This document shows positions 1 to 64,000 of a stretch of DNA of 64,000 nucleotides, piece by piece. The notes beneath the pieces were generated by a model that made no database searches, was not told the DNA's origin, and saw only the letters and a list, made by a program, of their open reading frames with translations. Within the stretch, counting starts at the first letter, position 1. Every line of letters begins with the position of its first letter. Made by a program: the position numbers and the translations under genes. This DNA comes from Nemertoderma westbladi (taxonomy: Eukaryota; Animalia; Xenacoelomorpha). Location of the stretch: the NCBI GenBank assembly GCA_032718475.1, contig JAUCBJ010000270.1:1-64000 (forward strand), in the 5' to 3' direction.

Positions 1-72
1 GGATCATCTATTAAGCCACAACTGGAATCAACCCGACAAGAACATGGGCAGGAACATAATCCTCTGACTAAC

Positions 73-3000
73 ATGGATGCTGAGATGCCATCGTACATTC
101 TACCTAATCTAACTTGTTCTGGTTTGGTTCCACCTCCAGTATATAGTCATACAAACTTTCCTATACCTATACCAACAGTTCAGTTTTCGTCACAGAATCT
201 ATCTGCTCCAGATGTTTCATGTCGACCTCAACATGAAAATTCTCACCAAAATAAACGCACATTAAACCCTGTTGCAACTGAGTTTTATCCACAGTCTACT
301 GATTATAGTAATGGAGAAGCCAAGTTTCTACAGAGTGATAAATATACAGAGAACAGGCGTGATTCACTAGCAAGAGAAGTAGTTGGCCTTCAAACAGAAG
401 TTAATGAAAACAAACATAATCTGGAATTATTGAAAAGTCAAATAAACATAAGTGAGATGGAACTTGCTAAGTTACAAGATTCAGTTGTTATTAAGAGAAA
501 TGAACATATGCAACAGAGAGAAAAATACTTACCTAATTCCACTTCACAAGTCAGAATAATGCAACAACCAGCAGAGACACAGTCACGAGCAACAATAACA
601 AACCCATATACTGAGGAAACTATTCCTAACCAGACAAGTATACCAGCCGATTTTAGTTCAGGTCTCTGCGGGTCTGCATTAGACAGGACAGACCCAAACT
701 TCAGTTTGGCGCGAGTTTTCTCCAGAATGGATGCTAGGGAGTCAGCAACCCTTGATCCCACATTACGCTTTAATGGTAACCCAACTAGATGGATTGCCTT
801 TGAAACCCAATGTAAGGTAGCCTTTTCTGATGCCCCTCTTACTGATGGCGAACGATTAAACCATCTCATTACAATGCTAGCTGGGGAACCAAAGAAGTTG
901 GCATTATCACAAATAGGTATTGCTGATGGCTTCAAGCGGGCTTGGAATCAACTTAAGGAGCGATATGGCGAAACTAATGTTATTGCCAATACACTTGTTC
1001 AAGAACTGATCGCTGATGCAAAACCTGTTTCTACTGGCTATCCATTAATTGAATTTATTGACAACATTGATCGTACATTTGAGCTGCTAAAAGGTCTCAA
1101 TCAAACTTCTCAATTGGAGCAACCCTATGTTATCAACAATTTGGTAGCTCGTTTTCCTGCTAGAACTAGAGAAAATTGGTTAAAGGTAGCAGTATATTTG
1201 AAGAATCATCATCAGAATCCAAGACAACCTGTCCTACAGGATATTAAGGATTTCCTTCATAAGCAGCGGGAACTATGGAAAATGGATAGACTATATCCTG
1301 TTGTAAATGTGACAAAGTCCACGAAACCATCTACATCAGAAAAGGTCCGTAATGTAGCACATGAATTAAAACCACAAGAAAGTTCTGCTTCAGAAGAATC
1401 TGACGATGACTCTATGGAAATAGTACAGAATGTGAAGTTGAAATCACAACTGCATCCAAAACAGAAGAAATCATTGAAAGCAGTCATTCATGACACTATC
1501 AATACCAGTAAGCCTACTGGTGGAGCGAATCCATACCTACCATGCTCCAGGTGTGGTGTCAAAGATCATCAAATCTTCAAGTGTCCTCTATTTAAGTCAG
1601 ATGATTTGGAAACCAAACGCATATGGGTTAAAGAACATAAACTATGTTTCAACTGTTTGGCTCTGGGGCACTCACGTGTTCAATGTGTTTGTAAGACTAG
1701 ATGTAAGACTTGCAATAAACAGCATCATACTTTATTGCATCCAAATAATTATACTTTAAGTGAGAAGTCCTCAGATTATATCAAGCAAATTTGTGATGAG
1801 TCTGACAGTCCAGATGGAGATACCTATGATGAAGATGAGTTTATTGACCAACCTTGTGTAACTGAGAATATCAATACATTAAACATTAAGCCTCTAGAAC
1901 AAGTAATGAAGTTATCTGGGCACAATGTTAGATCACTAGACATAATCCAGATCCGCGTAACAGGGGACAAATGTAGTAAGGTGGTGAATGCTCTATTGGA
2001 TGGTGGAAGTACATTGACATGTCTAGATAGTAAACTAGGAGATATGTTATTTTCAGATGTAGTATCTACAGTGTTACATGCAAGTGGATTCATTCAAGAC
2101 TGGACTAAGGTTATAAAAACACATTACGCTTATGGAATGCTATCAGCAGTAGAAGGTGGTTCAAGCTTCCATGTAAAACTTACTTTAATCAATGAGTTTG
2201 CAGATAGCCAGTCAGTTCCTTATGACTGGCATAAGCAGCTGAGACCTGACCAGTTTAGGATACCACATTACACGGTAGATTATCCTGGAATACCCTTATT
2301 GATAGGAAAAGATACATATGAGGCATTTCATTGCTTAGAAATGTGCCCTGAGAAACCTCAACCACTAGAAGATCGAGCGATTAGGAGTCCCCTGGGATGG
2401 TATTACTCTGGACCATCGCAACGAACCAAAGAAGCTCGTAGATGTATTGCCAAATCTCGAGAATTCCAACACCAACACAATGTTATAAGTGATATGCGTC
2501 GCATCAGTGATTCTGCTAATGTTACTGTTAGTACCAGTACTGATAGTTCTAGTAACAAGTCCCATAATAGTAGACAAGACCAGATCTTAAACAATTATGA
2601 TGGACAAATCGACAATCGAAATTACATAGAGCAGCAACTGCAAGATATACTGACCCAAGACAAACTTATACAGATTGCTGTAGAGAAATGTATCAAAGGC
2701 GATGTTACAGAGATAAATTCACATGAACTGACATTATCTGTTGAGGAACAACGAGCTAAGGAGATTCAACGTACAACAATAATGAAGTTGCCAACTGGCC
2801 ACTATGCTGTAGGACTTTTATGGCGTAGACCTTCACCAGTATTGCACAATAATCGGCCTCTGGCAGAAAGACGTTTAAAACAGCTCAAACGGCGTTTAAG
2901 TGTGAATGAGAAGTTAAAAGATTTGTATGTAATGAAACTCGAATCCTGCATTGCCAAAGGCTATGCTGAAGAAGTTCCTGAGGAAGAATTAAATCCTATC

Positions 3001-6000
3001 AATCGTCTGGTTTACTACCTTCCACACCATCCTGTCATAAAATTAGATAAACCTGATAGTATCAGGATTGTATATGACTGTTCTGCAAATTATAAAGGTC
3101 AGTCTCTAAATTCAGAGCTGATGAAGGGACCTAACTTACTTCGATCACTTCAAGGTATCTTGTTAAGATTCCGTCAGCATAATGTAGCAACTATATCAGA
3201 TATTGAAGGTATGTTCTACCAGGTAAAAGTACTGCCTCGTGATAAAGACTGTCTTCGCTTTCTATGGTGGCCCAATGGGAAGATAGAAGAGCCACCTCTT
3301 GAATATCGTATGACATGTCAAGCATTTGGGATTATCAGCAGCCCCTCTAATGCTTCGTCTGTGTTGCATCAAACTGCAGATGATAATGCTTTATCATATA
3401 CTCCATTAGTAACAAAAACTATCCATGAAGACATATATATGGATGACTGTATAAATTCATTTATCAATGATGAGGAGGCAATTACAACTTCTCATGGAAT
3501 TAAATCCTGCTTAGCGCATGGTGGGTTTAACCTCACTAAGTTTAATAGTAACAGTAAAGCCGTTTTAGAATCCTTCCAAAAACATGAACGATCAACCCCA
3601 GATGTTGACCTTGAATTTGAGGATATTCCAGAGACTAAATCTCTAGGACTTCGGTGGAACCCAGAGGGTGATTTTCTTTTCTTCAAGGTGAAAGAACGTG
3701 ATAACTTTGACACCCGAACAAAACGAGATTGTTTAAGTATACTTAGTCAAGTTTATGACCCACTATGTTTAGTAACCCCAGTGATTTTATCAGCTAGGCT
3801 AATAATCCAATTAGCTTGGAAAGAGGATATTGGTTGGGATGAGCCTCTCCCAGATATGCTGTTACGGAAGTGGATCACCTGGGAAAAGGAATTGCAAGGG
3901 CTTAGCAATTTGAAACTATCTCGACCAATGTTCCCAGACATGGAAAGGGATGAGGATCTGCAACTTCATATATTTTGCGATGCTAGTAAATATGGTATGG
4001 GTGTTGTAGCATATCTGAGACGGTACAAGGACAATTCTGCATCTGTTTCTTTTGTGTTTTCACGAAGTAAAACTATGCCTGTAAAATCCCTTACGATTCC
4101 ACGAGCTGAACTACAAGCTGGTTCTTATGGTGTTGATATGGCTCTCTTTCTAGGACACCAGTTGACTATTCCATTTACAACCACCTATTGGACGGATGCT
4201 TATTTGGTATTAGAGTATCTTAATAATGAAAAGAGTCAATTTACTGTGTTTGTTTCAAATAGAAAGGAGAAGATCTTAAATTCATCAACCACTGATCAAT
4301 GGAAGCACTGCCCCGGCAATATCAATCCTGCGGATATAGCTTCGCGAGGTGCTACTCCCAATCAACTGCTTCAAAGTTGTTGGTTCGCTGGACCACATTT
4401 CTTACAAGAAGATGAAGAAAGTTGGCCAAGACAACCTACTAGATCAGAAAGATTAGAATTGTTAACAGATTTGCCAGAGCTATTGCCTCCACCTAAGAAG
4501 TCGAAATCTAAACTATTCGCTGGATTAAAGCCAGACCCTATAAACAACATTGTATTCATGATTAAATCTGATACTGTTCCTACAGTTGTGCCTAACCTAA
4601 TAAATGGTTTAAGTCACTTAATCAAAGGCGCAATAGAATACTATTCATCTTGGAATAAACTGGTCAAAGCCATTACTTACTTGAAGCAATATGCACGGCT
4701 TGTACTGAACAAACGTAAATCTACCTCTCCAACACCTTCAGAGTTGAATAATACTGAGCTTCAGTTGCTACGTGTTACTCAAATGACAAGTGTCCCACTA
4801 TTGTATTCAGATCATGTTGAAGACCCGAGTCTTATCAGCAATGACAAGTTTTCTACGATCATCAAGAATGGTCTTTTGCGAGTTGGTGGACGCCTGGAAG
4901 GAGTTCCATTCCTGTCTGATAATGCCAAACATCCTATATTAATTTACGATAAGGACATTCAAGCCAAGCTTATCCTAGATGTACATATTAGGTTACACCA
5001 TGCTGGCAGACAACACATCATATGTCATTTGAGAAACAGATATTATCTTGTAAGCCCCAGGAAGGTTATAAATAAGATATTAACTAGTTGTATTCTGTGT
5101 CGAAAATATAACAGTACACCCATGTCACAAATTATGAGTGATTTACCTCCAGAGAGGTTTGGGGTTTACGAACCAGCATTTACCCATTCGGGTGTTGATT
5201 TGTTCGGCCCACTAGAAGTTAAACGAGCTAGAAGTATGGTGAAACGTTGGTGTGTCATTTTTACTTGTCTCACTTGCCGGGCAATCTACTTAGATATGGT
5301 AAATGATTTGACCATGAACTCGTTTTTACTGTGCCTTCGCCGCTTTATCTCAAGGAAGGGGAAGATAGCCCATATCAGATCGGACCAAGGCACAAACTTC
5401 ATCAGTGCTGCAAAGGAGATAACCACAACTATCACTGACTGGAACCAAAATCAGATAGATAAGCTGTTGTGTGTGGATGACATCTCGTGGACATTTAATA
5501 CACCAATGTCTCCATGGATGGGTGGAACCTGGGAGCGTTTAATTAAAAGCGTGAAACTAGCTATGAACAAGACTTTACCAGCCAAAGTATATCTAAATGA
5601 TGAAAGTCTGCGAACACTGTTAGCAGAGATAGAGAGTACTATAAACTCGAGACCTCTTACATATATCGATGCTAATTGTAAATCTCCAGAGGTACTGACC
5701 CCGGCACATTTCGTGATGTTGAGACCAGCAACTATGGTACCGGTCCAGGAATCAAGTGTTGATGACCAATATAGTCGTAAATCATGGAAAGTGATGAACA
5801 GTCTGTCAGATGAATACTGGAAACATTGGGTCAAAGAATATATCCCAACAGTACATCTACGAAAGAAATGGTTAGCAGACAAAGATAATATCCATGTGGA
5901 TGACTTTGTACTGATTGTTGATGATAATGCACCACGAAGTAAATGGGCCACAGCAAGAGTTACAGAACTGCACCCTAGTAGTGATGGTAAGATACGTTCA

Positions 6001-6090
6001 GTGTCCCTACGCACTAGTCGAAAACAGAACCTGGATCGTCCAATCCACAAGTTATGTATGTTGGAACGGGTGGATATGACAAAGAAGTAA
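73..6090 (+). CDS. BEL/Pao Gag-Pol polyprotein (frame open from base 1, so the true start is probably upstream)
   Basis: DUF1759-like Gag (FNGNPTRW), three Cys/His knuckles, protease LLDGGS, RT IYMDD, Pao RNase H (IFCDAS, TIPRAEL, NPADIASRG), integrase (GVDLFGP, SDQGTNF, GGTWERLI) and a DUF5641-like C-terminus. Confidence 0.97.
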   Translation: MDAEMPSYILPNLTCSGLVPPPVYSHTNFPIPIPTVQFSSQNLSAPDVSCRPQHENSHQNKRTLNPVATEFYPQSTDYSNGEAKFLQSDKYTENRRDSLAREVVGLQTEVNENKHNLELLKSQINISEMELAKLQDSVVIKRNEHMQQREKYLPNSTSQVRIMQQPAETQSRATITNPYTEETIPNQTSIPADFSSGLCGSALDRTDPNFSLARVFSRMDARESATLDPTLRFNGNPTRWIAFETQCKVAFSDAPLTDGERLNHLITMLAGEPKKLALSQIGIADGFKRAWNQLKERYGETNVIANTLVQELIADAKPVSTGYPLIEFIDNIDRTFELLKGLNQTSQLEQPYVINNLVARFPARTRENWLKVAVYLKNHHQNPRQPVLQDIKDFLHKQRELWKMDRLYPVVNVTKSTKPSTSEKVRNVAHELKPQESSASEESDDDSMEIVQNVKLKSQLHPKQKKSLKAVIHDTINTSKPTGGANPYLPCSRCGVKDHQIFKCPLFKSDDLETKRIWVKEHKLCFNCLALGHSRVQCVCKTRCKTCNKQHHTLLHPNNYTLSEKSSDYIKQICDESDSPDGDTYDEDEFIDQPCVTENINTLNIKPLEQVMKLSGHNVRSLDIIQIRVTGDKCSKVVNALLDGGSTLTCLDSKLGDMLFSDVVSTVLHASGFIQDWTKVIKTHYAYGMLSAVEGGSSFHVKLTLINEFADSQSVPYDWHKQLRPDQFRIPHYTVDYPGIPLLIGKDTYEAFHCLEMCPEKPQPLEDRAIRSPLGWYYSGPSQRTKEARRCIAKSREFQHQHNVISDMRRISDSANVTVSTSTDSSSNKSHNSRQDQILNNYDGQIDNRNYIEQQLQDILTQDKLIQIAVEKCIKGDVTEINSHELTLSVEEQRAKEIQRTTIMKLPTGHYAVGLLWRRPSPVLHNNRPLAERRLKQLKRRLSVNEKLKDLYVMKLESCIAKGYAEEVPEEELNPINRLVYYLPHHPVIKLDKPDSIRIVYDCSANYKGQSLNSELMKGPNLLRSLQGILLRFRQHNVATISDIEGMFYQVKVLPRDKDCLRFLWWPNGKIEEPPLEYRMTCQAFGIISSPSNASSVLHQTADDNALSYTPLVTKTIHEDIYMDDCINSFINDEEAITTSHGIKSCLAHGGFNLTKFNSNSKAVLESFQKHERSTPDVDLEFEDIPETKSLGLRWNPEGDFLFFKVKERDNFDTRTKRDCLSILSQVYDPLCLVTPVILSARLIIQLAWKEDIGWDEPLPDMLLRKWITWEKELQGLSNLKLSRPMFPDMERDEDLQLHIFCDASKYGMGVVAYLRRYKDNSASVSFVFSRSKTMPVKSLTIPRAELQAGSYGVDMALFLGHQLTIPFTTTYWTDAYLVLEYLNNEKSQFTVFVSNRKEKILNSSTTDQWKHCPGNINPADIASRGATPNQLLQSCWFAGPHFLQEDEESWPRQPTRSERLELLTDLPELLPPPKKSKSKLFAGLKPDPINNIVFMIKSDTVPTVVPNLINGLSHLIKGAIEYYSSWNKLVKAITYLKQYARLVLNKRKSTSPTPSELNNTELQLLRVTQMTSVPLLYSDHVEDPSLISNDKFSTIIKNGLLRVGGRLEGVPFLSDNAKHPILIYDKDIQAKLILDVHIRLHHAGRQHIICHLRNRYYLVSPRKVINKILTSCILCRKYNSTPMSQIMSDLPPERFGVYEPAFTHSGVDLFGPLEVKRARSMVKRWCVIFTCLTCRAIYLDMVNDLTMNSFLLCLRRFISRKGKIAHIRSDQGTNFISAAKEITTTITDWNQNQIDKLLCVDDISWTFNTPMSPWMGGTWERLIKSVKLAMNKTLPAKVYLNDESLRTLLAEIESTINSRPLTYIDANCKSPEVLTPAHFVMLRPATMVPVQESSVDDQYSRKSWKVMNSLSDEYWKHWVKEYIPTVHLRKKWLADKDNIHVDDFVLIVDDNAPRSKWATARVTELHPSSDGKIRSVSLRTSRKQNLDRPIHKLCMLERVDMTKK

Positions 6091-6272
6091 CTATATTATT
6101 ATCTAATATTTATAACATTGCTACGAACTGTAACAAACTGTTCTAATATATATTTATAGGATATTCTGTGATATCGATTGTAATGTAAGTAATCTGTAGC
6201 AAACATTTATATATTAAATATATAAAATAAATTCAACTAAAATAAAATTTCAATAAAATTTTGGAAGCGGGA

Positions 6273-6643
6273 TATAGCTCCATTGATGGAGATTGTGTAC
6301 GTAAAAATTGTATTGTTATATTATTTTTATTGTATTTTTCACATTTAATTTAGTCACTTCATTAAATTTATTGACATAAAATTTCACCGTTTCTTGTATC
6401 TATGCATTCCGATTATGCATACAAGTGTGACTCATTACTGCCTGTCCACATATTCATAGTCTTGACCTACCTTGACGCTGGACTTTACTACTTGTATATC
6501 ACATGACTTCGTCCTATATGACAACTCTACCTACATATTTGACGATTGAACATACTGGTACTGCATAAATAATAACCTCAAAATAATATTTAGCATCAGC
6601 GGCATCTAAACCTAACAGATTCAGGTCTGTGCTAGACGCTATA
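6273..6643 (+). repeat. Putative 3' LTR of element A (TATAGC...GCTATA)
   Basis: Starts right after the family PPT and has a 6-bp terminal inverted repeat. No second copy in the window, so the right boundary is inferred. Confidence 0.6.
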
Positions 6644-7254
6644 CTGCAATCACGGAAGCGGTAATGGGATGTGTATGTAGTTTGTGTGGCATATATGTTT
6701 CAGTGTGTTTGAATGTCGTGGTGTGTTTGTGGGTGAGTGTCACAGAATGTATTTGTGGTTTAACCGAACTTGTAAGAACTCCTTGGGTGTCGAGAAGTCT
6801 CGGTGCATGATGGCTTGTAACTGAAGTTATATGCGGCATTTAACACCATCTACAGATTTCTCCTCTGGATTTAGCTGTGGGTTTGCAGATAGCTAAACCA
6901 ATAAGTGCGCCAACTCTCACGGAGGTCGAAGTCGAATCCAGTTAATTCAATTCGAATTCAATGCGGGTCTCATTGTGATGGATCGCTATATGGGGGATCT
7001 ATTATTTCAAGACGATGGAGAGGGCGGATGATGAAGGAAAGATAGTCGAGACTTTAATTCGAAATATCTTCAAAATCATGTGGACCCGCGAATTTTATAC
7101 TTTGTATCTAAAGATTCCTATAATAATGCGAAGGGTGGAGAAACGCGATGGATATATTTATAAAACCCGTTACCTTTAACCACATTAAATAAATTTCGTT
7201 AGTATATATTATTATTATAAGGTGGATTCATTTGAAGACACTGTTCGTTTGTCT

Positions 7255-7540
7255 AACTAGTTATATGCATATGCAATGAATATGTGCAATAATATTAGTT
7301 TAAAAGCATATATTATATATTTATAATGCATCAATAATATATATGCATATGCAATGAATATGTGCAATAATATTAGTGCAATAATATTAGTTTAGAAGCA
7401 TATATTATATATTTATAATGCATCAATCATTTAGTCAATAATAGTCAATAATAACTCCTAAGTTATATACAATATACATACAGGAAATGAAAATATGCGA
7501 TAATATTTGTTTAGAGGCATATATTATATTTTATAATACA
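7255..7540. repeat. AT-rich degenerate tandem repeat
   Basis: Recurring atatgcatatgcaatgaatatgtgcaataatattagt and agcatatattatatatttataatgcatcaat blocks. Confidence 0.7.
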
Positions 7541-7911
7541 TTTGTAGAATGAACCATGTATATAATGAATAGTCAATAATTTAACCAGAATCTATTTTCT
7601 ATTATAATATGTTTGTTTGCTTAATTAATTCTAATGTAATAGTGCATCTAGGTGAAATATATGCTTTATAATTGTGAAAACTGTATATTAACTTTTGAAA
7701 ATATGATTGTGAGTTACTGTGATTTACAGTTACTGGAGATGTAACATATATTTGTATTTTATGGTATATTTTTAATCTAGTTGATATTTTCCTATATCAC
7801 TTGTACAGCGGGAATTTGTAAACATTAGTAGAGAATTTCAATATCTTAAGACCGTATTGACGCAGTGATTGATAATTAAATTTTGTGCATCTATCTTTAA
7901 TTAGGAAGCGG

Positions 7912-8795
7912 TGTAAGCGCCAATACGCATTCTACCCCCAACCAAAATTATTGTAAGTACAGATAAGTGTAACATGTTAAATCTATTCAGTATACTGATG
8001 TAAGTGTCATAATTTAATGGCCCTAGTTGTAATGCCAGGTGCTTGTTTCTGATTGGCTGTTAGCCTTTCAGTGATATACAATGGTGATGGGAGCTAGGCT
8101 CTTTTACTTACCTTTTAGTCACAGTGCTGCAGTGCTTTAGTTACTGTATCTTACAGTCTTATCTTATTACCGGTACCGGTACTGTTATTTTGCGTCCTCC
8201 CGGACACCCACTTTTGGGCGAAGAGTCCTATGAATATTACCAGTTGTCAGTTGTCAGTTGCCAGTTGCCAGTTAGTCAATTAGCCATTAACAGATTTAAC
8301 CAGTTTTATCAGTGATTCCGATCCGGTGATTATTATTTATCATTCATCTGTTCATTGTATTAATATGGAGACGGACCGAGAATCTTAACAGGACCTGCGT
8401 TTTCCTTGCCTCGCATCCCCATCCATCCTTTCGCAAGCGACGTTGGTGAGGCTGTCATAGCTTACACACGTTGGATCCTAGGGGTTTCTGCGTGTGTGCT
8501 TTATGCCTAATGTAAGTTGCAGTGCACTTGCAACCAGGTAACTCGCATTCAAAGGTGTCCAGCACATTCGGTTGGTGAGTTTGTCTGTTAGTGTCTGTCT
8601 CAGTGTCTTATGTATGACTGTGTTAGTTTATCTGTGTGTCATCTGTCTGTCCTGTTACCGACTGTCAGACTGGTGTGAATGCAGTGCAGCGTCACTGGCA
8701 AACTGCGTGATATCAAAAGCCCGAAAGTCTTTTAGCGGCAGGGTGTTTCCGGTTTATTGTACGGATGAGCTCACTGCTATCCTTTAGCCGCTACA
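7912..8795 (+). repeat. Putative 3' LTR of another BEL-family element (E), whose 3' region hosts element A
   Basis: Preceded by TTAGGAAGCGG, which matches the PPT of A and B. Termini TGTAAGCG...CGCTACA. Reverse CCAAT box (ATTGG) near 8052. Single copy only. Confidence 0.55.
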
Positions 8796-8934
8796 GTAAA
8801 TTTAAAAAGCATATATTACCGTATATAATAGTATTGACAATGTTTTGTAATTTCAATTTTTTTCAATGTTCCATATCTGCACTAAACATTCTAATGTTCA
8901 AAAAATATCTATGTCAACAAAATAATTCGTACGG

Positions 8935-9114
8935 ATTATAAGACTGGAGGCTGTACTACAGTATATGGGTTTATTATAAGACTGGAGGCTGTACTACAGT
9001 ATATGGGTTTATTATAAGACTGGAGGCTGTACTACAGTATATGGGTTTATTATAAGACTGGAGGCTGTACTACAGTATATGGGTTTATTAAAAGACTGGA
9101 GGCTGTACTACAGT
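8935..9114. repeat. 38-bp minisatellite, about 4.7 copies
   Basis: attataagactggaggctgtactacagtatatgggttt repeated almost perfectly. Confidence 0.95.
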
Positions 9115-9278
9115 GGCTTTCCCATATAAGTAACATTAATTTCATAATTTAAGAAAACGTGAGAGTTTTAAGAGTAGATTATCGCATTATTACAACATAA
9201 AATTAATATAAATTAACTTCGGAATCCTCTAAAAAATAAAAATTGATATCAAGTTAGACGTATATTGTGAGTTGGGTT

Positions 9279-9619
9279 ATGGGGAACGGGGTGAATCCCT
9301 TCGATATAACGCCGCCTCCAGAAAGAAATTCATTAAAGTTCGAAGAAACGGTCGGGGTAAAACTTTCCGAACTTAAAAACATCGATGTTTGCCTAGAAGA
9401 CAGGGAGAGTGGCTGCTTACCATGGATAAAGTTACATCTCGCAGTTTTCTTAGAATCTATATTCGTATTTTTAATCACAATTGTCCTTTTATTTCTGGTG
9501 ATATTTTTGGAACCGCGAGAATTAAAAATAGCTGCAGCTTGCATGGTTGTCGTGGCAAATATCGCAACTGGGGTGACCTTCTGTGTGAATTACATGAAAT
9601 CACATGTGCCGGGATTTAG
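9279..9619 (+). CDS. Host gene 1, coding exon 1 (small four-TM membrane protein, about 175 aa spliced)
   Basis: ATG at 9279, two hydrophobic helices, ends at the canonical donor AG|GTAAGC (phase 2). Similar to the exon at 59642. Confidence 0.75.
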
Positions 9620-9684
9620 GTAAGCGATTGAGTTGTGTTAGTTATTATGTGGCAACTACTACTATAGTTGCCACCCACTTTTTT

Positions 9685-12600
9685 TAGATCCGAGTAGCGA
9701 GACCTCTAGTATTCGCTCCATTGTTAGGTCCGCGTAGCGAGACCTCTAGTATTCACTCAGTTAGTAGGTCCGCGTAGCGAGACCTCTAGTATTCACTCCG
9801 TTATTAGGTCCGCATAGCGAGACCTCTAGTATTCACTCTGATAGTAGGTCCGCGTATCGAGACCTCTAGTATTCACTCCGTTATTTATTAGGGCCACACC
9901 ACTTAGCGAAACCTCTAGTATTCACTCCATTAGTAGGTCCGTGTAGCGAGACCTCTAGTATTCACTCCGTTATTAGGTCCACACCACTTAGCGAAACCTC
10001 TAGTATTCACTCCGTTATTAGGTCCACATAGCTTGACCTCTAGTATTCACTCTGTTAGTAGGTCCGCGTAGCGACACCTCTAGTATTCACTCCGTTAGTA
10101 GGTCCGCGTAGCGAGACCTCTAGTATTCACTCCGTTAGTAGGTCCGCATAGCAAGACCTCTAGTATTCACTCCGTTATTAGGTCCACATAGCGAAACCTC
10201 TAGTATTCAATTCACTCCGTTAGTGGGTCCGTGTAGCGAGATCTCTAGTATTCACTCCATTAGTAGGTCCGTGTAGCGAGAGCTCTAGTATTCACTCCGT
10301 TAGTATGTCTGCGTAGCGAGACCTCTAGTATTCACTCCGTTAGTAGGTCCGCGTAGCGAGACCTCTAGTATTCACTCCGTTAGTAGGTCCGTGTAGCGAG
10401 AGCTCTAGTATTCACTCTGTTAGTATGTCTGCGTAGCGAGACTTCTAGTATTCACTCCATTAGTAGGTCCGTGTAGCGAGAGCTCTAGTATTCACTCTGT
10501 TAGTATGTCTGCGTAGCGAGACCTCTAGTATTCACTCCGTTAGTAGGTCTATGCAGCGAGACCTCTAGTATTCACTCCGTTAGTAGGTCCGCATAGCGAT
10601 ACCTCTAGTATTCACTCCGTTATTAGGTCCGCGTAGCGAGAGCTCTAGTATTCACTCCGTTAGTATGTCTGCGTAGCGAGACCTCTAGTATTCACTCCGT
10701 TAGTAGGTCTATGCAGCGAGACCTCTAGTATTCACTCCGTTAGTAGGTCCGCATAGCGATACCTCTAGTATTCACTCCGTTTTTAGGTCCGCATAGCGAA
10801 ACCTCTAGTATTCACTCCGTTATTAGGTCCGTGTAGCGAGAACTCTAGTATTCACTCTGTTAGTAGGCCCGCGTATCGAGACCTCTAGTATTCACTCCAT
10901 TAGTAGGTCCGTGTAGCGAGAGCTCTAGTATTCACTCCGTTAGTATGTCCGCGTAGCGAGACCTCTAGTATTCACTCCATTAGTAGGTCCGTGCAGTGAG
11001 ACCTCTAGTATTCACTCCGTTTTTAGGTCCGCGTAGCGAAACCTCTAGTATTCACTCCATTATTAGGTCCGTGTATCGAGAACTCTAGTATTCACTCCGT
11101 TAGTAGGCCCGCGTATCGAGACCTCTAGTATTCACTACGTTATTAGGTCCACACCACTTAGCGAAACCTCTAGTATTCACTCCGTTATTAGGTCCACATA
11201 GCGAGACCTCTAGTAATCACTCCGTTAGTAGGTCCGCGTAGCGAGACCTCTATAGTATTTACTCCGTTAGTAGGTCCGCGTAGCGAGACCTCTATAGTAT
11301 TCACTCCATTAGTAGGTCCGTGCAGTGAGAGCTCTAGTATTCACTCCGTTAGTATGTCCGCGTAGCGAGACCTCTAGTATTCACTCCATTAGTAGGTCCG
11401 TGTAGCGAGAGCTCTAGTATTCACTCCGTTAGTATGTCCGCATAGCGAGACCTCTAGTATTCACTCCATTAGTAGGTCCGTGCAGTGAGACCTCTAGTAT
11501 TCACTCCGTTTTTAGGTCCGCGTAGCGATACCTCTAGTATTCACTCCGTTAGTAGGTCCGCGTAGCGAGACCTCTAGTATTCACTCCGTTAGTAGGCCCG
11601 TGTATCGAGACCTCTAGTATTCACTACGTTATTAGGTCCACACCACTTAGCGAAACCTCTATTATTCACTCCGTTATTAGGTCCACTTAGCGAGACCTCT
11701 AGTAATCACTCCGTTAGTAGGTCCGCATAGCGAGACCTCTATAGTATTTACTCCGTTAGTAGGTCCGTGTAGCGAGACCTCTATAGTATTCACTCCATTA
11801 GTAGGTTCGCGTAGCGAGACCTCTAGTATTCACTCAGTTAGTAGGTCCGCATAGAGAGACCTCTAGTATTCACTCCGTTTTTAGGTCCACGTAGCAGGAC
11901 CTCTAGTATTCACTCCGTTAGTAGGTCCGCATAGCGAGACTTCTAGTATTCACTCAGTTATTAGGTCCATGTAGCGAAACCTCTAGTATTCACTCCGTTA
12001 TTAGGTCCACATAGCGAGACCTCTAGTATTTACTCCGTTAGTAGGTCCGCGTAGCGAGACCTCTATAGTATTCACTCCATTAGTAGGTTCGCGTAGCGAG
12101 ACCTCTAGTATTCACTCCGTTAGTAGGTCCGTGCAGTGAGACCTCTAGTATTTACTCCGTTTTTAGGTCCGCGTAGCGAAACCTCTAGTATTCACTCCAT
12201 TATTAGGTCCGTGTAGCGAGAACTCTAGTATTCACTACGTTATTAGGTCCACACCACATAGCGAAACCTCTAGTATTCACTCCGTTATTAGGTCCACATA
12301 GCGAGACCTCTAGTAATCACTCCGTTAGTAGGTCCGCATAGCGAGACCTCTATAGTATTTACTCCGTTAGTAGGTCCGCGTAGCGAGACCTCTATAGTAT
12401 TCACTCCATTAGTAGGTTTGCGTAGCGAGACCTCTAGTATTCACTCAGTTAGTAGGTCCGTGCAGCGAGAGCTCTAGTATTCACTCCGTTAGTAGGTCCA
12501 CGTAACGAGACCTCTAGTATTCACTCCGTTTTTAGGTCCGCATAGAGAGACCTCTAGTATTCACTCCGTTTTTAGGTCCACGTAGCAGGACCTCTAGTAT

Positions 12601-13096
12601 TCACTCCGTTAGTAGGTCCGCATAGCGAGACCTCTAGTATTCACTCAGTTATTAGGTCCATGTAGCGAAACCTCTAGTATTCACTCCGTTATTAGGTCCA
12701 CATAGCGAGACCTCTAGTATTTACTCCGTTAGTAGGTCTGCGTAGCGAGACCTCTATAGTATTCACTCCATTAGTAGGTTCGCGTAGCGAGACCTCTAGT
12801 ATTTACTCCGTTAGTAGGTCCGCGTAGCGAGACCTCTATAGTACTCACTCCATTAGTAGGTTCGTGTAGCGAGACCTCTAGTATTCACTCCGTTAGTAGG
12901 TCCGTGCAGCGAGACCTCTAGTATTCACTCCATTATTAGGTCCGCGTAGCGAAACCTCTATTATTCACTCCGTTATTAGGCCTGTGTAGAGAGACCTCTA
13001 GTATTCACTCCGTTAGTAGATCTGTGTAGCGAGCGAGACCTCTAGTATTCACTCCGTAATTAGGTCCGCATAGCGAAACCTCTAGTATTCACTCCA
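9685..13096. repeat. 40-bp tandem satellite, about 85 copies, in the intron of gene 1
   Basis: Consensus aggtccgcgtagcgagacctctagtattcactccgttagt, repeated head to tail with no unique spacers. Confidence 0.98.
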
Positions 13097-13133
13097 GTTT
13101 TAGTTTCAATCCAGTTTTATAAGGCTTCATACG

Positions 13134-13205
13134 GTGCAAAGGCGAAGTTGGTAGAGCGTTGGACTTGGAATCTCTAGGTACCGAGTTAAATTCCACTTTC
13201 CGGTG
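13134..13205 (+). ncRNA. Degenerate tRNA-derived sequence (SINE head or tRNA pseudogene)
   Basis: A-box-like GGCGAAGTTGGTAGAGCG, B-box-like GAGTTAAATTCC, followed by a T-run. Stems are imperfect. Confidence 0.45.
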
Positions 13206-14324
13206 AATTTTTTGGTAGTAAGCCATTCAAGTAGAAAGTTCAAGAAAGACAGTTCATGTAGACAGTTAGAGACAATCGTGTCTTACAGATCCAATGGGCC
13301 GAGAGCAGGCGAGTATTGTTGAGAGTCAACCATTCCGTAGACTCCTGCTGGTCGGTGGGTGTCCTGGAACGTGAGGGACTGCCGGGCGGGCGGATGCGCC
13401 TTCTTCAGACAGCAGGATTATCAGTGTCTGTTGGTGCTCTGAAATTTCATGATAGACTTTCTCTGCTTTAATTCACATCAGCTAATCATCGGTGGTCCGC
13501 ATTTAATTGGCAATTTCTCGCCGAACATTTCTGTCCGAAACTGGATCGGATCCGATTGTGAATTGAACACTGAACAGTGTGACAAAGCACGGTAACCACG
13601 GTAACCACGGTAACGCCGGAAGGAGTTAAAAAAACGTTTTATTTAAAAATAAAATTGAATAGTAATTATTAGCTATATAATTTGAATTTCATACAATAAG
13701 ACACGTTGGTGAGGCCATCGCCCAACACGTCAGTTCAGATACGCCTTTGCGTAGAAGTACAATTAGAATTAGTGGACCTAGTCGTTCGCCCCTTAGCGGT
13801 CATCAGATAAACTATATAGTCTGTGTGTAAAATTTCTAAACTTTTTATAGACTACATGTGTACCAAGTTTGGTTCCATTTCATTGACTGACTTATTGGTA
13901 GTAATCAGGGACGGATTAAGGGGGGGGGGGGGGGGGGGCAACTGGGGCAGTTGCCGGGGGCCCGTAAGTTGGATGGGGCCTGGAAGTTGGGATAAATTTA
14001 CCGAACATTATCTCACTGATAAAACAACCTCATTTATTTATTAATTTCTGGCTGTTCAATAAATATTTATAGTATATCTCACATATAGCACCATTCAGAG
14101 CACAGTGTCCCATAGAATGTTTAAAGTGTTTTAAAAAAATGTTGAAAGTGTAAAGTAATGCTTGGAGGAAAATGTTAGCAAAAGGGTCGATTTAAAATAA
14201 TAGTAATTTATTACTGTATTTATTACAATTAACATTTAATTTACTTTTCAATTAGATTTATCTGAAATCATTCACGAGTTCAGTAGTCACAAGGCTAGGA
14301 AATTGCTTTTTTTAAAGTAATTGT

Positions 14325-14611
14325 TGTAGTGAGTGAAAGCTCAAAGGATCTAAGTTCAGGTAATCAGTATTGTCAGTTCGGGACTGTACCGGTAGTGAGT
14401 TGTTACTGCTGTACTGCAATACTGCAGTACTGCGATACTGCAGTACTGCGATACTGCAGTACTGCGATACTGCAGTACTGCGATACTGCAGTACTGCAGT
14501 ACTGCGATACTGCTGCTGTTTGTTGTATGTAATGCAGAATACTGGTGTGCGGATCTAATATCATAATAATACTGATACTTAATATATGCAATATATGATC
14601 TACGCAACACA
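14325..14611 (+). repeat. Gypsy 5' LTR (287 bp)
   Basis: Direct repeat of 18727-18949, with a longer actgcagt/actgcgat tandem tract. Confidence 0.95.
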
Positions 14612-14659
14612 AGCTAACCGGGCGTTGTTAGTGCTATACCGGTACCGAGTATTATTATA

Positions 14660-15583
14660 ATGGCGCCTAAGATATCAGACTACGTCAGCAAGTACGACGG
14701 AACGAGCGACCCGTGTGCATGGTTAAACACGTTTAATGATATTTTTGAAATATTAATGATTGAATCGAAACTAAACGAAGAGAGTCGAGCGACCTACTTG
14801 CGATTATGCTTGAAAGGGGCAGCTCACGATGTAATTAGCCAATTAACAGAAACTGAGAAAAGTGATATTGATGTGATTTGTCACAAGTTGATCGAGGCAT
14901 TCGCAGATACCGCTTATACAGCATACGAAAAGTTTAAGAATCGAACGTTGCTGGGAAACGAAACAGCTGACACATATTTAGCTGACTTACGGCGTTTGAT
15001 ATCTTTGTTTACCGAGGATACAAAAAGTAAATGTGTGAGTGACATACTTGCAGTTCAATTCGCGAATGGACTCCCAGATAGCGTACGTAGCGAAGTTAAG
15101 GCGATGGCAGGTAAGGTTGCAATCGAGGAGCTATTAGGTCAAGCGAGATGAATGTTAGCGGAACAACAAGTCACTGTCGAGAGATTTGGTGCTTTGGGAA
15201 TTCGCGGTTGGCAAAATCGCGGGAGAAGTGGAATGGGAGGAGGATCGGGCATTGGTCGCGGTGCCAGTGCGAATTATGGGTATGGTAGCAGTGGGCGTGG
15301 CAATGGTAACGATGGACGATGCTTTCAGTGCGAGCAATTTGGACATTTTGCACGTGATTGTCCAAACAGTATTCGAGGAGCAAGGGGAGGAAATAGCGAT
15401 GCTTGCTTTAAATGTGGTGAACCCGGTCATGTTGCTAGGGGTTGTCGTGGTGGTGGACGTAATAACACTACTGGTGGAAATTCTGGAGTCCTGGGAAATA
15501 GATGGCAGGGTAATGGTGATGCTCAGTCGGGAAACGGGAGGCGAGGGCCGTTGCAGCCAACGGACGGTTCCTCGCAAAATTAG
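14660..15583 (+). pseudogene. Gypsy gag with an in-frame TGA at 15149-15151
   Basis: Capsid-like YDGTSDPCAWL region, two CCHC knuckles, Gly/Arg-rich region. The two listed ORFs are in the same frame. Confidence 0.88.
15529..15575 (+). promoter_or_regulatory. Programmed -1 ribosomal frameshift site
   Basis: Slippery heptamer G GGA AAC in the gag frame, then a GC-rich structured stretch. The -1 frame reads into the protease motif LIDSGCS. Confidence 0.75.
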
Positions 15584-18573
15584 AGAACATTGTCCCAGTT
15601 GTTAGCATGCAGGTTCGGGATGAAACAGGGAGGGGGTTTAAAGTAAACACGCTTATAGATTCTGGCTGTAGCTAATCTCTGGTATCCTATCAATGGTGTA
15701 AACAGAGAAATATCTGCGTAAAATATTATTCTGAAGAAAACAGGAAACATAATATTGTAATGTTAGATGGCGAGTCAGAGACCCAGGTGATTGGCGAAAT
15801 TGTTATAAACATTGATAAAATAGATGGTATTGTGCAACAACTTTCAAACACTTTTCTAGTTATTTCAAAAATACTGAATGGAGAGATGGTAATTTTGGGG
15901 TACGATATCATAAAGCAGATGAGTCAAATTATGTTGATAAAGGTGCTTCATGGAAAAACCAACCAGTGTGCGCTGAACGAAATGGTAGGCGGAGCTGCCA
16001 AGATGAGTGATGTTGTTGTAAACTCACCACCATTGACTGCTGTTAAATCAAGAGTTGAACCTATAATCGAATTGAATGAGTCGGATTTCCACTGCACATT
16101 CGATGGTAAGGACTGGATAGCTGAGTTTAAATGGAAAAATGGACAGATTCCAACGCTGCATAACACCGTGACCCAGTATAAAATTCGTCCCGATCATCAA
16201 GATATGTTTGAGAAAGCAATGGAAGAGTGGATCGATCAAGGTTGGATTATTGAGTATGATCCACTTCAACATGGAGAAGTGAAGGGAACATTACCGATCA
16301 TGGGTAAGCATGAGCCGAAGAAGGAGCGAATTCGTCCTATATTGGACTATAGAGAACTTAATCGTTATATTGAAAACTCTCCAGGACGTGAAGCTGCGGT
16401 GTGCGGGGAGAAAATGCGTATCTGGCTCCGTATGGGAAGTAAAACTGCTATTGTAGATTTATGCTGGGCGTATATGCAAATTAAAATAAGTGAATCCTTG
16501 CGAACCTTTCAAACTGTGGTCTATAAGGGGCGTCGGTACATTGTGACGGTTATGCGATATGGGATGGCACCTGCTCCAAAAATCATGGACCGTGTGGTCG
16601 AGACAGTTTTGGCTGAGAATGAGGAAGTGGGTAACTCTAGTGCTAATTTTCGGGATGACATTTATATTAATACAGATCGTATTTCGGCAGATAAAGTTCG
16701 CATGCACTTAGCTGAATATGGGTTGATAACAAAACCATCAGAACCAATTCAAATTGGTAGTCGAGTACTTGGATTACGTATCACCGAGGATCGAAATGGT
16801 AGGTTGTTATGGAATCGAGCCTCTGAGATACCTGATAAAGTTCCTGATAGAATAACGCGACGTGATTTATATGTGTTGTGTGGTAAATTGATTGGCCACT
16901 ACCCGATATCAGGATGGTTACGGCCCGCTTGTGCGTGGCTACAAAGATGCTGCAGTGGTATTCCATGGGATTGTGTAGTGGACGACAGCATACAGGTAAT
17001 GATGAAAGAAACAGTGGAACGCTTAAAAACTGATGATCCAGTGACAGGAGAGTGGGTGGTTCAGTCTACAACCCGTGGTGTGGTGTGGACTGATGCAAGT
17101 TCAATCGCAAAAGGAATCATTATCGAGATTGGTGGTACAACAGTGGAAGACGCTGCTTGGTTACGGAAGGCAAACGATTCCAGTCACATCAACGTTGCTG
17201 AGCTTGACGCAGCTATCAAAGGCTTGAATTTAGCTATAGATTGGGGCCTAAAAGAAATAGAATTGATGGTCGATTCGAAGGTGGCATTCAGTTGGTTAAC
17301 TGATTCTCATCGCATTAAAACTAAGGGACAGTCGAGAAAATTAATCACTAGACATCTAGACCTGTTAGCAACCACAATCAAAGAGTTTGAGCTCACTATT
17401 CATCCTTATCTAATCGGTACGAATGAAAACAAAGCAGATCAGATGACTCGGGTTCCCAAGACATGGCTAAAACAAAATGTTGAAGAATGCGATGAAGATA
17501 CAACTATACAAGCAGACGTTGCAGCTGTTACTGATATACGTGATAGAGTTACTGAGATACATCAAATATTTCATCCTGGAGTGGAGCGCACAACCGAATT
17601 GTATGCTCAAGATCGTGAATTGAACAGCCAAGTGAATAAAAAACTCATTAGAGAGGTCTGTCATCAGTGTCCCCAATGCAGCAGCATCGACCCAAGTCCT
17701 CTTCATTGGGACGCAGGTTCCACGAAAGTAAAGCATGCATGGACCCGATTATCAATAGACTTTGTCGAATATGGAACTCGCCATTATCTCTCTGTCAAAG
17801 ATTGTGCAACGAGCTATACAATAATTCGGCGTGTTGCGAATCTAACTGCAGCCAGTGCAATCTGGCAACTGCAACAGATTTTTACAGAAATGGGCCCCCC
17901 GGATCAAGTTATTGCGGACCATGGCCCAGTATTTTGGAGCACAGACTTGCAAGAATTCATGAAGTTGTGGGAAGTACAGTTGTCATATGCATGTGCCTAT
18001 CGCCCTCAGGGCAATCCTGTTGAACGAGTACATCGAACTGTCAAGGCCTGGGCTGCGCGATCTGGTAAAACACTGGAACAGGCTGCTTTCTGGTTTAATA
18101 ACACCAAAGGGAGAAACAAAGACACGACGCCAGCTGAGACGTGTTTCCGAGGTTTCGCAGAACGTAGATCAAAGTTACCTGGAATCACCCCTGTTGAAAT
18201 TGCAGTAGACACAACAGTGCCAATGCACAAAATAGCACCTGGTGATTGGGTATATGTTAAACCGGGTAGCCATGTGAAGTGCTGGAGACAGTGGAAAGGT
18301 CCAGTTCGTGTAGACTCGGTGGACAACTGGGCAGTGGTAATTAAAGGAGTAAGAAGACATTTTAATGATGTCAGAAAAACATGTGAACCAGAAAACATCT
18401 ACCAACCAGAACGTGACATATATCATAGTATGGAAGGCGACAATGGCAGTGATGACGATGATAGCGAGTATAAAGACGAAGACGATGACTCTCATGATGA
18501 GGTAACTGCTAGGCCAACAACGCGCATCGGTCGTCAAGTACGCCCCCCCTCAAGGTATATTGAAGAGTGTTGA
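15535..18573 (+). pseudogene. Gypsy pol (PR, RT, RNase H, integrase) with a TAA at 15673 just after the protease DSG motif
   Basis: LIDSGCS; RPILDYRELN; YGMAPAP; FRDD; WTDASS; HINVAEL; H-x3-H and C-x2-C zinc motif; SIDF, ADHG, ERVHRT. Confidence 0.9.
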
Positions 18574-18726
18574 ATAATAGTGGTACTTTGCGAATTATTT
18601 CGAACTAACCTGAGAACATTATCATATGGCAGCGCATGACTACCAAACTAAAACTGAAACTATGGCACACTTACAGTACATTATATTAAATTAAAGTTTT
18701 GAAAAAACTGGGGGGGGGGGGGGGGG

Positions 18727-18949
18727 TGTAATGAGTGAAAGCTCAAAGGATCTAAGTTCAGGTAATCAGTATTGTCAGTTCGGGACTGTACCGGTAGTGA
18801 GTTGTTACTGCTGTACTGCAATACTGCAGTACTGCGATACTGTGATACTGCTGCTGTTTGTTGTATGTAATGCAGAATACTGGTGTGCGGATCTAATATC
18901 ATAATAATACTGATACTTAATATATGCAATATATGATCTACGCAACACA
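18727..18949 (+). repeat. Gypsy 3' LTR (223 bp)
   Basis: Direct repeat of 14325-14611, follows the poly-G PPT. Confidence 0.95.
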
Positions 18950-19684
18950 ATTGTTGTCTAATTGATTTATTTACCAATATATTTTCAAAATTATATCACA
19001 ATCAAAGTCACACATTATTTATCACTATGTCACTAGTCACTACCCAACGCGTGTCAGTATGTCAGTCGTATTTGGATGGTGTAATTTTAGGAAAAAAAAT
19101 GTTATTTAAATACAGTAATATAATATATGACTATTTTTCGATAAAAAAAAGTAAGCGGAACTCACCGCTTTTTTTCACTTTTGCGACTGCAGAAAATCCA
19201 TAATCCGTCCCTTGTAGTAATGTCCAAACATGTTCGACAACAACGACGACAGACGGGTCCACTAATTATACCCCTACGCTAAGGCTAACCTCGACTTATG
19301 TGGCTCGCCCCACAACGGCGAACTTTACAATGGGGTGGAGCCTTCTATCACTAAACTAATTAAGAAAGTGCATTTTCTTTACATTAATGAAAGGAACAGG
19401 TTACAGTGTCTTCTAACCAAAACAATAAACTAACCTTTATTTAAAATACGACCAATTTGCGATGTCGCTCACTTATTTCACTTGCGGTCAATGAGAAGGC
19501 TGAATAATAGTAATAGTTATAAAATACGTAACTTTGTTTGGTTTCACAGTTTTTTGAAATTTATCATTTAATGAGCTTCTCGGTGTTCCAATTGTACCTC
19601 CACCCGCGGTTGTTAACATTACTATCAATAAGGTAATAATCATTCAATCATGATAACTATTAAAAATTTTTGTTTGTTTTCCAG

Positions 19685-19871
19685 ACATAGCTACCTATAT
19701 GATGTTGTTGAGATTCTGTTTCACATTTGGGCTTCATTTCCTGTGTCAATAACCTTCATCTGTTTGACCAAGTACAAGTTCCATAACGGCCTCTACATGA
19801 GCTTAATCGGATTCTTTATACCTATTAACGTCTTGTCGTTCTTGTTTTATAAAGTGTTTTTTGCGAAGTAA
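19685..19871 (+). CDS. Host gene 1, coding exon 2
   Basis: Polypyrimidine acceptor ttttgtttgttttccag|A is phase-compatible with the exon 1 donor (AG+A = Arg). Encodes two more hydrophobic helices and a TAA stop. AATAAA near 20125. Confidence 0.7.
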
Positions 19872-20339
19872 AAATATTGTTGTTATTATATCAAACAATT
19901 AATGTATAATACGCGTGGATTCTCATTATAATGAACCTTGACCAATAATATTGTTTCATTTTCTCATCGAAAAGAACCTTGAACCATTGTGGTAACAGTT
20001 CTGTTTGTATTAACATTTTGTTAAAAATGCATGCTAGCTAGTTTTTGCTTATTTGTATTCTAGAACATGTTAGCTAGAACAGGTTTTAGTAATATTTCCA
20101 GTATTATTACAAGAGATTATACGAAATAAAATTTTATTTATACTTTTGTAAACTCTCGACCTTTCATAACGCTGTAAGGAATGGAGAAAATAGGTGAAAT
20201 CACGTATGGATTATTATACCAACAGTATTATTAGAAGAGTAGACTTAGACTAACGTGTGATATTATTCTAGGCAGTAGAACATTGGGTTATGGTTGATAC
20301 AGGGCTGCATGAGTAAGCTAAAACGTTTGGAACATTGGC

Positions 20340-20690
20340 TATACTAGTGTCTATGGATACATTGCTTTGCTGGACATTGTTTTTACCGTGAGGACTAGCC
20401 TGTGCACAATCTTGGGCTTTGGCAGCCCCATGGAGAAAAGAAGCATGATGGACAGCCCCTGACTTTCCTGAGACACTGCCCATTGAAGATGCGGAAAATC
20501 TCGCGAATGACATGGGGGATAGGGAGTAGTGGCGGTGCAACTTTGTTAATAAGCCGGCAAAGCATTCCTAAAGCACGCTGCATTGGGCTTGCCAATTGTG
20601 GATTGCATGGTGGTGACAAAATGTTTTTGTTAAGCTGGCATAGCATCACAATGTGCAGTTTCAATGCAGCAGGCCGATTATAGTAGTAGT
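20340..20690 (+). mobile_element. 5'-truncated RTE-clade LINE 3' end
   Basis: VHNLGLWQPHGEKKHDGQPLTFLR matches the C-terminus of the LINE at 62606-62962. Ends in (TAG)n. Confidence 0.8.
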
Positions 20691-22302
20691 TGCTTAGGAA
20701 TAGTCGGTCTGCTATTAGTATGCATCCAACTGCACTAGCGCGCGGACCAGTTGTTGTAGCTCTTACATTAAGAAGTAAACGGATGAGTGCTGTGTTGCTG
20801 GCCAAACTCATGCTGTACTGAGTACTGATAAGACTTGACGCGCTAAAAAAATCGCTCTAGAATCCTGTCGATAACATAAATGCATATCGAACAAAAATGC
20901 TAAAGACATTGCAAAAATTATGAGTTTATTTCATTGGAGCTTTTATGTTTTTGCTGCACACGCTAACTGCATATCGAAATCTTATATTTTTATCAGAGAA
21001 CTATTCAACTTCTGTGCGCATAATTGTTTGTCCGTTGCCCGGCATCGGTTGCCGTAATCCTAAAGCTCCTATTGGTTGCTATATTTACACTGTTCTTGCG
21101 CCCTATTGGCTGTTCTATTCTACAGTGCGTGTATATTACTCGATGTTCATCCCATTATATTCAGGCATAACCTGACAACATCTTAACCTTATTACCACTG
21201 GGGGGGGGGGGGGGGGGGGGGGAATCGGCCCATTCCTAGTTTTTAGTTGCTGTAACTATGCAACCACATTACGTACAGGCCCAATTTTTATTGAGAATTA
21301 GCCAAATTTAATGCCGCATCTTTTGCAAAAAACCACGTTGCAATCGGATTTCTACTTTCTTTTCGATGTGGGTGCAACCTCAAAATTTGGTCTCCAGCAC
21401 CAAATTTTTTGAAATTTTCGAATTTTACAAAGTCATTCGTGATTTAGAAATTGTTTATGTTTGGGCTATTTTTATTTATTTTTATTGGTTTGGATCACTC
21501 TAATGCTCTATACAAGTATGTAAGTGTAGTGGTACGTCATTTTTGGAGCACCAAAATTAGGGCGTGGCACTTTAAAATTTCAAAATTACTTTATTCGAAA
21601 AATTTACTAAAGTTTTGATTTCGAAGCATTTTTATTGGTTTTTTCTGGAGTGCTGAATCGATTGAAAGTAATATAGAAGCCTGAAGACTTAGTGGTTCGC
21701 CATTTTTGGTGCACCAAAATTAGGGCGTGGCACTTCAAATTTTGAAAAATACGAGATTCGGAAAATACACTAAAGTTTCGATTTCGAAGCATTTTTATTG
21801 GTTTTCTGGAGCGCTGAATCGATTTAAAGTAATATAGAAGCCTCAAATCCTTGGTGTACGTAATTTTCGGTGCCCCAAAATTAGGGCGTGGCACTTCAAA
21901 TTTTCAAAATTACTTTATTCGGAAAAAACACTAAAGTTTTGATTTAAAAAAATTCTTCTATATTACTTTCAATCGATTCAACGGTCTAGAAAACCTATAA
22001 AGATGCGTTAAAATAAAAAATTAGGGGCATTTTCTGAATATCGAATTTTTCAAAATTTGAAGTACCACGCCCACTTCACACGTGCACGAAAAATAGCATC
22101 TACTTCAATTTTTGGAAATGGAATATAATCACATTCGATTCAGCGTCTTGAAAAACCTACTAAATCAAGCCAACACTGCCTATGCGAAGAGACAGTAACA
22201 ATACCTGCAATATCTTACTGTAAAGTTTGTGAATCAAATCATAATCAGACCTTCTAACCAAAACAGTAAACTCCAAGTAAGCGAATATATATATATTGCA
22301 GT

Positions 22303-23518
22303 TGTTCGCGCTTTTAGACCTTTGGCAGTTTAACCCGCCAAATTAGGATGTCTTCTAGATAATAAATCACTTTTAGTCTATGACAAGTATTTGATTCACT
22401 ACACTAGTCGAAACCAATCTGTGCGCGATCATTCACCCGCTGGATATTCCCGGGAGATTGGGTTCGACGGTTTAATTTTATTGCTATGTAAGCCTAATGT
22501 ATTATTCGACTGACAGTATTATATAATCTCTGACAATATTATTCACCTTCGGGGAATATTAACAGTTCCTTTAGGACGTGGCGCTTTATCTATATAAACA
22601 GAGTTATGACTTAAACTACTCACAACGATATGGCTTAATTATAATTCACATATATGGCGCATTCTTTAGGAATTGCTTCTTTAACAGACTCACTCATACA
22701 CAATGCTGCACAATACTGCACACTAATCTGCCAATCTTCACTGATTTTAGTCACATATAAAAGGAACACAGACTGACTCATGTAGGGTCTATCAAATAAC
22801 ATTAGATTCACTTCAAACCACTTTAACATAAGTCACAATCGTTATTGGTAACCTTTCTCTCTTACCTTCGGTATATCAAGAATATTGGGTTTTCGGGGTT
22901 ATTTCTCGTTATTCCAATATAATAATTCATCAACCAATATAATGAATAACCGACAACAAATAGCAGTACACAGTATCGATTGAGCAGGTAATTTTAGCAG
23001 TTTCAGCAGTTATTAAAAGCCGTGTGTCAGCAGTCAGTGTATTCCCAGATCAGTGATTCCATGAGTTAAAGGATATATGCCCTTATAATTAAACCTACTA
23101 GTGTAAGACTAAAAACTGAAAACACGGAGGTGCCAAAAGCCGGTTCTTAGGCTCTGGGCAAAAACATAACACTGAACTACTGAGTTTCTGTATATACCTC
23201 CAACACAGAGACAACAAACGCTCTGATTGGTCAACCTGAACAACGAGAGAACAAAGAAACAAAGAAACGTCGACGTGGCAATATCAGCTGCTAGCCGTCG
23301 TCATGGTAGCGACACTGTTTTCAAAGTATCCAGCTATTGCGTCACGAGATTGTGGATTATGTCCTCTAAAGTACAAATACAGTACAAATACATAAGAAAT
23401 GACTTTTATGTCCTCTAAAACACCAGTACAGCAAGGACACGGCCTTTTTATGCCTGGCAAACCAACTACAGAGTACTTTAAGGGAAAATAACCGGCTAAT
23501 TACGCAAAAGCTTTTACA
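22303..23518 (-). repeat. 3' LTR of element B
   Basis: Direct repeat of 36919-38134. Confidence 0.97.
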
Positions 23519-23596
23519 CCGCTCCCAGAAAATGGGATTTAAGTCTATAAAATATAACAAATCACAGTTTCTAAAATATAAAGATACTCTAAACAG

Positions 23597-24930
23597 TTAG
23601 CCTTTCTTACGCAGACGGCGTTTACGCAGTTTTTTGAGGCTAGCAAGAGTCCTTTTCTCTTTGGGGGGAGCCACTTTACTAGGAGGGCCATAACTCCTGG
23701 GTGAAGGGTGCAATATGATTGCATTAAAAGGTTTGGGTTTACGGTCGGTGTCTCGTCCATTTCGATATGCTTCTCCTCGAGCTGATTTTCCTCCGCTTGT
23801 CATGGGATACGTTCGTCCAAAACTCTCGCAGAGAATAGGGTTTTCTAAGCTTGATATCTTCTTTGAGATTCGAGGTTTCCCAATCGAACTGAGATAAGGC
23901 CAATTCGTTTATCGATTGGACTTACTGTTATAACTTACGTTTATCTGAACAAACGCAGGTTTCTTTTTTGATCTTTATAGAATAGCGTTTAACTCGTTTC
24001 GTACAACGCTCTCCTTCACCTTGATGAAGGGTTGTATCGCGTTAAACGGGACGACCATACGGTTGGATAGTGATATTAGGTGTCTGCGTCATAATCCAGC
24101 TAGGTAAGATGGGCGGCTAGCTAGAAATCACTGTCGGAGTGTTACCGATTAATTGTTAGGGTAGCACTAGATCTTGAACAGTGAATACCGTCCGCGAGGA
24201 TCCGCGACACCACCAGGATCGCAGGTCTGAGGTCCAACTAAGGAATGAGGAGGTTTGACCGAGTATTCCGGGACTCTGATCGTAGGTTTACTCTAGGATC
24301 GTTAGAGCCGAGTGAGCATAGGTGATACGTCAAACAAGTTTCGCTCGAAACTCCAGTAAATATAACGAACACAACTGTGTTTAACACAACGTTTCCGTGG
24401 ATGTTTATGTCTTTCCGTTTATTGGCTGGGTCTAGGGCATTTACCGTAATAATACCAAAGACGCACGTCTGGTAGGGGAAACGCGGATGATATTTATTTG
24501 TTGTTACAATGCTTCTATCAAGAATTCCAAATATATGTTGGAGTTACCGCGTTTATTTGTTTCTTTAATGTCTTTTCTTTCGAGCCGATTTCGAATAGAA
24601 TTTTCGCATTCGAATTTCAGTTTATGGTTCCGACTCCGCTGGGCAGGATATATAGTCGACATAGTCCGTATTGTGTAAATTGATAGAATGACCAGTAGTT
24701 AAGAAGCCCATATACGTACCATTACGCTGCGTATATCGAGCGGTGAATTTCTTATAGTCCAACTCACGCGTGAGCTGCTCTTGGGACATTGGCGGTTCGA
24801 TATAACGACCATCATCCTTCGTAGTAGTTGGACTAGTATCACCGCGTATCAAGCTATCAACAAACGTTTGAAAGTAGAATATATCGTTCCCCGATACCAA
24901 GACCATCTTCTATCAACTCCGTCATATCTG
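23597..24930 (-). pseudogene. Fragmented accessory ORF2 of element B
   Basis: YIEPPMSQEQLTRELDYKKFTARYTQRNGTY aligns with D ORF2 YTEPLMSPVEVSERLHYHTFMNRYTNIDGSY. Several frame breaks. Confidence 0.6.
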
Positions 24931-26574
24931 CTATATATGAGTTTATCCATATTATAATGAGTTTATATTTAGGCGAGCGGGCGTCGCTGCCTACCCAATC
25001 AACCCCCGGACAGTACGAGATCCTCAGCGCTGATGTGTCGTCGCCGCTGTACTTTCGCCAACGACGTAGCCGCACAACGACAACGACAACCGGCACAAGT
25101 CACTCAACTGTCCGTCCCAAAGGCTTAGATGTACTTCAGGTTTCCTTGGAGAGTTAGGTTACTTTTACGATTGCGACTAGCTACTGTAAACACACCTTAG
25201 CAGTAACATTCACCTATAAACTCACAAATACCACACACACAACTTGTCACAAATTACACACACTCGGGTCACTTGTCCGTTAGTCAATGCCTTCCAGAAT
25301 GTCACTGTATTATTATGTATCCTTGGATACTATCAGTGCACTATTTATTCCCTATGCTATTCAATGGGACAAGCTTTCTATTGTTCTTTTAACTCAATTC
25401 TAATTCTAGCGTGGTTGTTGCTATGGTGACATTATGCAAAGCTAGCGGTAGAATTAGGGTAATTCCAATGCATACAGATCTGGGATGTTATTTAATAGTA
25501 TTCTTTAATAGTCAATGTTCTGTTTTATACATGACTTTATGAATTTTATCGGCTATTGACTATGTTTGGGAGACTTTCGCACACTCATATGCATAATAAG
25601 ATAAATATCCGCTCCCTTGATCTATTAATTAATGGAATTTTGGGAATGTTATAAATTGCGTAAAATGGCAATTTATTAAATTCATTAAAGACATGAATTT
25701 AAATTTATTCCCTGAAATTTTATTATTTGATAATTAAATGGGCATAATTTGATTCTAGAACATGTCTAGGGACACAAGATCCTTAATTCTATGACAATTG
25801 TCTTTTTTAAGAATATCGGTAAATGCTACAATATCTTAATTGACTAGAATTGTTGAAGGATCTGAATTTTACAGATTTTGACTTATTTGATTTGTAAATA
25901 TTAACTAATTAATATTTGAGATGGGCACCGATTTATTCCAGAACTTGTCTGGGGACGTTAACCACTGATTCTATAATTTGTCTTTCAAGTATATCGGTGG
26001 GTGCCACGATATCTTAATCGACTAGAATTACAGATGGTCAAAGGGTTTAACAGATTTATTTTGCGTTATACGCTACTGTTAAAGGGACATCACGCTACTA
26101 TATGCATTATTTCATATACGGTATGAGAGCAATATCGCACGAAGCAATGTCAGTGTGAAGAGGCAAGTCGTTTCCAAGGTCTACCCAGAGCTTGGTTTAG
26201 CCGAGACACGAGGATCTGAACTTTGCATTCCTAATACTCTGCCTACCAATAATACTTAAATATAGTAGTGGCTTTATTGTACTTTAATAAGTACGGACAT
26301 TTCATCTTACTGTAGTTACGTATTTATAATATAATACGAACAGTAAGGAAAGAGAAAAATAATTATTTCTTCGCCGTCTCACTAAATATAATATAAGTAG
26401 TTACGTACGTAATAAACACGAATATATCGCACTATTCTACAAAATAATCGCTAAATAATATTCTACTAAATTAAATAAAACGATTATAATAAAATTACTT
26501 AGTAATACATACATAAATATAAAAATAATAATATAATATAAAATAATCGAGTCACACGCCCACTCCGAACGATA

Positions 26575-29500
26575 TTAAGTTGGGGAGTTCCTAGATGTCG
26601 GTTGGATTAGGGAAGTGGTCGTGGGAAGAGTTTCTTGCCTTCCATAGTTTCCGGAGAGCTCTCTGTCTCTTTCCAGTAAACATAAACGACCCACTGGGCG
26701 ATTGAGCTGTTGAGTCTCAAAGACTATCCCTGGTTTCTTAAAGTTCCGCCGCATGACGACGAGCTCTACTGATCGCACCAAACCATCGCTCGAGATATAA
26801 GTCTCGATGATACGTCCTGTTTGCCATCGCTTACGTGGGAGATCGGGGTCCACAATAAGCACCATGTCTCCAGCGCTGACGTTTTCTTGCTGCGCAAACC
26901 ACTTAGTTCGAAGTTGTAGAGTGGGCAGGTAATGTTTCTCGAAATGGTCAGCGAAACGACGGGATAGCAACTGCATAAGTTGCCAGGTTCGACGGCAGTA
27001 CTCGTCTCCGTCTGTGATCTCCGATCGTGGGAGCATGGCTACGGGCTTCTTCAGTAGAAAGTGCGCGGGTGTTAGCGCTTCCAGGGAATCAGGATTTGAA
27101 GAGACTGGCATAAGCGGTCTTTCGTTGAGATAGGCGGCGATTTCCTCCATTAACGTCCGCAATAGTTCGTCGGTGAGATAAGCGCGACAAGGCACAATAA
27201 AGTGGAACGCAGTCTTCACGCTCCTAATCAATCTCTCCCAACTTCCTCCCCACCAAGGGGCGTCGGCGGCGTTGAAGGTCCAGCTAGACGCTGTTATCCT
27301 TAGCTGATCGTCCACCTGTCTTTTGTTCCAGTCCTTTACGTAAGCTTGAATTTCGTTGTTGGCGCCAATGAAGTTCGTTCCCTTATCCGATCTCATCGTG
27401 TTACTGGTTCCGAAGCGAGCGATCTGTCGTCGTAAACTCAACACGAAGCTGTTGGTGGATAGATCGTTTACCATATCGAGATGGATAGCTCTACAAGTCA
27501 TACAAACGAAGATGACACACCATCTCTTGACTATAGTCCGGGCACGATATACTTCAATAGGGCCAAATAAATCCACACCGGTATTAGTAAAGGGTGGTTC
27601 ATAGAAGCTTACTCTTTCCCTAGGTAATTCTGCCTCTCGCTGGGTTAAAGGCCTACTGAATGCTTTCCTACAGGGTATGCAGTTCCTAAGAACTTGGTTC
27701 AGAGCCCTACGGGGTTTATAAAAATAGTAGCGAGTTCGAATTTCGCTCAGAACTCGCTCTCTACCAGCATGATACAGTTTGCTATGAACATCTACAATCA
27801 TCTTGATTTGTATGTCAAGATTTCTAATGAGGATGGGAAACTTAGTGTCAAAGGATAACGGGGCGTTGGTGAGCCGACCTCCAACACGTATTAACCCATC
27901 TATCATGGTACTAGAGAAGCGATCCCTTAAGCGCATCTGCGGATTTCTTAACAACAGGAAATACTTATCGGGATCCTCATAGCATTGTAGGAGTCTCAGC
28001 ATCTGTTTGTTGGTTTCATCATGCTCCTGGTAACTGATCTTCTCCTTTAGAAACCTGTTGGATACCTTGTATTGGGGAAGATCTTTAACAACATGGACTC
28101 GTGCAGATGTTGATGGAGCATCATCACTATTGGTCTTCGTTCCGGAGTAACGATGATGAAAACATCGTTTCAAATAGGTAACAGCTTTACAGAGCCGATA
28201 CCAGGAACTGTAGTGACGTATCGCTCTCTGCAAGAGAGGTGAGAGTCCTTGCGAGATATCTGGTATTCCAGATTTCCAATCCTTGTCACGGATTTCTAAG
28301 ACTTCTTTCGTCGTGGCGGTGGGTTTCTGATCCAAAGCATCATCTCCGGAAGTAAATAATACAGATAGATCAACCGCAGGTTTAAACAACTTCGATTTAC
28401 TCGCTCGAGTTTTGGGTTTAACTTTCTCCGCTCCCTTGGCCTGTCTGATCTCTGCTGTTGTGAGATGGGGAGGCCATTCTTCTTCTTCCCTGTAGAGAAA
28501 GTCGGGTCCTCCTAACCATTCGGGAGTATTTACCAATTCCTTTGGAGTCGCTCCTCGGGACGTGATGTCTGCTGGATTAATCGTTCCGGGGCAATGTCTC
28601 CATTGGTCCATCATCGTGCGACTAAGTATGATGGCTACCCTGTTGGTAACGAAGACGCTGAACTGACAGACTTCATTGGTTATATACTCTAACACGAGTA
28701 AAGCGTCGGTCCAATAGACAGTCTTCTCTAATGGATAGTCAATCTGTTCGGTTACATTCCGGCCGATGGCTGTAGCGTATAGAGCCGCTTTTAACTCCGC
28801 TCGAGGAACTTTCAACTTGTTGTTGATTAATGCCTTAGAAGTAACCAAGGCGACTTTGATTCCATCCGGAGTTTCCACTCTTAGGTAGGCTACTATACCG
28901 ATTCCCATATCGCTGGCGTCTCCAAACACATGGAGTTGATAGGAATACGTAGGGAGAACATGACCAAAATATGAACGGGAAATTATAAAATCTTCGATAG
29001 CTGGTAGAGAATCTTCCCATTTCATCCACTTCTTCAATAATTCTCCCTTAAGTGGATCGTCCCATGAGTGGTTTTCAAGCCACATTTGTTGTACCAAACT
29101 ACGAGCAATCAATATAACTGGGCTAATAAATCCCAATGGATCGAAATAAGTGCTCAGTATACTTAAGCAAATCCGTTTGGTTCGAACTGGATTATCTCGC
29201 TGTTTTAGCTGGAAAAACAGGATATCTCGCTCTGTGTCCCATTTCAAGCCGAGTGTCTTGGTCTCTGGCAGATCATCTTTGATCAAATCGAGATCTTTCG
29301 CTCCTCGATCTTCCGCAGGGATCGACTCCAGAAACTCACGGGAGTTGCTGGTGAATTTGGTTAATCGAAATCCACCTCTTTTTAAGCACTCTACCGTTCC
29401 CTTAGCGACCTCAATGGCTTCCTCAACTGATGGGAGGGACTTCAGATTGTCGTCCATGTATATGTCTCTCTTGATGTTGTCGATCACTTCCTTAGAGAAT

Positions 29501-32500
29501 GCCTCTCGGTTGTCCTCTGCAGTAGTACGCACTACCGAACAGGCGTTGGAAGGGCTTGAGATTATCCCAAAGGCCTGGATGGTCATCCAGTACTCCACCG
29601 GTTTCTGGTTGAGATCTCCTTCGGGCCACCACAGAAATCTTAGACTATCTCGATCCCTATCTAGCACCTTGACTTGTAAGAACATGCCTTCTATATCGGA
29701 GGCGAAAGCAATCGAATATTGTCTCAATCTTAAAAGAATTCCCAACAAAGATTGAAGTAAGTTGGGTCCGGGTAACAATTCAGAGTTAAGGGATTGACCC
29801 ATGTAAAGAGCGGAGCCATCAAACACTACTCTCACTTCATTTGGTTTACCGGGTTTAGGAACGTAATGGTGAGTTAAATAATACGTTCTTTCAGTCACAG
29901 GTGTTTCTTCCGGTACCCTCTCCGCGTATCCCTTATTAATAAATTTTTCCAGCTGTGTTTGATACATTGCTTTAGCTGAAGAATTAGCTGTAAGGCGTCG
30001 ATGGAGTTGCGCGATTCTTTTTTCCGCCAGGGGTCTGTTATTGATGAACTTCGGTTCTCTCTTGCGAAAAGGTAAACCGACTTCGTACCTTCCTTGATCT
30101 TTGAGGAAACGTGTAGTTGTCTCTTGGATCTGCTTGGCCCTTTCCTCTTCCACTGATAAAGCCTTATCGTAGGAATTGGGCTCTACCGCCTCTTGCGTAA
30201 AGAATCGTACAGCATGTTCATCTCGAGTCTTAGCATTGCAACGCTCAATGACGTCATTTAACTCGTCGTTGTAAGCTTCTCGTTCAGATGGATAGAGAAG
30301 TTGACATAAGTTCACTTGGTTTTGCCAAGCCTCGTTTTCCTTAAGGAGATCGATGGTATTCTCCTCATCAAAAAGCTGGTGAACGTCGTCGTTATCTGAG
30401 GAGTATGGAATTCCCTCAGTTGAATCGTCTCCTTCACTAGTATCATCTTCCCATTCACTCACCTGACAGACGCGCTCTTGCGGTAGTCTTTCTTTGAGTG
30501 TTCTACGGGAAGGGCCAGTAAAGTACCAACCTACTCTAGTTCTTACCGCATAGGTCTGTAGGGGCTGCGGTTGAGCAGGCCGTTTCTCTAATGTCTCCAG
30601 CGCCTCATGCGCGTTTTGGCCGATGAGTATTTGCACTCCAGGATAATCAGTCTGGAATCGAGGTATGTTAAGATGTTGGATGCTCTCATCCTCGTCCCAA
30701 TTATAAAGGTCTGCTTGAGTAGTAGCGAAGTTCTTTATAGCCACCATTTTCACTGACCTTATGCTGTGTTCTCCTAGTTCGTCTTGTGGGGTGGACAACG
30801 CGCCTACATAATAATCAGCTGTTATTGTAGATTTCCAAACTTGCATGATGCCAGACATGTTGAGCTTAGTTTGGAACTTGAGTTGTCCAGCAAATATATC
30901 TTCGGCTAGCTCTTTATCGATGAATGTTCCTGTACTACCGGAGTCAAGGAGGGCGTTCACTACATAACTCCTCTCAGGTCCGTGAACCCTTACTTGCACC
31001 ACAGGAAACTCTCGGATCCCTACATTGGAAGATGGCTCTTTCCAAGATGGTTGTCGCTCAGAAGTAGTTAGAGTAAAGTCGTTGTCTGTATCTTTTTCAT
31101 ATGTGAGTGCTCGATACACTGCGGTATTTATCATGTAACAGGATTCGTTTTCGTCGGAGAACTCGTCTGTGTAGAATCCTTCCATCTCAGATTGATCAGT
31201 GTCGTTCACATCACTGAATTGGACATGTAGCTCGGAATCACTTACCTGATTCGGACTATTTCGATCGAATTCAGCGTGCAACAAGATATGATGTTTCGCA
31301 CCACACTTTGCACACCTTATGTCAGAGAAACAGGTTCGCCGTTGGTGTCCTTGTCTGAGGCAATTATAACATAACCGCTTATCCCACATGACTTCGCGTC
31401 TCTCTGTTAATGATTTCTTTAGAAATTCATCACACCTATTCAAATGGTGGGTCCCGTCACACAGCGCACATTTCGGTTTGATGTTACTTACCTTATTCTG
31501 AGTCACATTGTGTACACTTGCCTTTTCTTCGGGCTTTCTCACCTGAATTCTCTTGGGAGACGTGGGAGGAGTTTTTCTTACCTGTTCTCTCCTGTCATTT
31601 GCTCGAGACTTGAATTTACTTACCTGATCTTTAGGCATTTTATTGACATAATAAGATCTATCAGTGTCTTTCCCGCTATCTTCTCCTTGAGAAGTCTGGC
31701 TTTCGCCGTCGTCTGTATAACACACTGGTGTTACCTTTCTCCTAGAGACGGGTTTTTCACTTACCTTGTTTTCCGGTGTCTTCTCTCTAGACAGTTTCAG
31801 GAGCTGTAGTTTCACTTCTCCATCTAGGAATGACATGAGATCAGCCATGGTAGGGTCTCGTCGTTGTTGTTCCATCATATATAGTACTTTCTTATCCCAG
31901 CGTGTGCCTACCCCACCTTTCGGTAAAGTAGAAGCCACAGCTCCAATGACCATAGAACTTTGGTATTCGTGAGACTTACCTAACCAATCTAATTGTCTAC
32001 AGATCTCTTGAATCTCATCGGAAAACTCTATTATCCCACTGCTGATGAACTTTCTGGGCGCTACTAATTTTGCATATAAATACTTAGCGATATTATTCCT
32101 ATTACCATACCTGATGTTTAGTGTGTCCCAAACTTGTCTTAATCCGTCTGGATGTCCAATAAACTTTAACGCCATTAACTTGGGAGATCCTTCCAAGCAC
32201 TCGATGAGGAATCTAAGTTTCTCTCCATTAGATAGCACAGAGTTCTGTATGTTATCTTTGTAATATTCATTAAAAGGTAACCATTTCATCTCATCTCCAT
32301 TGAACTTGACGATCTCTCCCACCTTTACCGCTTGCCGGGCTTCGGTTCTAGCCATTTGACGCGTAAAACTTTCTTGGGCCATCGTGTTATTTAATATCGA
32401 GTTATCGGTATATAAATTTCTCGGATTATGATCAGGTCTATAGGGAATGTCATTATCAACAGGTCTATAATTACCCTTAATAGGGTTCACTATAGGAGTT

Positions 32501-34662
32501 TCTACTTCGCTAGCAGTATATATGCGTGTAGGCTCCACACCTTGCGCATGCGATACTTCAGACCTAACAGGTTGACACATTGTTACAGAGGGTGGTGGTA
32601 TACCCTTTTGGGTATTTACTAATTTATCGCGTTCGAGCGCGATACTTTGCTGCACTTCTTGCAACTCTAGCCTACTTTCCCTTACTGTGCCCTTGAATTG
32701 CTGGACAGTCTCCTGCATCTGCCCGAGCAGGATATCCATCCCCCGCCGTCTCTCGTCCACCCATTCGACCGCCGAAGCGGGAGTCGCCAACGTTGTAGCG
32801 AGCGGACGAGGGACAACGGGCGACAAATCAGGAATATTTCGCTCGGGGTCCAGGACCTGAACTGTCTCCTGGGCAGTTCTACGGGGCACAGGTAGCTTAG
32901 TGCTATGCAGAGGGAATTTAGAGGTAACTTCAGGGAGTACAGGTGTGTCTATCACCGAAGGGGTGATTTCGAGAACAGGCCTAATTATTTCAGGCTCATC
33001 TACTATAGTAGGGAGTCTTTCTATTTTAATTATTTGGTCTGTGGGTTCTGTACTACCTAAGTTGGTGTTATTTAGTTGCCTTCTAACAGCTGGAGGCAAA
33101 TCAGGCAATTTCTGACGGTGGAATGTTCTTTTACGTCTACTTAGACGAGATCTATTTCCTTTGCCTTCAGTATCGGTGGTATCACCTTCCTCAGATGATG
33201 TATATCCCTGTCGTTTGGGAGTAGATCGATTCATCATCTGCATATTACTAGCTGTTAACTGTTTATTTATGCAGTCTTGATTCTCCTGAATGTTTTCCAA
33301 TTCTAATTGGGTGGTTTCCTCAGCCGCTCTCCGTTCTGCTTCTACCACTGCCTCCGCCACTTTTCTTTCCGCTTCGGCCGCTGCCTTTGCCTCTGCCGCT
33401 GCCACTTTTGCCTCTGCCGCTGCCTCTGCCGCTGCCGCTTTTCTTTCTGCTTCTGCAGCTGCCACTGCTGCTGCTACTGCCGCTGCCTTTCTGTCTTCTA
33501 TACGTTTTTTCTTTACTTGTTCTTCTTGGACTCTGGTGATGCGGAGTTGTTCATCAAATTTAGCCTGGTTCGCAGCCCTCATTTCCACATCGATGGCATC
33601 CAACACAAGCTTGGTTCCTTCACTATTAGGGCTAAGTCCCTCTAACCTTCTCCTCAACTCGTCATCACCTAAAAAACGTTGATAGTCTGACAGATAGAAG
33701 TCAATGGCATCCCTCTTATGCGGTTTCTCTGCCGTCGCTTCACTTTCCACTTGGGAAAAAGTAGCGTCTGTTGATTCTCCATGGGTTGAGCGCTCCTCTA
33801 GCTGAGCTTTCCACTGAGCTGTTCCTTGAACCTGGAGACTCACCCTTTGAAACCAAGTCTTTACGGCAACTTGCAACGACGTGTCTTGCCTTCGTTTAGA
33901 AGCCTCCTCAAAGGCCGATAATATTAGCCTGATTCGTAGAATTCTTTCTCTTACTTGATAAAGCAGCAATCCCTGCTCTTGAGGTCCTTGAGGTTGATGA
34001 AACAGTTGTTCTTTTAATCGCTCTATAGAGCTGAAGAATCCCTGTGCGTATCCGGCTGCGGACCTCTTCCACACAGCTGGATCGATGGTTTCCTTGGCTA
34101 CTCCCATCCGGTGTATGTCTTCCCAGGCAGCTTCTGATAAATCAAACGGGAGTCCGGGTCCGGGGAAGTTCCATTGCGACTCGACAATAGACTTCAGTTC
34201 TTCACTCGTGTATCCCGCATAACTATCTCTAGTTGACCGTTGACTTCTCGCCCAATCGATCTGGTGTTCTTCCACCGCGATCAATAACCTAGTGAGTACG
34301 GCTGCAGGAAGGATGAGAAGGGGATCCGTATAAACCGCATCCGTCATCTCTGCTCCGCGCTCGGGTGTCAGCTCTACAGTATCCTCACTACTGGAGCTGT
34401 TGGGCCGTTGAGAAGTAAGTTCTTGCCTCTCGGGTTGTTGCTGTTCCGCTGCTTCTTGGTCCCGCTTGACCTGAGCTCGGGTGCCTATGATAGACCTACG
34501 ATGTTGGACCAGCCTAGGTTCTTTTATTACTACTGGAGGGATGACTTTCCTCACAGTGGGAGGTGAACTGAACTTACGACCAGACGGTTGTACGTCTCTA
34601 TCTGAGTCGCAGATAGTTACATCTAATAAACTGTCTGACAGGTTCTGCTTAGTATCAGACAT
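26575..34662 (-). CDS. BEL/Pao Gag-Pol polyprotein, 2695 aa, with a long N-terminal extension
   Basis: KFNGDEMKW Gag, three zinc knuckles, LLDSGS protease, IYMDD RT, VFGDAS RNase H, GVDLFGP/SDKGTNF/GGSWERL integrase. Confidence 0.97.
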   Translation of the reverse strand: MSDTKQNLSDSLLDVTICDSDRDVQPSGRKFSSPPTVRKVIPPVVIKEPRLVQHRRSIIGTRAQVKRDQEAAEQQQPERQELTSQRPNSSSSEDTVELTPERGAEMTDAVYTDPLLILPAAVLTRLLIAVEEHQIDWARSQRSTRDSYAGYTSEELKSIVESQWNFPGPGLPFDLSEAAWEDIHRMGVAKETIDPAVWKRSAAGYAQGFFSSIERLKEQLFHQPQGPQEQGLLLYQVRERILRIRLILSAFEEASKRRQDTSLQVAVKTWFQRVSLQVQGTAQWKAQLEERSTHGESTDATFSQVESEATAEKPHKRDAIDFYLSDYQRFLGDDELRRRLEGLSPNSEGTKLVLDAIDVEMRAANQAKFDEQLRITRVQEEQVKKKRIEDRKAAAVAAAVAAAEAERKAAAAEAAAEAKVAAAEAKAAAEAERKVAEAVVEAERRAAEETTQLELENIQENQDCINKQLTASNMQMMNRSTPKRQGYTSSEEGDTTDTEGKGNRSRLSRRKRTFHRQKLPDLPPAVRRQLNNTNLGSTEPTDQIIKIERLPTIVDEPEIIRPVLEITPSVIDTPVLPEVTSKFPLHSTKLPVPRRTAQETVQVLDPERNIPDLSPVVPRPLATTLATPASAVEWVDERRRGMDILLGQMQETVQQFKGTVRESRLELQEVQQSIALERDKLVNTQKGIPPPSVTMCQPVRSEVSHAQGVEPTRIYTASEVETPIVNPIKGNYRPVDNDIPYRPDHNPRNLYTDNSILNNTMAQESFTRQMARTEARQAVKVGEIVKFNGDEMKWLPFNEYYKDNIQNSVLSNGEKLRFLIECLEGSPKLMALKFIGHPDGLRQVWDTLNIRYGNRNNIAKYLYAKLVAPRKFISSGIIEFSDEIQEICRQLDWLGKSHEYQSSMVIGAVASTLPKGGVGTRWDKKVLYMMEQQRRDPTMADLMSFLDGEVKLQLLKLSREKTPENKVSEKPVSRRKVTPVCYTDDGESQTSQGEDSGKDTDRSYYVNKMPKDQVSKFKSRANDRREQVRKTPPTSPKRIQVRKPEEKASVHNVTQNKVSNIKPKCALCDGTHHLNRCDEFLKKSLTERREVMWDKRLCYNCLRQGHQRRTCFSDIRCAKCGAKHHILLHAEFDRNSPNQVSDSELHVQFSDVNDTDQSEMEGFYTDEFSDENESCYMINTAVYRALTYEKDTDNDFTLTTSERQPSWKEPSSNVGIREFPVVQVRVHGPERSYVVNALLDSGSTGTFIDKELAEDIFAGQLKFQTKLNMSGIMQVWKSTITADYYVGALSTPQDELGEHSIRSVKMVAIKNFATTQADLYNWDEDESIQHLNIPRFQTDYPGVQILIGQNAHEALETLEKRPAQPQPLQTYAVRTRVGWYFTGPSRRTLKERLPQERVCQVSEWEDDTSEGDDSTEGIPYSSDNDDVHQLFDEENTIDLLKENEAWQNQVNLCQLLYPSEREAYNDELNDVIERCNAKTRDEHAVRFFTQEAVEPNSYDKALSVEEERAKQIQETTTRFLKDQGRYEVGLPFRKREPKFINNRPLAEKRIAQLHRRLTANSSAKAMYQTQLEKFINKGYAERVPEETPVTERTYYLTHHYVPKPGKPNEVRVVFDGSALYMGQSLNSELLPGPNLLQSLLGILLRLRQYSIAFASDIEGMFLQVKVLDRDRDSLRFLWWPEGDLNQKPVEYWMTIQAFGIISSPSNACSVVRTTAEDNREAFSKEVIDNIKRDIYMDDNLKSLPSVEEAIEVAKGTVECLKRGGFRLTKFTSNSREFLESIPAEDRGAKDLDLIKDDLPETKTLGLKWDTERDILFFQLKQRDNPVRTKRICLSILSTYFDPLGFISPVILIARSLVQQMWLENHSWDDPLKGELLKKWMKWEDSLPAIEDFIISRSYFGHVLPTYSYQLHVFGDASDMGIGIVAYLRVETPDGIKVALVTSKALINNKLKVPRAELKAALYATAIGRNVTEQIDYPLEKTVYWTDALLVLEYITNEVCQFSVFVTNRVAIILSRTMMDQWRHCPGTINPADITSRGATPKELVNTPEWLGGPDFLYREEEEWPPHLTTAEIRQAKGAEKVKPKTRASKSKLFKPAVDLSVLFTSGDDALDQKPTATTKEVLEIRDKDWKSGIPDISQGLSPLLQRAIRHYSSWYRLCKAVTYLKRCFHHRYSGTKTNSDDAPSTSARVHVVKDLPQYKVSNRFLKEKISYQEHDETNKQMLRLLQCYEDPDKYFLLLRNPQMRLRDRFSSTMIDGLIRVGGRLTNAPLSFDTKFPILIRNLDIQIKMIVDVHSKLYHAGRERVLSEIRTRYYFYKPRRALNQVLRNCIPCRKAFSRPLTQREAELPRERVSFYEPPFTNTGVDLFGPIEVYRARTIVKRWCVIFVCMTCRAIHLDMVNDLSTNSFVLSLRRQIARFGTSNTMRSDKGTNFIGANNEIQAYVKDWNKRQVDDQLRITASSWTFNAADAPWWGGSWERLIRSVKTAFHFIVPCRAYLTDELLRTLMEEIAAYLNERPLMPVSSNPDSLEALTPAHFLLKKPVAMLPRSEITDGDEYCRRTWQLMQLLSRRFADHFEKHYLPTLQLRTKWFAQQENVSAGDMVLIVDPDLPRKRWQTGRIIETYISSDGLVRSVELVVMRRNFKKPGIVFETQQLNRPVGRLCLLERDRELSGNYGRQETLPTTTSLIQPTSRNSPT

Positions 34663-36039
34663 GACTATGTATACCGTTGAATGTCTACTGCTGTATTACA
34701 GTCTGAGCAAGTCTAGTAATTCAGTATTAACTGCTAGCCTAGTAATTAATTACCGATACTGCTACTCAGTGTAGCGTGATATATATATAATATATTAGAA
34801 TACCGGTATACTTATAGTATATATAACTATATAAGTATTATTACAGACTAGGTTTATCACAGAATACCGGTATAATTTTAGCACAAATATATATAAATAT
34901 ATAATAGGCCTATCGGAATACCGGTATACAGCTTACAGTTTGTAGTATATATAATTCTGGAATAGAATTAATTACAAGTACCGGTATAATTTCAGCCTAG
35001 ATTTATAGAAATAAAGATAATAGGCCTATCGTAAATACCGGTATATCAATTATTTTAAATAATTGAACTTCTGAATTTCAGGGTTACTTTGTTACTTTAC
35101 TTACTTTATTACCGTTATTTGAGCAGTAGTCCAACTGATATGGAGACCTAATTGTTATATGGTAGGCCTACTATTTATAAATCGTTAGATTTGATTTATA
35201 ATATATATATACCCGTTTTAATGGGTTTTGTCAATGTTTGAAATAAATGTTATTATTTCTAGGGGTAATCACTACACAAAGCGGTATGCTTTCAGTGAAG
35301 TGTTACGTACAGGACACTAAAACAAATAATTCTAATTTACCTAAGTTACTTAATACTACAAATTACGTACAATTCGGGTGAGATTACAATCTCTAAATAA
35401 ACACAAAAATTTACAAAAAAACCCAAAATACGAATTTTTAGGGTAATTTTACAAGAAGTCTACTAACCAGCCTAACAAAGGGTTAGAAATCTGGTTATTA
35501 CAACGGACAGGGTACTACGGTATTTGAAATAATAAGTAGTAGTAAATACACTGCGTTGTCCAGATAGGAAAATACCACCGCCTGACGACCTATAGCCGTA
35601 TCGCTATAGGTTCTACGTTATGTATCACGGAGTGTTCCTACCTAGAAGTTAATAGAGCTAATCGAACGTGCCTATCAACCACTTTACAACACAAATATAA
35701 TGCCTACTAATTACTTTCGGAAAGCACTGTACACTAAACCCTAAATTAGGTACGAGTACTTGTATAACATATAATCTGTAGTTAAATATACTTGAACAGC
35801 TAAAAGAACCACGGCATCTGCTGGAGTGACCGATGCACAAAATCACCAGTCTTTACCTACACCAAGCAGCCCGTGTAGTACCGGGGTTAATTTAACTATA
35901 GCGGTATGTATAACAAACACAATTACTGTAGGAACAAACTTGGGGAATGAATGTTGCGAATAATCGCATAAACTCTGAATAATAAATATTACGCTACGCG
36001 TACAAACTACTCAAACAAAATGCAGACCAAACACTGACA

Positions 36040-36548
36040 GACTACTATCAAGCCTAAACAAACTACGGTATATGCAGACTCCGAAATAATTAGGTAGTAT
36101 GCGTTCTAACCCAGTAGTACGACTTATTCTTTAGTTGGGGGTTTACCTTACAGCATTCGCTGCCCCTACTTCCTAACCGTTCTTTATCGGACAAGTGATC
36201 TACACACGCTGCAATCCGTTCAGACCCAATAACAGCCAGACAACTATCCAGCCTACAAATTATCTAAATAAAATTATACGCTACCCGTACAGACTTACAC
36301 AAACAAAGTACAGACTAAACGATGGCAGACTACTCTCAAGCCTAAATAAACTACAGGACATGCAGACTCCGAAATGATTAGGGAGTATGCGTTCTAACCC
36401 AGTAGTACGACTTATTCTTTAGTTGGGGGTTTACCTTACAGCATTCGCTGCCCCTACTTCCTAACCGTACTTAATCGGACAGGTGATCTACACACACTGC
36501 AATCTGTTCAGACTTAACAGCAATCAGACAACAGCTCAGCCTACAAAT
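36040..36548. repeat. Tandem duplication (period about 288 bp) in the 5' leader of B
   Basis: Block tgcagactccgaaat...cctacttcctaaccgt present at about 36072 and about 36361. Confidence 0.9.
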
Positions 36549-36906
36549 TGTCTGTACAATCTGATCAGGTTTACACGCCTTCTGTTCAATACTAGCCTAC
36601 AAACAAATAAAACTGACAGAAATAAGTAAGCTCCAAAAGAAACAAGGGGTGTACAGTCCCTAATCTCTTAAACAGCCTACCGGTATACAACAATCCAATC
36701 GAATAATACTAATGTACTTATACTGGAAGTACCGGTTAGGACAGTTGGGCCTACGGACCTACAGAAGTACCGGTTCTGGCAGTTGGACCTACGGACCTAC
36801 AGCAGTACCGGTTCTGGCGGTTGGGCCTACTGACCTACTGAAGTACCGTTCAGGTTTACCGGTTGACCGGTACTTTCAACTTTATTGCTTACTGCAATAA
36901 AGAAGC

Positions 36907-36918
36907 TATATCCTTTAA
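36907..36918 (-). promoter_or_regulatory. Non-tRNA primer-binding site of B (TTAAAGGATATA)
   Basis: Directly abuts the 5' LTR end and is the exact reverse complement of the LTR site at 37682-37693. Confidence 0.8.
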
Positions 36919-38134
36919 TGTTCGCGCTTTTAGACCTTTGGCAGTTTAACCCACCAAATTAGGATGTCTTCTAGATAATAAATCACTTTTAGTCTATGAC
37001 AAGTATTTAATTCACTACACTAGTCGAAACCAATCTGTGCGCGATCATTCACCCGCTGGATATTCCCAGGAGATTGGGTTCGACGGTTTAATTTTATTGC
37101 TATGTAAGCCTAATGTATTATTCGACTGACAGTATTATATAATCTCTGACAATATTATTCACCTTCGGGGAATATTAACAGTTCCTTTAGGACGTGGCGC
37201 TTTATCTATATAAACAGAGTTATGACTTAAACTACTCACAACGATATGGCTTAATTATAATTCACATATATGGCGCATTCTTTAGGAATTGCTTCTTTAA
37301 CAGACTCACTCATACACAATGCTGCACAATACTGCACACTAATCTGCCAATCTTCACTGATTTTAGTCACATATAAAAGGAACACAAACTGACTCATGTA
37401 GGGTCTATCAAATAACATTAGATTCACTTCAAACCACTTTAACATAAATCACAATCGTTATTGGTAACCTTTCTCTCTTACCTTCGGTATATCAAGAATA
37501 TTGGGTTTTCGGGGTTATTTCTCGTTATTCCAATATAATAATTCATCAACCAATATAATGAATAACCGACAACAAATAGCAGTACACAGTATCGATTGAG
37601 CAGGTAATTTTAGCAGTTTCAGCAGTTATTACAAGCCGTGTGTCAGCAGTCAGTGTATTCCCAGATCAGTGATTCCATGAGTTAAAGGATATATGTCCTT
37701 ATAATTAAACCTACTAGTGTAAGACTAAAAACTGAAAACACGGAGGTGCCAAAAGCCGGTTCTTAGGCTCTGGGCAAAAACATAACACTGAACTACTGAG
37801 TTTCTGTATATACCTCCAACACAGAGACAACAAACGCTCTGATTGGTCAACCTGAACAACGAGAGAACAAAGAAACAAAGAAACGTCGACGTGGCAATAT
37901 CAGCTGCTAGCCGTCGTCATGGTAGCGACACTGTTTTCAAAGTATCCAGCTATTGCGTCACGAGATTGTGGATTATGTCCTCTAAAGTACAAATACAGTA
38001 CAAATACATAAGAAATGACTTTTATGTCCTCTAAAACACCAGTACAGCAAGGACACGGCCTTTTTATGCCTGGCAAACCAACTACAGAGTACTTTAAGGG
38101 AAAATAACCGGCTAATTACGCAAAAGCTTTTACA
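36919..38134 (-). repeat. 5' LTR of element B
   Basis: Direct repeat of 22303-23518. Confidence 0.97.
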
Positions 38135-38139
38135 GCAGT

Positions 38140-39652
38140 ATTGGTCTCTTATAACCGGTGAGGCAGAAAACAGTCTACGAACAGACAAACTTCGATAAAA
38201 CAAAATCCCGCGCAGCGAATCCTAAAATCAGGCTGACTCACTGACGGACTAAGGGGCTCGTATACTTTGCCGCGGTGTGATTTATATGGTTCGGCGAAAG
38301 GGACGCTAGCTAGGTGCAGAGATTTGGAGATGTCTAACTAGCGGGCAAAGTGCAGTACGGACAAAAGTTAATTTTATATATTTTGAGGTGTAAATAATTT
38401 CTAACGCGCGTGTGTTAATCCTGAACCGTCAAGATCAGTTTTGCTCCTTCATATATATAATTACTGGGTACGGTGTGCATTTTACGAATATTCTAATTTT
38501 GTAACTTGTAGGTCCAATACTCACGAATAATAAGGCTCCTTCCCCTCTTGCGTATTTCCAGGACTCAAATTCGGGCATAAGGTTAATGCTACGCCCAGAA
38601 TTCGGCAATTTTTAATTTACCAGGTCCCTAATACTAAGAAGAAATGTGTTAGTTTACTACAGTAGGCGTACGGTTACTAATAGCTAGCCTGGCGTCCTAT
38701 CTAGAATTTTGGTTACCTAGGTGGGCTTGGTAACTTCCTATCAGGATGTCGGCGGGGACACGGTAGATGTTAGTATCCCTAAATAGCCTCAATTTATTTT
38801 GCGCCTAGTCGTAAACTGCCCTACCGCCTGAACGGTACAATCCTAATTCAGGTGAAACACAGTAATCCTCCTAGCCTACAAGTTCTAATGCAATAGACAC
38901 CATTGTACTACAAATAGTCACAGACGCACCTGTACTTAGCAAGAGTTAGGCGTACAGTTTGCTGCACCCTACCAATGTGTATGCCTTGTACCGGTGTGCC
39001 TACGTCCTATCTGCGTACTAGTATCTCTGCCTGAGCTCTCCTCTCCTCTCCCCCCGTAGGAATATGAAGGTCTACTGCGGTTTTTTCCTGAATTAAAACA
39101 GTACAATTCCTAGATGTAATTTTAGGCGTACAGCGTGTCACTACCTCTACCTTCGATCTTTGGTCTTATACTTAGGTAGCAAGGCATCGAACGCTGTCTA
39201 ACCTTTCAGGCGATGGGCGAATAACTAAGAGTGATATTGCGGGTTGTCTCCTGTCTACATTCCTTAGATGTTCCCGTTCATTGCTGTGGCCCGATGTTTA
39301 GCCAGCCATCCTGTCCCTCAGTTGAGTTCACCGTGGTGAAGCATAGTAAAACAGATAGAAAAGGGCAGATGTGACAAGTATTTCTAACTTTTATTACAAA
39401 ATCAAACAATAACTATTATACAATAAACAATGTAATCTGAAATAAAGGTTTTTAAAGATAGCTATTGGTCCAGCGAATATACAACTTGTACGACATTGGT
39501 TACAATCTAATAACTACAATCTCGTTGGTAAATCTTACTTCGAGCAAATGCAATTAATTTGTAGCGGTCAATTTAAATGAGTTGAAATTCTGCACAAAAA
39601 ATAATTCGCACCTACTAGGATTTGGAACTCAATGCACACTACATATAATTTC
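38140..39652 (-). repeat. Main part of the 3' LTR of element C
   Basis: Matches 42573-44084 and is fused directly to gag at 39652/39653. Confidence 0.9.
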
Positions 39653-41640
39653 GGTCGACGTGCTCGCGTCCGTTGTGTCGTTCGAATTCTAACATTCCGT
39701 TTTGGAACATCGTCCACTGGTCTCCGTTGTTCGGTAGGCTCACAAGTCTTCCTCGAAGTCGTAGATTGCGATGTAAACTGATTAAACGGTCGCGTATCCA
39801 CTGGTCTCCGTTGTTCGGTAGGCTCACAAGTCTTCCTCGAAGTCGTAGATTGCGATGTAAACTGATTAAACGGTGGTCGGACGACAGCGTTTGAATCCAA
39901 AGGCCTTGTAGGCCTAAACGTCATTCGGTACGTGCAGTGCGTAACGGGTTTTGGTGTCGAAGGTTGACTCACCTGTTTTGTCGTCAGTAGTGCAGGTCCG
40001 GTCAACAAACTACTACGATCTGTAATCGGTGGGTTACTTACCTTGACTTTCAGAATGGGCGACGACGTTGCTCTTGGCGGTGTAAACTTGTCCGGAATAA
40101 CAAACCTGTGTTCCGTCGCACCATGGATAGGAGAAATATTACTACTACCAGCAATCGAAACAGGTTCCTTAGTCGTAATCGGTGCAAACATAGGAGTTAC
40201 TTGAGGGAATCTTTGACATAAGTCTTTGACCAATTGTCTTTCTCGCCCAGGTGCCCCTACACTTCCTTCCTTCATTCGTTCCTGAATTTGGCGGTGCCTT
40301 ACCTCTATCTGGTCCAAATCATGTCCGTCACGAGATCTCATCGATCGATCGCGGGCTTGTAGATCCAGATCTTCCTTCGCGTTGGCTAATTCTCTTGCCT
40401 TCTTCTCGAGTTCCAAATGAAGTTTAACTTCTTTCTCGCGTTGTTCCGTCTGTTGTTGTTGCGCCTCGAACTCCGCTTGTCGTATAGCTGATTGAGCCTT
40501 TATTTGCCGTTTTTTCATCTCGGCTCTCGCTTCTGAAACTAACCTTTGTCGCTCTAGCTCGGCCGCTGCTGCTGCCGCTTGTCGCTCTAACTCGGCCGCT
40601 GCTGTTCGTTGCGCTAACTCGGCCGCTGCCGCTTGTTGTGCAATGTCCAACTCTAGCCTTTCCATTTCGGCTGCTTCCAACTCAGCTTGTTCTTGCAGAT
40701 GAGAGATTCTCGCAACATTTGCAACGCGTAGTTTTTCTTCTTCTACCGCCGCTTGTGCCGTCAACAGTTGAGCTTGTTCCTCAACTTCCCGTTGTTGTCT
40801 ATAGTGCTGTTGTTGCTGTCTGGAAATTTCTGACGTCACTATACTTATCTCGCCAATTTCGCTGTGAATACTCAATAACGATTGGTCCAGTATTCCCAGT
40901 GCCGATTCGATTTGTACGGGTGAAGTTTCCCTCGTATATTCCGGCACGGTTTCCAAATCGCCGACGTCTTCGCCGCACATACGTAAGTGGTCCGTCAGAT
41001 GTTTCAATTGTCCATCCAGTCGGTACAGTTCCTGTTCTTCCTCGAGCTGCAATAATTCGTCCGAAACTGACTCACCTAACAACTGGTCCGCTTGTTCCTG
41101 TTGTATCTGCCTAATCGTCGACTTAAAGTTCGTCAGTTTCTCTCTAGCGATCATTAGTTTCTCGAGGATTCTAAGTTGAGTATCCACGTCCTGTCTCTGT
41201 CTAGCTAGATCTTGTAGACCAATTAGATTATCTACGGACTTATGTACTCTACTTTGTACTCTAACCTGGAGGGTGTAGAACTCAAACCGAGACATCGGAG
41301 CGGTTAGCTCGTCTAATATGCGTTGGCCTTCCCCAATACTCCTGGTAATATGCGCCATGTAGCCTCCGACGCTTCTAACCACACTCTCCTGGCTTCCTAC
41401 TGAACTTACCATGTCCGTTTCCCTATATCTAGGTTGCGGAACAGTTAGAAAGTCCTCGGTCCTGCCGTCGCCTCGTACTACGGCATCCGGTACTCCCGTT
41501 GGATGTACTGGTGACGCACACGGTGTAGGTTTGGTAGGCTCACAAGTCTTCCCCTGTAGTTCTTCCGCTGCTGACTTATCCGCGTCACATGAGTCATAGT
41601 CGGTAGGTGTATTCTTCGTATAGTCTTGTTTGTCACTCAT
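39653..41640 (-). pseudogene. Truncated N-terminal Gag extension of element C (coiled coil); Gag core and pol deleted
   Basis: Similar to the N-termini of B and D (for example ARQRQD vs SKRRQD vs SSRHQD), with an Ala/Glu/Gln coiled coil and an 84-bp tandem duplication. The ORF runs out into LTR sequence. Confidence 0.75.
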
Positions 41641-42439
41641 TTCGGTAGTTGTAAGTCAAGTAAAATGTGAGTGTCAAAGTATCAAATTTACCGTATTTAT
41701 ATCTAAACGGTACTAATTACAGTCATATAAAATTAGCCTACCGGCCGATTTTATAGCAGATGGATAAAATTAGCCTATGCGGCCAATTTTACAGCAAATA
41801 AATGTCACGGAATAAGTATATAATAAAATTAGCCTAGCGGCCAATTTTATAACAAATAAATCGGATAACGATATGCGTTATCAAAAAGGTAAATTAAATA
41901 CAATAATACGGACTAATTCAGCAATGAACAAAGAAATCGTACAGAATGCATAAATACTTGAGACAGTGGAACCCACAATAATTTTAACTAATACGGTAAT
42001 GCCTAACTTATTTATGCAACCTTTCAAACTCACCCACTCCAATAATTCTCCAGAAAAACAGATTCCCAGATACAAACCGGATGTGAACCTTTCCGTTTCC
42101 AGCGTTGCGGACGAAGTGCGATTTTCCCAACCAAAGTTGTTGGGTTATCTATCTCCCAAACTTGCTAAACACGGTCTTGCTCTCGTTACAGTCTAGAAAT
42201 GAGTTCTGAATCCTGAAAAACAAAAGAGTTAGGTTTTACTTTTACGAAAATTTTGTACCGGTACAATATGGTATTTAAACCCTTTTAAACACCGGTATTC
42301 AATTCCAAATATTTTACACGCGGTTCAAATCAAATTTTATTTCAAAAAATTAGCACTTAGGTAATCAAATATAAATTTTACCTCAAAATACAAAAATTTT
42401 CAAATAACTTTAGTCCTACCGAACCGTAGTTCAGTAAAA

Positions 42440-42450
42440 CATATTCCTAC
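42440..42450 (-). promoter_or_regulatory. Non-tRNA primer-binding site of C (GTAGGAATATG)
   Basis: Directly abuts the 5' LTR end and is the exact reverse complement of the LTR site at 43489-43499. Confidence 0.8.
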
Positions 42451-44242
42451 TATGCGAAGAGACAGTAACAATACCTGCAATATCTTACTGTAAAGTTTGT
42501 GAATCAAATCATAATCAGACCTTCTAACCAAAACAGTAAACTCCAAGTAAGCGAATATATATATATTGCAGTATTGGTCTCTTATAACCGGTGAGGCAGA
42601 AAACAGTCTACGAACAGACAAACTTCGATAAAACAAAATCCCGCGCAGCGAATCCTAAAATCAGGCTGACTCACTGACGGACTAAGGGGCTCGTATACTT
42701 TGCCGTGGTGTGATTTATATGGTTGGGCGAAAGGGACGCTAGCTAGGTGCAGAGATTTGGAGATGTCTAACTAGCGGGCAAAGTGCAGTACGGACAAAAG
42801 TTAATTTTATATATTTTGAGGTGTAAATAATTTCTAACGCGCGTGTGTTAATCCTGAACCGTCAAGATCAGTTTTGCTCCTTCATATATATAATTACTGG
42901 GTACGGTGTGCATTTTACGAATATTCTAATTTTGTAACTTGTAGGTCCAATACTCACGAATAATAAGGCTCCTTCCCCTCTTGCGTATTTCCAGGACTCA
43001 AATTCGGGCATAAGGTTAATGCTACGCCCAGAATTCGGCAATTTTTAATTTACCAGGTCCCTAATACTAAGAAGAAATGTGTTAGTTTACTACAGTAGGC
43101 GTACGGTTACTAATAGCTAGCCTGGCGTCCTATCTAGAATTTTGGTTACCTAGGTGGGCTTGGTAACTTCCTATCAGGATGTCGGCGGGGACACGGTAGA
43201 TGTTAGTATCCCTAAATAGCCTCAATTTATTTTGCACCTAGTCGTAAACTGCCCTACCGCCTGAACGGTACAATCCTAATTCAGGTGAAACACAGTAATC
43301 CTCCTAGCCTACAAGTTCTAATGCAATAGACACCGTTGTACTACAAATAGTCACAGACGCACCTGTACTTAGCAAGAGTTAGGCGTACAGTTTGCTGCAC
43401 CCTACCAATGTGCATGCCTTGTACCGGTGTGCCTACGTCCTATCTGCGTACTAGTATCTCTGCCTGAGCTCTCCTCTCCTCTCCCCCCGTAGGAATATGA
43501 AGGTCTACTGCGGTTTTTTCCTGAATTAAAACAGTACAATTCCTAGATGTAATTTTAGGCATACAGCGTGTCACTACCTCTACCTTCGATCTTTGGTCTT
43601 ATACTTAGGTAGCAAGGCATCGAACGCTGTCTAACCTTTCAGGCGATGGGCGAATAACTAAGAGTGATATTGCGTGTTGTCTCCTGTCTACATTCCTTAG
43701 ATGTTCCCGTTCATTGCTGTGGCCCGATGTTTAGCCAGCCATCCTGTCCCTCAGTTGAGTTCACCGTGGTGAAGCATAGTAAAACAGATAGAAAAGGGCA
43801 GATGTGACAAGTATTTCTAACTTTTATTACAAAATCAAACAATAACTATTATACAATAAACAATGTAATCTGAAATAAAGGTTTTTAAAGATAGCTATTG
43901 GTCCAGCGAATATACAACTTGTACGACATTGGTTACAATCTAATAATTACAATCTCGTTGGTTAATCTTACTTCGAGCAAATGCAATTAATTTGTAGCGG
44001 TCAATTTAAATGAGTTGAAATTCTGCACAAAAAACAATTCGCACCTACTAGGATTCGAACTCAATACACACTACATATAATTTCCAACGCTCTACCGACT
44101 GAGCTACTGAACCACTTGACTAATCATCGTACAAATAGATATAGCAAATACAAATGAGGACTTAATGTAATCTTTTAACAAAGTTAATTCGAATAAAATA
44201 AAATTTTGAAAATCCACGGCGTTTAGAGAATATAATTCTATA
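42451..44242 (-). repeat. 5' LTR of element C (1792 bp)
   Basis: Near-identical to 22181-22302 plus 38140-39652. Sense-strand termini TATAGAA...CGCATA. Confidence 0.9.
44035..44113 (-). ncRNA. tRNA-like Pol III cassette inside the U3 region of the C LTR
   Basis: A box TAGCTCAGTCGG, B box GAGTTCGAATCC, T-run terminator. The anticodon arm is not canonical. Confidence 0.55.
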
Positions 44243-47069
44243 CTGCCACACTATGGGACTACTTTTATTTTTCATCAAAATTATAATTCCCTGCTTATGA
44301 GATTTTAACTTTTTTTAGGTTTGGTAGTGTTCATCTATAGTTGTTTCACCAACAGCCCGAATTTCGTAGGATTTCATTGGACGATTACAAAAATATAGTG
44401 GGTGGGCCGAATCGCCCCCCCCCCCCCCCCCCCCCCCCCCCAGTGGTGCTAATGGTCAAAACACCCCAGTGGTAATAGGGTTAAGCCCGTTACGAGTCAT
44501 GTAACTAGCAGGACTTGTGATATTTCACCTTGCTGTGTTGCATCACTTGCTTATTGCATTGCATCATTAACTTGCCGTATGTATTCAATCTTATTGTTAT
44601 AGTTATTATTATATTATTATATTATTGCTGTACCTTGTTGATGAATATACAAGACCAGAGATCACACCAACTTGATTTTCACACGGTTAGTGCTGACTGC
44701 ACCCTGTCTGTAATAGATTCGGTGTGCGTCCATAGTACTGCAATATTATTCCCCAACTAGTAACTATAATCTACTGATCCTATAATGTATGCAGCATGAG
44801 TGAACTGTGCACTTACCACGCACTAGGTCCAACATAGTGTCCTACCTGTAATATATATAAGTCAAACGTACATTTACCCGCCAACAACACAACATAACGG
44901 AATGGTTTACACGTAAATATTACTTTATTCCCTTGAAGCAGTTTATAGTGCCGAAGCTATATACTTACAGTAATTGATTGTACATTCAGACCAGATATAT
45001 ATATTAGATAATATATGTATACATAAACATTCGTGAGTGTTCCTGCTACGCGGCAGGTACCCCAAGGCACTTGATAGCACTCATAAGAGTTACAAACAAA
45101 CTCACTTTGTGGCGGATGTGGGGTTAGCCTCCCATAAAAGCCTTGACAGTGAAATATCACTTTCCAACACTGCCCCCAAGACAGTGTTCACCCCCCCCCC
45201 CCCTCGTACAATTAATTACATTAACATCTTGAACACCAATGTGCGCTGTGGTAGTGGACTATAATAAAATACTGCAGTTTTATTATACCTACTTTGCTCA
45301 GCAGTTTACGTGTAAGTAAACTACTTCAATTACGTTTAGAACTAGTGTTGTGTTATTTGCACATGTTTTTGTTTTGCTTGATATTGAGAACTGAATGCTT
45401 TATCGACGAATTGTTAAGGGATTTGAATCATTACATTATCCACGAGGTGTAAATTCTTCGAACGTGTTGAGCTGTGAGACCTACGTTCCCCGCGGGAGGT
45501 GTAAATCATAAGCTGGCGGCACGTGAAGCGTAAAGTTGCAAAACAGGGAGAACGTTATTGACAAAAGATAATATAGACAATCCTGCGATCATTTGGTGTG
45601 ATACTGATTGTTTGGTTTGATGTGTTATAGTATTATAATAACATTTGTGAAATCTGTTGTGCGGCATTGTGCGAGTGCAACTATTGCAGGTGCATTTCCG
45701 TGCGAATTGTTGATTGAGTCAGAGAGTTTACTTGTGTGACTGTGGTTTAATTTGACATTATTAGTCGTACGTTTGCGAAGTCAGTAGAAGGCCAAACACC
45801 CGAGGGAGTGTATAGGCAATCACTGCGTGTGAAACGGCTAATTACAGATAAATTACTACATTCATTACCATAGCTTAATAATTTAGTCAGCGTTTGTATG
45901 GTATGTTACATACGCTGTTATCAAAATAGTTTTACCCTTCCGGTTTTTGTATTAAAGTAACTAAGCGATTTAAGTAACTTGGTATTTTATTGTTTTACTG
46001 TACATTCGCCCTACACTTACATTTTGTTGTTTATTATTATAAACTTGTAACATAGTGTTACAACCCCCAAATATCGTAAGTACGTTCTATTATCTACGTA
46101 CAGAAATAATTAATTATTACATCTTTCTTTAGGCCATTGAACTGTTTATTTAACAGGCAGACACAGGCACGATATTTGACATATATTAATCCTTGTATTT
46201 AGTTCAAGGGAACCAACATCCTACGCTAATTTCATTCTGAACATAACCATTTGTTTGGATTACAGGCGACTTCAGACATACATATTTATTCATAACAATA
46301 TTATTTGCAGAAATAATCTCGGCAGTATTTGTGCTTAGGATTTGAAATAAGCCTTGCACATTAATTAGGTGCTCGTGATTTATTGCGACTTGCAACTTAA
46401 TTTCATCCCAAGGCGATTTACATCCTGCCCCACAACGACATACCATTCCAGACAATTTGTCGCTGAGTGCTTCGACTCAGCCATATACTTACTATAAACC
46501 ACGAGACTAAACTCCTTTGTTTGACCTACTCAGTCGCGACATACAAATTCTCCTACCATTATTAGTGCTGTTTACTTCCATTGAATGTTGAGACGTGATA
46601 CACCCCCACAGCCGACAACATACAATAGCATGGCTCAACATTTCCCATACCTATTGATTCTGTGTGACTTAATTGCTTACCCAGTTCGTGGAATTCAGAG
46701 TCAACCCCTTCCTATTAAATAGTAGTCCATAGCAATGTTCTTAGGATAGTATCACTGAATTGACAGTAACGAACGACATCCACTCGGATTAGAGTAGACA
46801 GCGACTACTAGCGGTGAAACAAGAATTGTAAAAGCACTTTAACGATACTTGTTACTCCCATTCTCTTTGAAAGGCGTTTCTTCGTTTATTTGAGATAAAG
46901 CCACCCAGTGGGAGCAGAGAGTATTACATTCTTATTAATAGCCAAATTATTCATTTCTCTAGGTGGCGCAATTATAATAACTTCTTTGGTGATTAAATAT
47001 TTATTTTGCAGGATAAATACGTAGTTAACACGTCTTTATAGTGTGCATAGATTACATTAACTTGACACC

Positions 47070-50000
47070 ATGTCAGAGTCAGATATTGACACTGAACCAT
47101 TTGTTCAACACCCACCGGTCACAGCTGCCCCTCATACTAACATTCCCCCTTCCGTTGACCAGGTTGCACCACCTGTCCCCAGCAAGAAATCTTGGGACAG
47201 GTCCCACATCAGAACTAGACTATTTACAGGAGGGATTGTGGATGATATAAATGTAGATCCACCCATAGTTAGTGTTGTACAAACTGGAGTGAGCTCACCA
47301 TCACTACTAGTAATGAACATATCCCCCATTATGTTCGCCCCCTCACCCAACAGCAATGAGGAATTACACCCCCCGATTGATAACACCCTTTCGCCGAACA
47401 TTACAGATGAAACAATTCCTGTTCACCTGCAAGCAAGACTAGCTTACTTGCTGGAGGAGATCGGCAGTTACCGGGAAAGGGTGGCAACCAGAACTGTAGC
47501 TGCTGAACAGGAGGTTTATGGGGAAGAATTACATCACTTAATAAATCTACATTATGCCCACCCGGAACTTCGTAAGTTCTTCAGGTTCATTGATATGGTG
47601 TGGGCAGACCTATACAAACTAAAGGTTCCCCAGGTTCCATGCGGCACGGAAGAGCTGTCCGCTATAGTTTATGACCATGTAGCTGACTTCAATCGGCATA
47701 TAGGAACCCTCACACATGAGCTACAGACGGTGCAGCCTGACCCTAGGACGAACCCAGCTGCATATTTTAAGGTTAAGGAACTAGTTTGCGGCTAGTTTTA
47801 TCCGCCTTCCGGGAAGTATCTAGTAGACATCAAGATGCGGAGCTCGCTGCCATAGATGGCAGACAGTTAGCGGAAGTGGCAGTAATAGCCGGGAAGGCAC
47901 TCGCCCTTGAAAGGCTACATGGACCGACCATTCCCCCAGGTGTGGACATAGCCTGTTCCGGTACCGTAGCACTGAGCCATCAGCGTACAGACTCAGAGGA
48001 TTCCGGTGAAGGTGAGGACATGGATGCGATATCCCATTATCTGCAGTCTTATATAGCTGTGGTAGGAGAGACCGAACTTCGTAAGAGGTTAAAGGGTTTG
48101 GCCCCATCCAGCCCTGAATCAGCAGCAGTCCTAGATGAGATAGACGCTGAGGGCGATCTGCGGGCACAGATAGAGGGACATAATGCTGTTAAGGAAATAT
48201 TAGAAATGGAATTGCAGTTAAACGCAATCCAGATACGTAATAAAGCCGAACCGCGGGAAAACAAGCGCATGGAAGCTGATATAACTTTACGAAACTAAAT
48301 AGCACTAAAAATATTTAGTGAAAATCAGTGTAAGGAAAGGTCAGGCTCAACCAGAGGACGAGACTGGCCGATTAGAGGGACTTATGCTTTGTCGGTTGAA
48401 GGAAACTCCACCGACGCTAGTGAAAGTGGTAACCACTCTCAACGCTGACGAAAGAGAGCTGTTAGAGTGGCGCTGTCGGACCTGCCTCCATATAATAGGG
48501 ACGGGATACCCCCAAAGCAGACGGATTTAGATCATCTGAGACCACTGGATTCGCGGCCCCCCCTGGGTAGGTTACGGGAGGAAGATGAGCCAAATGATCC
48601 CGGGTTCGAGATCTATATAGATCCGCGGGAATGGAAACCACCTCAGTTGGTTGCAGTCCCATTGCGCGGTACATCAGCCGAGCCGATCAATCCAGCAGTA
48701 GTTCCACACTCGACCATGACAGCAACCCCCTACCGAAATAGAGATGTTGTACCACCAGTAGGGGCACCAATTGTAACTAAAGAAATACCCAATGAAGCCC
48801 CAAACTCCCATATTATCTCTCGTACAGCTTGTCTAGAATGCCCCAGACCTAACTACCTGTCTAGTACCTTGGCCAGGACAAAGGAGAAAAGAATGTCATT
48901 TGGCACTGGAATATCCCCAATCGCCAGCCTGGCAGAAAATCCCAAAGTATCACATACATTACCCCATAGTAACGAAGGAGGAAACAATAATGATTGGACA
49001 TCTAGGGATGAACTAAATCCCTGCTCGACGATATATTACAACCGTCAAAACCAACTGGATGATAGGCACCTGGCGCCCAGATCAGCCCACTTAGCCGCAA
49101 AGGCGTCGGCGCCAGTGGGGACCCGGCATCCAGGACCAGGAATGCTGTTATCATCCGGCAGACGGATATCAGCCCCCCCTGATGGGCAAAGGGAAGCCTA
49201 CCCCAGAAGTGGAGTCAGGTTTGTGCCAGGCATCCCAGGTGAAGTATTTCCCTCCTTGTGGTGACCCTCCTTCACCTTCAGAGGCTTATGCACCCCTGTT
49301 AGACCCCAGCCTACATTCGAACATTCGAACAGACAACATACGAAGTGGGGCTTCTCTTGCGGTCCTCCCAACCCAACCTATTTAATAACAAGATGCTTGC
49401 GCATAAACGCATTTTACAACTGGAAAGGTGTCTCACCGCCAACTCGACAGCTCATTGGTTATATAAGGAGCAAATGACCAAGTTCATAAGCAAGGGATAT
49501 GCGGAACTGGTCCCACCAGACACCCCCAAGACTGACCGGACATACTACCTTACTCACCATTATGTCGAACAGAAAGACAAACCAGGACGTATTAGGGTAG
49601 TGTTCGAAGGTTCAGCTAAGTACCAAGGACAATCCCTAAACTCGGAACTATTACCCGGACCCAACTTGTTGCAGTTTCTACACAGAATATTAATGCACAT
49701 GCGACAATATGCCGTCGCCTTCTCTTCAGACATAGAGGGTATGTTCCTGCAAGTGAAAGCATTAGATATTGACCGGGACAGCATGCGTTTCTTGTGGTGG
49801 ACAGAAGGAGACTTAAATTCTGATCCAGTAGAGTATCGCATGACCATTCAAGCGTTCGGTATCATTTCCAGCCCATCGAACTCATGTTCAGTGCTACATC
49901 GAACAGCTGATGACCATCGGGATGAATTTCCACCATCAGTCACAGATAATATCAAAAGGGATTTTTACATGGACGATAACTTGAAATCAGCCCCGACAGT

Positions 50001-52742
50001 CAAGGAAGCCATAGACATTGCTCAAGGGACAGTAAACTGCCTGAAACTCGGAGGATTTCGCCTGACGAAATTCACTACCAATTCCCACGAGTTTCTAAAG
50101 GCCATACACCCCGCATAGCGTGGCGACACCAAACTAGACCTAAAAAAGGACGACCTGCCAGAGACTAAGATGTTAGGACTTCGTTGGCTAACAGAAAGCG
50201 ATACTATGGTATTCAAAGTCAAGTTGAGAAAGGGCGAAACTCAAACCAAATGCATTTGCCTCAGCATACTTAGCACTTATTTCGACCCTCTCGGATTTAT
50301 CAGTCCAGTTATTTTACTGGCTCGAGATCTCGTTCAGCGAATGTGGAAGGAGAATGATAGTTGGGAAAACCCCTTGACAGGGACACTATTGGAAGACTGG
50401 TGGCGATGGGAACGGTCCTTGCCCGACTTGGAGAAGTTTTCCCTACCCAGAGCATATTTCCCAAATGTAGACTCCCTGCAGACTTACGAACTCCGTGTAT
50501 TCGGTGACGCGAGCAGCAAAGGCGTCGGGATTGTAGCTTACTTTAGATGCGAAACCCCGGACAGTATCACAGTAGCTTTAGTTGCCTCGAAGGCCCTTAT
50601 AAGGCCAATAGCTAAAACCAAAGACACTTTGACTATAACCAGAGCTGAGCTTTAGGCAGCCATATACACTACCATCATTGCCAAGAACGTGTTGGCGCAG
50701 ACATGCTATACGGTAGTACAGTAGTAAGGACAGTTTACTGGACAGATGCTGCGTTAGTTTTAGAATATTTGACTAACATGGCATGCCAGTTCAGCTTGTA
50801 TGTGACAAACCATGTAGCGCAGATCCTAAAGGACACGGACATCAAACAGTGGAGACATTGCTCTGGATTGTTAAATCCAGCCGACATTGCTTCTCATGGC
50901 GCTACCCCTCAGGAACTGATAGATACTAAGTGTTGGTTGCAAGGACCTGCCTTTTTGCAAGGCCCCGAAGGTAGTTGGCCCCAAAATTTAACGCCTGCAG
51001 AGATAAGGCAGCAAGTGAAGGGCACGGAAATCGCTAAGTCTAAGAACATGGCGTCCAAATCGAAGCTATTCAAAAACATCTACATATCTTCACTACATGT
51101 GCGCGAGAGTGTGAGCCCACAGAGCACCCCAGATAGTGAAGCCCTCATTATCCTCTCCTTTCCAGTCTTGACTGACGGCCTTTCACCGCTCATTAGCAGG
51201 GCCATGAATCACTATAGTTCCTGGCACAAACTTTGTCATGCCGTTACCATACTGAAGCGTTATGTGTACTACTGCTGTAATAAAAACAAAATCACACAAG
51301 GTAAATTATTGGAGCACGAAGTAGACTATACCAACAGGCAGCTACTCCAACTATCCCAAATGAAAGAAAAGGCTCCAACGTACGAATACCACCTCAAGCA
51401 CCCCGCTACGCAGTCAAACGATAAATTATCCAGTGTGATGTTCGACGGCCTAATCAGAGTGGGAACTAGACTCACAAACGCTCCCCTTTCCCACGACACG
51501 ATATTTCCCATTATTATCTACGATCCCACCATACAATGAAAGATAATACAGGATGTACACAATCAGTTGTTGCACGCCGGGAGGGAACACATACTTAGTG
51601 AAGTACGCACTAGGTATTACTTTGTATAACCCAGGAAAGCCTTAAATAAGGTTCTGCGCAGCTGTTTACCCTGTATGAAACTGTATTGCCAACCCATGAC
51701 TCAGTTAGAAGCTCCCTTACCTAAGGAACGCGTTAGCTGCTACGAGCCCCCCTTTACACATACGGGTGTAGACTTATTTGGGCCGATAGAGGTCAAGAGG
51801 GCTTGAACCATGGTTAAAAGATGGTGCGTTATCTTCGTCCGCATGACATGCCATGCCATACAGCTGGACATGGTTAATGACATCTCCATGAATAGCTTTA
51901 TCCTGTGCTTATGTAGACAAATCAGTTGATACGGCACCAGCAATACAATGAAGTCAGATAAAGGGACTAACTTTATAGGGGCAAACAACGAGATAACACG
52001 CTCTATAGAACAGTGGAACCAGGATCAAGTTGATGAACTGTTGAAGGTTTCTGCTTCCAGCTGGACCTTTAATGCCACAAATGTACCCTGGTGGGGCGGG
52101 AGCTGGGAAAGATTAATTCGTAGCATGAAGGTAGCTTTCCATCACATACTACCCTGCAAGGCTTACCTAACAGACGAGATACTCCGTACTATCTTAGCGG
52201 AAGTCACTGCTTACCTGAATAGTCAACCCCTCATGCCCGTTTCAGCCAGCCCCAAAGCGCTAGAGGTCTTCACACCAGCCCACTTTCTGATGAAAAAGAA
52301 AGTAGTGTTGTTACCAGTCTCGACACCCGAGGATGGTGACGAGTTATTGCGACAGACCTGGAAGATGACTCAACTGCTGTTGAGCCGATTCGCAAACCAC
52401 TTTGAGCGATTTTATCTTCCCATCATATAACTCAGGAACAAATGGTTTTCCGTGAAAGAAGATGCCAGAGTAGGAGACATGGTATTAGTAGTGGATCCTG
52501 ATCTCCCGCGGAAATATTGGCAGACAGCACGCATAGTAGAAACACACGTCAGCGCGGATGGCCTGGTAAGATCAGTGGATCTAGTAGTGCTGAGGGAAAA
52601 GGGTAAGCTAAACTTCGTCCCCCAGAGACTCAACCGTCCTATAGGCCGCCCCTGCCTGCTAGAAATGGCACACGAGGAATCTGGCAACTACGGCAAGCAA
52701 GAACTCAAGCCAACAGACTTGACATATTTTTTATTGGAATAG
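47070..52742 (+). pseudogene. Degenerate BEL/Pao gag-pol of element D (many stops; Gag core and protease deleted near 49330)
   Basis: Fragments closely parallel B: DAISHYLQSY, FYMDD, VFGDAS, SDKGTNF, WWGGSWERL, ESGNYGKQE. Confidence 0.92.
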
Positions 52743-52924
52743 TTAACTCCCTTGGAACGTTTGAGTGCGCCGCATATCACACTCAAGCGGGGGAACGGGT
52801 TATGTTGCGTCGTTAACCACTGACCCCATACGTTTTTTAAAAAATATGCCATATATTCAGCTTGACAGGGATAACATAATTCATTCTCACATTGCTTTCG
52901 TCCCCAAATAACAATAGGACTATG

Positions 52925-53230
52925 GGATGTTTCATGATAAGTCGTTTTATACATGGTGCATGAAACTTGATCTCAGTTCTAGAACATTCTAGAATACTAT
53001 TAAGAAAAGTGGGAGGTTTCATGATAAGTCGTTATACACACAACGCATGAAACCTGAACCCAACTCTTGATAACATGTTGTGATAAGTCATTATTAAACA
53101 TGACGCGCAGCCAACCAAAACCCTTAATAATTGTATGATAACGGTGATTATACAAACAAAATTATAATAAACTACACTAGTCATGATAAGTCATTATTAA
53201 ACATGACGCATGACAATAACAAACCTTGGT
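52925..53230. repeat. Degenerate tandem repeats in the 3' noncoding region of D
   Basis: Recurring tgataagtc...acat...gcatg units at about 52930, 53020, 53080 and 53180. Confidence 0.7.
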
Positions 53231-54327
53231 CTTGCTGTATTATTACGGCCCAATAACACTTGAATGCAGAGTCTTAATTACTACTCCCGCTTCTTGTCAA
53301 TTGCCAGAGTACAGTAAGAGATGTCAATTATCAGTTGGCTTGAAACTTCAAGAACCAATATAGTTTGATATTGATTAATACGATATCATATTCATATAAA
53401 TCCATTCAAGTCACTGTAATAATGAGTATTACGGGAACGGTCGTGGTCCACTTAGTGGCTCTTTCCCAAGGGATGAGTAAACCTAGTTTAAGTCACTGGA
53501 TCGCGTAAATCTATATTTATATTATTCATTAATAGTTTAATACAACCAACCCTTTAATCACGACATTAATACAACAATAGTATAAACACCAATACTATAC
53601 ATACAAACACCACAACCAAGTAAATAAATTAAATAATACAACCAACAAAGACATAATAATATCACAGTAGACCCAGATCTGTGTGAATGAGCAATACCCT
53701 ATTCTATCGCTATATTTACCGAATGTTGATCCTTGATAAATTAATAGGTAATTTAAAACGAATAAAATTGGGACGCTGGTGTGTCACTCGCGCCACCCTT
53801 TTATTAAATTTCTAGAGTTTTATCGTATATTTTACCTAACATTAATACCCTTAAATTTATTTAATGAGTATCCATGGAAATTAAAAATATCAACATTCAG
53901 GAAATAGTAAGTTTGAAACGGACATTAATGCGTGTTGTGGCATTGGATGTGTTAGTTTGCATGATACTACAAATAACAGCCATCCTCGGTGTGTTTACTG
54001 TAGCAAACCGAAACTCTATTGCAGACTAATTTCAGTCGCACTACAATAGTCGATATCCCGACGAATAGCACTCGGAGAGACTGGCCTCGAGCTTTTCCTC
54101 CGCGTTAGACGCTTCGTCTTCCACCCGTTCTACCACACCTGTTGGATAGGGAATAGGCGTAGTGGCGTTAACGTGGCCAGGGGCAGCTCGGGTCCGTGTT
54201 GGGCTGGGGATAAAGGGCGGCTTGCCACTGCCAGCCTTATATGAACTCAAATAACTATAATAATTATCGACTCATTGGTTTACTTCTGCTCGATTATTAA
54301 TATATTTACTCATTTTCAATAACAATA

Positions 54328-57300
54328 ATGGATACTTCTAAAGACGATTCAATAGACAATATCAATATGCAGCGACAACAACTTACAGAGGAATATCACC
54401 GAGGTATGAGAGAGATGATGGATGATCTGTTGACACCCGGAGCACCACAACAGTATACGGAGCCGCTAATGTCCCCCGTAGAGGTATCAGAACGACTTCA
54501 TTATCACACTTTCATGAACAGATACACCAATATCGACGGATCATACAAGCCATTCATTATATCCAGACATCCAAGCGACCTCATATACTCCGAAGACGTT
54601 CATGAGCAACAAGATATGTAAATGTGGCGCTATCATGTACGAAAACAATGAGAGAATACCGCCCAGATGGATAAGGAAGATGCGATTTGGGAGGCCATAT
54701 CAGCAAATGATGCGGACGCTAGTGACAACGCGGCTAGATTTGAGGATTTAATTACATTCCTCAGAGAAACGTATTTGAACATGGCGGCAGCCCAAAACCT
54801 GCAAACTCATTACCCCAAGGGCATCCATCCCAATCCATTATATTATGGTGTTACTGTGAGGACTGTCCACACCCTAACCAACAAGTAAACCATGATGACC
54901 ATGCACGATGGGGCCGACCGGTTAATCACCCCCATGAACGTTGCCCTAAACACAGTTAGGTAGGTTAGATGGGTTAGGTTAGGTTAGTATGGAGGATAAG
55001 AGCGCGATCTATTCAGCGTAGATGAACGAGCCTTAAAGAAAATGGAGCGTTTACCCATTGACGTCCTACAATTCTCAGTCCGACTTCCGGCTCCAAAAGT
55101 TCAACCATCTCCAGTGCTTCCCCAGGATTTCGGCCCTTTAGATGAAGATTACTCAGAATACTGAGATATGATCCTACCGGAACAGCTGTTCCCTCAAGAG
55201 GAACCAGTGATAACCCCCTTAGTTCCACCTGGACTCGGAAGAGGAGTTGGGACATCCCGAGCCGTGACGAAAGGTGAACTGTTGACACCAGGTGTAGTCA
55301 TACCCCCCCCCCCCCCCCACGATGAAACCACGCTGATAATGTCGTCTAGTTTAGCCGTTATCCATGCACATCTATCCACGACTCCATCCGGTACCTTGTT
55401 AACAGAACTCGCTTTGTTGGAGGCCAGGGACAACACTGCGTTCCAACCAGAAATTAATACATTGAGAGCTCGTATGCTGAAGGAGACCTACAATCCTTCT
55501 CAGATTTCCTCTCAAATCTCCAGGCTGAGGCAAGAGAGAAAGAATGATGTGAGGAAGAAGCGATAGCATTAGAGGATGCGGACCTCACCATCTACCGCCA
55601 ACCTTATGTCCAATCGTTGATGGAAGGTTTTCAACCTAAACGTTACGTTTATCCTTCCTTGCAGCACAAGGTCTTTGTGCATCTTCGGCAAGCGCGCTGA
55701 AACCACTTGTGCTATCACCGATGTTCCGATGCTAAAGACGCCTACCTTGGAACTGTTATGTGTAGATGGTGAATTAGTTCCCCCTTTTCGCACTCAAGCC
55801 GATGTAATTCGGCAAAGGGTCCACAGAATAAATGTAGCTCGTCGTCCTTTGCATTATCCCTTCTACAGAATTAAAGACCATCCTTGGTTTGTGATGCTTA
55901 AACAACACTACGTCATACAACCAGAACACCCTGGATGGGATATGCGATTCTTACCATTTGTGAACCCCTTGGACCTCATAGAAATGGAGGCTTTGCATCA
56001 ACATTTGGATTATTTGGTGAAATTAAACTCATATTAAAAAACCTCATAACAAAGTAACAATAGAAGCCAGTTCACGTCCACCTTTTAACTTGGAGACATT
56101 TATGGATTACCGTCGCCTCGTACACTGGAACTTAGATATAACTTTCCTGGAGGATGATTTGAAATATATCGAACCAAATGCAAATACTAATGAGATGCAT
56201 AGCTATGAATCCATAAGAATAGCACGTGGAGAACCTGGTTTGTTGGATACTCTATGGAAACCAGTAGAACTGACCACCGAAGTAGCTAATGCTGAACAGT
56301 TGCATACAGTCAATGCTATTCATAGCTACGGCGTTATTATTTATGACAATGAAGGCTCAGTGCCAGATCATGAGCTCGGTTCAACTCGGTTGATTCATAT
56401 CCGCGGCCTCACTGGAGCCACACACGTTTTTACGCGTACTTGTCGTGGTACCAACAGCGTTTTCCCAGCCTTGACCACCTATCAATGCCGTTCGAGACAT
56501 CAACAGTTTGTTAAAGCAGAGGCTTACGTCAACGACACAAATCGACACCCGGCCATGGGAATAGACGCAGCTTTATACCCACAACCCGTACTGGACATTC
56601 TCTTAGACAAATCCATTTATAAACAAGGTTCAGCCATATATCGGGATTTGACAGACGATTTCCCTATCATCCACGACATATTATATCCCTTTGTCGACAC
56701 CCAAGTCATCCTTCATTGGGCGCAATCCCACGGCTTCTTCCGGGTCATGTATCGACGTAAAGCTAACGATACATATAGCAGAGTTGACCGTACGTCCTCT
56801 GGCCACATCGCGTTTCAAGAGTATGGCTGGAATTTCAAAGGGACCGATCGCGAGACGTATTCCAAGGTTTATGGTGATTCATATTCGCCTTATTACTTTC
56901 AAGGATCATTCACCGCCCCTGGTGCTGAATATAGCTTCATGAGCGTCCCTTTGTGCCCCTCATTAGCGATATACTTCATATTCGAAAACCAATCGTTATC
57001 AGGATGGCTTGCGGATGTCTGTAGCCATACGTTGAGAGCACGCCCGTTGTTGTTGGGAACACAACTTGCCAAACTCAATGAACTTGGTAAATTCCTGAAC
57101 TTCGAATGCTGTCGGCGTTTCCTGACGCCCTTTGCCAACATTGACAGTCAGTTTCACGTGAAGTTACTGTCTCAGCAAGAGTTGCGTTGCTCCGCAGCGG
57201 ATGAGCTAGCCAGCGGCGGCTTTGCCATATTCTGAGATGTATGTATTTCCAATCTACATCAATTGGTGATTGAGAGACCCATTATCAAACCTGGTTTCTT

Positions 57301-57934
57301 TGTTGGACAAATACAGACTGACGTTATGGACGCCCCTGACCAAGCGGAGGAACCAATCCATCGAGAAGCGACCTCAGTAGCTACTACTGTCATGCCCACC
57401 CCCGACAATGAGTTCGCCTTAATCGACTGGTATCGCTGGACCGAGCTGCTCACATTTCGAGGTTTCCATTGTGGTCTTCGCACACACAAGGCTCCCACCC
57501 AACCTGGAGTTCTTTGTGAGTGCCTCACCGATAGTCTATCGATCATCTATTGTCCTTACTGTCGCATTAACGACGATCACATCTTCTTCACCTGTCTAGC
57601 CTTTGCCACCCAGTGTGAGCGTTGCCAACTCAAGGGACACAGTAGTCCAAACTGCCCCTTTGGCCCCGACATCGAGGTAGAAGATAAAACAAGTGTCACC
57701 CGATATATTCGATCGTTGGAAGGATGCACAGATCTCAACGTGATCACCACGTCCCGATACGCCGCAGCAGAAGCTCACCTCGGAGTAGAGGCGGTTGCCC
57801 CCTTCACCTGCGCAACATATGTTCGGCTTGCTTGGCTACCGAGTTACGAGCTCCTCAACCGTGTAGCTTCCTTCCTTCCTTCGCGAGATACACCCAGAGC
57901 GCGCGACGTCCCACGATATAATAAAGTTTATTAG
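54328..57934 (+). pseudogene. Accessory ORF2 of element D (about 1200 codons): unknown N-terminus, WRN-like DEDDy 3'-5' exonuclease, two Cys/His knuckles
   Basis: ORFs at 54328, 54667, 55168 and 55675 share one frame; those at 56090 and 57263 share the next. Motifs IIYDNEG, PQPVLDILLDKSIYKQGSAIYRD, FVDTQ, PLCPSLAIYFIFE; knuckles CPYC-x5-H-x4-C and CERC-x4-H-x4-C. Confidence 0.65.
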
Positions 57935-58229
57935 TGACTCTACATTTTATGGTCCACAGTTCCTGGAAGGACATCCCGAGCTGCTCCCACAGCATCGAGT
58001 TTTTAGCGAACACGTTCAACGTGAAAGACCAGTTCTCCACACTGTGCCTCCGAGAATTTTCCTCGGCAAGCAACAACCGTTTGGTGTCGTTACCCAAACC
58101 GTCCCCTCCGGACCAGTGCAGGCTGCTATGCGGAAGCGCTTAGCTGCTCCTCCGGAATTAGAGATCCGTTGACCAGCTGTCGACTCAGGCGCAGCGGACC
58201 TGCGGCTGCAGCTTGCCAGGTCGTCTTAT

Positions 58230-58500
58230 TAGGTCATGCTTCCATTAACATTGCAAGTCATTTATTCAGTCTTATAGCATTTATGTGCAATATGTCATTC
58301 GCAAAGTATGTGTCTGTGACTGTAGTTGCCGGATATCTGCTGCTTGTAGCACGCTGGCATAGTATTCTTATTGCATGCACGCTGCATTGGGTAGGCCAAT
58401 TGTGGATTGCGTGGTGGTGGCTAAAGTCCAAAAGTATTTTTTTGCAATCTCAATGTGCAACTTCAATGTAGCAGGTCGATTATGATTTAATAGTGTAGTG
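58230..58500 (+). mobile_element. RTE-related 3' tail fragment at the broken end of element D
   Basis: cacgctgcattggg...ccaattgtggattgc...gcaggtcgattat is shared with 20574-20680. Confidence 0.6.
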
Positions 58501-58507
58501 TGAGATA

Positions 58508-58740
58508 TTATCTAATTGTGGCCGTCCTTATTGCGAAATCCAATACAATTTTACGAATTGTGCCAATTTGGAATGGTGCCAATGTGTAATCTTCCAGTAC
58601 GCCAACCAAGATTGATAAGAACTCAGATTCACCATTTGGTGAGAGCACCTGAGCATCTGTGTTACAATATAATAATCCAATGGTAGCAATGATTACTTCT
58701 GGTATTCTATAAGCTCTATTTTGTAGCATTATGTCTCTTT
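58508..58740 (-). mobile_element. RTE LINE reverse transcriptase fragment
   Basis: AYRIPEVIIATI...GVLEDYTLAPF parallels LYGIPDEIIAAI...GVLQGDTLAPF in the LINE at 63394-63981. Confidence 0.8.
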
Positions 58741-59641
58741 GGATATAGCATCGAATAAGCATGTTTATAATTTTCGCTTGGCTTAATACAAATTTGACTC
58801 CTTAAAATGAGAGGGTGTGGGAGGAGGGGTGGTGGGGCTCTTAAATGCAACAGGGGCAGCGTATTTAAATGAACTAGAACTGATTTTAAGTAATATCGTG
58901 TGTCCGACAATCTATATAGTTGTTGTGTTCTTGTCTAGTTGAAGTCAAGGTTCAGCATTTCTAAAATTTACGAAGGGTTCGAGACCATTGAGGCAAATAT
59001 ACTCATTGCTGAAGGTTACCGGCAGCCAACGAAGAACGCGTAATTTTGGCTTTATGTGAGAAGAAATAGGTTGACAGGATATGCCGCGAACGCAACTACA
59101 GTATCTACAGTAGTACGAGTATCGGTCTGTGAAACACAGTGGGTAGCAACCAACACGGAAGGATTGTGATATATTGAACCGGCCATGATCGAAGTTAAAA
59201 CACAACTTTATGTTATTACAATTTTCTCTAATTTCATAATTTAACTAACTATTTACAAATATACTGTAGTGTGTATCTACTACTAGTGTGTACTGTACGT
59301 ATTGTACAGAATGTATGTACAATGTAGCCAAAATGGACATAATTTATGAGCGAAATCAAACTATACTTCCCTACTTAGAAGGGACCTAAAGCGACAAACC
59401 CGTACCAGCTGGATCCATATTAATGGATCCATATTTATCTACTATGGTTACGCTTATTTAATATTCCAGAATTCAAATCTATAATTAAGCGAAATGCGCA
59501 AAACCTTTTTTATTACTTTTTAGCGAAATTATTTATTTAAAGCCGATCAGGAAATAACTACATGTAACCCGTCGATATTTTTATTATAAAAGTTACGTCT
59601 GTGTTGGAAACTAATTTAATAATATTGGTTCTAGTTTGACT

Positions 59642-60039
59642 ATGGCAGATCCCAGGTCCCAGGAAAGTAGTGTCGGAAATAATTCATCTTCAAAGCCAAC
59701 TCCAAAAAATAAACCCGGAGTAACAGTTAAAGGCGAAAAAAAACCCGGTATAACCGTTAAGAAAGGGTATGATATGACACACCTCGAGGTCTGGAAACGT
59801 TTTATCGAAAAAAACGGAGTGCTTGTTGTTTGCGGTATAGTGTTGGGCATCGTGACGATAACAGGTGCCGTTGTGTGGAATATAGAGATTTCGCAGCATG
59901 CAAAGTCCATATGGTATGCCGTCCTGATCTGTGTTGAAAATCTCGGAACGGCGGTTCTATTCATAAAAAACAGCTCCCATGCAAAAAAAGATGCAAAAAA
60001 TGAGGAAACGCGTACGGAAGAAAAAGAAAGTGAATTCAG
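59642..60039 (+). CDS. Host gene 2, coding exon 1 (paralog of gene 1; exon 2 not found in the window)
   Basis: ATG at 59642, two TM helices, phase-2 donor AG|GTAGGC after an F-R codon pair exactly as in gene 1. Confidence 0.72.
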
Positions 60040-61749
60040 GTAGGCCTTAGTTTACTAAGTCAAAAGTTATTTTTATTCTAGCTAGTTTTTCCTACTTTTA
60101 TTTTTTAAATTTTTTAAGATGCTCTCTAGAATAACTACTTTTTGTTCTAAAACGTTTTAAAAATTTAAAATTTCACTATATATGACAATGATTTATACAC
60201 CGTCACCCTTAAAATAATAACCTTTTGTAGCAAGTAGGAGTCCCCCCCCCCCCCCCCCCCCCCCCCCACCTAATTTATTCACCATTTAAATATTAAATGC
60301 TGCGAAATTTCGTATGATGATAATTCGACAACTTTACTTACTGCTGGCCTTGTCTGATTTTTCAATTTTTGAAAATATTTATCTGTTAACACACATCTGT
60401 TACCAACACCCAATCACTTCCGTCGTCGCCTAAGTTTTTCGTATATTGAATGTAGGCTAATCTGCATTAATATGTTATGGGGGTACTAGTGTGTTATACA
60501 GTAGGTACAACCAAATCACTCATTTTTACAACATGTAATCATAAATCTTAGGGCACTGGTTCGATATGGGTCACCCATTTTTTTTATATAAATATAAATC
60601 ATTTATAGGTACTTTATAAGAGTTTTTGCACATTAATAAATATAATTAATATATATATTATATATTATAATATATACATATATATATATATATATATATG
60701 GATAACATGTCCCTGAGCCTTCACTTATGCGTCATGTTCGAAATTGCTATAACACTAAATTACGCAACATAACATTATCAACTACAATGGAATTACAATA
60801 TTAACTTATATTATCTACCCATTTGTTTTTGTTATATCGAATTTCACCCAATAGAAAAAAATATATATTTTGCATGTTATATTTTCAAAATTATTTATAT
60901 AACATATAACCAAAGGGAAGTAGTGGCTTTTCTGGACCACAAAATATGTATATCCAATGTCCCTATAGAGCCAAAAATATATATAATTTTTTAAAAGACA
61001 AATCTTGCAATTTCAGATATTGGAATCAAATATTAATAGATAGATCTAAAATATGTGATAAATTTTGTTTCTGGAACGTAAAATATTTTTCTAATATATA
61101 TTTCGTTATCATGACAAACATAGCAGTACACCACATATTTCGTAGCATTTGGGCAACTTTCTAGGATTATCAAGAATAATGGATTTTCACGACAACATAA
61201 TTTCATTTTCTGCGCTTGAAATTACTTCAATGTTTGTCATTTTTGCCATACCAACTATATTCGAAATTTAAAGTTGTTATTTTGATGTTTCAGCTTTTCA
61301 AAAAATATAAATTTACTAAAATTTGTATTTTCGATTTTTCGAACAAAAAAGTGGCTTTTTAGGGACACGATTATATATATGATTTTTGAGTAGACAAAGA
61401 CAGTGTTTAATAATATTTAAGTTTGATATTTTCGAATATCACGATTTATAAACCTGAATAGTGTATGGCTGCGCATTGCAACACATCACAATTGTATTGA
61501 ACAGTGCAGCAAAAGTGGGGTAATTCGGGTTTCACTAAAATTCGGATTTTTTTGCTTGAAACTTCAATGCTTCTCTTTTTTCCCATACTTACTATCTGTG
61601 CTTAGAGTTGTTATATTGAACAATCAGTTTCCAAAAAAATACATTTTTCTAACCCTCTAAACCAGAATATGCATTATATAACCCTTTCGCACCTATGACG
61701 CAGGCGTATGCATCATGGGTCACAGACTGACAGACAGACAGACTAGATT

Positions 61750-62540
61750 TATGAAAACATGAAAACTGACATCAGAAATGAAATCAGTGGCTTGTCTTTT
61801 TTTACTCTAAATGCCTGAAACTGCGTACTGACTACTGCAGAAGGAAATTGTTGAGCAACAATCTTCTCATTGCAGCCTCTCGCGACAAATGCAGAACCAT
61901 ACTCTATGAGGCTAGAAAACAGATCTGTATGTAAACTACAATTCCTGCGCAAGCGTATAACTACGCCATAGGTTTTGAATCTGTGAACGAGGATGTGCAA
62001 TTCAAGGACACAAATACTGATATATTAACTTAAAAGTAAACACAAGAGTTCCTTCAGTTGATAACTGCATGGGTTTAGCGGCAGTTGAGGAAACTCTGGA
62101 ACAATACAGAACAATTGATGGAGAAGGTGACCCACCTAATGAATGTATATTGGAAGCTCTTAAAATTTGCCTTGAAAGCAATAATTGTGCTTTCAATGGC
62201 AAACACTTCACCCAGTCTGGGGGTTCAGCTATGGGACCCTCTTATTCTTGTACCTACACTGATATATGGGGAGCCAAATTCATTGACACGGCAGTGTCTT
62301 CCTTCAATAACAGTCCACAAGAATACAAAAGATACCGAGACGACATTATTTCCTTTGGAATTAATTTTTCGGAAGATGTTGTTACAAATTTAGTCACACA
62401 TTTAAATGAGACAGTACTTCCCGGAAAGATAGTATTTAAGATAGAACAATTTGGTAAAGAAGTACATTTTCTGGATTTAACTATTTTTATTGATGACAGT
62501 GGATACATCCAAACTAAAAATTATCACAATCCTATGGACG
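61750..62540. mobile_element. Penelope-like element fragment with 5' inversion
   Basis: Plus strand 62045-62540: GSAMGP, RYRDD, VHFLDL, YHNPMD. Minus strand 62035-61750: QYL...HP...YGVVIRLRRNCS...ARG, the domain that normally follows. Confidence 0.8.
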
Positions 62541-62557
62541 TTGTTTGCTTTGCTTTG

Positions 62558-64000
62558 ATACTACTACTACTACTATGATCGGCATGCTGCATTGCAGCTG
62601 CATTTTTAAGAATGCTGCGCCGGCTTATCGTCAAAATTGCACCGCCACAACTCTCTATCACCCATGACATTTGCTAGATCATCCGCATCTTCAAGTCCAG
62701 TGTCCTTTAAGATGCGTCTCAAGAAAGTCATGGGCTGTCCACCATGCTTATTCACTCCATGAGGCTGCCAAAGTACAAGATTATGCACTGGCTGGTCCTC
62801 ACGGCGAAAGCAATGTCCTGCAAAGCGGAGGCGATTTTGTTGTAGTGTCAAGCTTTCAGGGAACCAATGAGACGCCTCCAATGTTATATAGTGTCTGGTT
62901 GGAGATGTGTGCATTGTACTTGACACAATGAACCCGGCGTAGCATTCTTGTGAAAGTGCCATCCAGAGATTTGGTGTCCTCAGCAGTTAGAGCCCAGCAT
63001 GGACTCCCATAGAGGAGTACTGGAACTACTGCTGCTCTAAATAATCGGACCTTAAGTTTCCGATTAATTCTCGGTGACTTCCAAATCCTGGAAAGCCTAT
63101 TCAAGGCTGCCCATGCCTTTCCCTTACGTATTCGAAGGTCCTCACCTGACTTCCGGATCCATGATCCCAGGTAACAGAAGTCATCCACATGCTCAAGCAT
63201 ACCATCTTTTGAGCTTATGCTCATCCGATCAGAGACTTACTGAGGACTTTCAAAGTTAACTGTCAAAATTTTGGTCTTTCTGGAGTTAATAAAAAGACCA
63301 ACACTAGAAGCAGCATGTTCTAATGAGCTGAGGAGCCGTTGGGCTCCCTCTAGCGATTCTGAGAGTACTCCTAAGTCATCAGCAAAGTCTAGATCAGTTG
63401 GCAGGATTTCCTCGATTTCTGGAGCCAGTAGGTGGAGTTATCATCACCCCATCATCATTATGATGATCTAAGGACATGCGTAGAACATAGTCAACAACAA
63501 TTATGAACAAGAATGGTGCAAGTGTGTCTCCCTGGAGGACACCCCATAACACTTCAAATGGTTCTGTGTCACCGTTAACAGTAGACACAAATGTTGTCGA
63601 ACCATCGTATACTGATCTGATTGCTGCAATAATTTCATCAGGAATCCCATATAATGAAAGTATGCTGAACATACGTGAGCGAGAGACTGAATCAAAGGCC
63701 TTGAAGAAGTCAACAAAGATAACAGCCAGATGCCTGTCTTTCTTTTTTGATAACTCTTCAATTATCGTTCTAAGTGCCAAAATGGGCTCCATGGTCCCAC
63801 GACCTTTACGGAACCCATTCTGATTTCCACGGAGCAGTCTCTCAATGGGATCCCTGATGCGATTTAATAGAATCCTATTGTATAGCTTTGCAGCAATCGA
63901 GATCAATGAGATTCCCCGAAAAGAACCATAGAGTGTAAGGTTGCCCTTCTTGGGAACTGGCACCAACTTATTTGTTTTCATTTCTTGTGGGACTCTTGCT
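62558..64000 (-). mobile_element. RTE-clade LINE (frameshifted RT, runs out of the window)
   Basis: FRGISL, QNGFR, FVDFFKAFDS, GVLQGDTLAP, FADD (63377-63388), FCYLGS, LLYGS, RLRFAGH, (TAG)n tail. Confidence 0.93.

Follow-up and report, generated by a model that had tools for sequence, protein, structure and literature searches.

A BEL/Pao retrotransposon of Nemertoderma westbladi that likely primes from its own LTR, and marine relatives in which the predicted primer is mostly split by a putative intron

The window analyzed is a 64,000-nucleotide stretch of the Nemertoderma westbladi contig JAUCBJ010000270.1 (positions 1 to 64,000). It contains a long LTR retrotransposon, termed element B, which lies on the minus strand and has the following parts.

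22303..38134, minus strand: element B, a full-length BEL/Pao LTR retrotransposon of 15,832 bp (from the LTR pair, target duplication and Pfam)
36919..38134, minus strand: 5′ LTR of B, 1216 bp, TG...CA, 7 mismatches to the 3′ LTR
22303..23518, minus strand: 3′ LTR of B, 1216 bp, from self-comparison of the window
26575..34695, minus strand: single gag-pol frame of B, 2706 aa from stop to stop
23519..23526, minus strand: short purine-rich tract adjoining the 3′ LTR, candidate plus-strand primer

The LTR copies of B are 99.4% alike in the self-comparison (7 differences in 1216 bp), and a perfect 5-bp target duplication flanks the element (38135-38139 and 22298-22302). This duplication and the comparison of the two copies define where the LTRs end. 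Element B, described as intact and young in the first-pass annotation, looks intact, with near-identical LTRs, the target duplication and a single 2706-aa frame. The frame displays a triple Cys-His box, an LLDSG protease, a YMDD reverse transcriptase, a DAS RNase H and an integrase, and it has Pfam matches to Peptidase_A17 (1e-35), DUF1759, DUF5641 and Integrase_H2C2. Read from the translation, the Gag Cys-His boxes are CX2CX3HX4C, CX2CX4HX4C and CX2CX3HX4H, which agrees with the BEL/Pao pattern in the accessible text of PMC554778. The homologues of B are BEL/Pao polyproteins of 38-45% identity; of 638 in total, the 120 listed all carry PF05380, and the named hosts are echinoderms, corals and anemones, molluscs, a nemertean and a fish.

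Element B belongs to BEL/Pao. Its Pol and Gag families are of the Pao type with the order PR-RT-RH-IN that characterizes BEL/Pao (Belpaoviridae), and the TG...CA LTRs, short target duplication and purine tract are likewise those of this family. The triple Cys-His box, the LLDSG protease (as in Sinbad), the domain order and the TG...CA LTRs are shared with described BEL/Pao elements, as far as the accessible text of PMC554778 goes. Membership in the Tf1/sushi group was considered and rejected, as Pol is that of BEL/Pao and not that of a Ty3/Gypsy chromovirus.

Other features of B were observed beside the coding frame. Approximately 3 kb of non-coding sequence follows pol (23519-26574, minus strand), and the 2.2 kb leader (34663-36906, minus strand) has a 288-bp tandem repeat and many ACCGGT-type motifs. 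Gag (33290-34695, minus strand) has a long N-terminal extension that contains an alanine-rich coiled coil; the extension is partly common to the neighbouring element C (33% over 120 aa), whereas the other loci lack it in the part that matches.

The sequences relevant to priming are at the LTR boundary and within the LTRs.

36907..36918, minus strand: primer-binding position of B, 12 bases, directly after the LTR, no TGG
37682..37693, minus strand: predicted self-primer in the 5′ LTR, exactly complementary to the primer-binding position
23066..23077, minus strand: the identical 12 bases in the 3′ LTR

The 5′ LTR of B ends in ...GCGAACA and is followed with zero spacer by TTAAAGGATATA (36918-36907). 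The exact complement of these 12 bases is present only at 37682-37693 and 23066-23077, i.e. at LTR position 442, where the five bases before it are GGACA in the 5′ copy and GGGCA in the 3′ copy. The first-pass annotation had given this LTR end, without spacer and without TGG, and an exact 12-nt reverse complement about 440 nt into the LTR. The former can be read directly at 36919 and 36918-36907, and the latter was found in both copies. It also placed the site downstream of a CCAAT box; the box is real (37842-37846), though it lies 149 bases upstream of the site.

According to the ICTV profile, BEL/Pao elements are primed by host tRNA from an 18-base site for tRNA-Arg or tRNA-Gly and have genomes of 4.2-10 kb (PMC8742986). 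The first post-LTR bases of B contain no TGG and thus no such 18-base site for the tRNA-Arg or tRNA-Gly 3′ end. Element B differs in this from the described Belpaoviridae (Tas, Pao, BEL, Sinbad, Suzu), and also in its length of 15.8 kb, which is beyond the 4.2-10 kb range. As the family is defined by Pol phylogeny, the missing tRNA site marks B as a variant and does not exclude it from BEL/Pao. No tRNA genes were found within the window, and an Rfam search of positions 34000-47500 gave a single match, below threshold.

A published sequence criterion for predicted self-primers is a match of at least 10 bases that starts 0-5 bases after the LTR (accessible text of PMC6317226). Element B has 12 bases at offset 0. 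A chance match has to be considered, given an A+T content of 83% at the B site and the length of the LTR. Against this, a match of at least 12 bases at offsets 0-5 was obtained in 1 of 3000 dinucleotide shuffles of the B LTR, and over the 13,360 positions of the internal region a 12-base LTR complement starts solely at the first post-LTR base.

Folding of the RNA was predicted for fragments that contain both sites.

36937..36958, minus strand: predicted U5 hairpin just upstream of the LTR end of B (fold)
36880..36902, minus strand: 9-bp hairpin directly after the primer-binding position, which competes with a possible outer helix (fold)
37696..37702, minus strand: possible outer helix strand, a weak prediction, with predicted partner 36897-36903 past a small internal loop (duplex fold)

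For B RNAs with a start 0-16 bases upstream of the site and an end 30-100 bases past it, the best fold contains the helix between the two 12-base sites (p 0.82-0.95). The helix is lost at starts 20 or 41 bases upstream (p 0.01 and 0.09), and in both B and C it is lost once 300 bases are added downstream (p 0.0). Since the helix depends on the fragment ends, the fold is compatible with a self-priming model and is no proof of it. The sole difference between the LTRs that falls within the U5 hairpin (LTR position 1182) changes a U-G pair to C-G.

Two other elements of the window, C and A, also show self-complementary sites.

47061..52742, plus strand: element C, a broken BEL/Pao gag-pol in several pieces
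44517..44528, plus strand: 12-base site of C, complementary to 45149-45160
45149..45160, plus strand: putative primer-binding position of C after ...GACA, no TGG (LTR end deduced)
43489..43499, minus strand: 11-base site of A, complementary to 42440-42450 (10 of 3000 shuffles as good)
42440..42450, minus strand: putative primer-binding position of A, 2 bases after ...CGCA, no TGG

Element C has 64-65% identity to B in Pol. Its binding position is 1.9 kb upstream of the C frame, with the complement 632 bases earlier. The 12-mers of C and B differ at 7 of 12 letters, and their leaders cannot be aligned. As for B, the best folds of A and C contain the helix, with p 0.91-1.0 for C at starts 0-20 bases upstream. 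No second LTR of C is present within the window and its LTR end was taken from the match itself; the C match, of modest odds on its own and to that extent consistent with chance, is therefore modest support.

Element A spans 38135-44084 and 22180-22302 and consists of two 99% copies of approximately 1.6 kb each, which surround a 695-aa alanine-rich coiled-coil frame. Element B is inserted into one of these copies. The A protein gives no BLASTP match to B and has no homologue among 3419 candidates. Element A is therefore not assigned to BEL/Pao. Its repeat begins within a SINE-like stretch and has no target duplication, and so resembles a duplication more than a regular pair of LTRs. The self-match of A, 11 bases at offset 2, is at most suggestive. 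By eye, 43800-44110 (minus strand) shows motifs like box A and box B of a tRNA-derived SINE, with no ARAGORN or Rfam match.

The window has several further features. A Gypsy-like LTR element at 14322-18950 (plus strand) displays DUF7047, RT and integrase, and has a 5-bp target duplication; no TGG and no complement to its own LTR (3-5 bases) were found after the LTR. Downstream of C and on the same strand, 54301-58000 (plus strand) has several broken frames, among them 402 and 232 aa, with no Pfam matches; these may be additional genes of C. Units of 38 bp and 40 bp make up tandem arrays at 8935-9114 and 9664-14300, and fragments at 62021-63823 resemble, by eye, non-LTR reverse transcriptases on both strands.

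Relatives of B were collected from scans as 101 loci (80 of 553 were kept in the metagenome scan), with 11 added later. The 5′-LTR end can be defined from two LTR copies in 20 of the 101, and the main counts use these 20. TGG is absent in 18, and the two loci with TGG sites show no self-match (score 4-5). Three of the 20 have a contiguous LTR match like that of B, 10-11 bases long, which 0-3 of 400 shuffles equalled in each case. In most of the remaining loci the contiguous match is merely 6-9 bases and is found directly after a pyrimidine tract and AG. In thirteen of the 20 (11 after merging of near-identical pairs) a pairing of 11-15 bases arises only once a predicted GT-AG intron of the LTR, which has consensus splice sites, is removed. 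In addition, L057 pairs across a predicted intron after correction of its end, and L008 does so with one mismatch.

The search for split primers imposed only GT and AG. In a cross-pairing control 15 of 506 combinations matched, 8 of them between close relatives. With only GT imposed, the donors are GTRAG or GTACGT in 12 of 13 loci, compared with 31 of 660 GT sites in 11 search spaces; at the thirteenth, L002, an equally long match is available with a GTGAGT donor. The primer of the marine relatives examined is predicted to be mostly split by an intron. A splice-built primer was also sought in A, B and C, where the best candidates reach 7-9 bases and are equalled by 29-82 of 100 shuffles; these elements are of the contiguous form.

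Overall, strict tests are passed by 16 of the 18 non-TGG relatives. Together with the shuffles and the internal positions of B, this effectively refutes a chance origin of the match. A blind scan of loci that reach the Gag region gave further cases, nearly all of them 0-4 bases after CA; a few off-position matches were set aside. Additional contiguous cases (L035, L046, L093, L099) were chosen by position among 25 loci without a defined end, and in that contiguous scan L007, L033, L044 and others were discarded as chance-level or internal hairpin matches. The split rows number 19, with 17 distinct primers and introns of 75-451 bases. When these are taken with 6 contiguous rows, the paired length is 10-13 in 24 of 25. 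Among the spliced models, 12 of 13 have the helix in their best fold (p 0.58-0.99), as do 5 of 7 contiguous relatives; it is not formed in the predicted fold of L084, L005 and L046.

The first-pass annotation had proposed covariation of binding site and LTR as a test of the family, and the pairing is indeed kept with different letters. L002 and L003 share the flanking letters before the donor and differ at 2 primer positions, and their binding sites show 2 corresponding changes. Between L026 and L092 there is a difference at 1 primer position, again with a matching change. The annotation had also suggested a tRNA-independent BEL lineage. Pairing without TGG is present in B, but this is not one odd lineage; it is the rule among the marine relatives examined.

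In both trees (quick and FastTree, constructed without the named reference elements Sinbad/Sailor, Suzu, Tas, Flow and Dan), contiguous forms occur at no fewer than three places among the split forms. B and C form a long branch, unsure in its place, outside a well-supported clade that contains most self-pairing relatives. Because of this position the relatives are indirect support for B. L076 has a TGG-type site at 56-80 and groups near split-primer elements in both trees, possibly a switch between tRNA and own primer. BEL/Pao sequences L001-L021 and L102-L112 are in contigs filed as bacterial (marine MAGs, a Wolbachia chromosome) and are likely host DNA in those assemblies. Among viral contigs there were 94 and 48 pattern matches, none of which is a relative.

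The variety of primers bears on whether a host RNA could be the primer. The primer might be a fragment of a host tRNA or another small RNA of the host, with the LTR pairing serving to hide or expose the site or acting in packaging or translation. The ICTV profile states host-tRNA priming for the family (PMC8742986), and half-tRNA priming without TGG is known in Copia groups (accessible text of PMC6317226). In half-tRNA priming of the Osser and Bianca type, the binding site pairs with an internal cut point of the tRNA. But the 17 distinct primers of the 19 spliced rows and those of the 6 contiguous rows would each need their own host RNA, half-tRNA sites are conserved within a lineage while the present sites are not, and the loci that do have TGG lack LTR pairing. 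We consider a host primer improbable.

Even less probable, in our assessment, is that the pairing is a relic or a DNA-level feature, such as the remnant of a former fold-back duplication or a help in strand transfer, with no role in priming. The pairings are strict Watson-Crick as searched, and primer copying alone could keep both sites matched. Where the match arises only through joining at a splice junction, however, it cannot be formed by the DNA, and no other primer site is evident after the LTR. As the pairing is not due to chance, TGG is missing and the pairing is kept with different letters in the relatives, self-priming of B and its relatives is likely from the sequence evidence.

The position of the transcript start bears on how this would occur. 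TATA-like boxes of B are at 37805-37812 and 37698-37703, approximately 115 and 10 bases upstream of the site. At these distances they do not indicate a start at 37693-37695 and would set it approximately 90 bases upstream or 10 downstream of the site. Of the 25 rows, only 4 have a TATA-like box 26-32 bases upstream, while a pyrimidine-purine step is at the 5′ edge of the primer in 20 and an A is two bases earlier in 18. Contigs of run X1, which are possibly from DNA and cannot show starts, cover 30 of 30 bins including U3, with lower depth above 37525.

The outer helix has p=0.19 for B alone (duplex fold). A loose energy test of helix extension gave 1 of 25 rows at p<=0.05, with a median of 0.28, and none on the other side. 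A tighter test, with settings picked post hoc, gave 8.84 versus 4.15 (0 of 5000 permutations); a score of at least 8 was reached by 2 of 5 held-out loci. An outer helix past a 2-4 base bulge, as defined after the fact, is enriched across the family. This weak second helix suggests that the RNA of B starts some bases upstream of 37693, and together with the edge motifs it hints that transcripts begin slightly upstream of the core.

For B, we favour on balance priming by its own RNA through a fold-back within one molecule. The transcript would start at 37693 or up to approximately 16 bases before it, and its 5′ end would pair with 36907-36918 of the same molecule, closing a loop of 763 bases. 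The RNase H of the element would then likely cut just past the helix, which would leave a free 3′ end to prime minus-strand DNA, as in Tf1. B and C would have a contiguous primer, whereas most relatives would have the same 11-15 bases only after removal of the LTR intron. Since the primer is not copied into strong-stop DNA, new LTRs would obtain their primer region from the 3′ copy, and an intron within the primer would therefore survive only if the 3′ copy is unspliced. Either the 5′ copy alone would be spliced, or the full-length RNA would be unspliced and a short spliced LTR transcript would prime it from outside. The same-molecule model leaves splicing of the 5′ copy with retention of the 3′ copy unexplained.

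The second of these options leads to an alternative in which the full-length RNA is primed by RNA of the element that belongs to a different molecule, either a short LTR transcript or the 3′ copy of the LTR. In intron-bearing families the short transcript would be spliced and polyadenylated; in B it would be approximately 600 bases long. A candidate signal in B is the following.

37093..37098, minus strand: first AATAAA downstream of the predicted primer of B (595 bases), candidate poly(A) signal

A[AT]TAAA is found 1-166 bases after the primer in 18 of the 19 spliced rows. Splicing could turn on this poly(A) site, with the full-length RNA left unspliced, so that the intron is inherited in both LTRs; this fits L003, L042, L045 and L091, in which both LTRs contain it. 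Element B would then need no transcript start at the site. A poly(A) signal in R is to be expected in any LTR, however, and does not discriminate, and B, A and C have no A[AT]TAAA within 200 bases after the primer. The same-molecule helix is readily predicted, and Tf1 acts within one molecule (accessible text of PMC7175516). Priming from another molecule appears unlikely, though it has the inherited introns in its favour.

Self-priming has been described or predicted for Tf1/sushi, Tcn1 and Copia TAR elements (PMC6317226, PMC4600332, PMC5341516, PMC6934838, in their accessible text), and the primer pairing of Tf1 is 11 bases (PMC7175516, likewise), close to the paired length in the rows above. 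Like Tf1, Tf2, Tj1 and the Tf1/sushi group, B has no tRNA site and its first post-LTR bases, 11-12 in these elements, are complementary to the LTR; the predicted fold-back and RNase H cut are also as in Tf1 (PMC7175516, PMC4600332, PMC5341516, as far as their accessible text goes). A U5 hairpin is predicted before the site in B, and a reference title in this literature names a U5 stem-loop requirement. In contrast to Tf1, B is BEL/Pao and not a chromovirus, its loop is 763 bases, and its start and cut are predicted. Many relatives of B would need splicing to build the primer, which was not found for Tf1 in the accessible text. For the plant TAR elements (Houba, Osr-1) of Copia and for Tcn1 of Gypsy, self-priming is predicted by the same sequence criterion as for B, but these are of other superfamilies and hosts, and no split primer was found in the accessible text (PMC6317226).

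Cer7 of C. elegans, a BEL-like element, reportedly encodes its own primer RNA, tRNA-like and outside the LTR. If this account is right, Cer7 resembles B as a BEL/Pao element with an element-encoded primer, but differs in that the primer is a separate RNA from outside the LTR.

No report of a self-primed BEL/Pao element was found in the open-access literature searched, and no report of a primer made by splicing was found there. In the accessible main text of the BEL/Pao surveys PMC3118150, PMC554778, PMC6238403 and PMC8556966 the term PBS is absent, and the accessible text of PMC3601003, PMC7472051 and PMC11042837 has nothing on BEL priming. Self-priming is thus a known mechanism, while its presence across BEL/Pao and the splice-built primer are new as far as searched.

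It is fairly probable that a large part of marine-animal BEL/Pao has dropped tRNA priming for a primer from its own RNA, and that in most families the spliceosome joins two LTR exons into this primer, so that splicing switches on reverse transcription. Element B would belong to a deep lineage with the uninterrupted form, which recurs in at least three places among the intron-bearing families. Element B represents the uninterrupted form and has near-identical LTRs and an open frame, so host RNA and cDNA should directly reveal where its transcript starts and what primes it. If B and its relatives self-prime, self-priming reaches a third LTR superfamily and many animal hosts. Such elements would escape the control that tRNA fragments exert, and would be missed or mis-scored by annotation tools built to require a tRNA site. 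The split form would represent a primer made by splicing, and raises the question of how an intron in R survives reverse transcription.

Follow-up and report, generated by a model that had tools for sequence, protein, structure and literature searches.

In a window of 64,000 nucleotides of Nemertoderma westbladi DNA (the whole stretch analysed here), the LTR retrotransposons B, C and, probably, E carry directly behind the 5' LTR, at offset 0, a stretch of 11-12 nt with a perfect complement inside their own LTR. In none of the three is TGG present in the first 30 nt after the LTR. Judging from sequence, we consider it likely that B and C, and probably E, would start reverse transcription by Tf1-like self-priming, in which a word of the 5' LTR, as RNA, replaces the tRNA primer. 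In addition to these elements, BEL/Pao relatives from metagenome contigs were examined, and in most of these the complement is complete only across an intron in the LTR.

Element C and its paired words

Element C lies on the minus strand and includes the following features:

42451..44242, minus strand: 5' LTR of C, 1792 nt, TA...TA ends, 99.1% identity to the 3' copy
38135..39652, minus strand: main piece of the C 3' LTR, its 5' part deleted
22181..22302, minus strand: last 122 nt of the C 3' LTR, split off by the insertion of B with a 5-bp duplication, GCAGT
39568..41655, minus strand: sole long ORF of C, 695 aa from stop to stop, with a gag-like coiled coil, truncated by a deletion running into the 3' LTR
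42440..42450, minus strand: predicted primer-binding position GTAGGAATATG, offset 0 after the LTR, no TGG
43489..43499, minus strand: candidate self-primer CATATTCCTAC, 1049 nt upstream of the LTR end
39056..39066, minus strand: second copy of the C word, in the C 3' LTR
42414..42439, minus strand: hairpin behind the C site, z -4.2

The last letters of the 5' LTR, TTCGCATA, end at 42451 on the minus strand, and this end is set by the second copy, which diverges into CTGCC after the same CATA at 22181. CTGCC is also the 5-bp duplication around C (22176-80 and 44243-47), and a related contig departs from the window sequence at 44243, in agreement with the outer boundary of the element. At 45169, 11 nt matching the left flank suggested an alternative right end; this was rejected, as the related contig breaks at 44243 and the letters in question are an arm of the E hairpin. 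C is not a complete element: pol and the polypurine tract are deleted, B is inserted within the 3' LTR, and the first ~158 nt of that LTR are missing because the deletion fuses the ORF to it.

For the C ORF, no match was found in Pfam, in a search of longer proteins or in a representative search, and the Atlas returned nothing above 0.79. Its N-terminus aligns weakly with that of B (3 of 1000 shuffles scored better) and the BEL N-terminal profile did not pick it up, and for these reasons C is not filed as BEL with confidence; on sequence it is a weakly supported, putative member of BEL/Pao. The termini of C are TA...TA, not the TG...CA of BEL/Pao, and the BEL relative L078 likewise ends in TA. 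Within the U3 part of the C LTR, tRNA-like A and B boxes are found at 44040-44133 (minus strand), partly in both copies; ARAGORN and Rfam gave no match for this stretch, which is perhaps a SINE head.

The reverse complement of GTAGGAATATG occurs in the whole window only at 43499-43489 and 39066-39056, which confirms the coordinates first proposed for an 11-mer directly behind the C 5' LTR and its exact complement. The comparison with shuffled LTRs that had been suggested as a check was run on both elements for which pairing had been claimed. Among 20,000 dinucleotide shuffles of the 1792-nt C LTR, a complement of at least 11 nt at offset 0 arose in 6, and in 105 when offsets 0-5 were allowed. 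Of the 2786 other internal positions of C, five, all AT-rich, are likewise matched by an 11-nt complement in the LTR, and C alone therefore corresponds to a p of about 0.0003-0.002. An initiator-like context had also been proposed for C; there TCATATT fits the initiator pattern YYANWYY, which is weak evidence, and B does not fit it.

Elements B and E and their surroundings

For B, the analysis covers the following features:

36919..38134, minus strand: 5' LTR of B, 1216 nt, TG...CA, 1209/1216 identical to 22303-23518
22303..23518, minus strand: 3' LTR of B
36907..36918, minus strand: predicted primer-binding position TTAAAGGATATA, offset 0
37682..37693, minus strand: candidate self-primer TATATCCTTTAA, 775 nt upstream of the LTR end
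37694..37704, minus strand: TTATAAGGACA, adjoining the site of the B word, directly before it
26575..34695, minus strand: gag-pol ORF, 2706 aa, with Pfam DUF1759, Peptidase_A17, Integrase_H2C2 and DUF5641, and BEL homologues
36880..36902, minus strand: hairpin behind the B site, z -4.0

B belongs to BEL/Pao and is both intact and young. It has a single gag-pol ORF with a DUF1759 gag, a Pao peptidase A17/RNase H region, an integrase and DUF5641, together with TG...CA LTRs, a short target duplication and a polypurine tract, and it has 974 homologues, the best at 41-45% in the RT region, with homologues from sea urchins, anemones, molluscs and fish at about 40-45%. The element also features a 5' leader of 2.2 kb rich in ACCGGT words (34665-36918, minus strand), a 3' non-coding region of 3 kb (23519-26575, minus strand) and splice-donor-like words in the LTR downstream of the site. 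Here, a complement of 12 nt or more at offset 0 arose in 6 of 20,000 shuffles of the LTR, and none of 13,387 other internal positions has a 12-nt complement in the LTR.

The claims that the words of B and C pair perfectly, abut the LTR and are 11-12 nt long, and that the two LTRs lack similarity, both stand; the LTR ends were matched as well by 258 of 300 shuffles. The further claim that two independent cases make chance unlikely stands as far as a match beyond chance is concerned, but the two cases are not entirely independent of each other, because one mechanism was probably inherited by both. The original prediction had overlooked E as a third case, as well as the primers split by an intron in the relatives described below. 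The E features, all on the plus strand, are as follows:

44485..45148, plus strand: probable 3' part of the E 5' LTR, ending in AAAAGCCTTGACA, B-like, boundary inferred
44517..44528, plus strand: candidate self-primer GTGATATTTCAC, 632 nt upstream of the site
45149..45160, plus strand: predicted primer-binding position GTGAAATATCAC, offset 0
45166..45188, plus strand: hairpin behind the E site, z -4.0
47061..52715, plus strand: gag-pol in pieces, pol 57-64% identical to B

The LTR boundary of E had to be inferred because only one E LTR lies within the window; its end, GGGTTA...AAAAGC...ACA at 45148, resembles that of B. The pair of 12-mers was found by an inverted-pair scan and was equalled by 1 of 20,000 shuffles, and the E word is nearly palindromic. 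We regard E as a probable third self-matching case. A general similarity between the B and E LTRs was considered and rejected, as the alignments are weak (51/300 and 9/300 shuffles as good) and the end motif alone recurs.

The elements are nested at four levels, the probable LTR of E holding a transposon that holds C, which in turn holds B. The transposon has inverted ends CC(T/C)TATTACCACTGGGG flanked by TTAA (window 21183-21230 and 44440-44484), and we take it to be a piggyBac-like DNA transposon. Elsewhere in the window are a fourth BEL element, D (385-6069, plus strand), which is 38% identical to B and has its 5' end outside the window, tandem arrays of 40-nt and 38-nt units (9664-13116 and 8897-9124) and a gypsy-like element, A (14325-18950, plus strand), with RT, RNase H, rve and DUF7047. 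After the LTR of A there is neither TGG nor a self-match (best 5 nt), and a missing TGG alone therefore proves nothing.

Structures around the sites

Tf1-type self-priming involves a helper structure beside the site, of the U5-IR kind. In B, C and E, a strong hairpin lies at most 5 nt behind the site, a shared feature noticed after the fact, whereas the values for 13 relatives and A are all above -1.8; a comparable hairpin was present in 1 of 33 background windows. For the U5 ends, folding gave no significant structure (z -0.9 to -1.7). Upstream of the site, B has TATA-like words at -119 and -10 and C has one at -104, none of them at the expected distance of about 30 nt, and in both elements poly(A)-like signals follow downstream. 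Folding of R, U5 and site was also tried as evidence for the start site, with a helix probability of 0.93-1.0 for RNA starting at the word and no helix when the start lay 31-100 nt earlier; it was dropped because all three foldable chance 11-mers behaved alike (0.85-0.99). When longer 3' ends were folded, the helix probability was 0.54 for B, 0.0 for E and 0.88 for C.

Self-matches in BEL/Pao relatives

The relatives were taken from metagenome contigs, as the best 80 of 450 confirmed BEL loci, and repeats flanking the ORF were sought in all 80; viral contigs yielded no relatives. Twenty loci were examined and 14 with a readable LTR end were kept, leaving out two duplicates (L050, L063) and four loci in which the repeat does not end at the LTR end (L026, L031, L072, L074). 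Matches were scored at offsets 0-4, either contiguously or across one GTRAG...YAG intron.

With this scoring, 11 of the 14 relatives match their own LTR over 10-15 nt, nine of them across an intron of 74-164 nt and two contiguously. Among mismatched pairs of the 18 elements, at least 10 nt was reached in 9/306 and 11 nt in 4/306, the latter all among three loci with one common site. This bears out the covariation across families that had been predicted from B and C. The covariation is also seen within a close pair of relatives, L022 and L028, where TCGAAC with GTTCGA in one corresponds to TCAAAC with GTTTGA in the other, a compensatory change of G:C to A:U. L022 (1-9352) also has a 2.6-kb direct repeat at both contig ends, including LTR and binding site, and is a tandem or circular element.

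The best match often starts just after a pyrimidine tract and AG, and the missing part precedes an upstream GTAAG. For two loci the second half is already long by itself (11 nt in L068, 10 nt in L034) and reaches 15 and 14 nt, respectively, with the splice. The contiguous 10-nt self-matches of L011 (1374-1725) and L040 (1685-1880) sit on separate tree branches. Under the strict filter, no match was scored for L025, in which the donor is changed in one copy and the site in the other, nor for L043, which reaches 11 nt without the pyrimidine filter. The tRNA-type relative L045 has the same gag-pol domain set as B and shares its RT tree, but differs by the TGG start of its site, TGGTCTATTCGAGCCGGAT, which we take to resemble the 3' end of tRNA-Tyr, and by having no self-match (5 nt). 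In a blind survey, an own-junction match was found in 22 of the 80 loci vs 211 of 6320 mismatched pairs. Chance alone would account for about 3 of the 22; an LTR is missing from many of the contigs, and among the loci are several near-copies, the 82 rows comprising 73 different proteins.

Two observations connect the intron-split and contiguous forms. In L069, the 3' LTR contains a 117-nt intron and exactly that intron is absent from the 5' LTR, so that a DNA form with the intron precisely removed exists, even if different copies are combined in this contig. Further, the 11-mer TTATAAGGACA has three occurrences in the 612,771 bases of the loci, each immediately upstream of a primer's first half (L034 once, L069 twice), and its place before the B site thus ties the contiguous word of B to the split ones. 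In a quick, midpoint-rooted tree with long branches, B, E and D group on a long branch separate from the elements with split primers, so that an intron loss is plausible and the B form could also be ancestral or separate.

Priming mechanism and alternatives

As the complement is located where minus-strand synthesis begins, with no tRNA site, self-priming is the best reading of the pairing, and as it is complete only across the intron in nine relatives, the pairing acts at the RNA level. In the sequence of events that we propose, the site at offset 0, perfectly complementary to the LTR in B, C and E and without TGG, would serve as the binding site, and its partner would usually be built, as the relatives suggest, by joining two exon ends over a GTRAG...YAG intron of the LTR. 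The 5' LTR part of the transcript would then fold onto the binding site, and the element's RNase H may cut behind the paired word to leave a 3'-OH, as in Tf1. During plus-strand synthesis, the primer sequence would be written back into the site, and this would account for words that drift while their pairing stays perfect. B, C and E may represent a ready-made, intron-free form, most simply obtained through copying of spliced RNA. Several points count against this reading: the TATA-like words are not at the expected distance, three of the 14 relatives have no match under the strict filter, and, if the word is internal to the transcript, it would demand a stop in plus-strand copying. In its broader form, the proposal is that self-priming is common in BEL/Pao, with the spliceosome joining LTR exon ends into the primer, and that B, C and E escaped this dependence by fixing the spliced form and gaining a hairpin; to this we give a little better than an even chance.

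Alternatively, the elements may still prime themselves, but with a word that is supplied by the 3' LTR part of one RNA, or by a short LTR transcript of its own, and that primes another RNA molecule; the site would then lie upstream of the main start. This arrangement would explain why most relatives retain the intron, since spliced RNA would be the primer and unspliced RNA the template, and the poly(A)-like signals that B and C carry beyond the site would suit it. It also draws on TTATAAGG, which in B, L034 and L069 precedes the site by 10-11 nt and, read as a TATA box, would place the start after the word; by the pattern used, however, such a motif is absent near the site in 11 of the 14 relatives. 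Since Tf1 and Tf2 of S. pombe and Tj1 of S. japonicus, moreover, prime with a 5' segment according to passages of PMC4600332 and PMC5341516, we consider a 3' LTR or separate-transcript source unlikely.

It is improbable, in our assessment, that the helix is instead a structural or regulatory RNA element (for packaging, dimer formation or a splice-dependent switch) and that the primer is a host RNA such as a tRNA half. Half-tRNA primers do occur in copia groups according to a passage of PMC6317226, and element A, with neither TGG nor self-match, counts for a host-RNA primer. Against it, the paired words vary by family, keep to the splice junction of the element concerned and begin at offsets of 0-4 nt from the LTR, the place at which DNA synthesis has to begin, and a fixed host RNA would not fit words that co-vary family by family. 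The further 11-nt complements within C and the near-palindromic word of E would speak for chance, against which stand three cases at offset 0, while an inverted duplication at the DNA level is countered by the intron-bearing LTR DNA of nine relatives, in which the full complement is non-contiguous. Chance and inverted duplication are largely refuted, and we give them hardly any weight.

Relation to known systems and significance

The primer of Tf1 is 11 nt long and is released by an RNase H cut. Known or predicted self-primers also include Tf1/sushi, Tcn1 and TAR/Houba/Osr-1, for which a passage of PMC6317226 uses a complement of at least 10 bp at 0-5 bp after the 5' LTR, and fungal self-primers appear in a listing within PMC6934838. 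Like Tf1/Tf2, Tj1 and Tf1/sushi in these passages, B, C and E have no tRNA site and carry a short 5' LTR word complementary to the adjoining site, and like the plant elements Tcn1 (gypsy) and TAR/Houba/Osr-1 (copia), their complements have at least 10 bp and lie within 0-5 bp of the LTR. Unlike Tf1, which belongs to Ty3/gypsy, B is a BEL/Pao element, the distance from word to site is 630-1050 nt, and the word of the relatives is split by an intron; in B, C and E, moreover, the word is at most a putative 5' end of the transcript. B thus appears to work like Tf1 and is not a member of Tf1/sushi, a Ty3/gypsy chromovirus lineage. Tcn1 and TAR/Houba/Osr-1 belong to plant gypsy and copia lineages, and neither a BEL/Pao case nor an intron comes up in the passages of PMC6317226 drawn on here.

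In the openly accessible literature searched, neither self-priming in BEL/Pao nor a primer built across an LTR intron was found, and term look-up returned no relevant passage in PMC554778, PMC3118150, PMC2774666, PMC6238403 and PMC8220671, nor at 12 of 18 places in PMC3601003. How large a share of BEL/Pao elements begins reverse transcription with no tRNA site is a question that this literature does not seem to have taken up. If the proposed reading is true, a self-primer would exist in a third LTR superfamily, spliced in most families and ready-made in others. Replication of these elements would then be tied to host splicing, while the elements would be freed from the tRNA supply and from silencing by tRNA fragments. 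The reading would also provide a simple rule for annotating the LTR ends of BEL elements, and the intron-free and intron-bearing forms represent a natural comparison.
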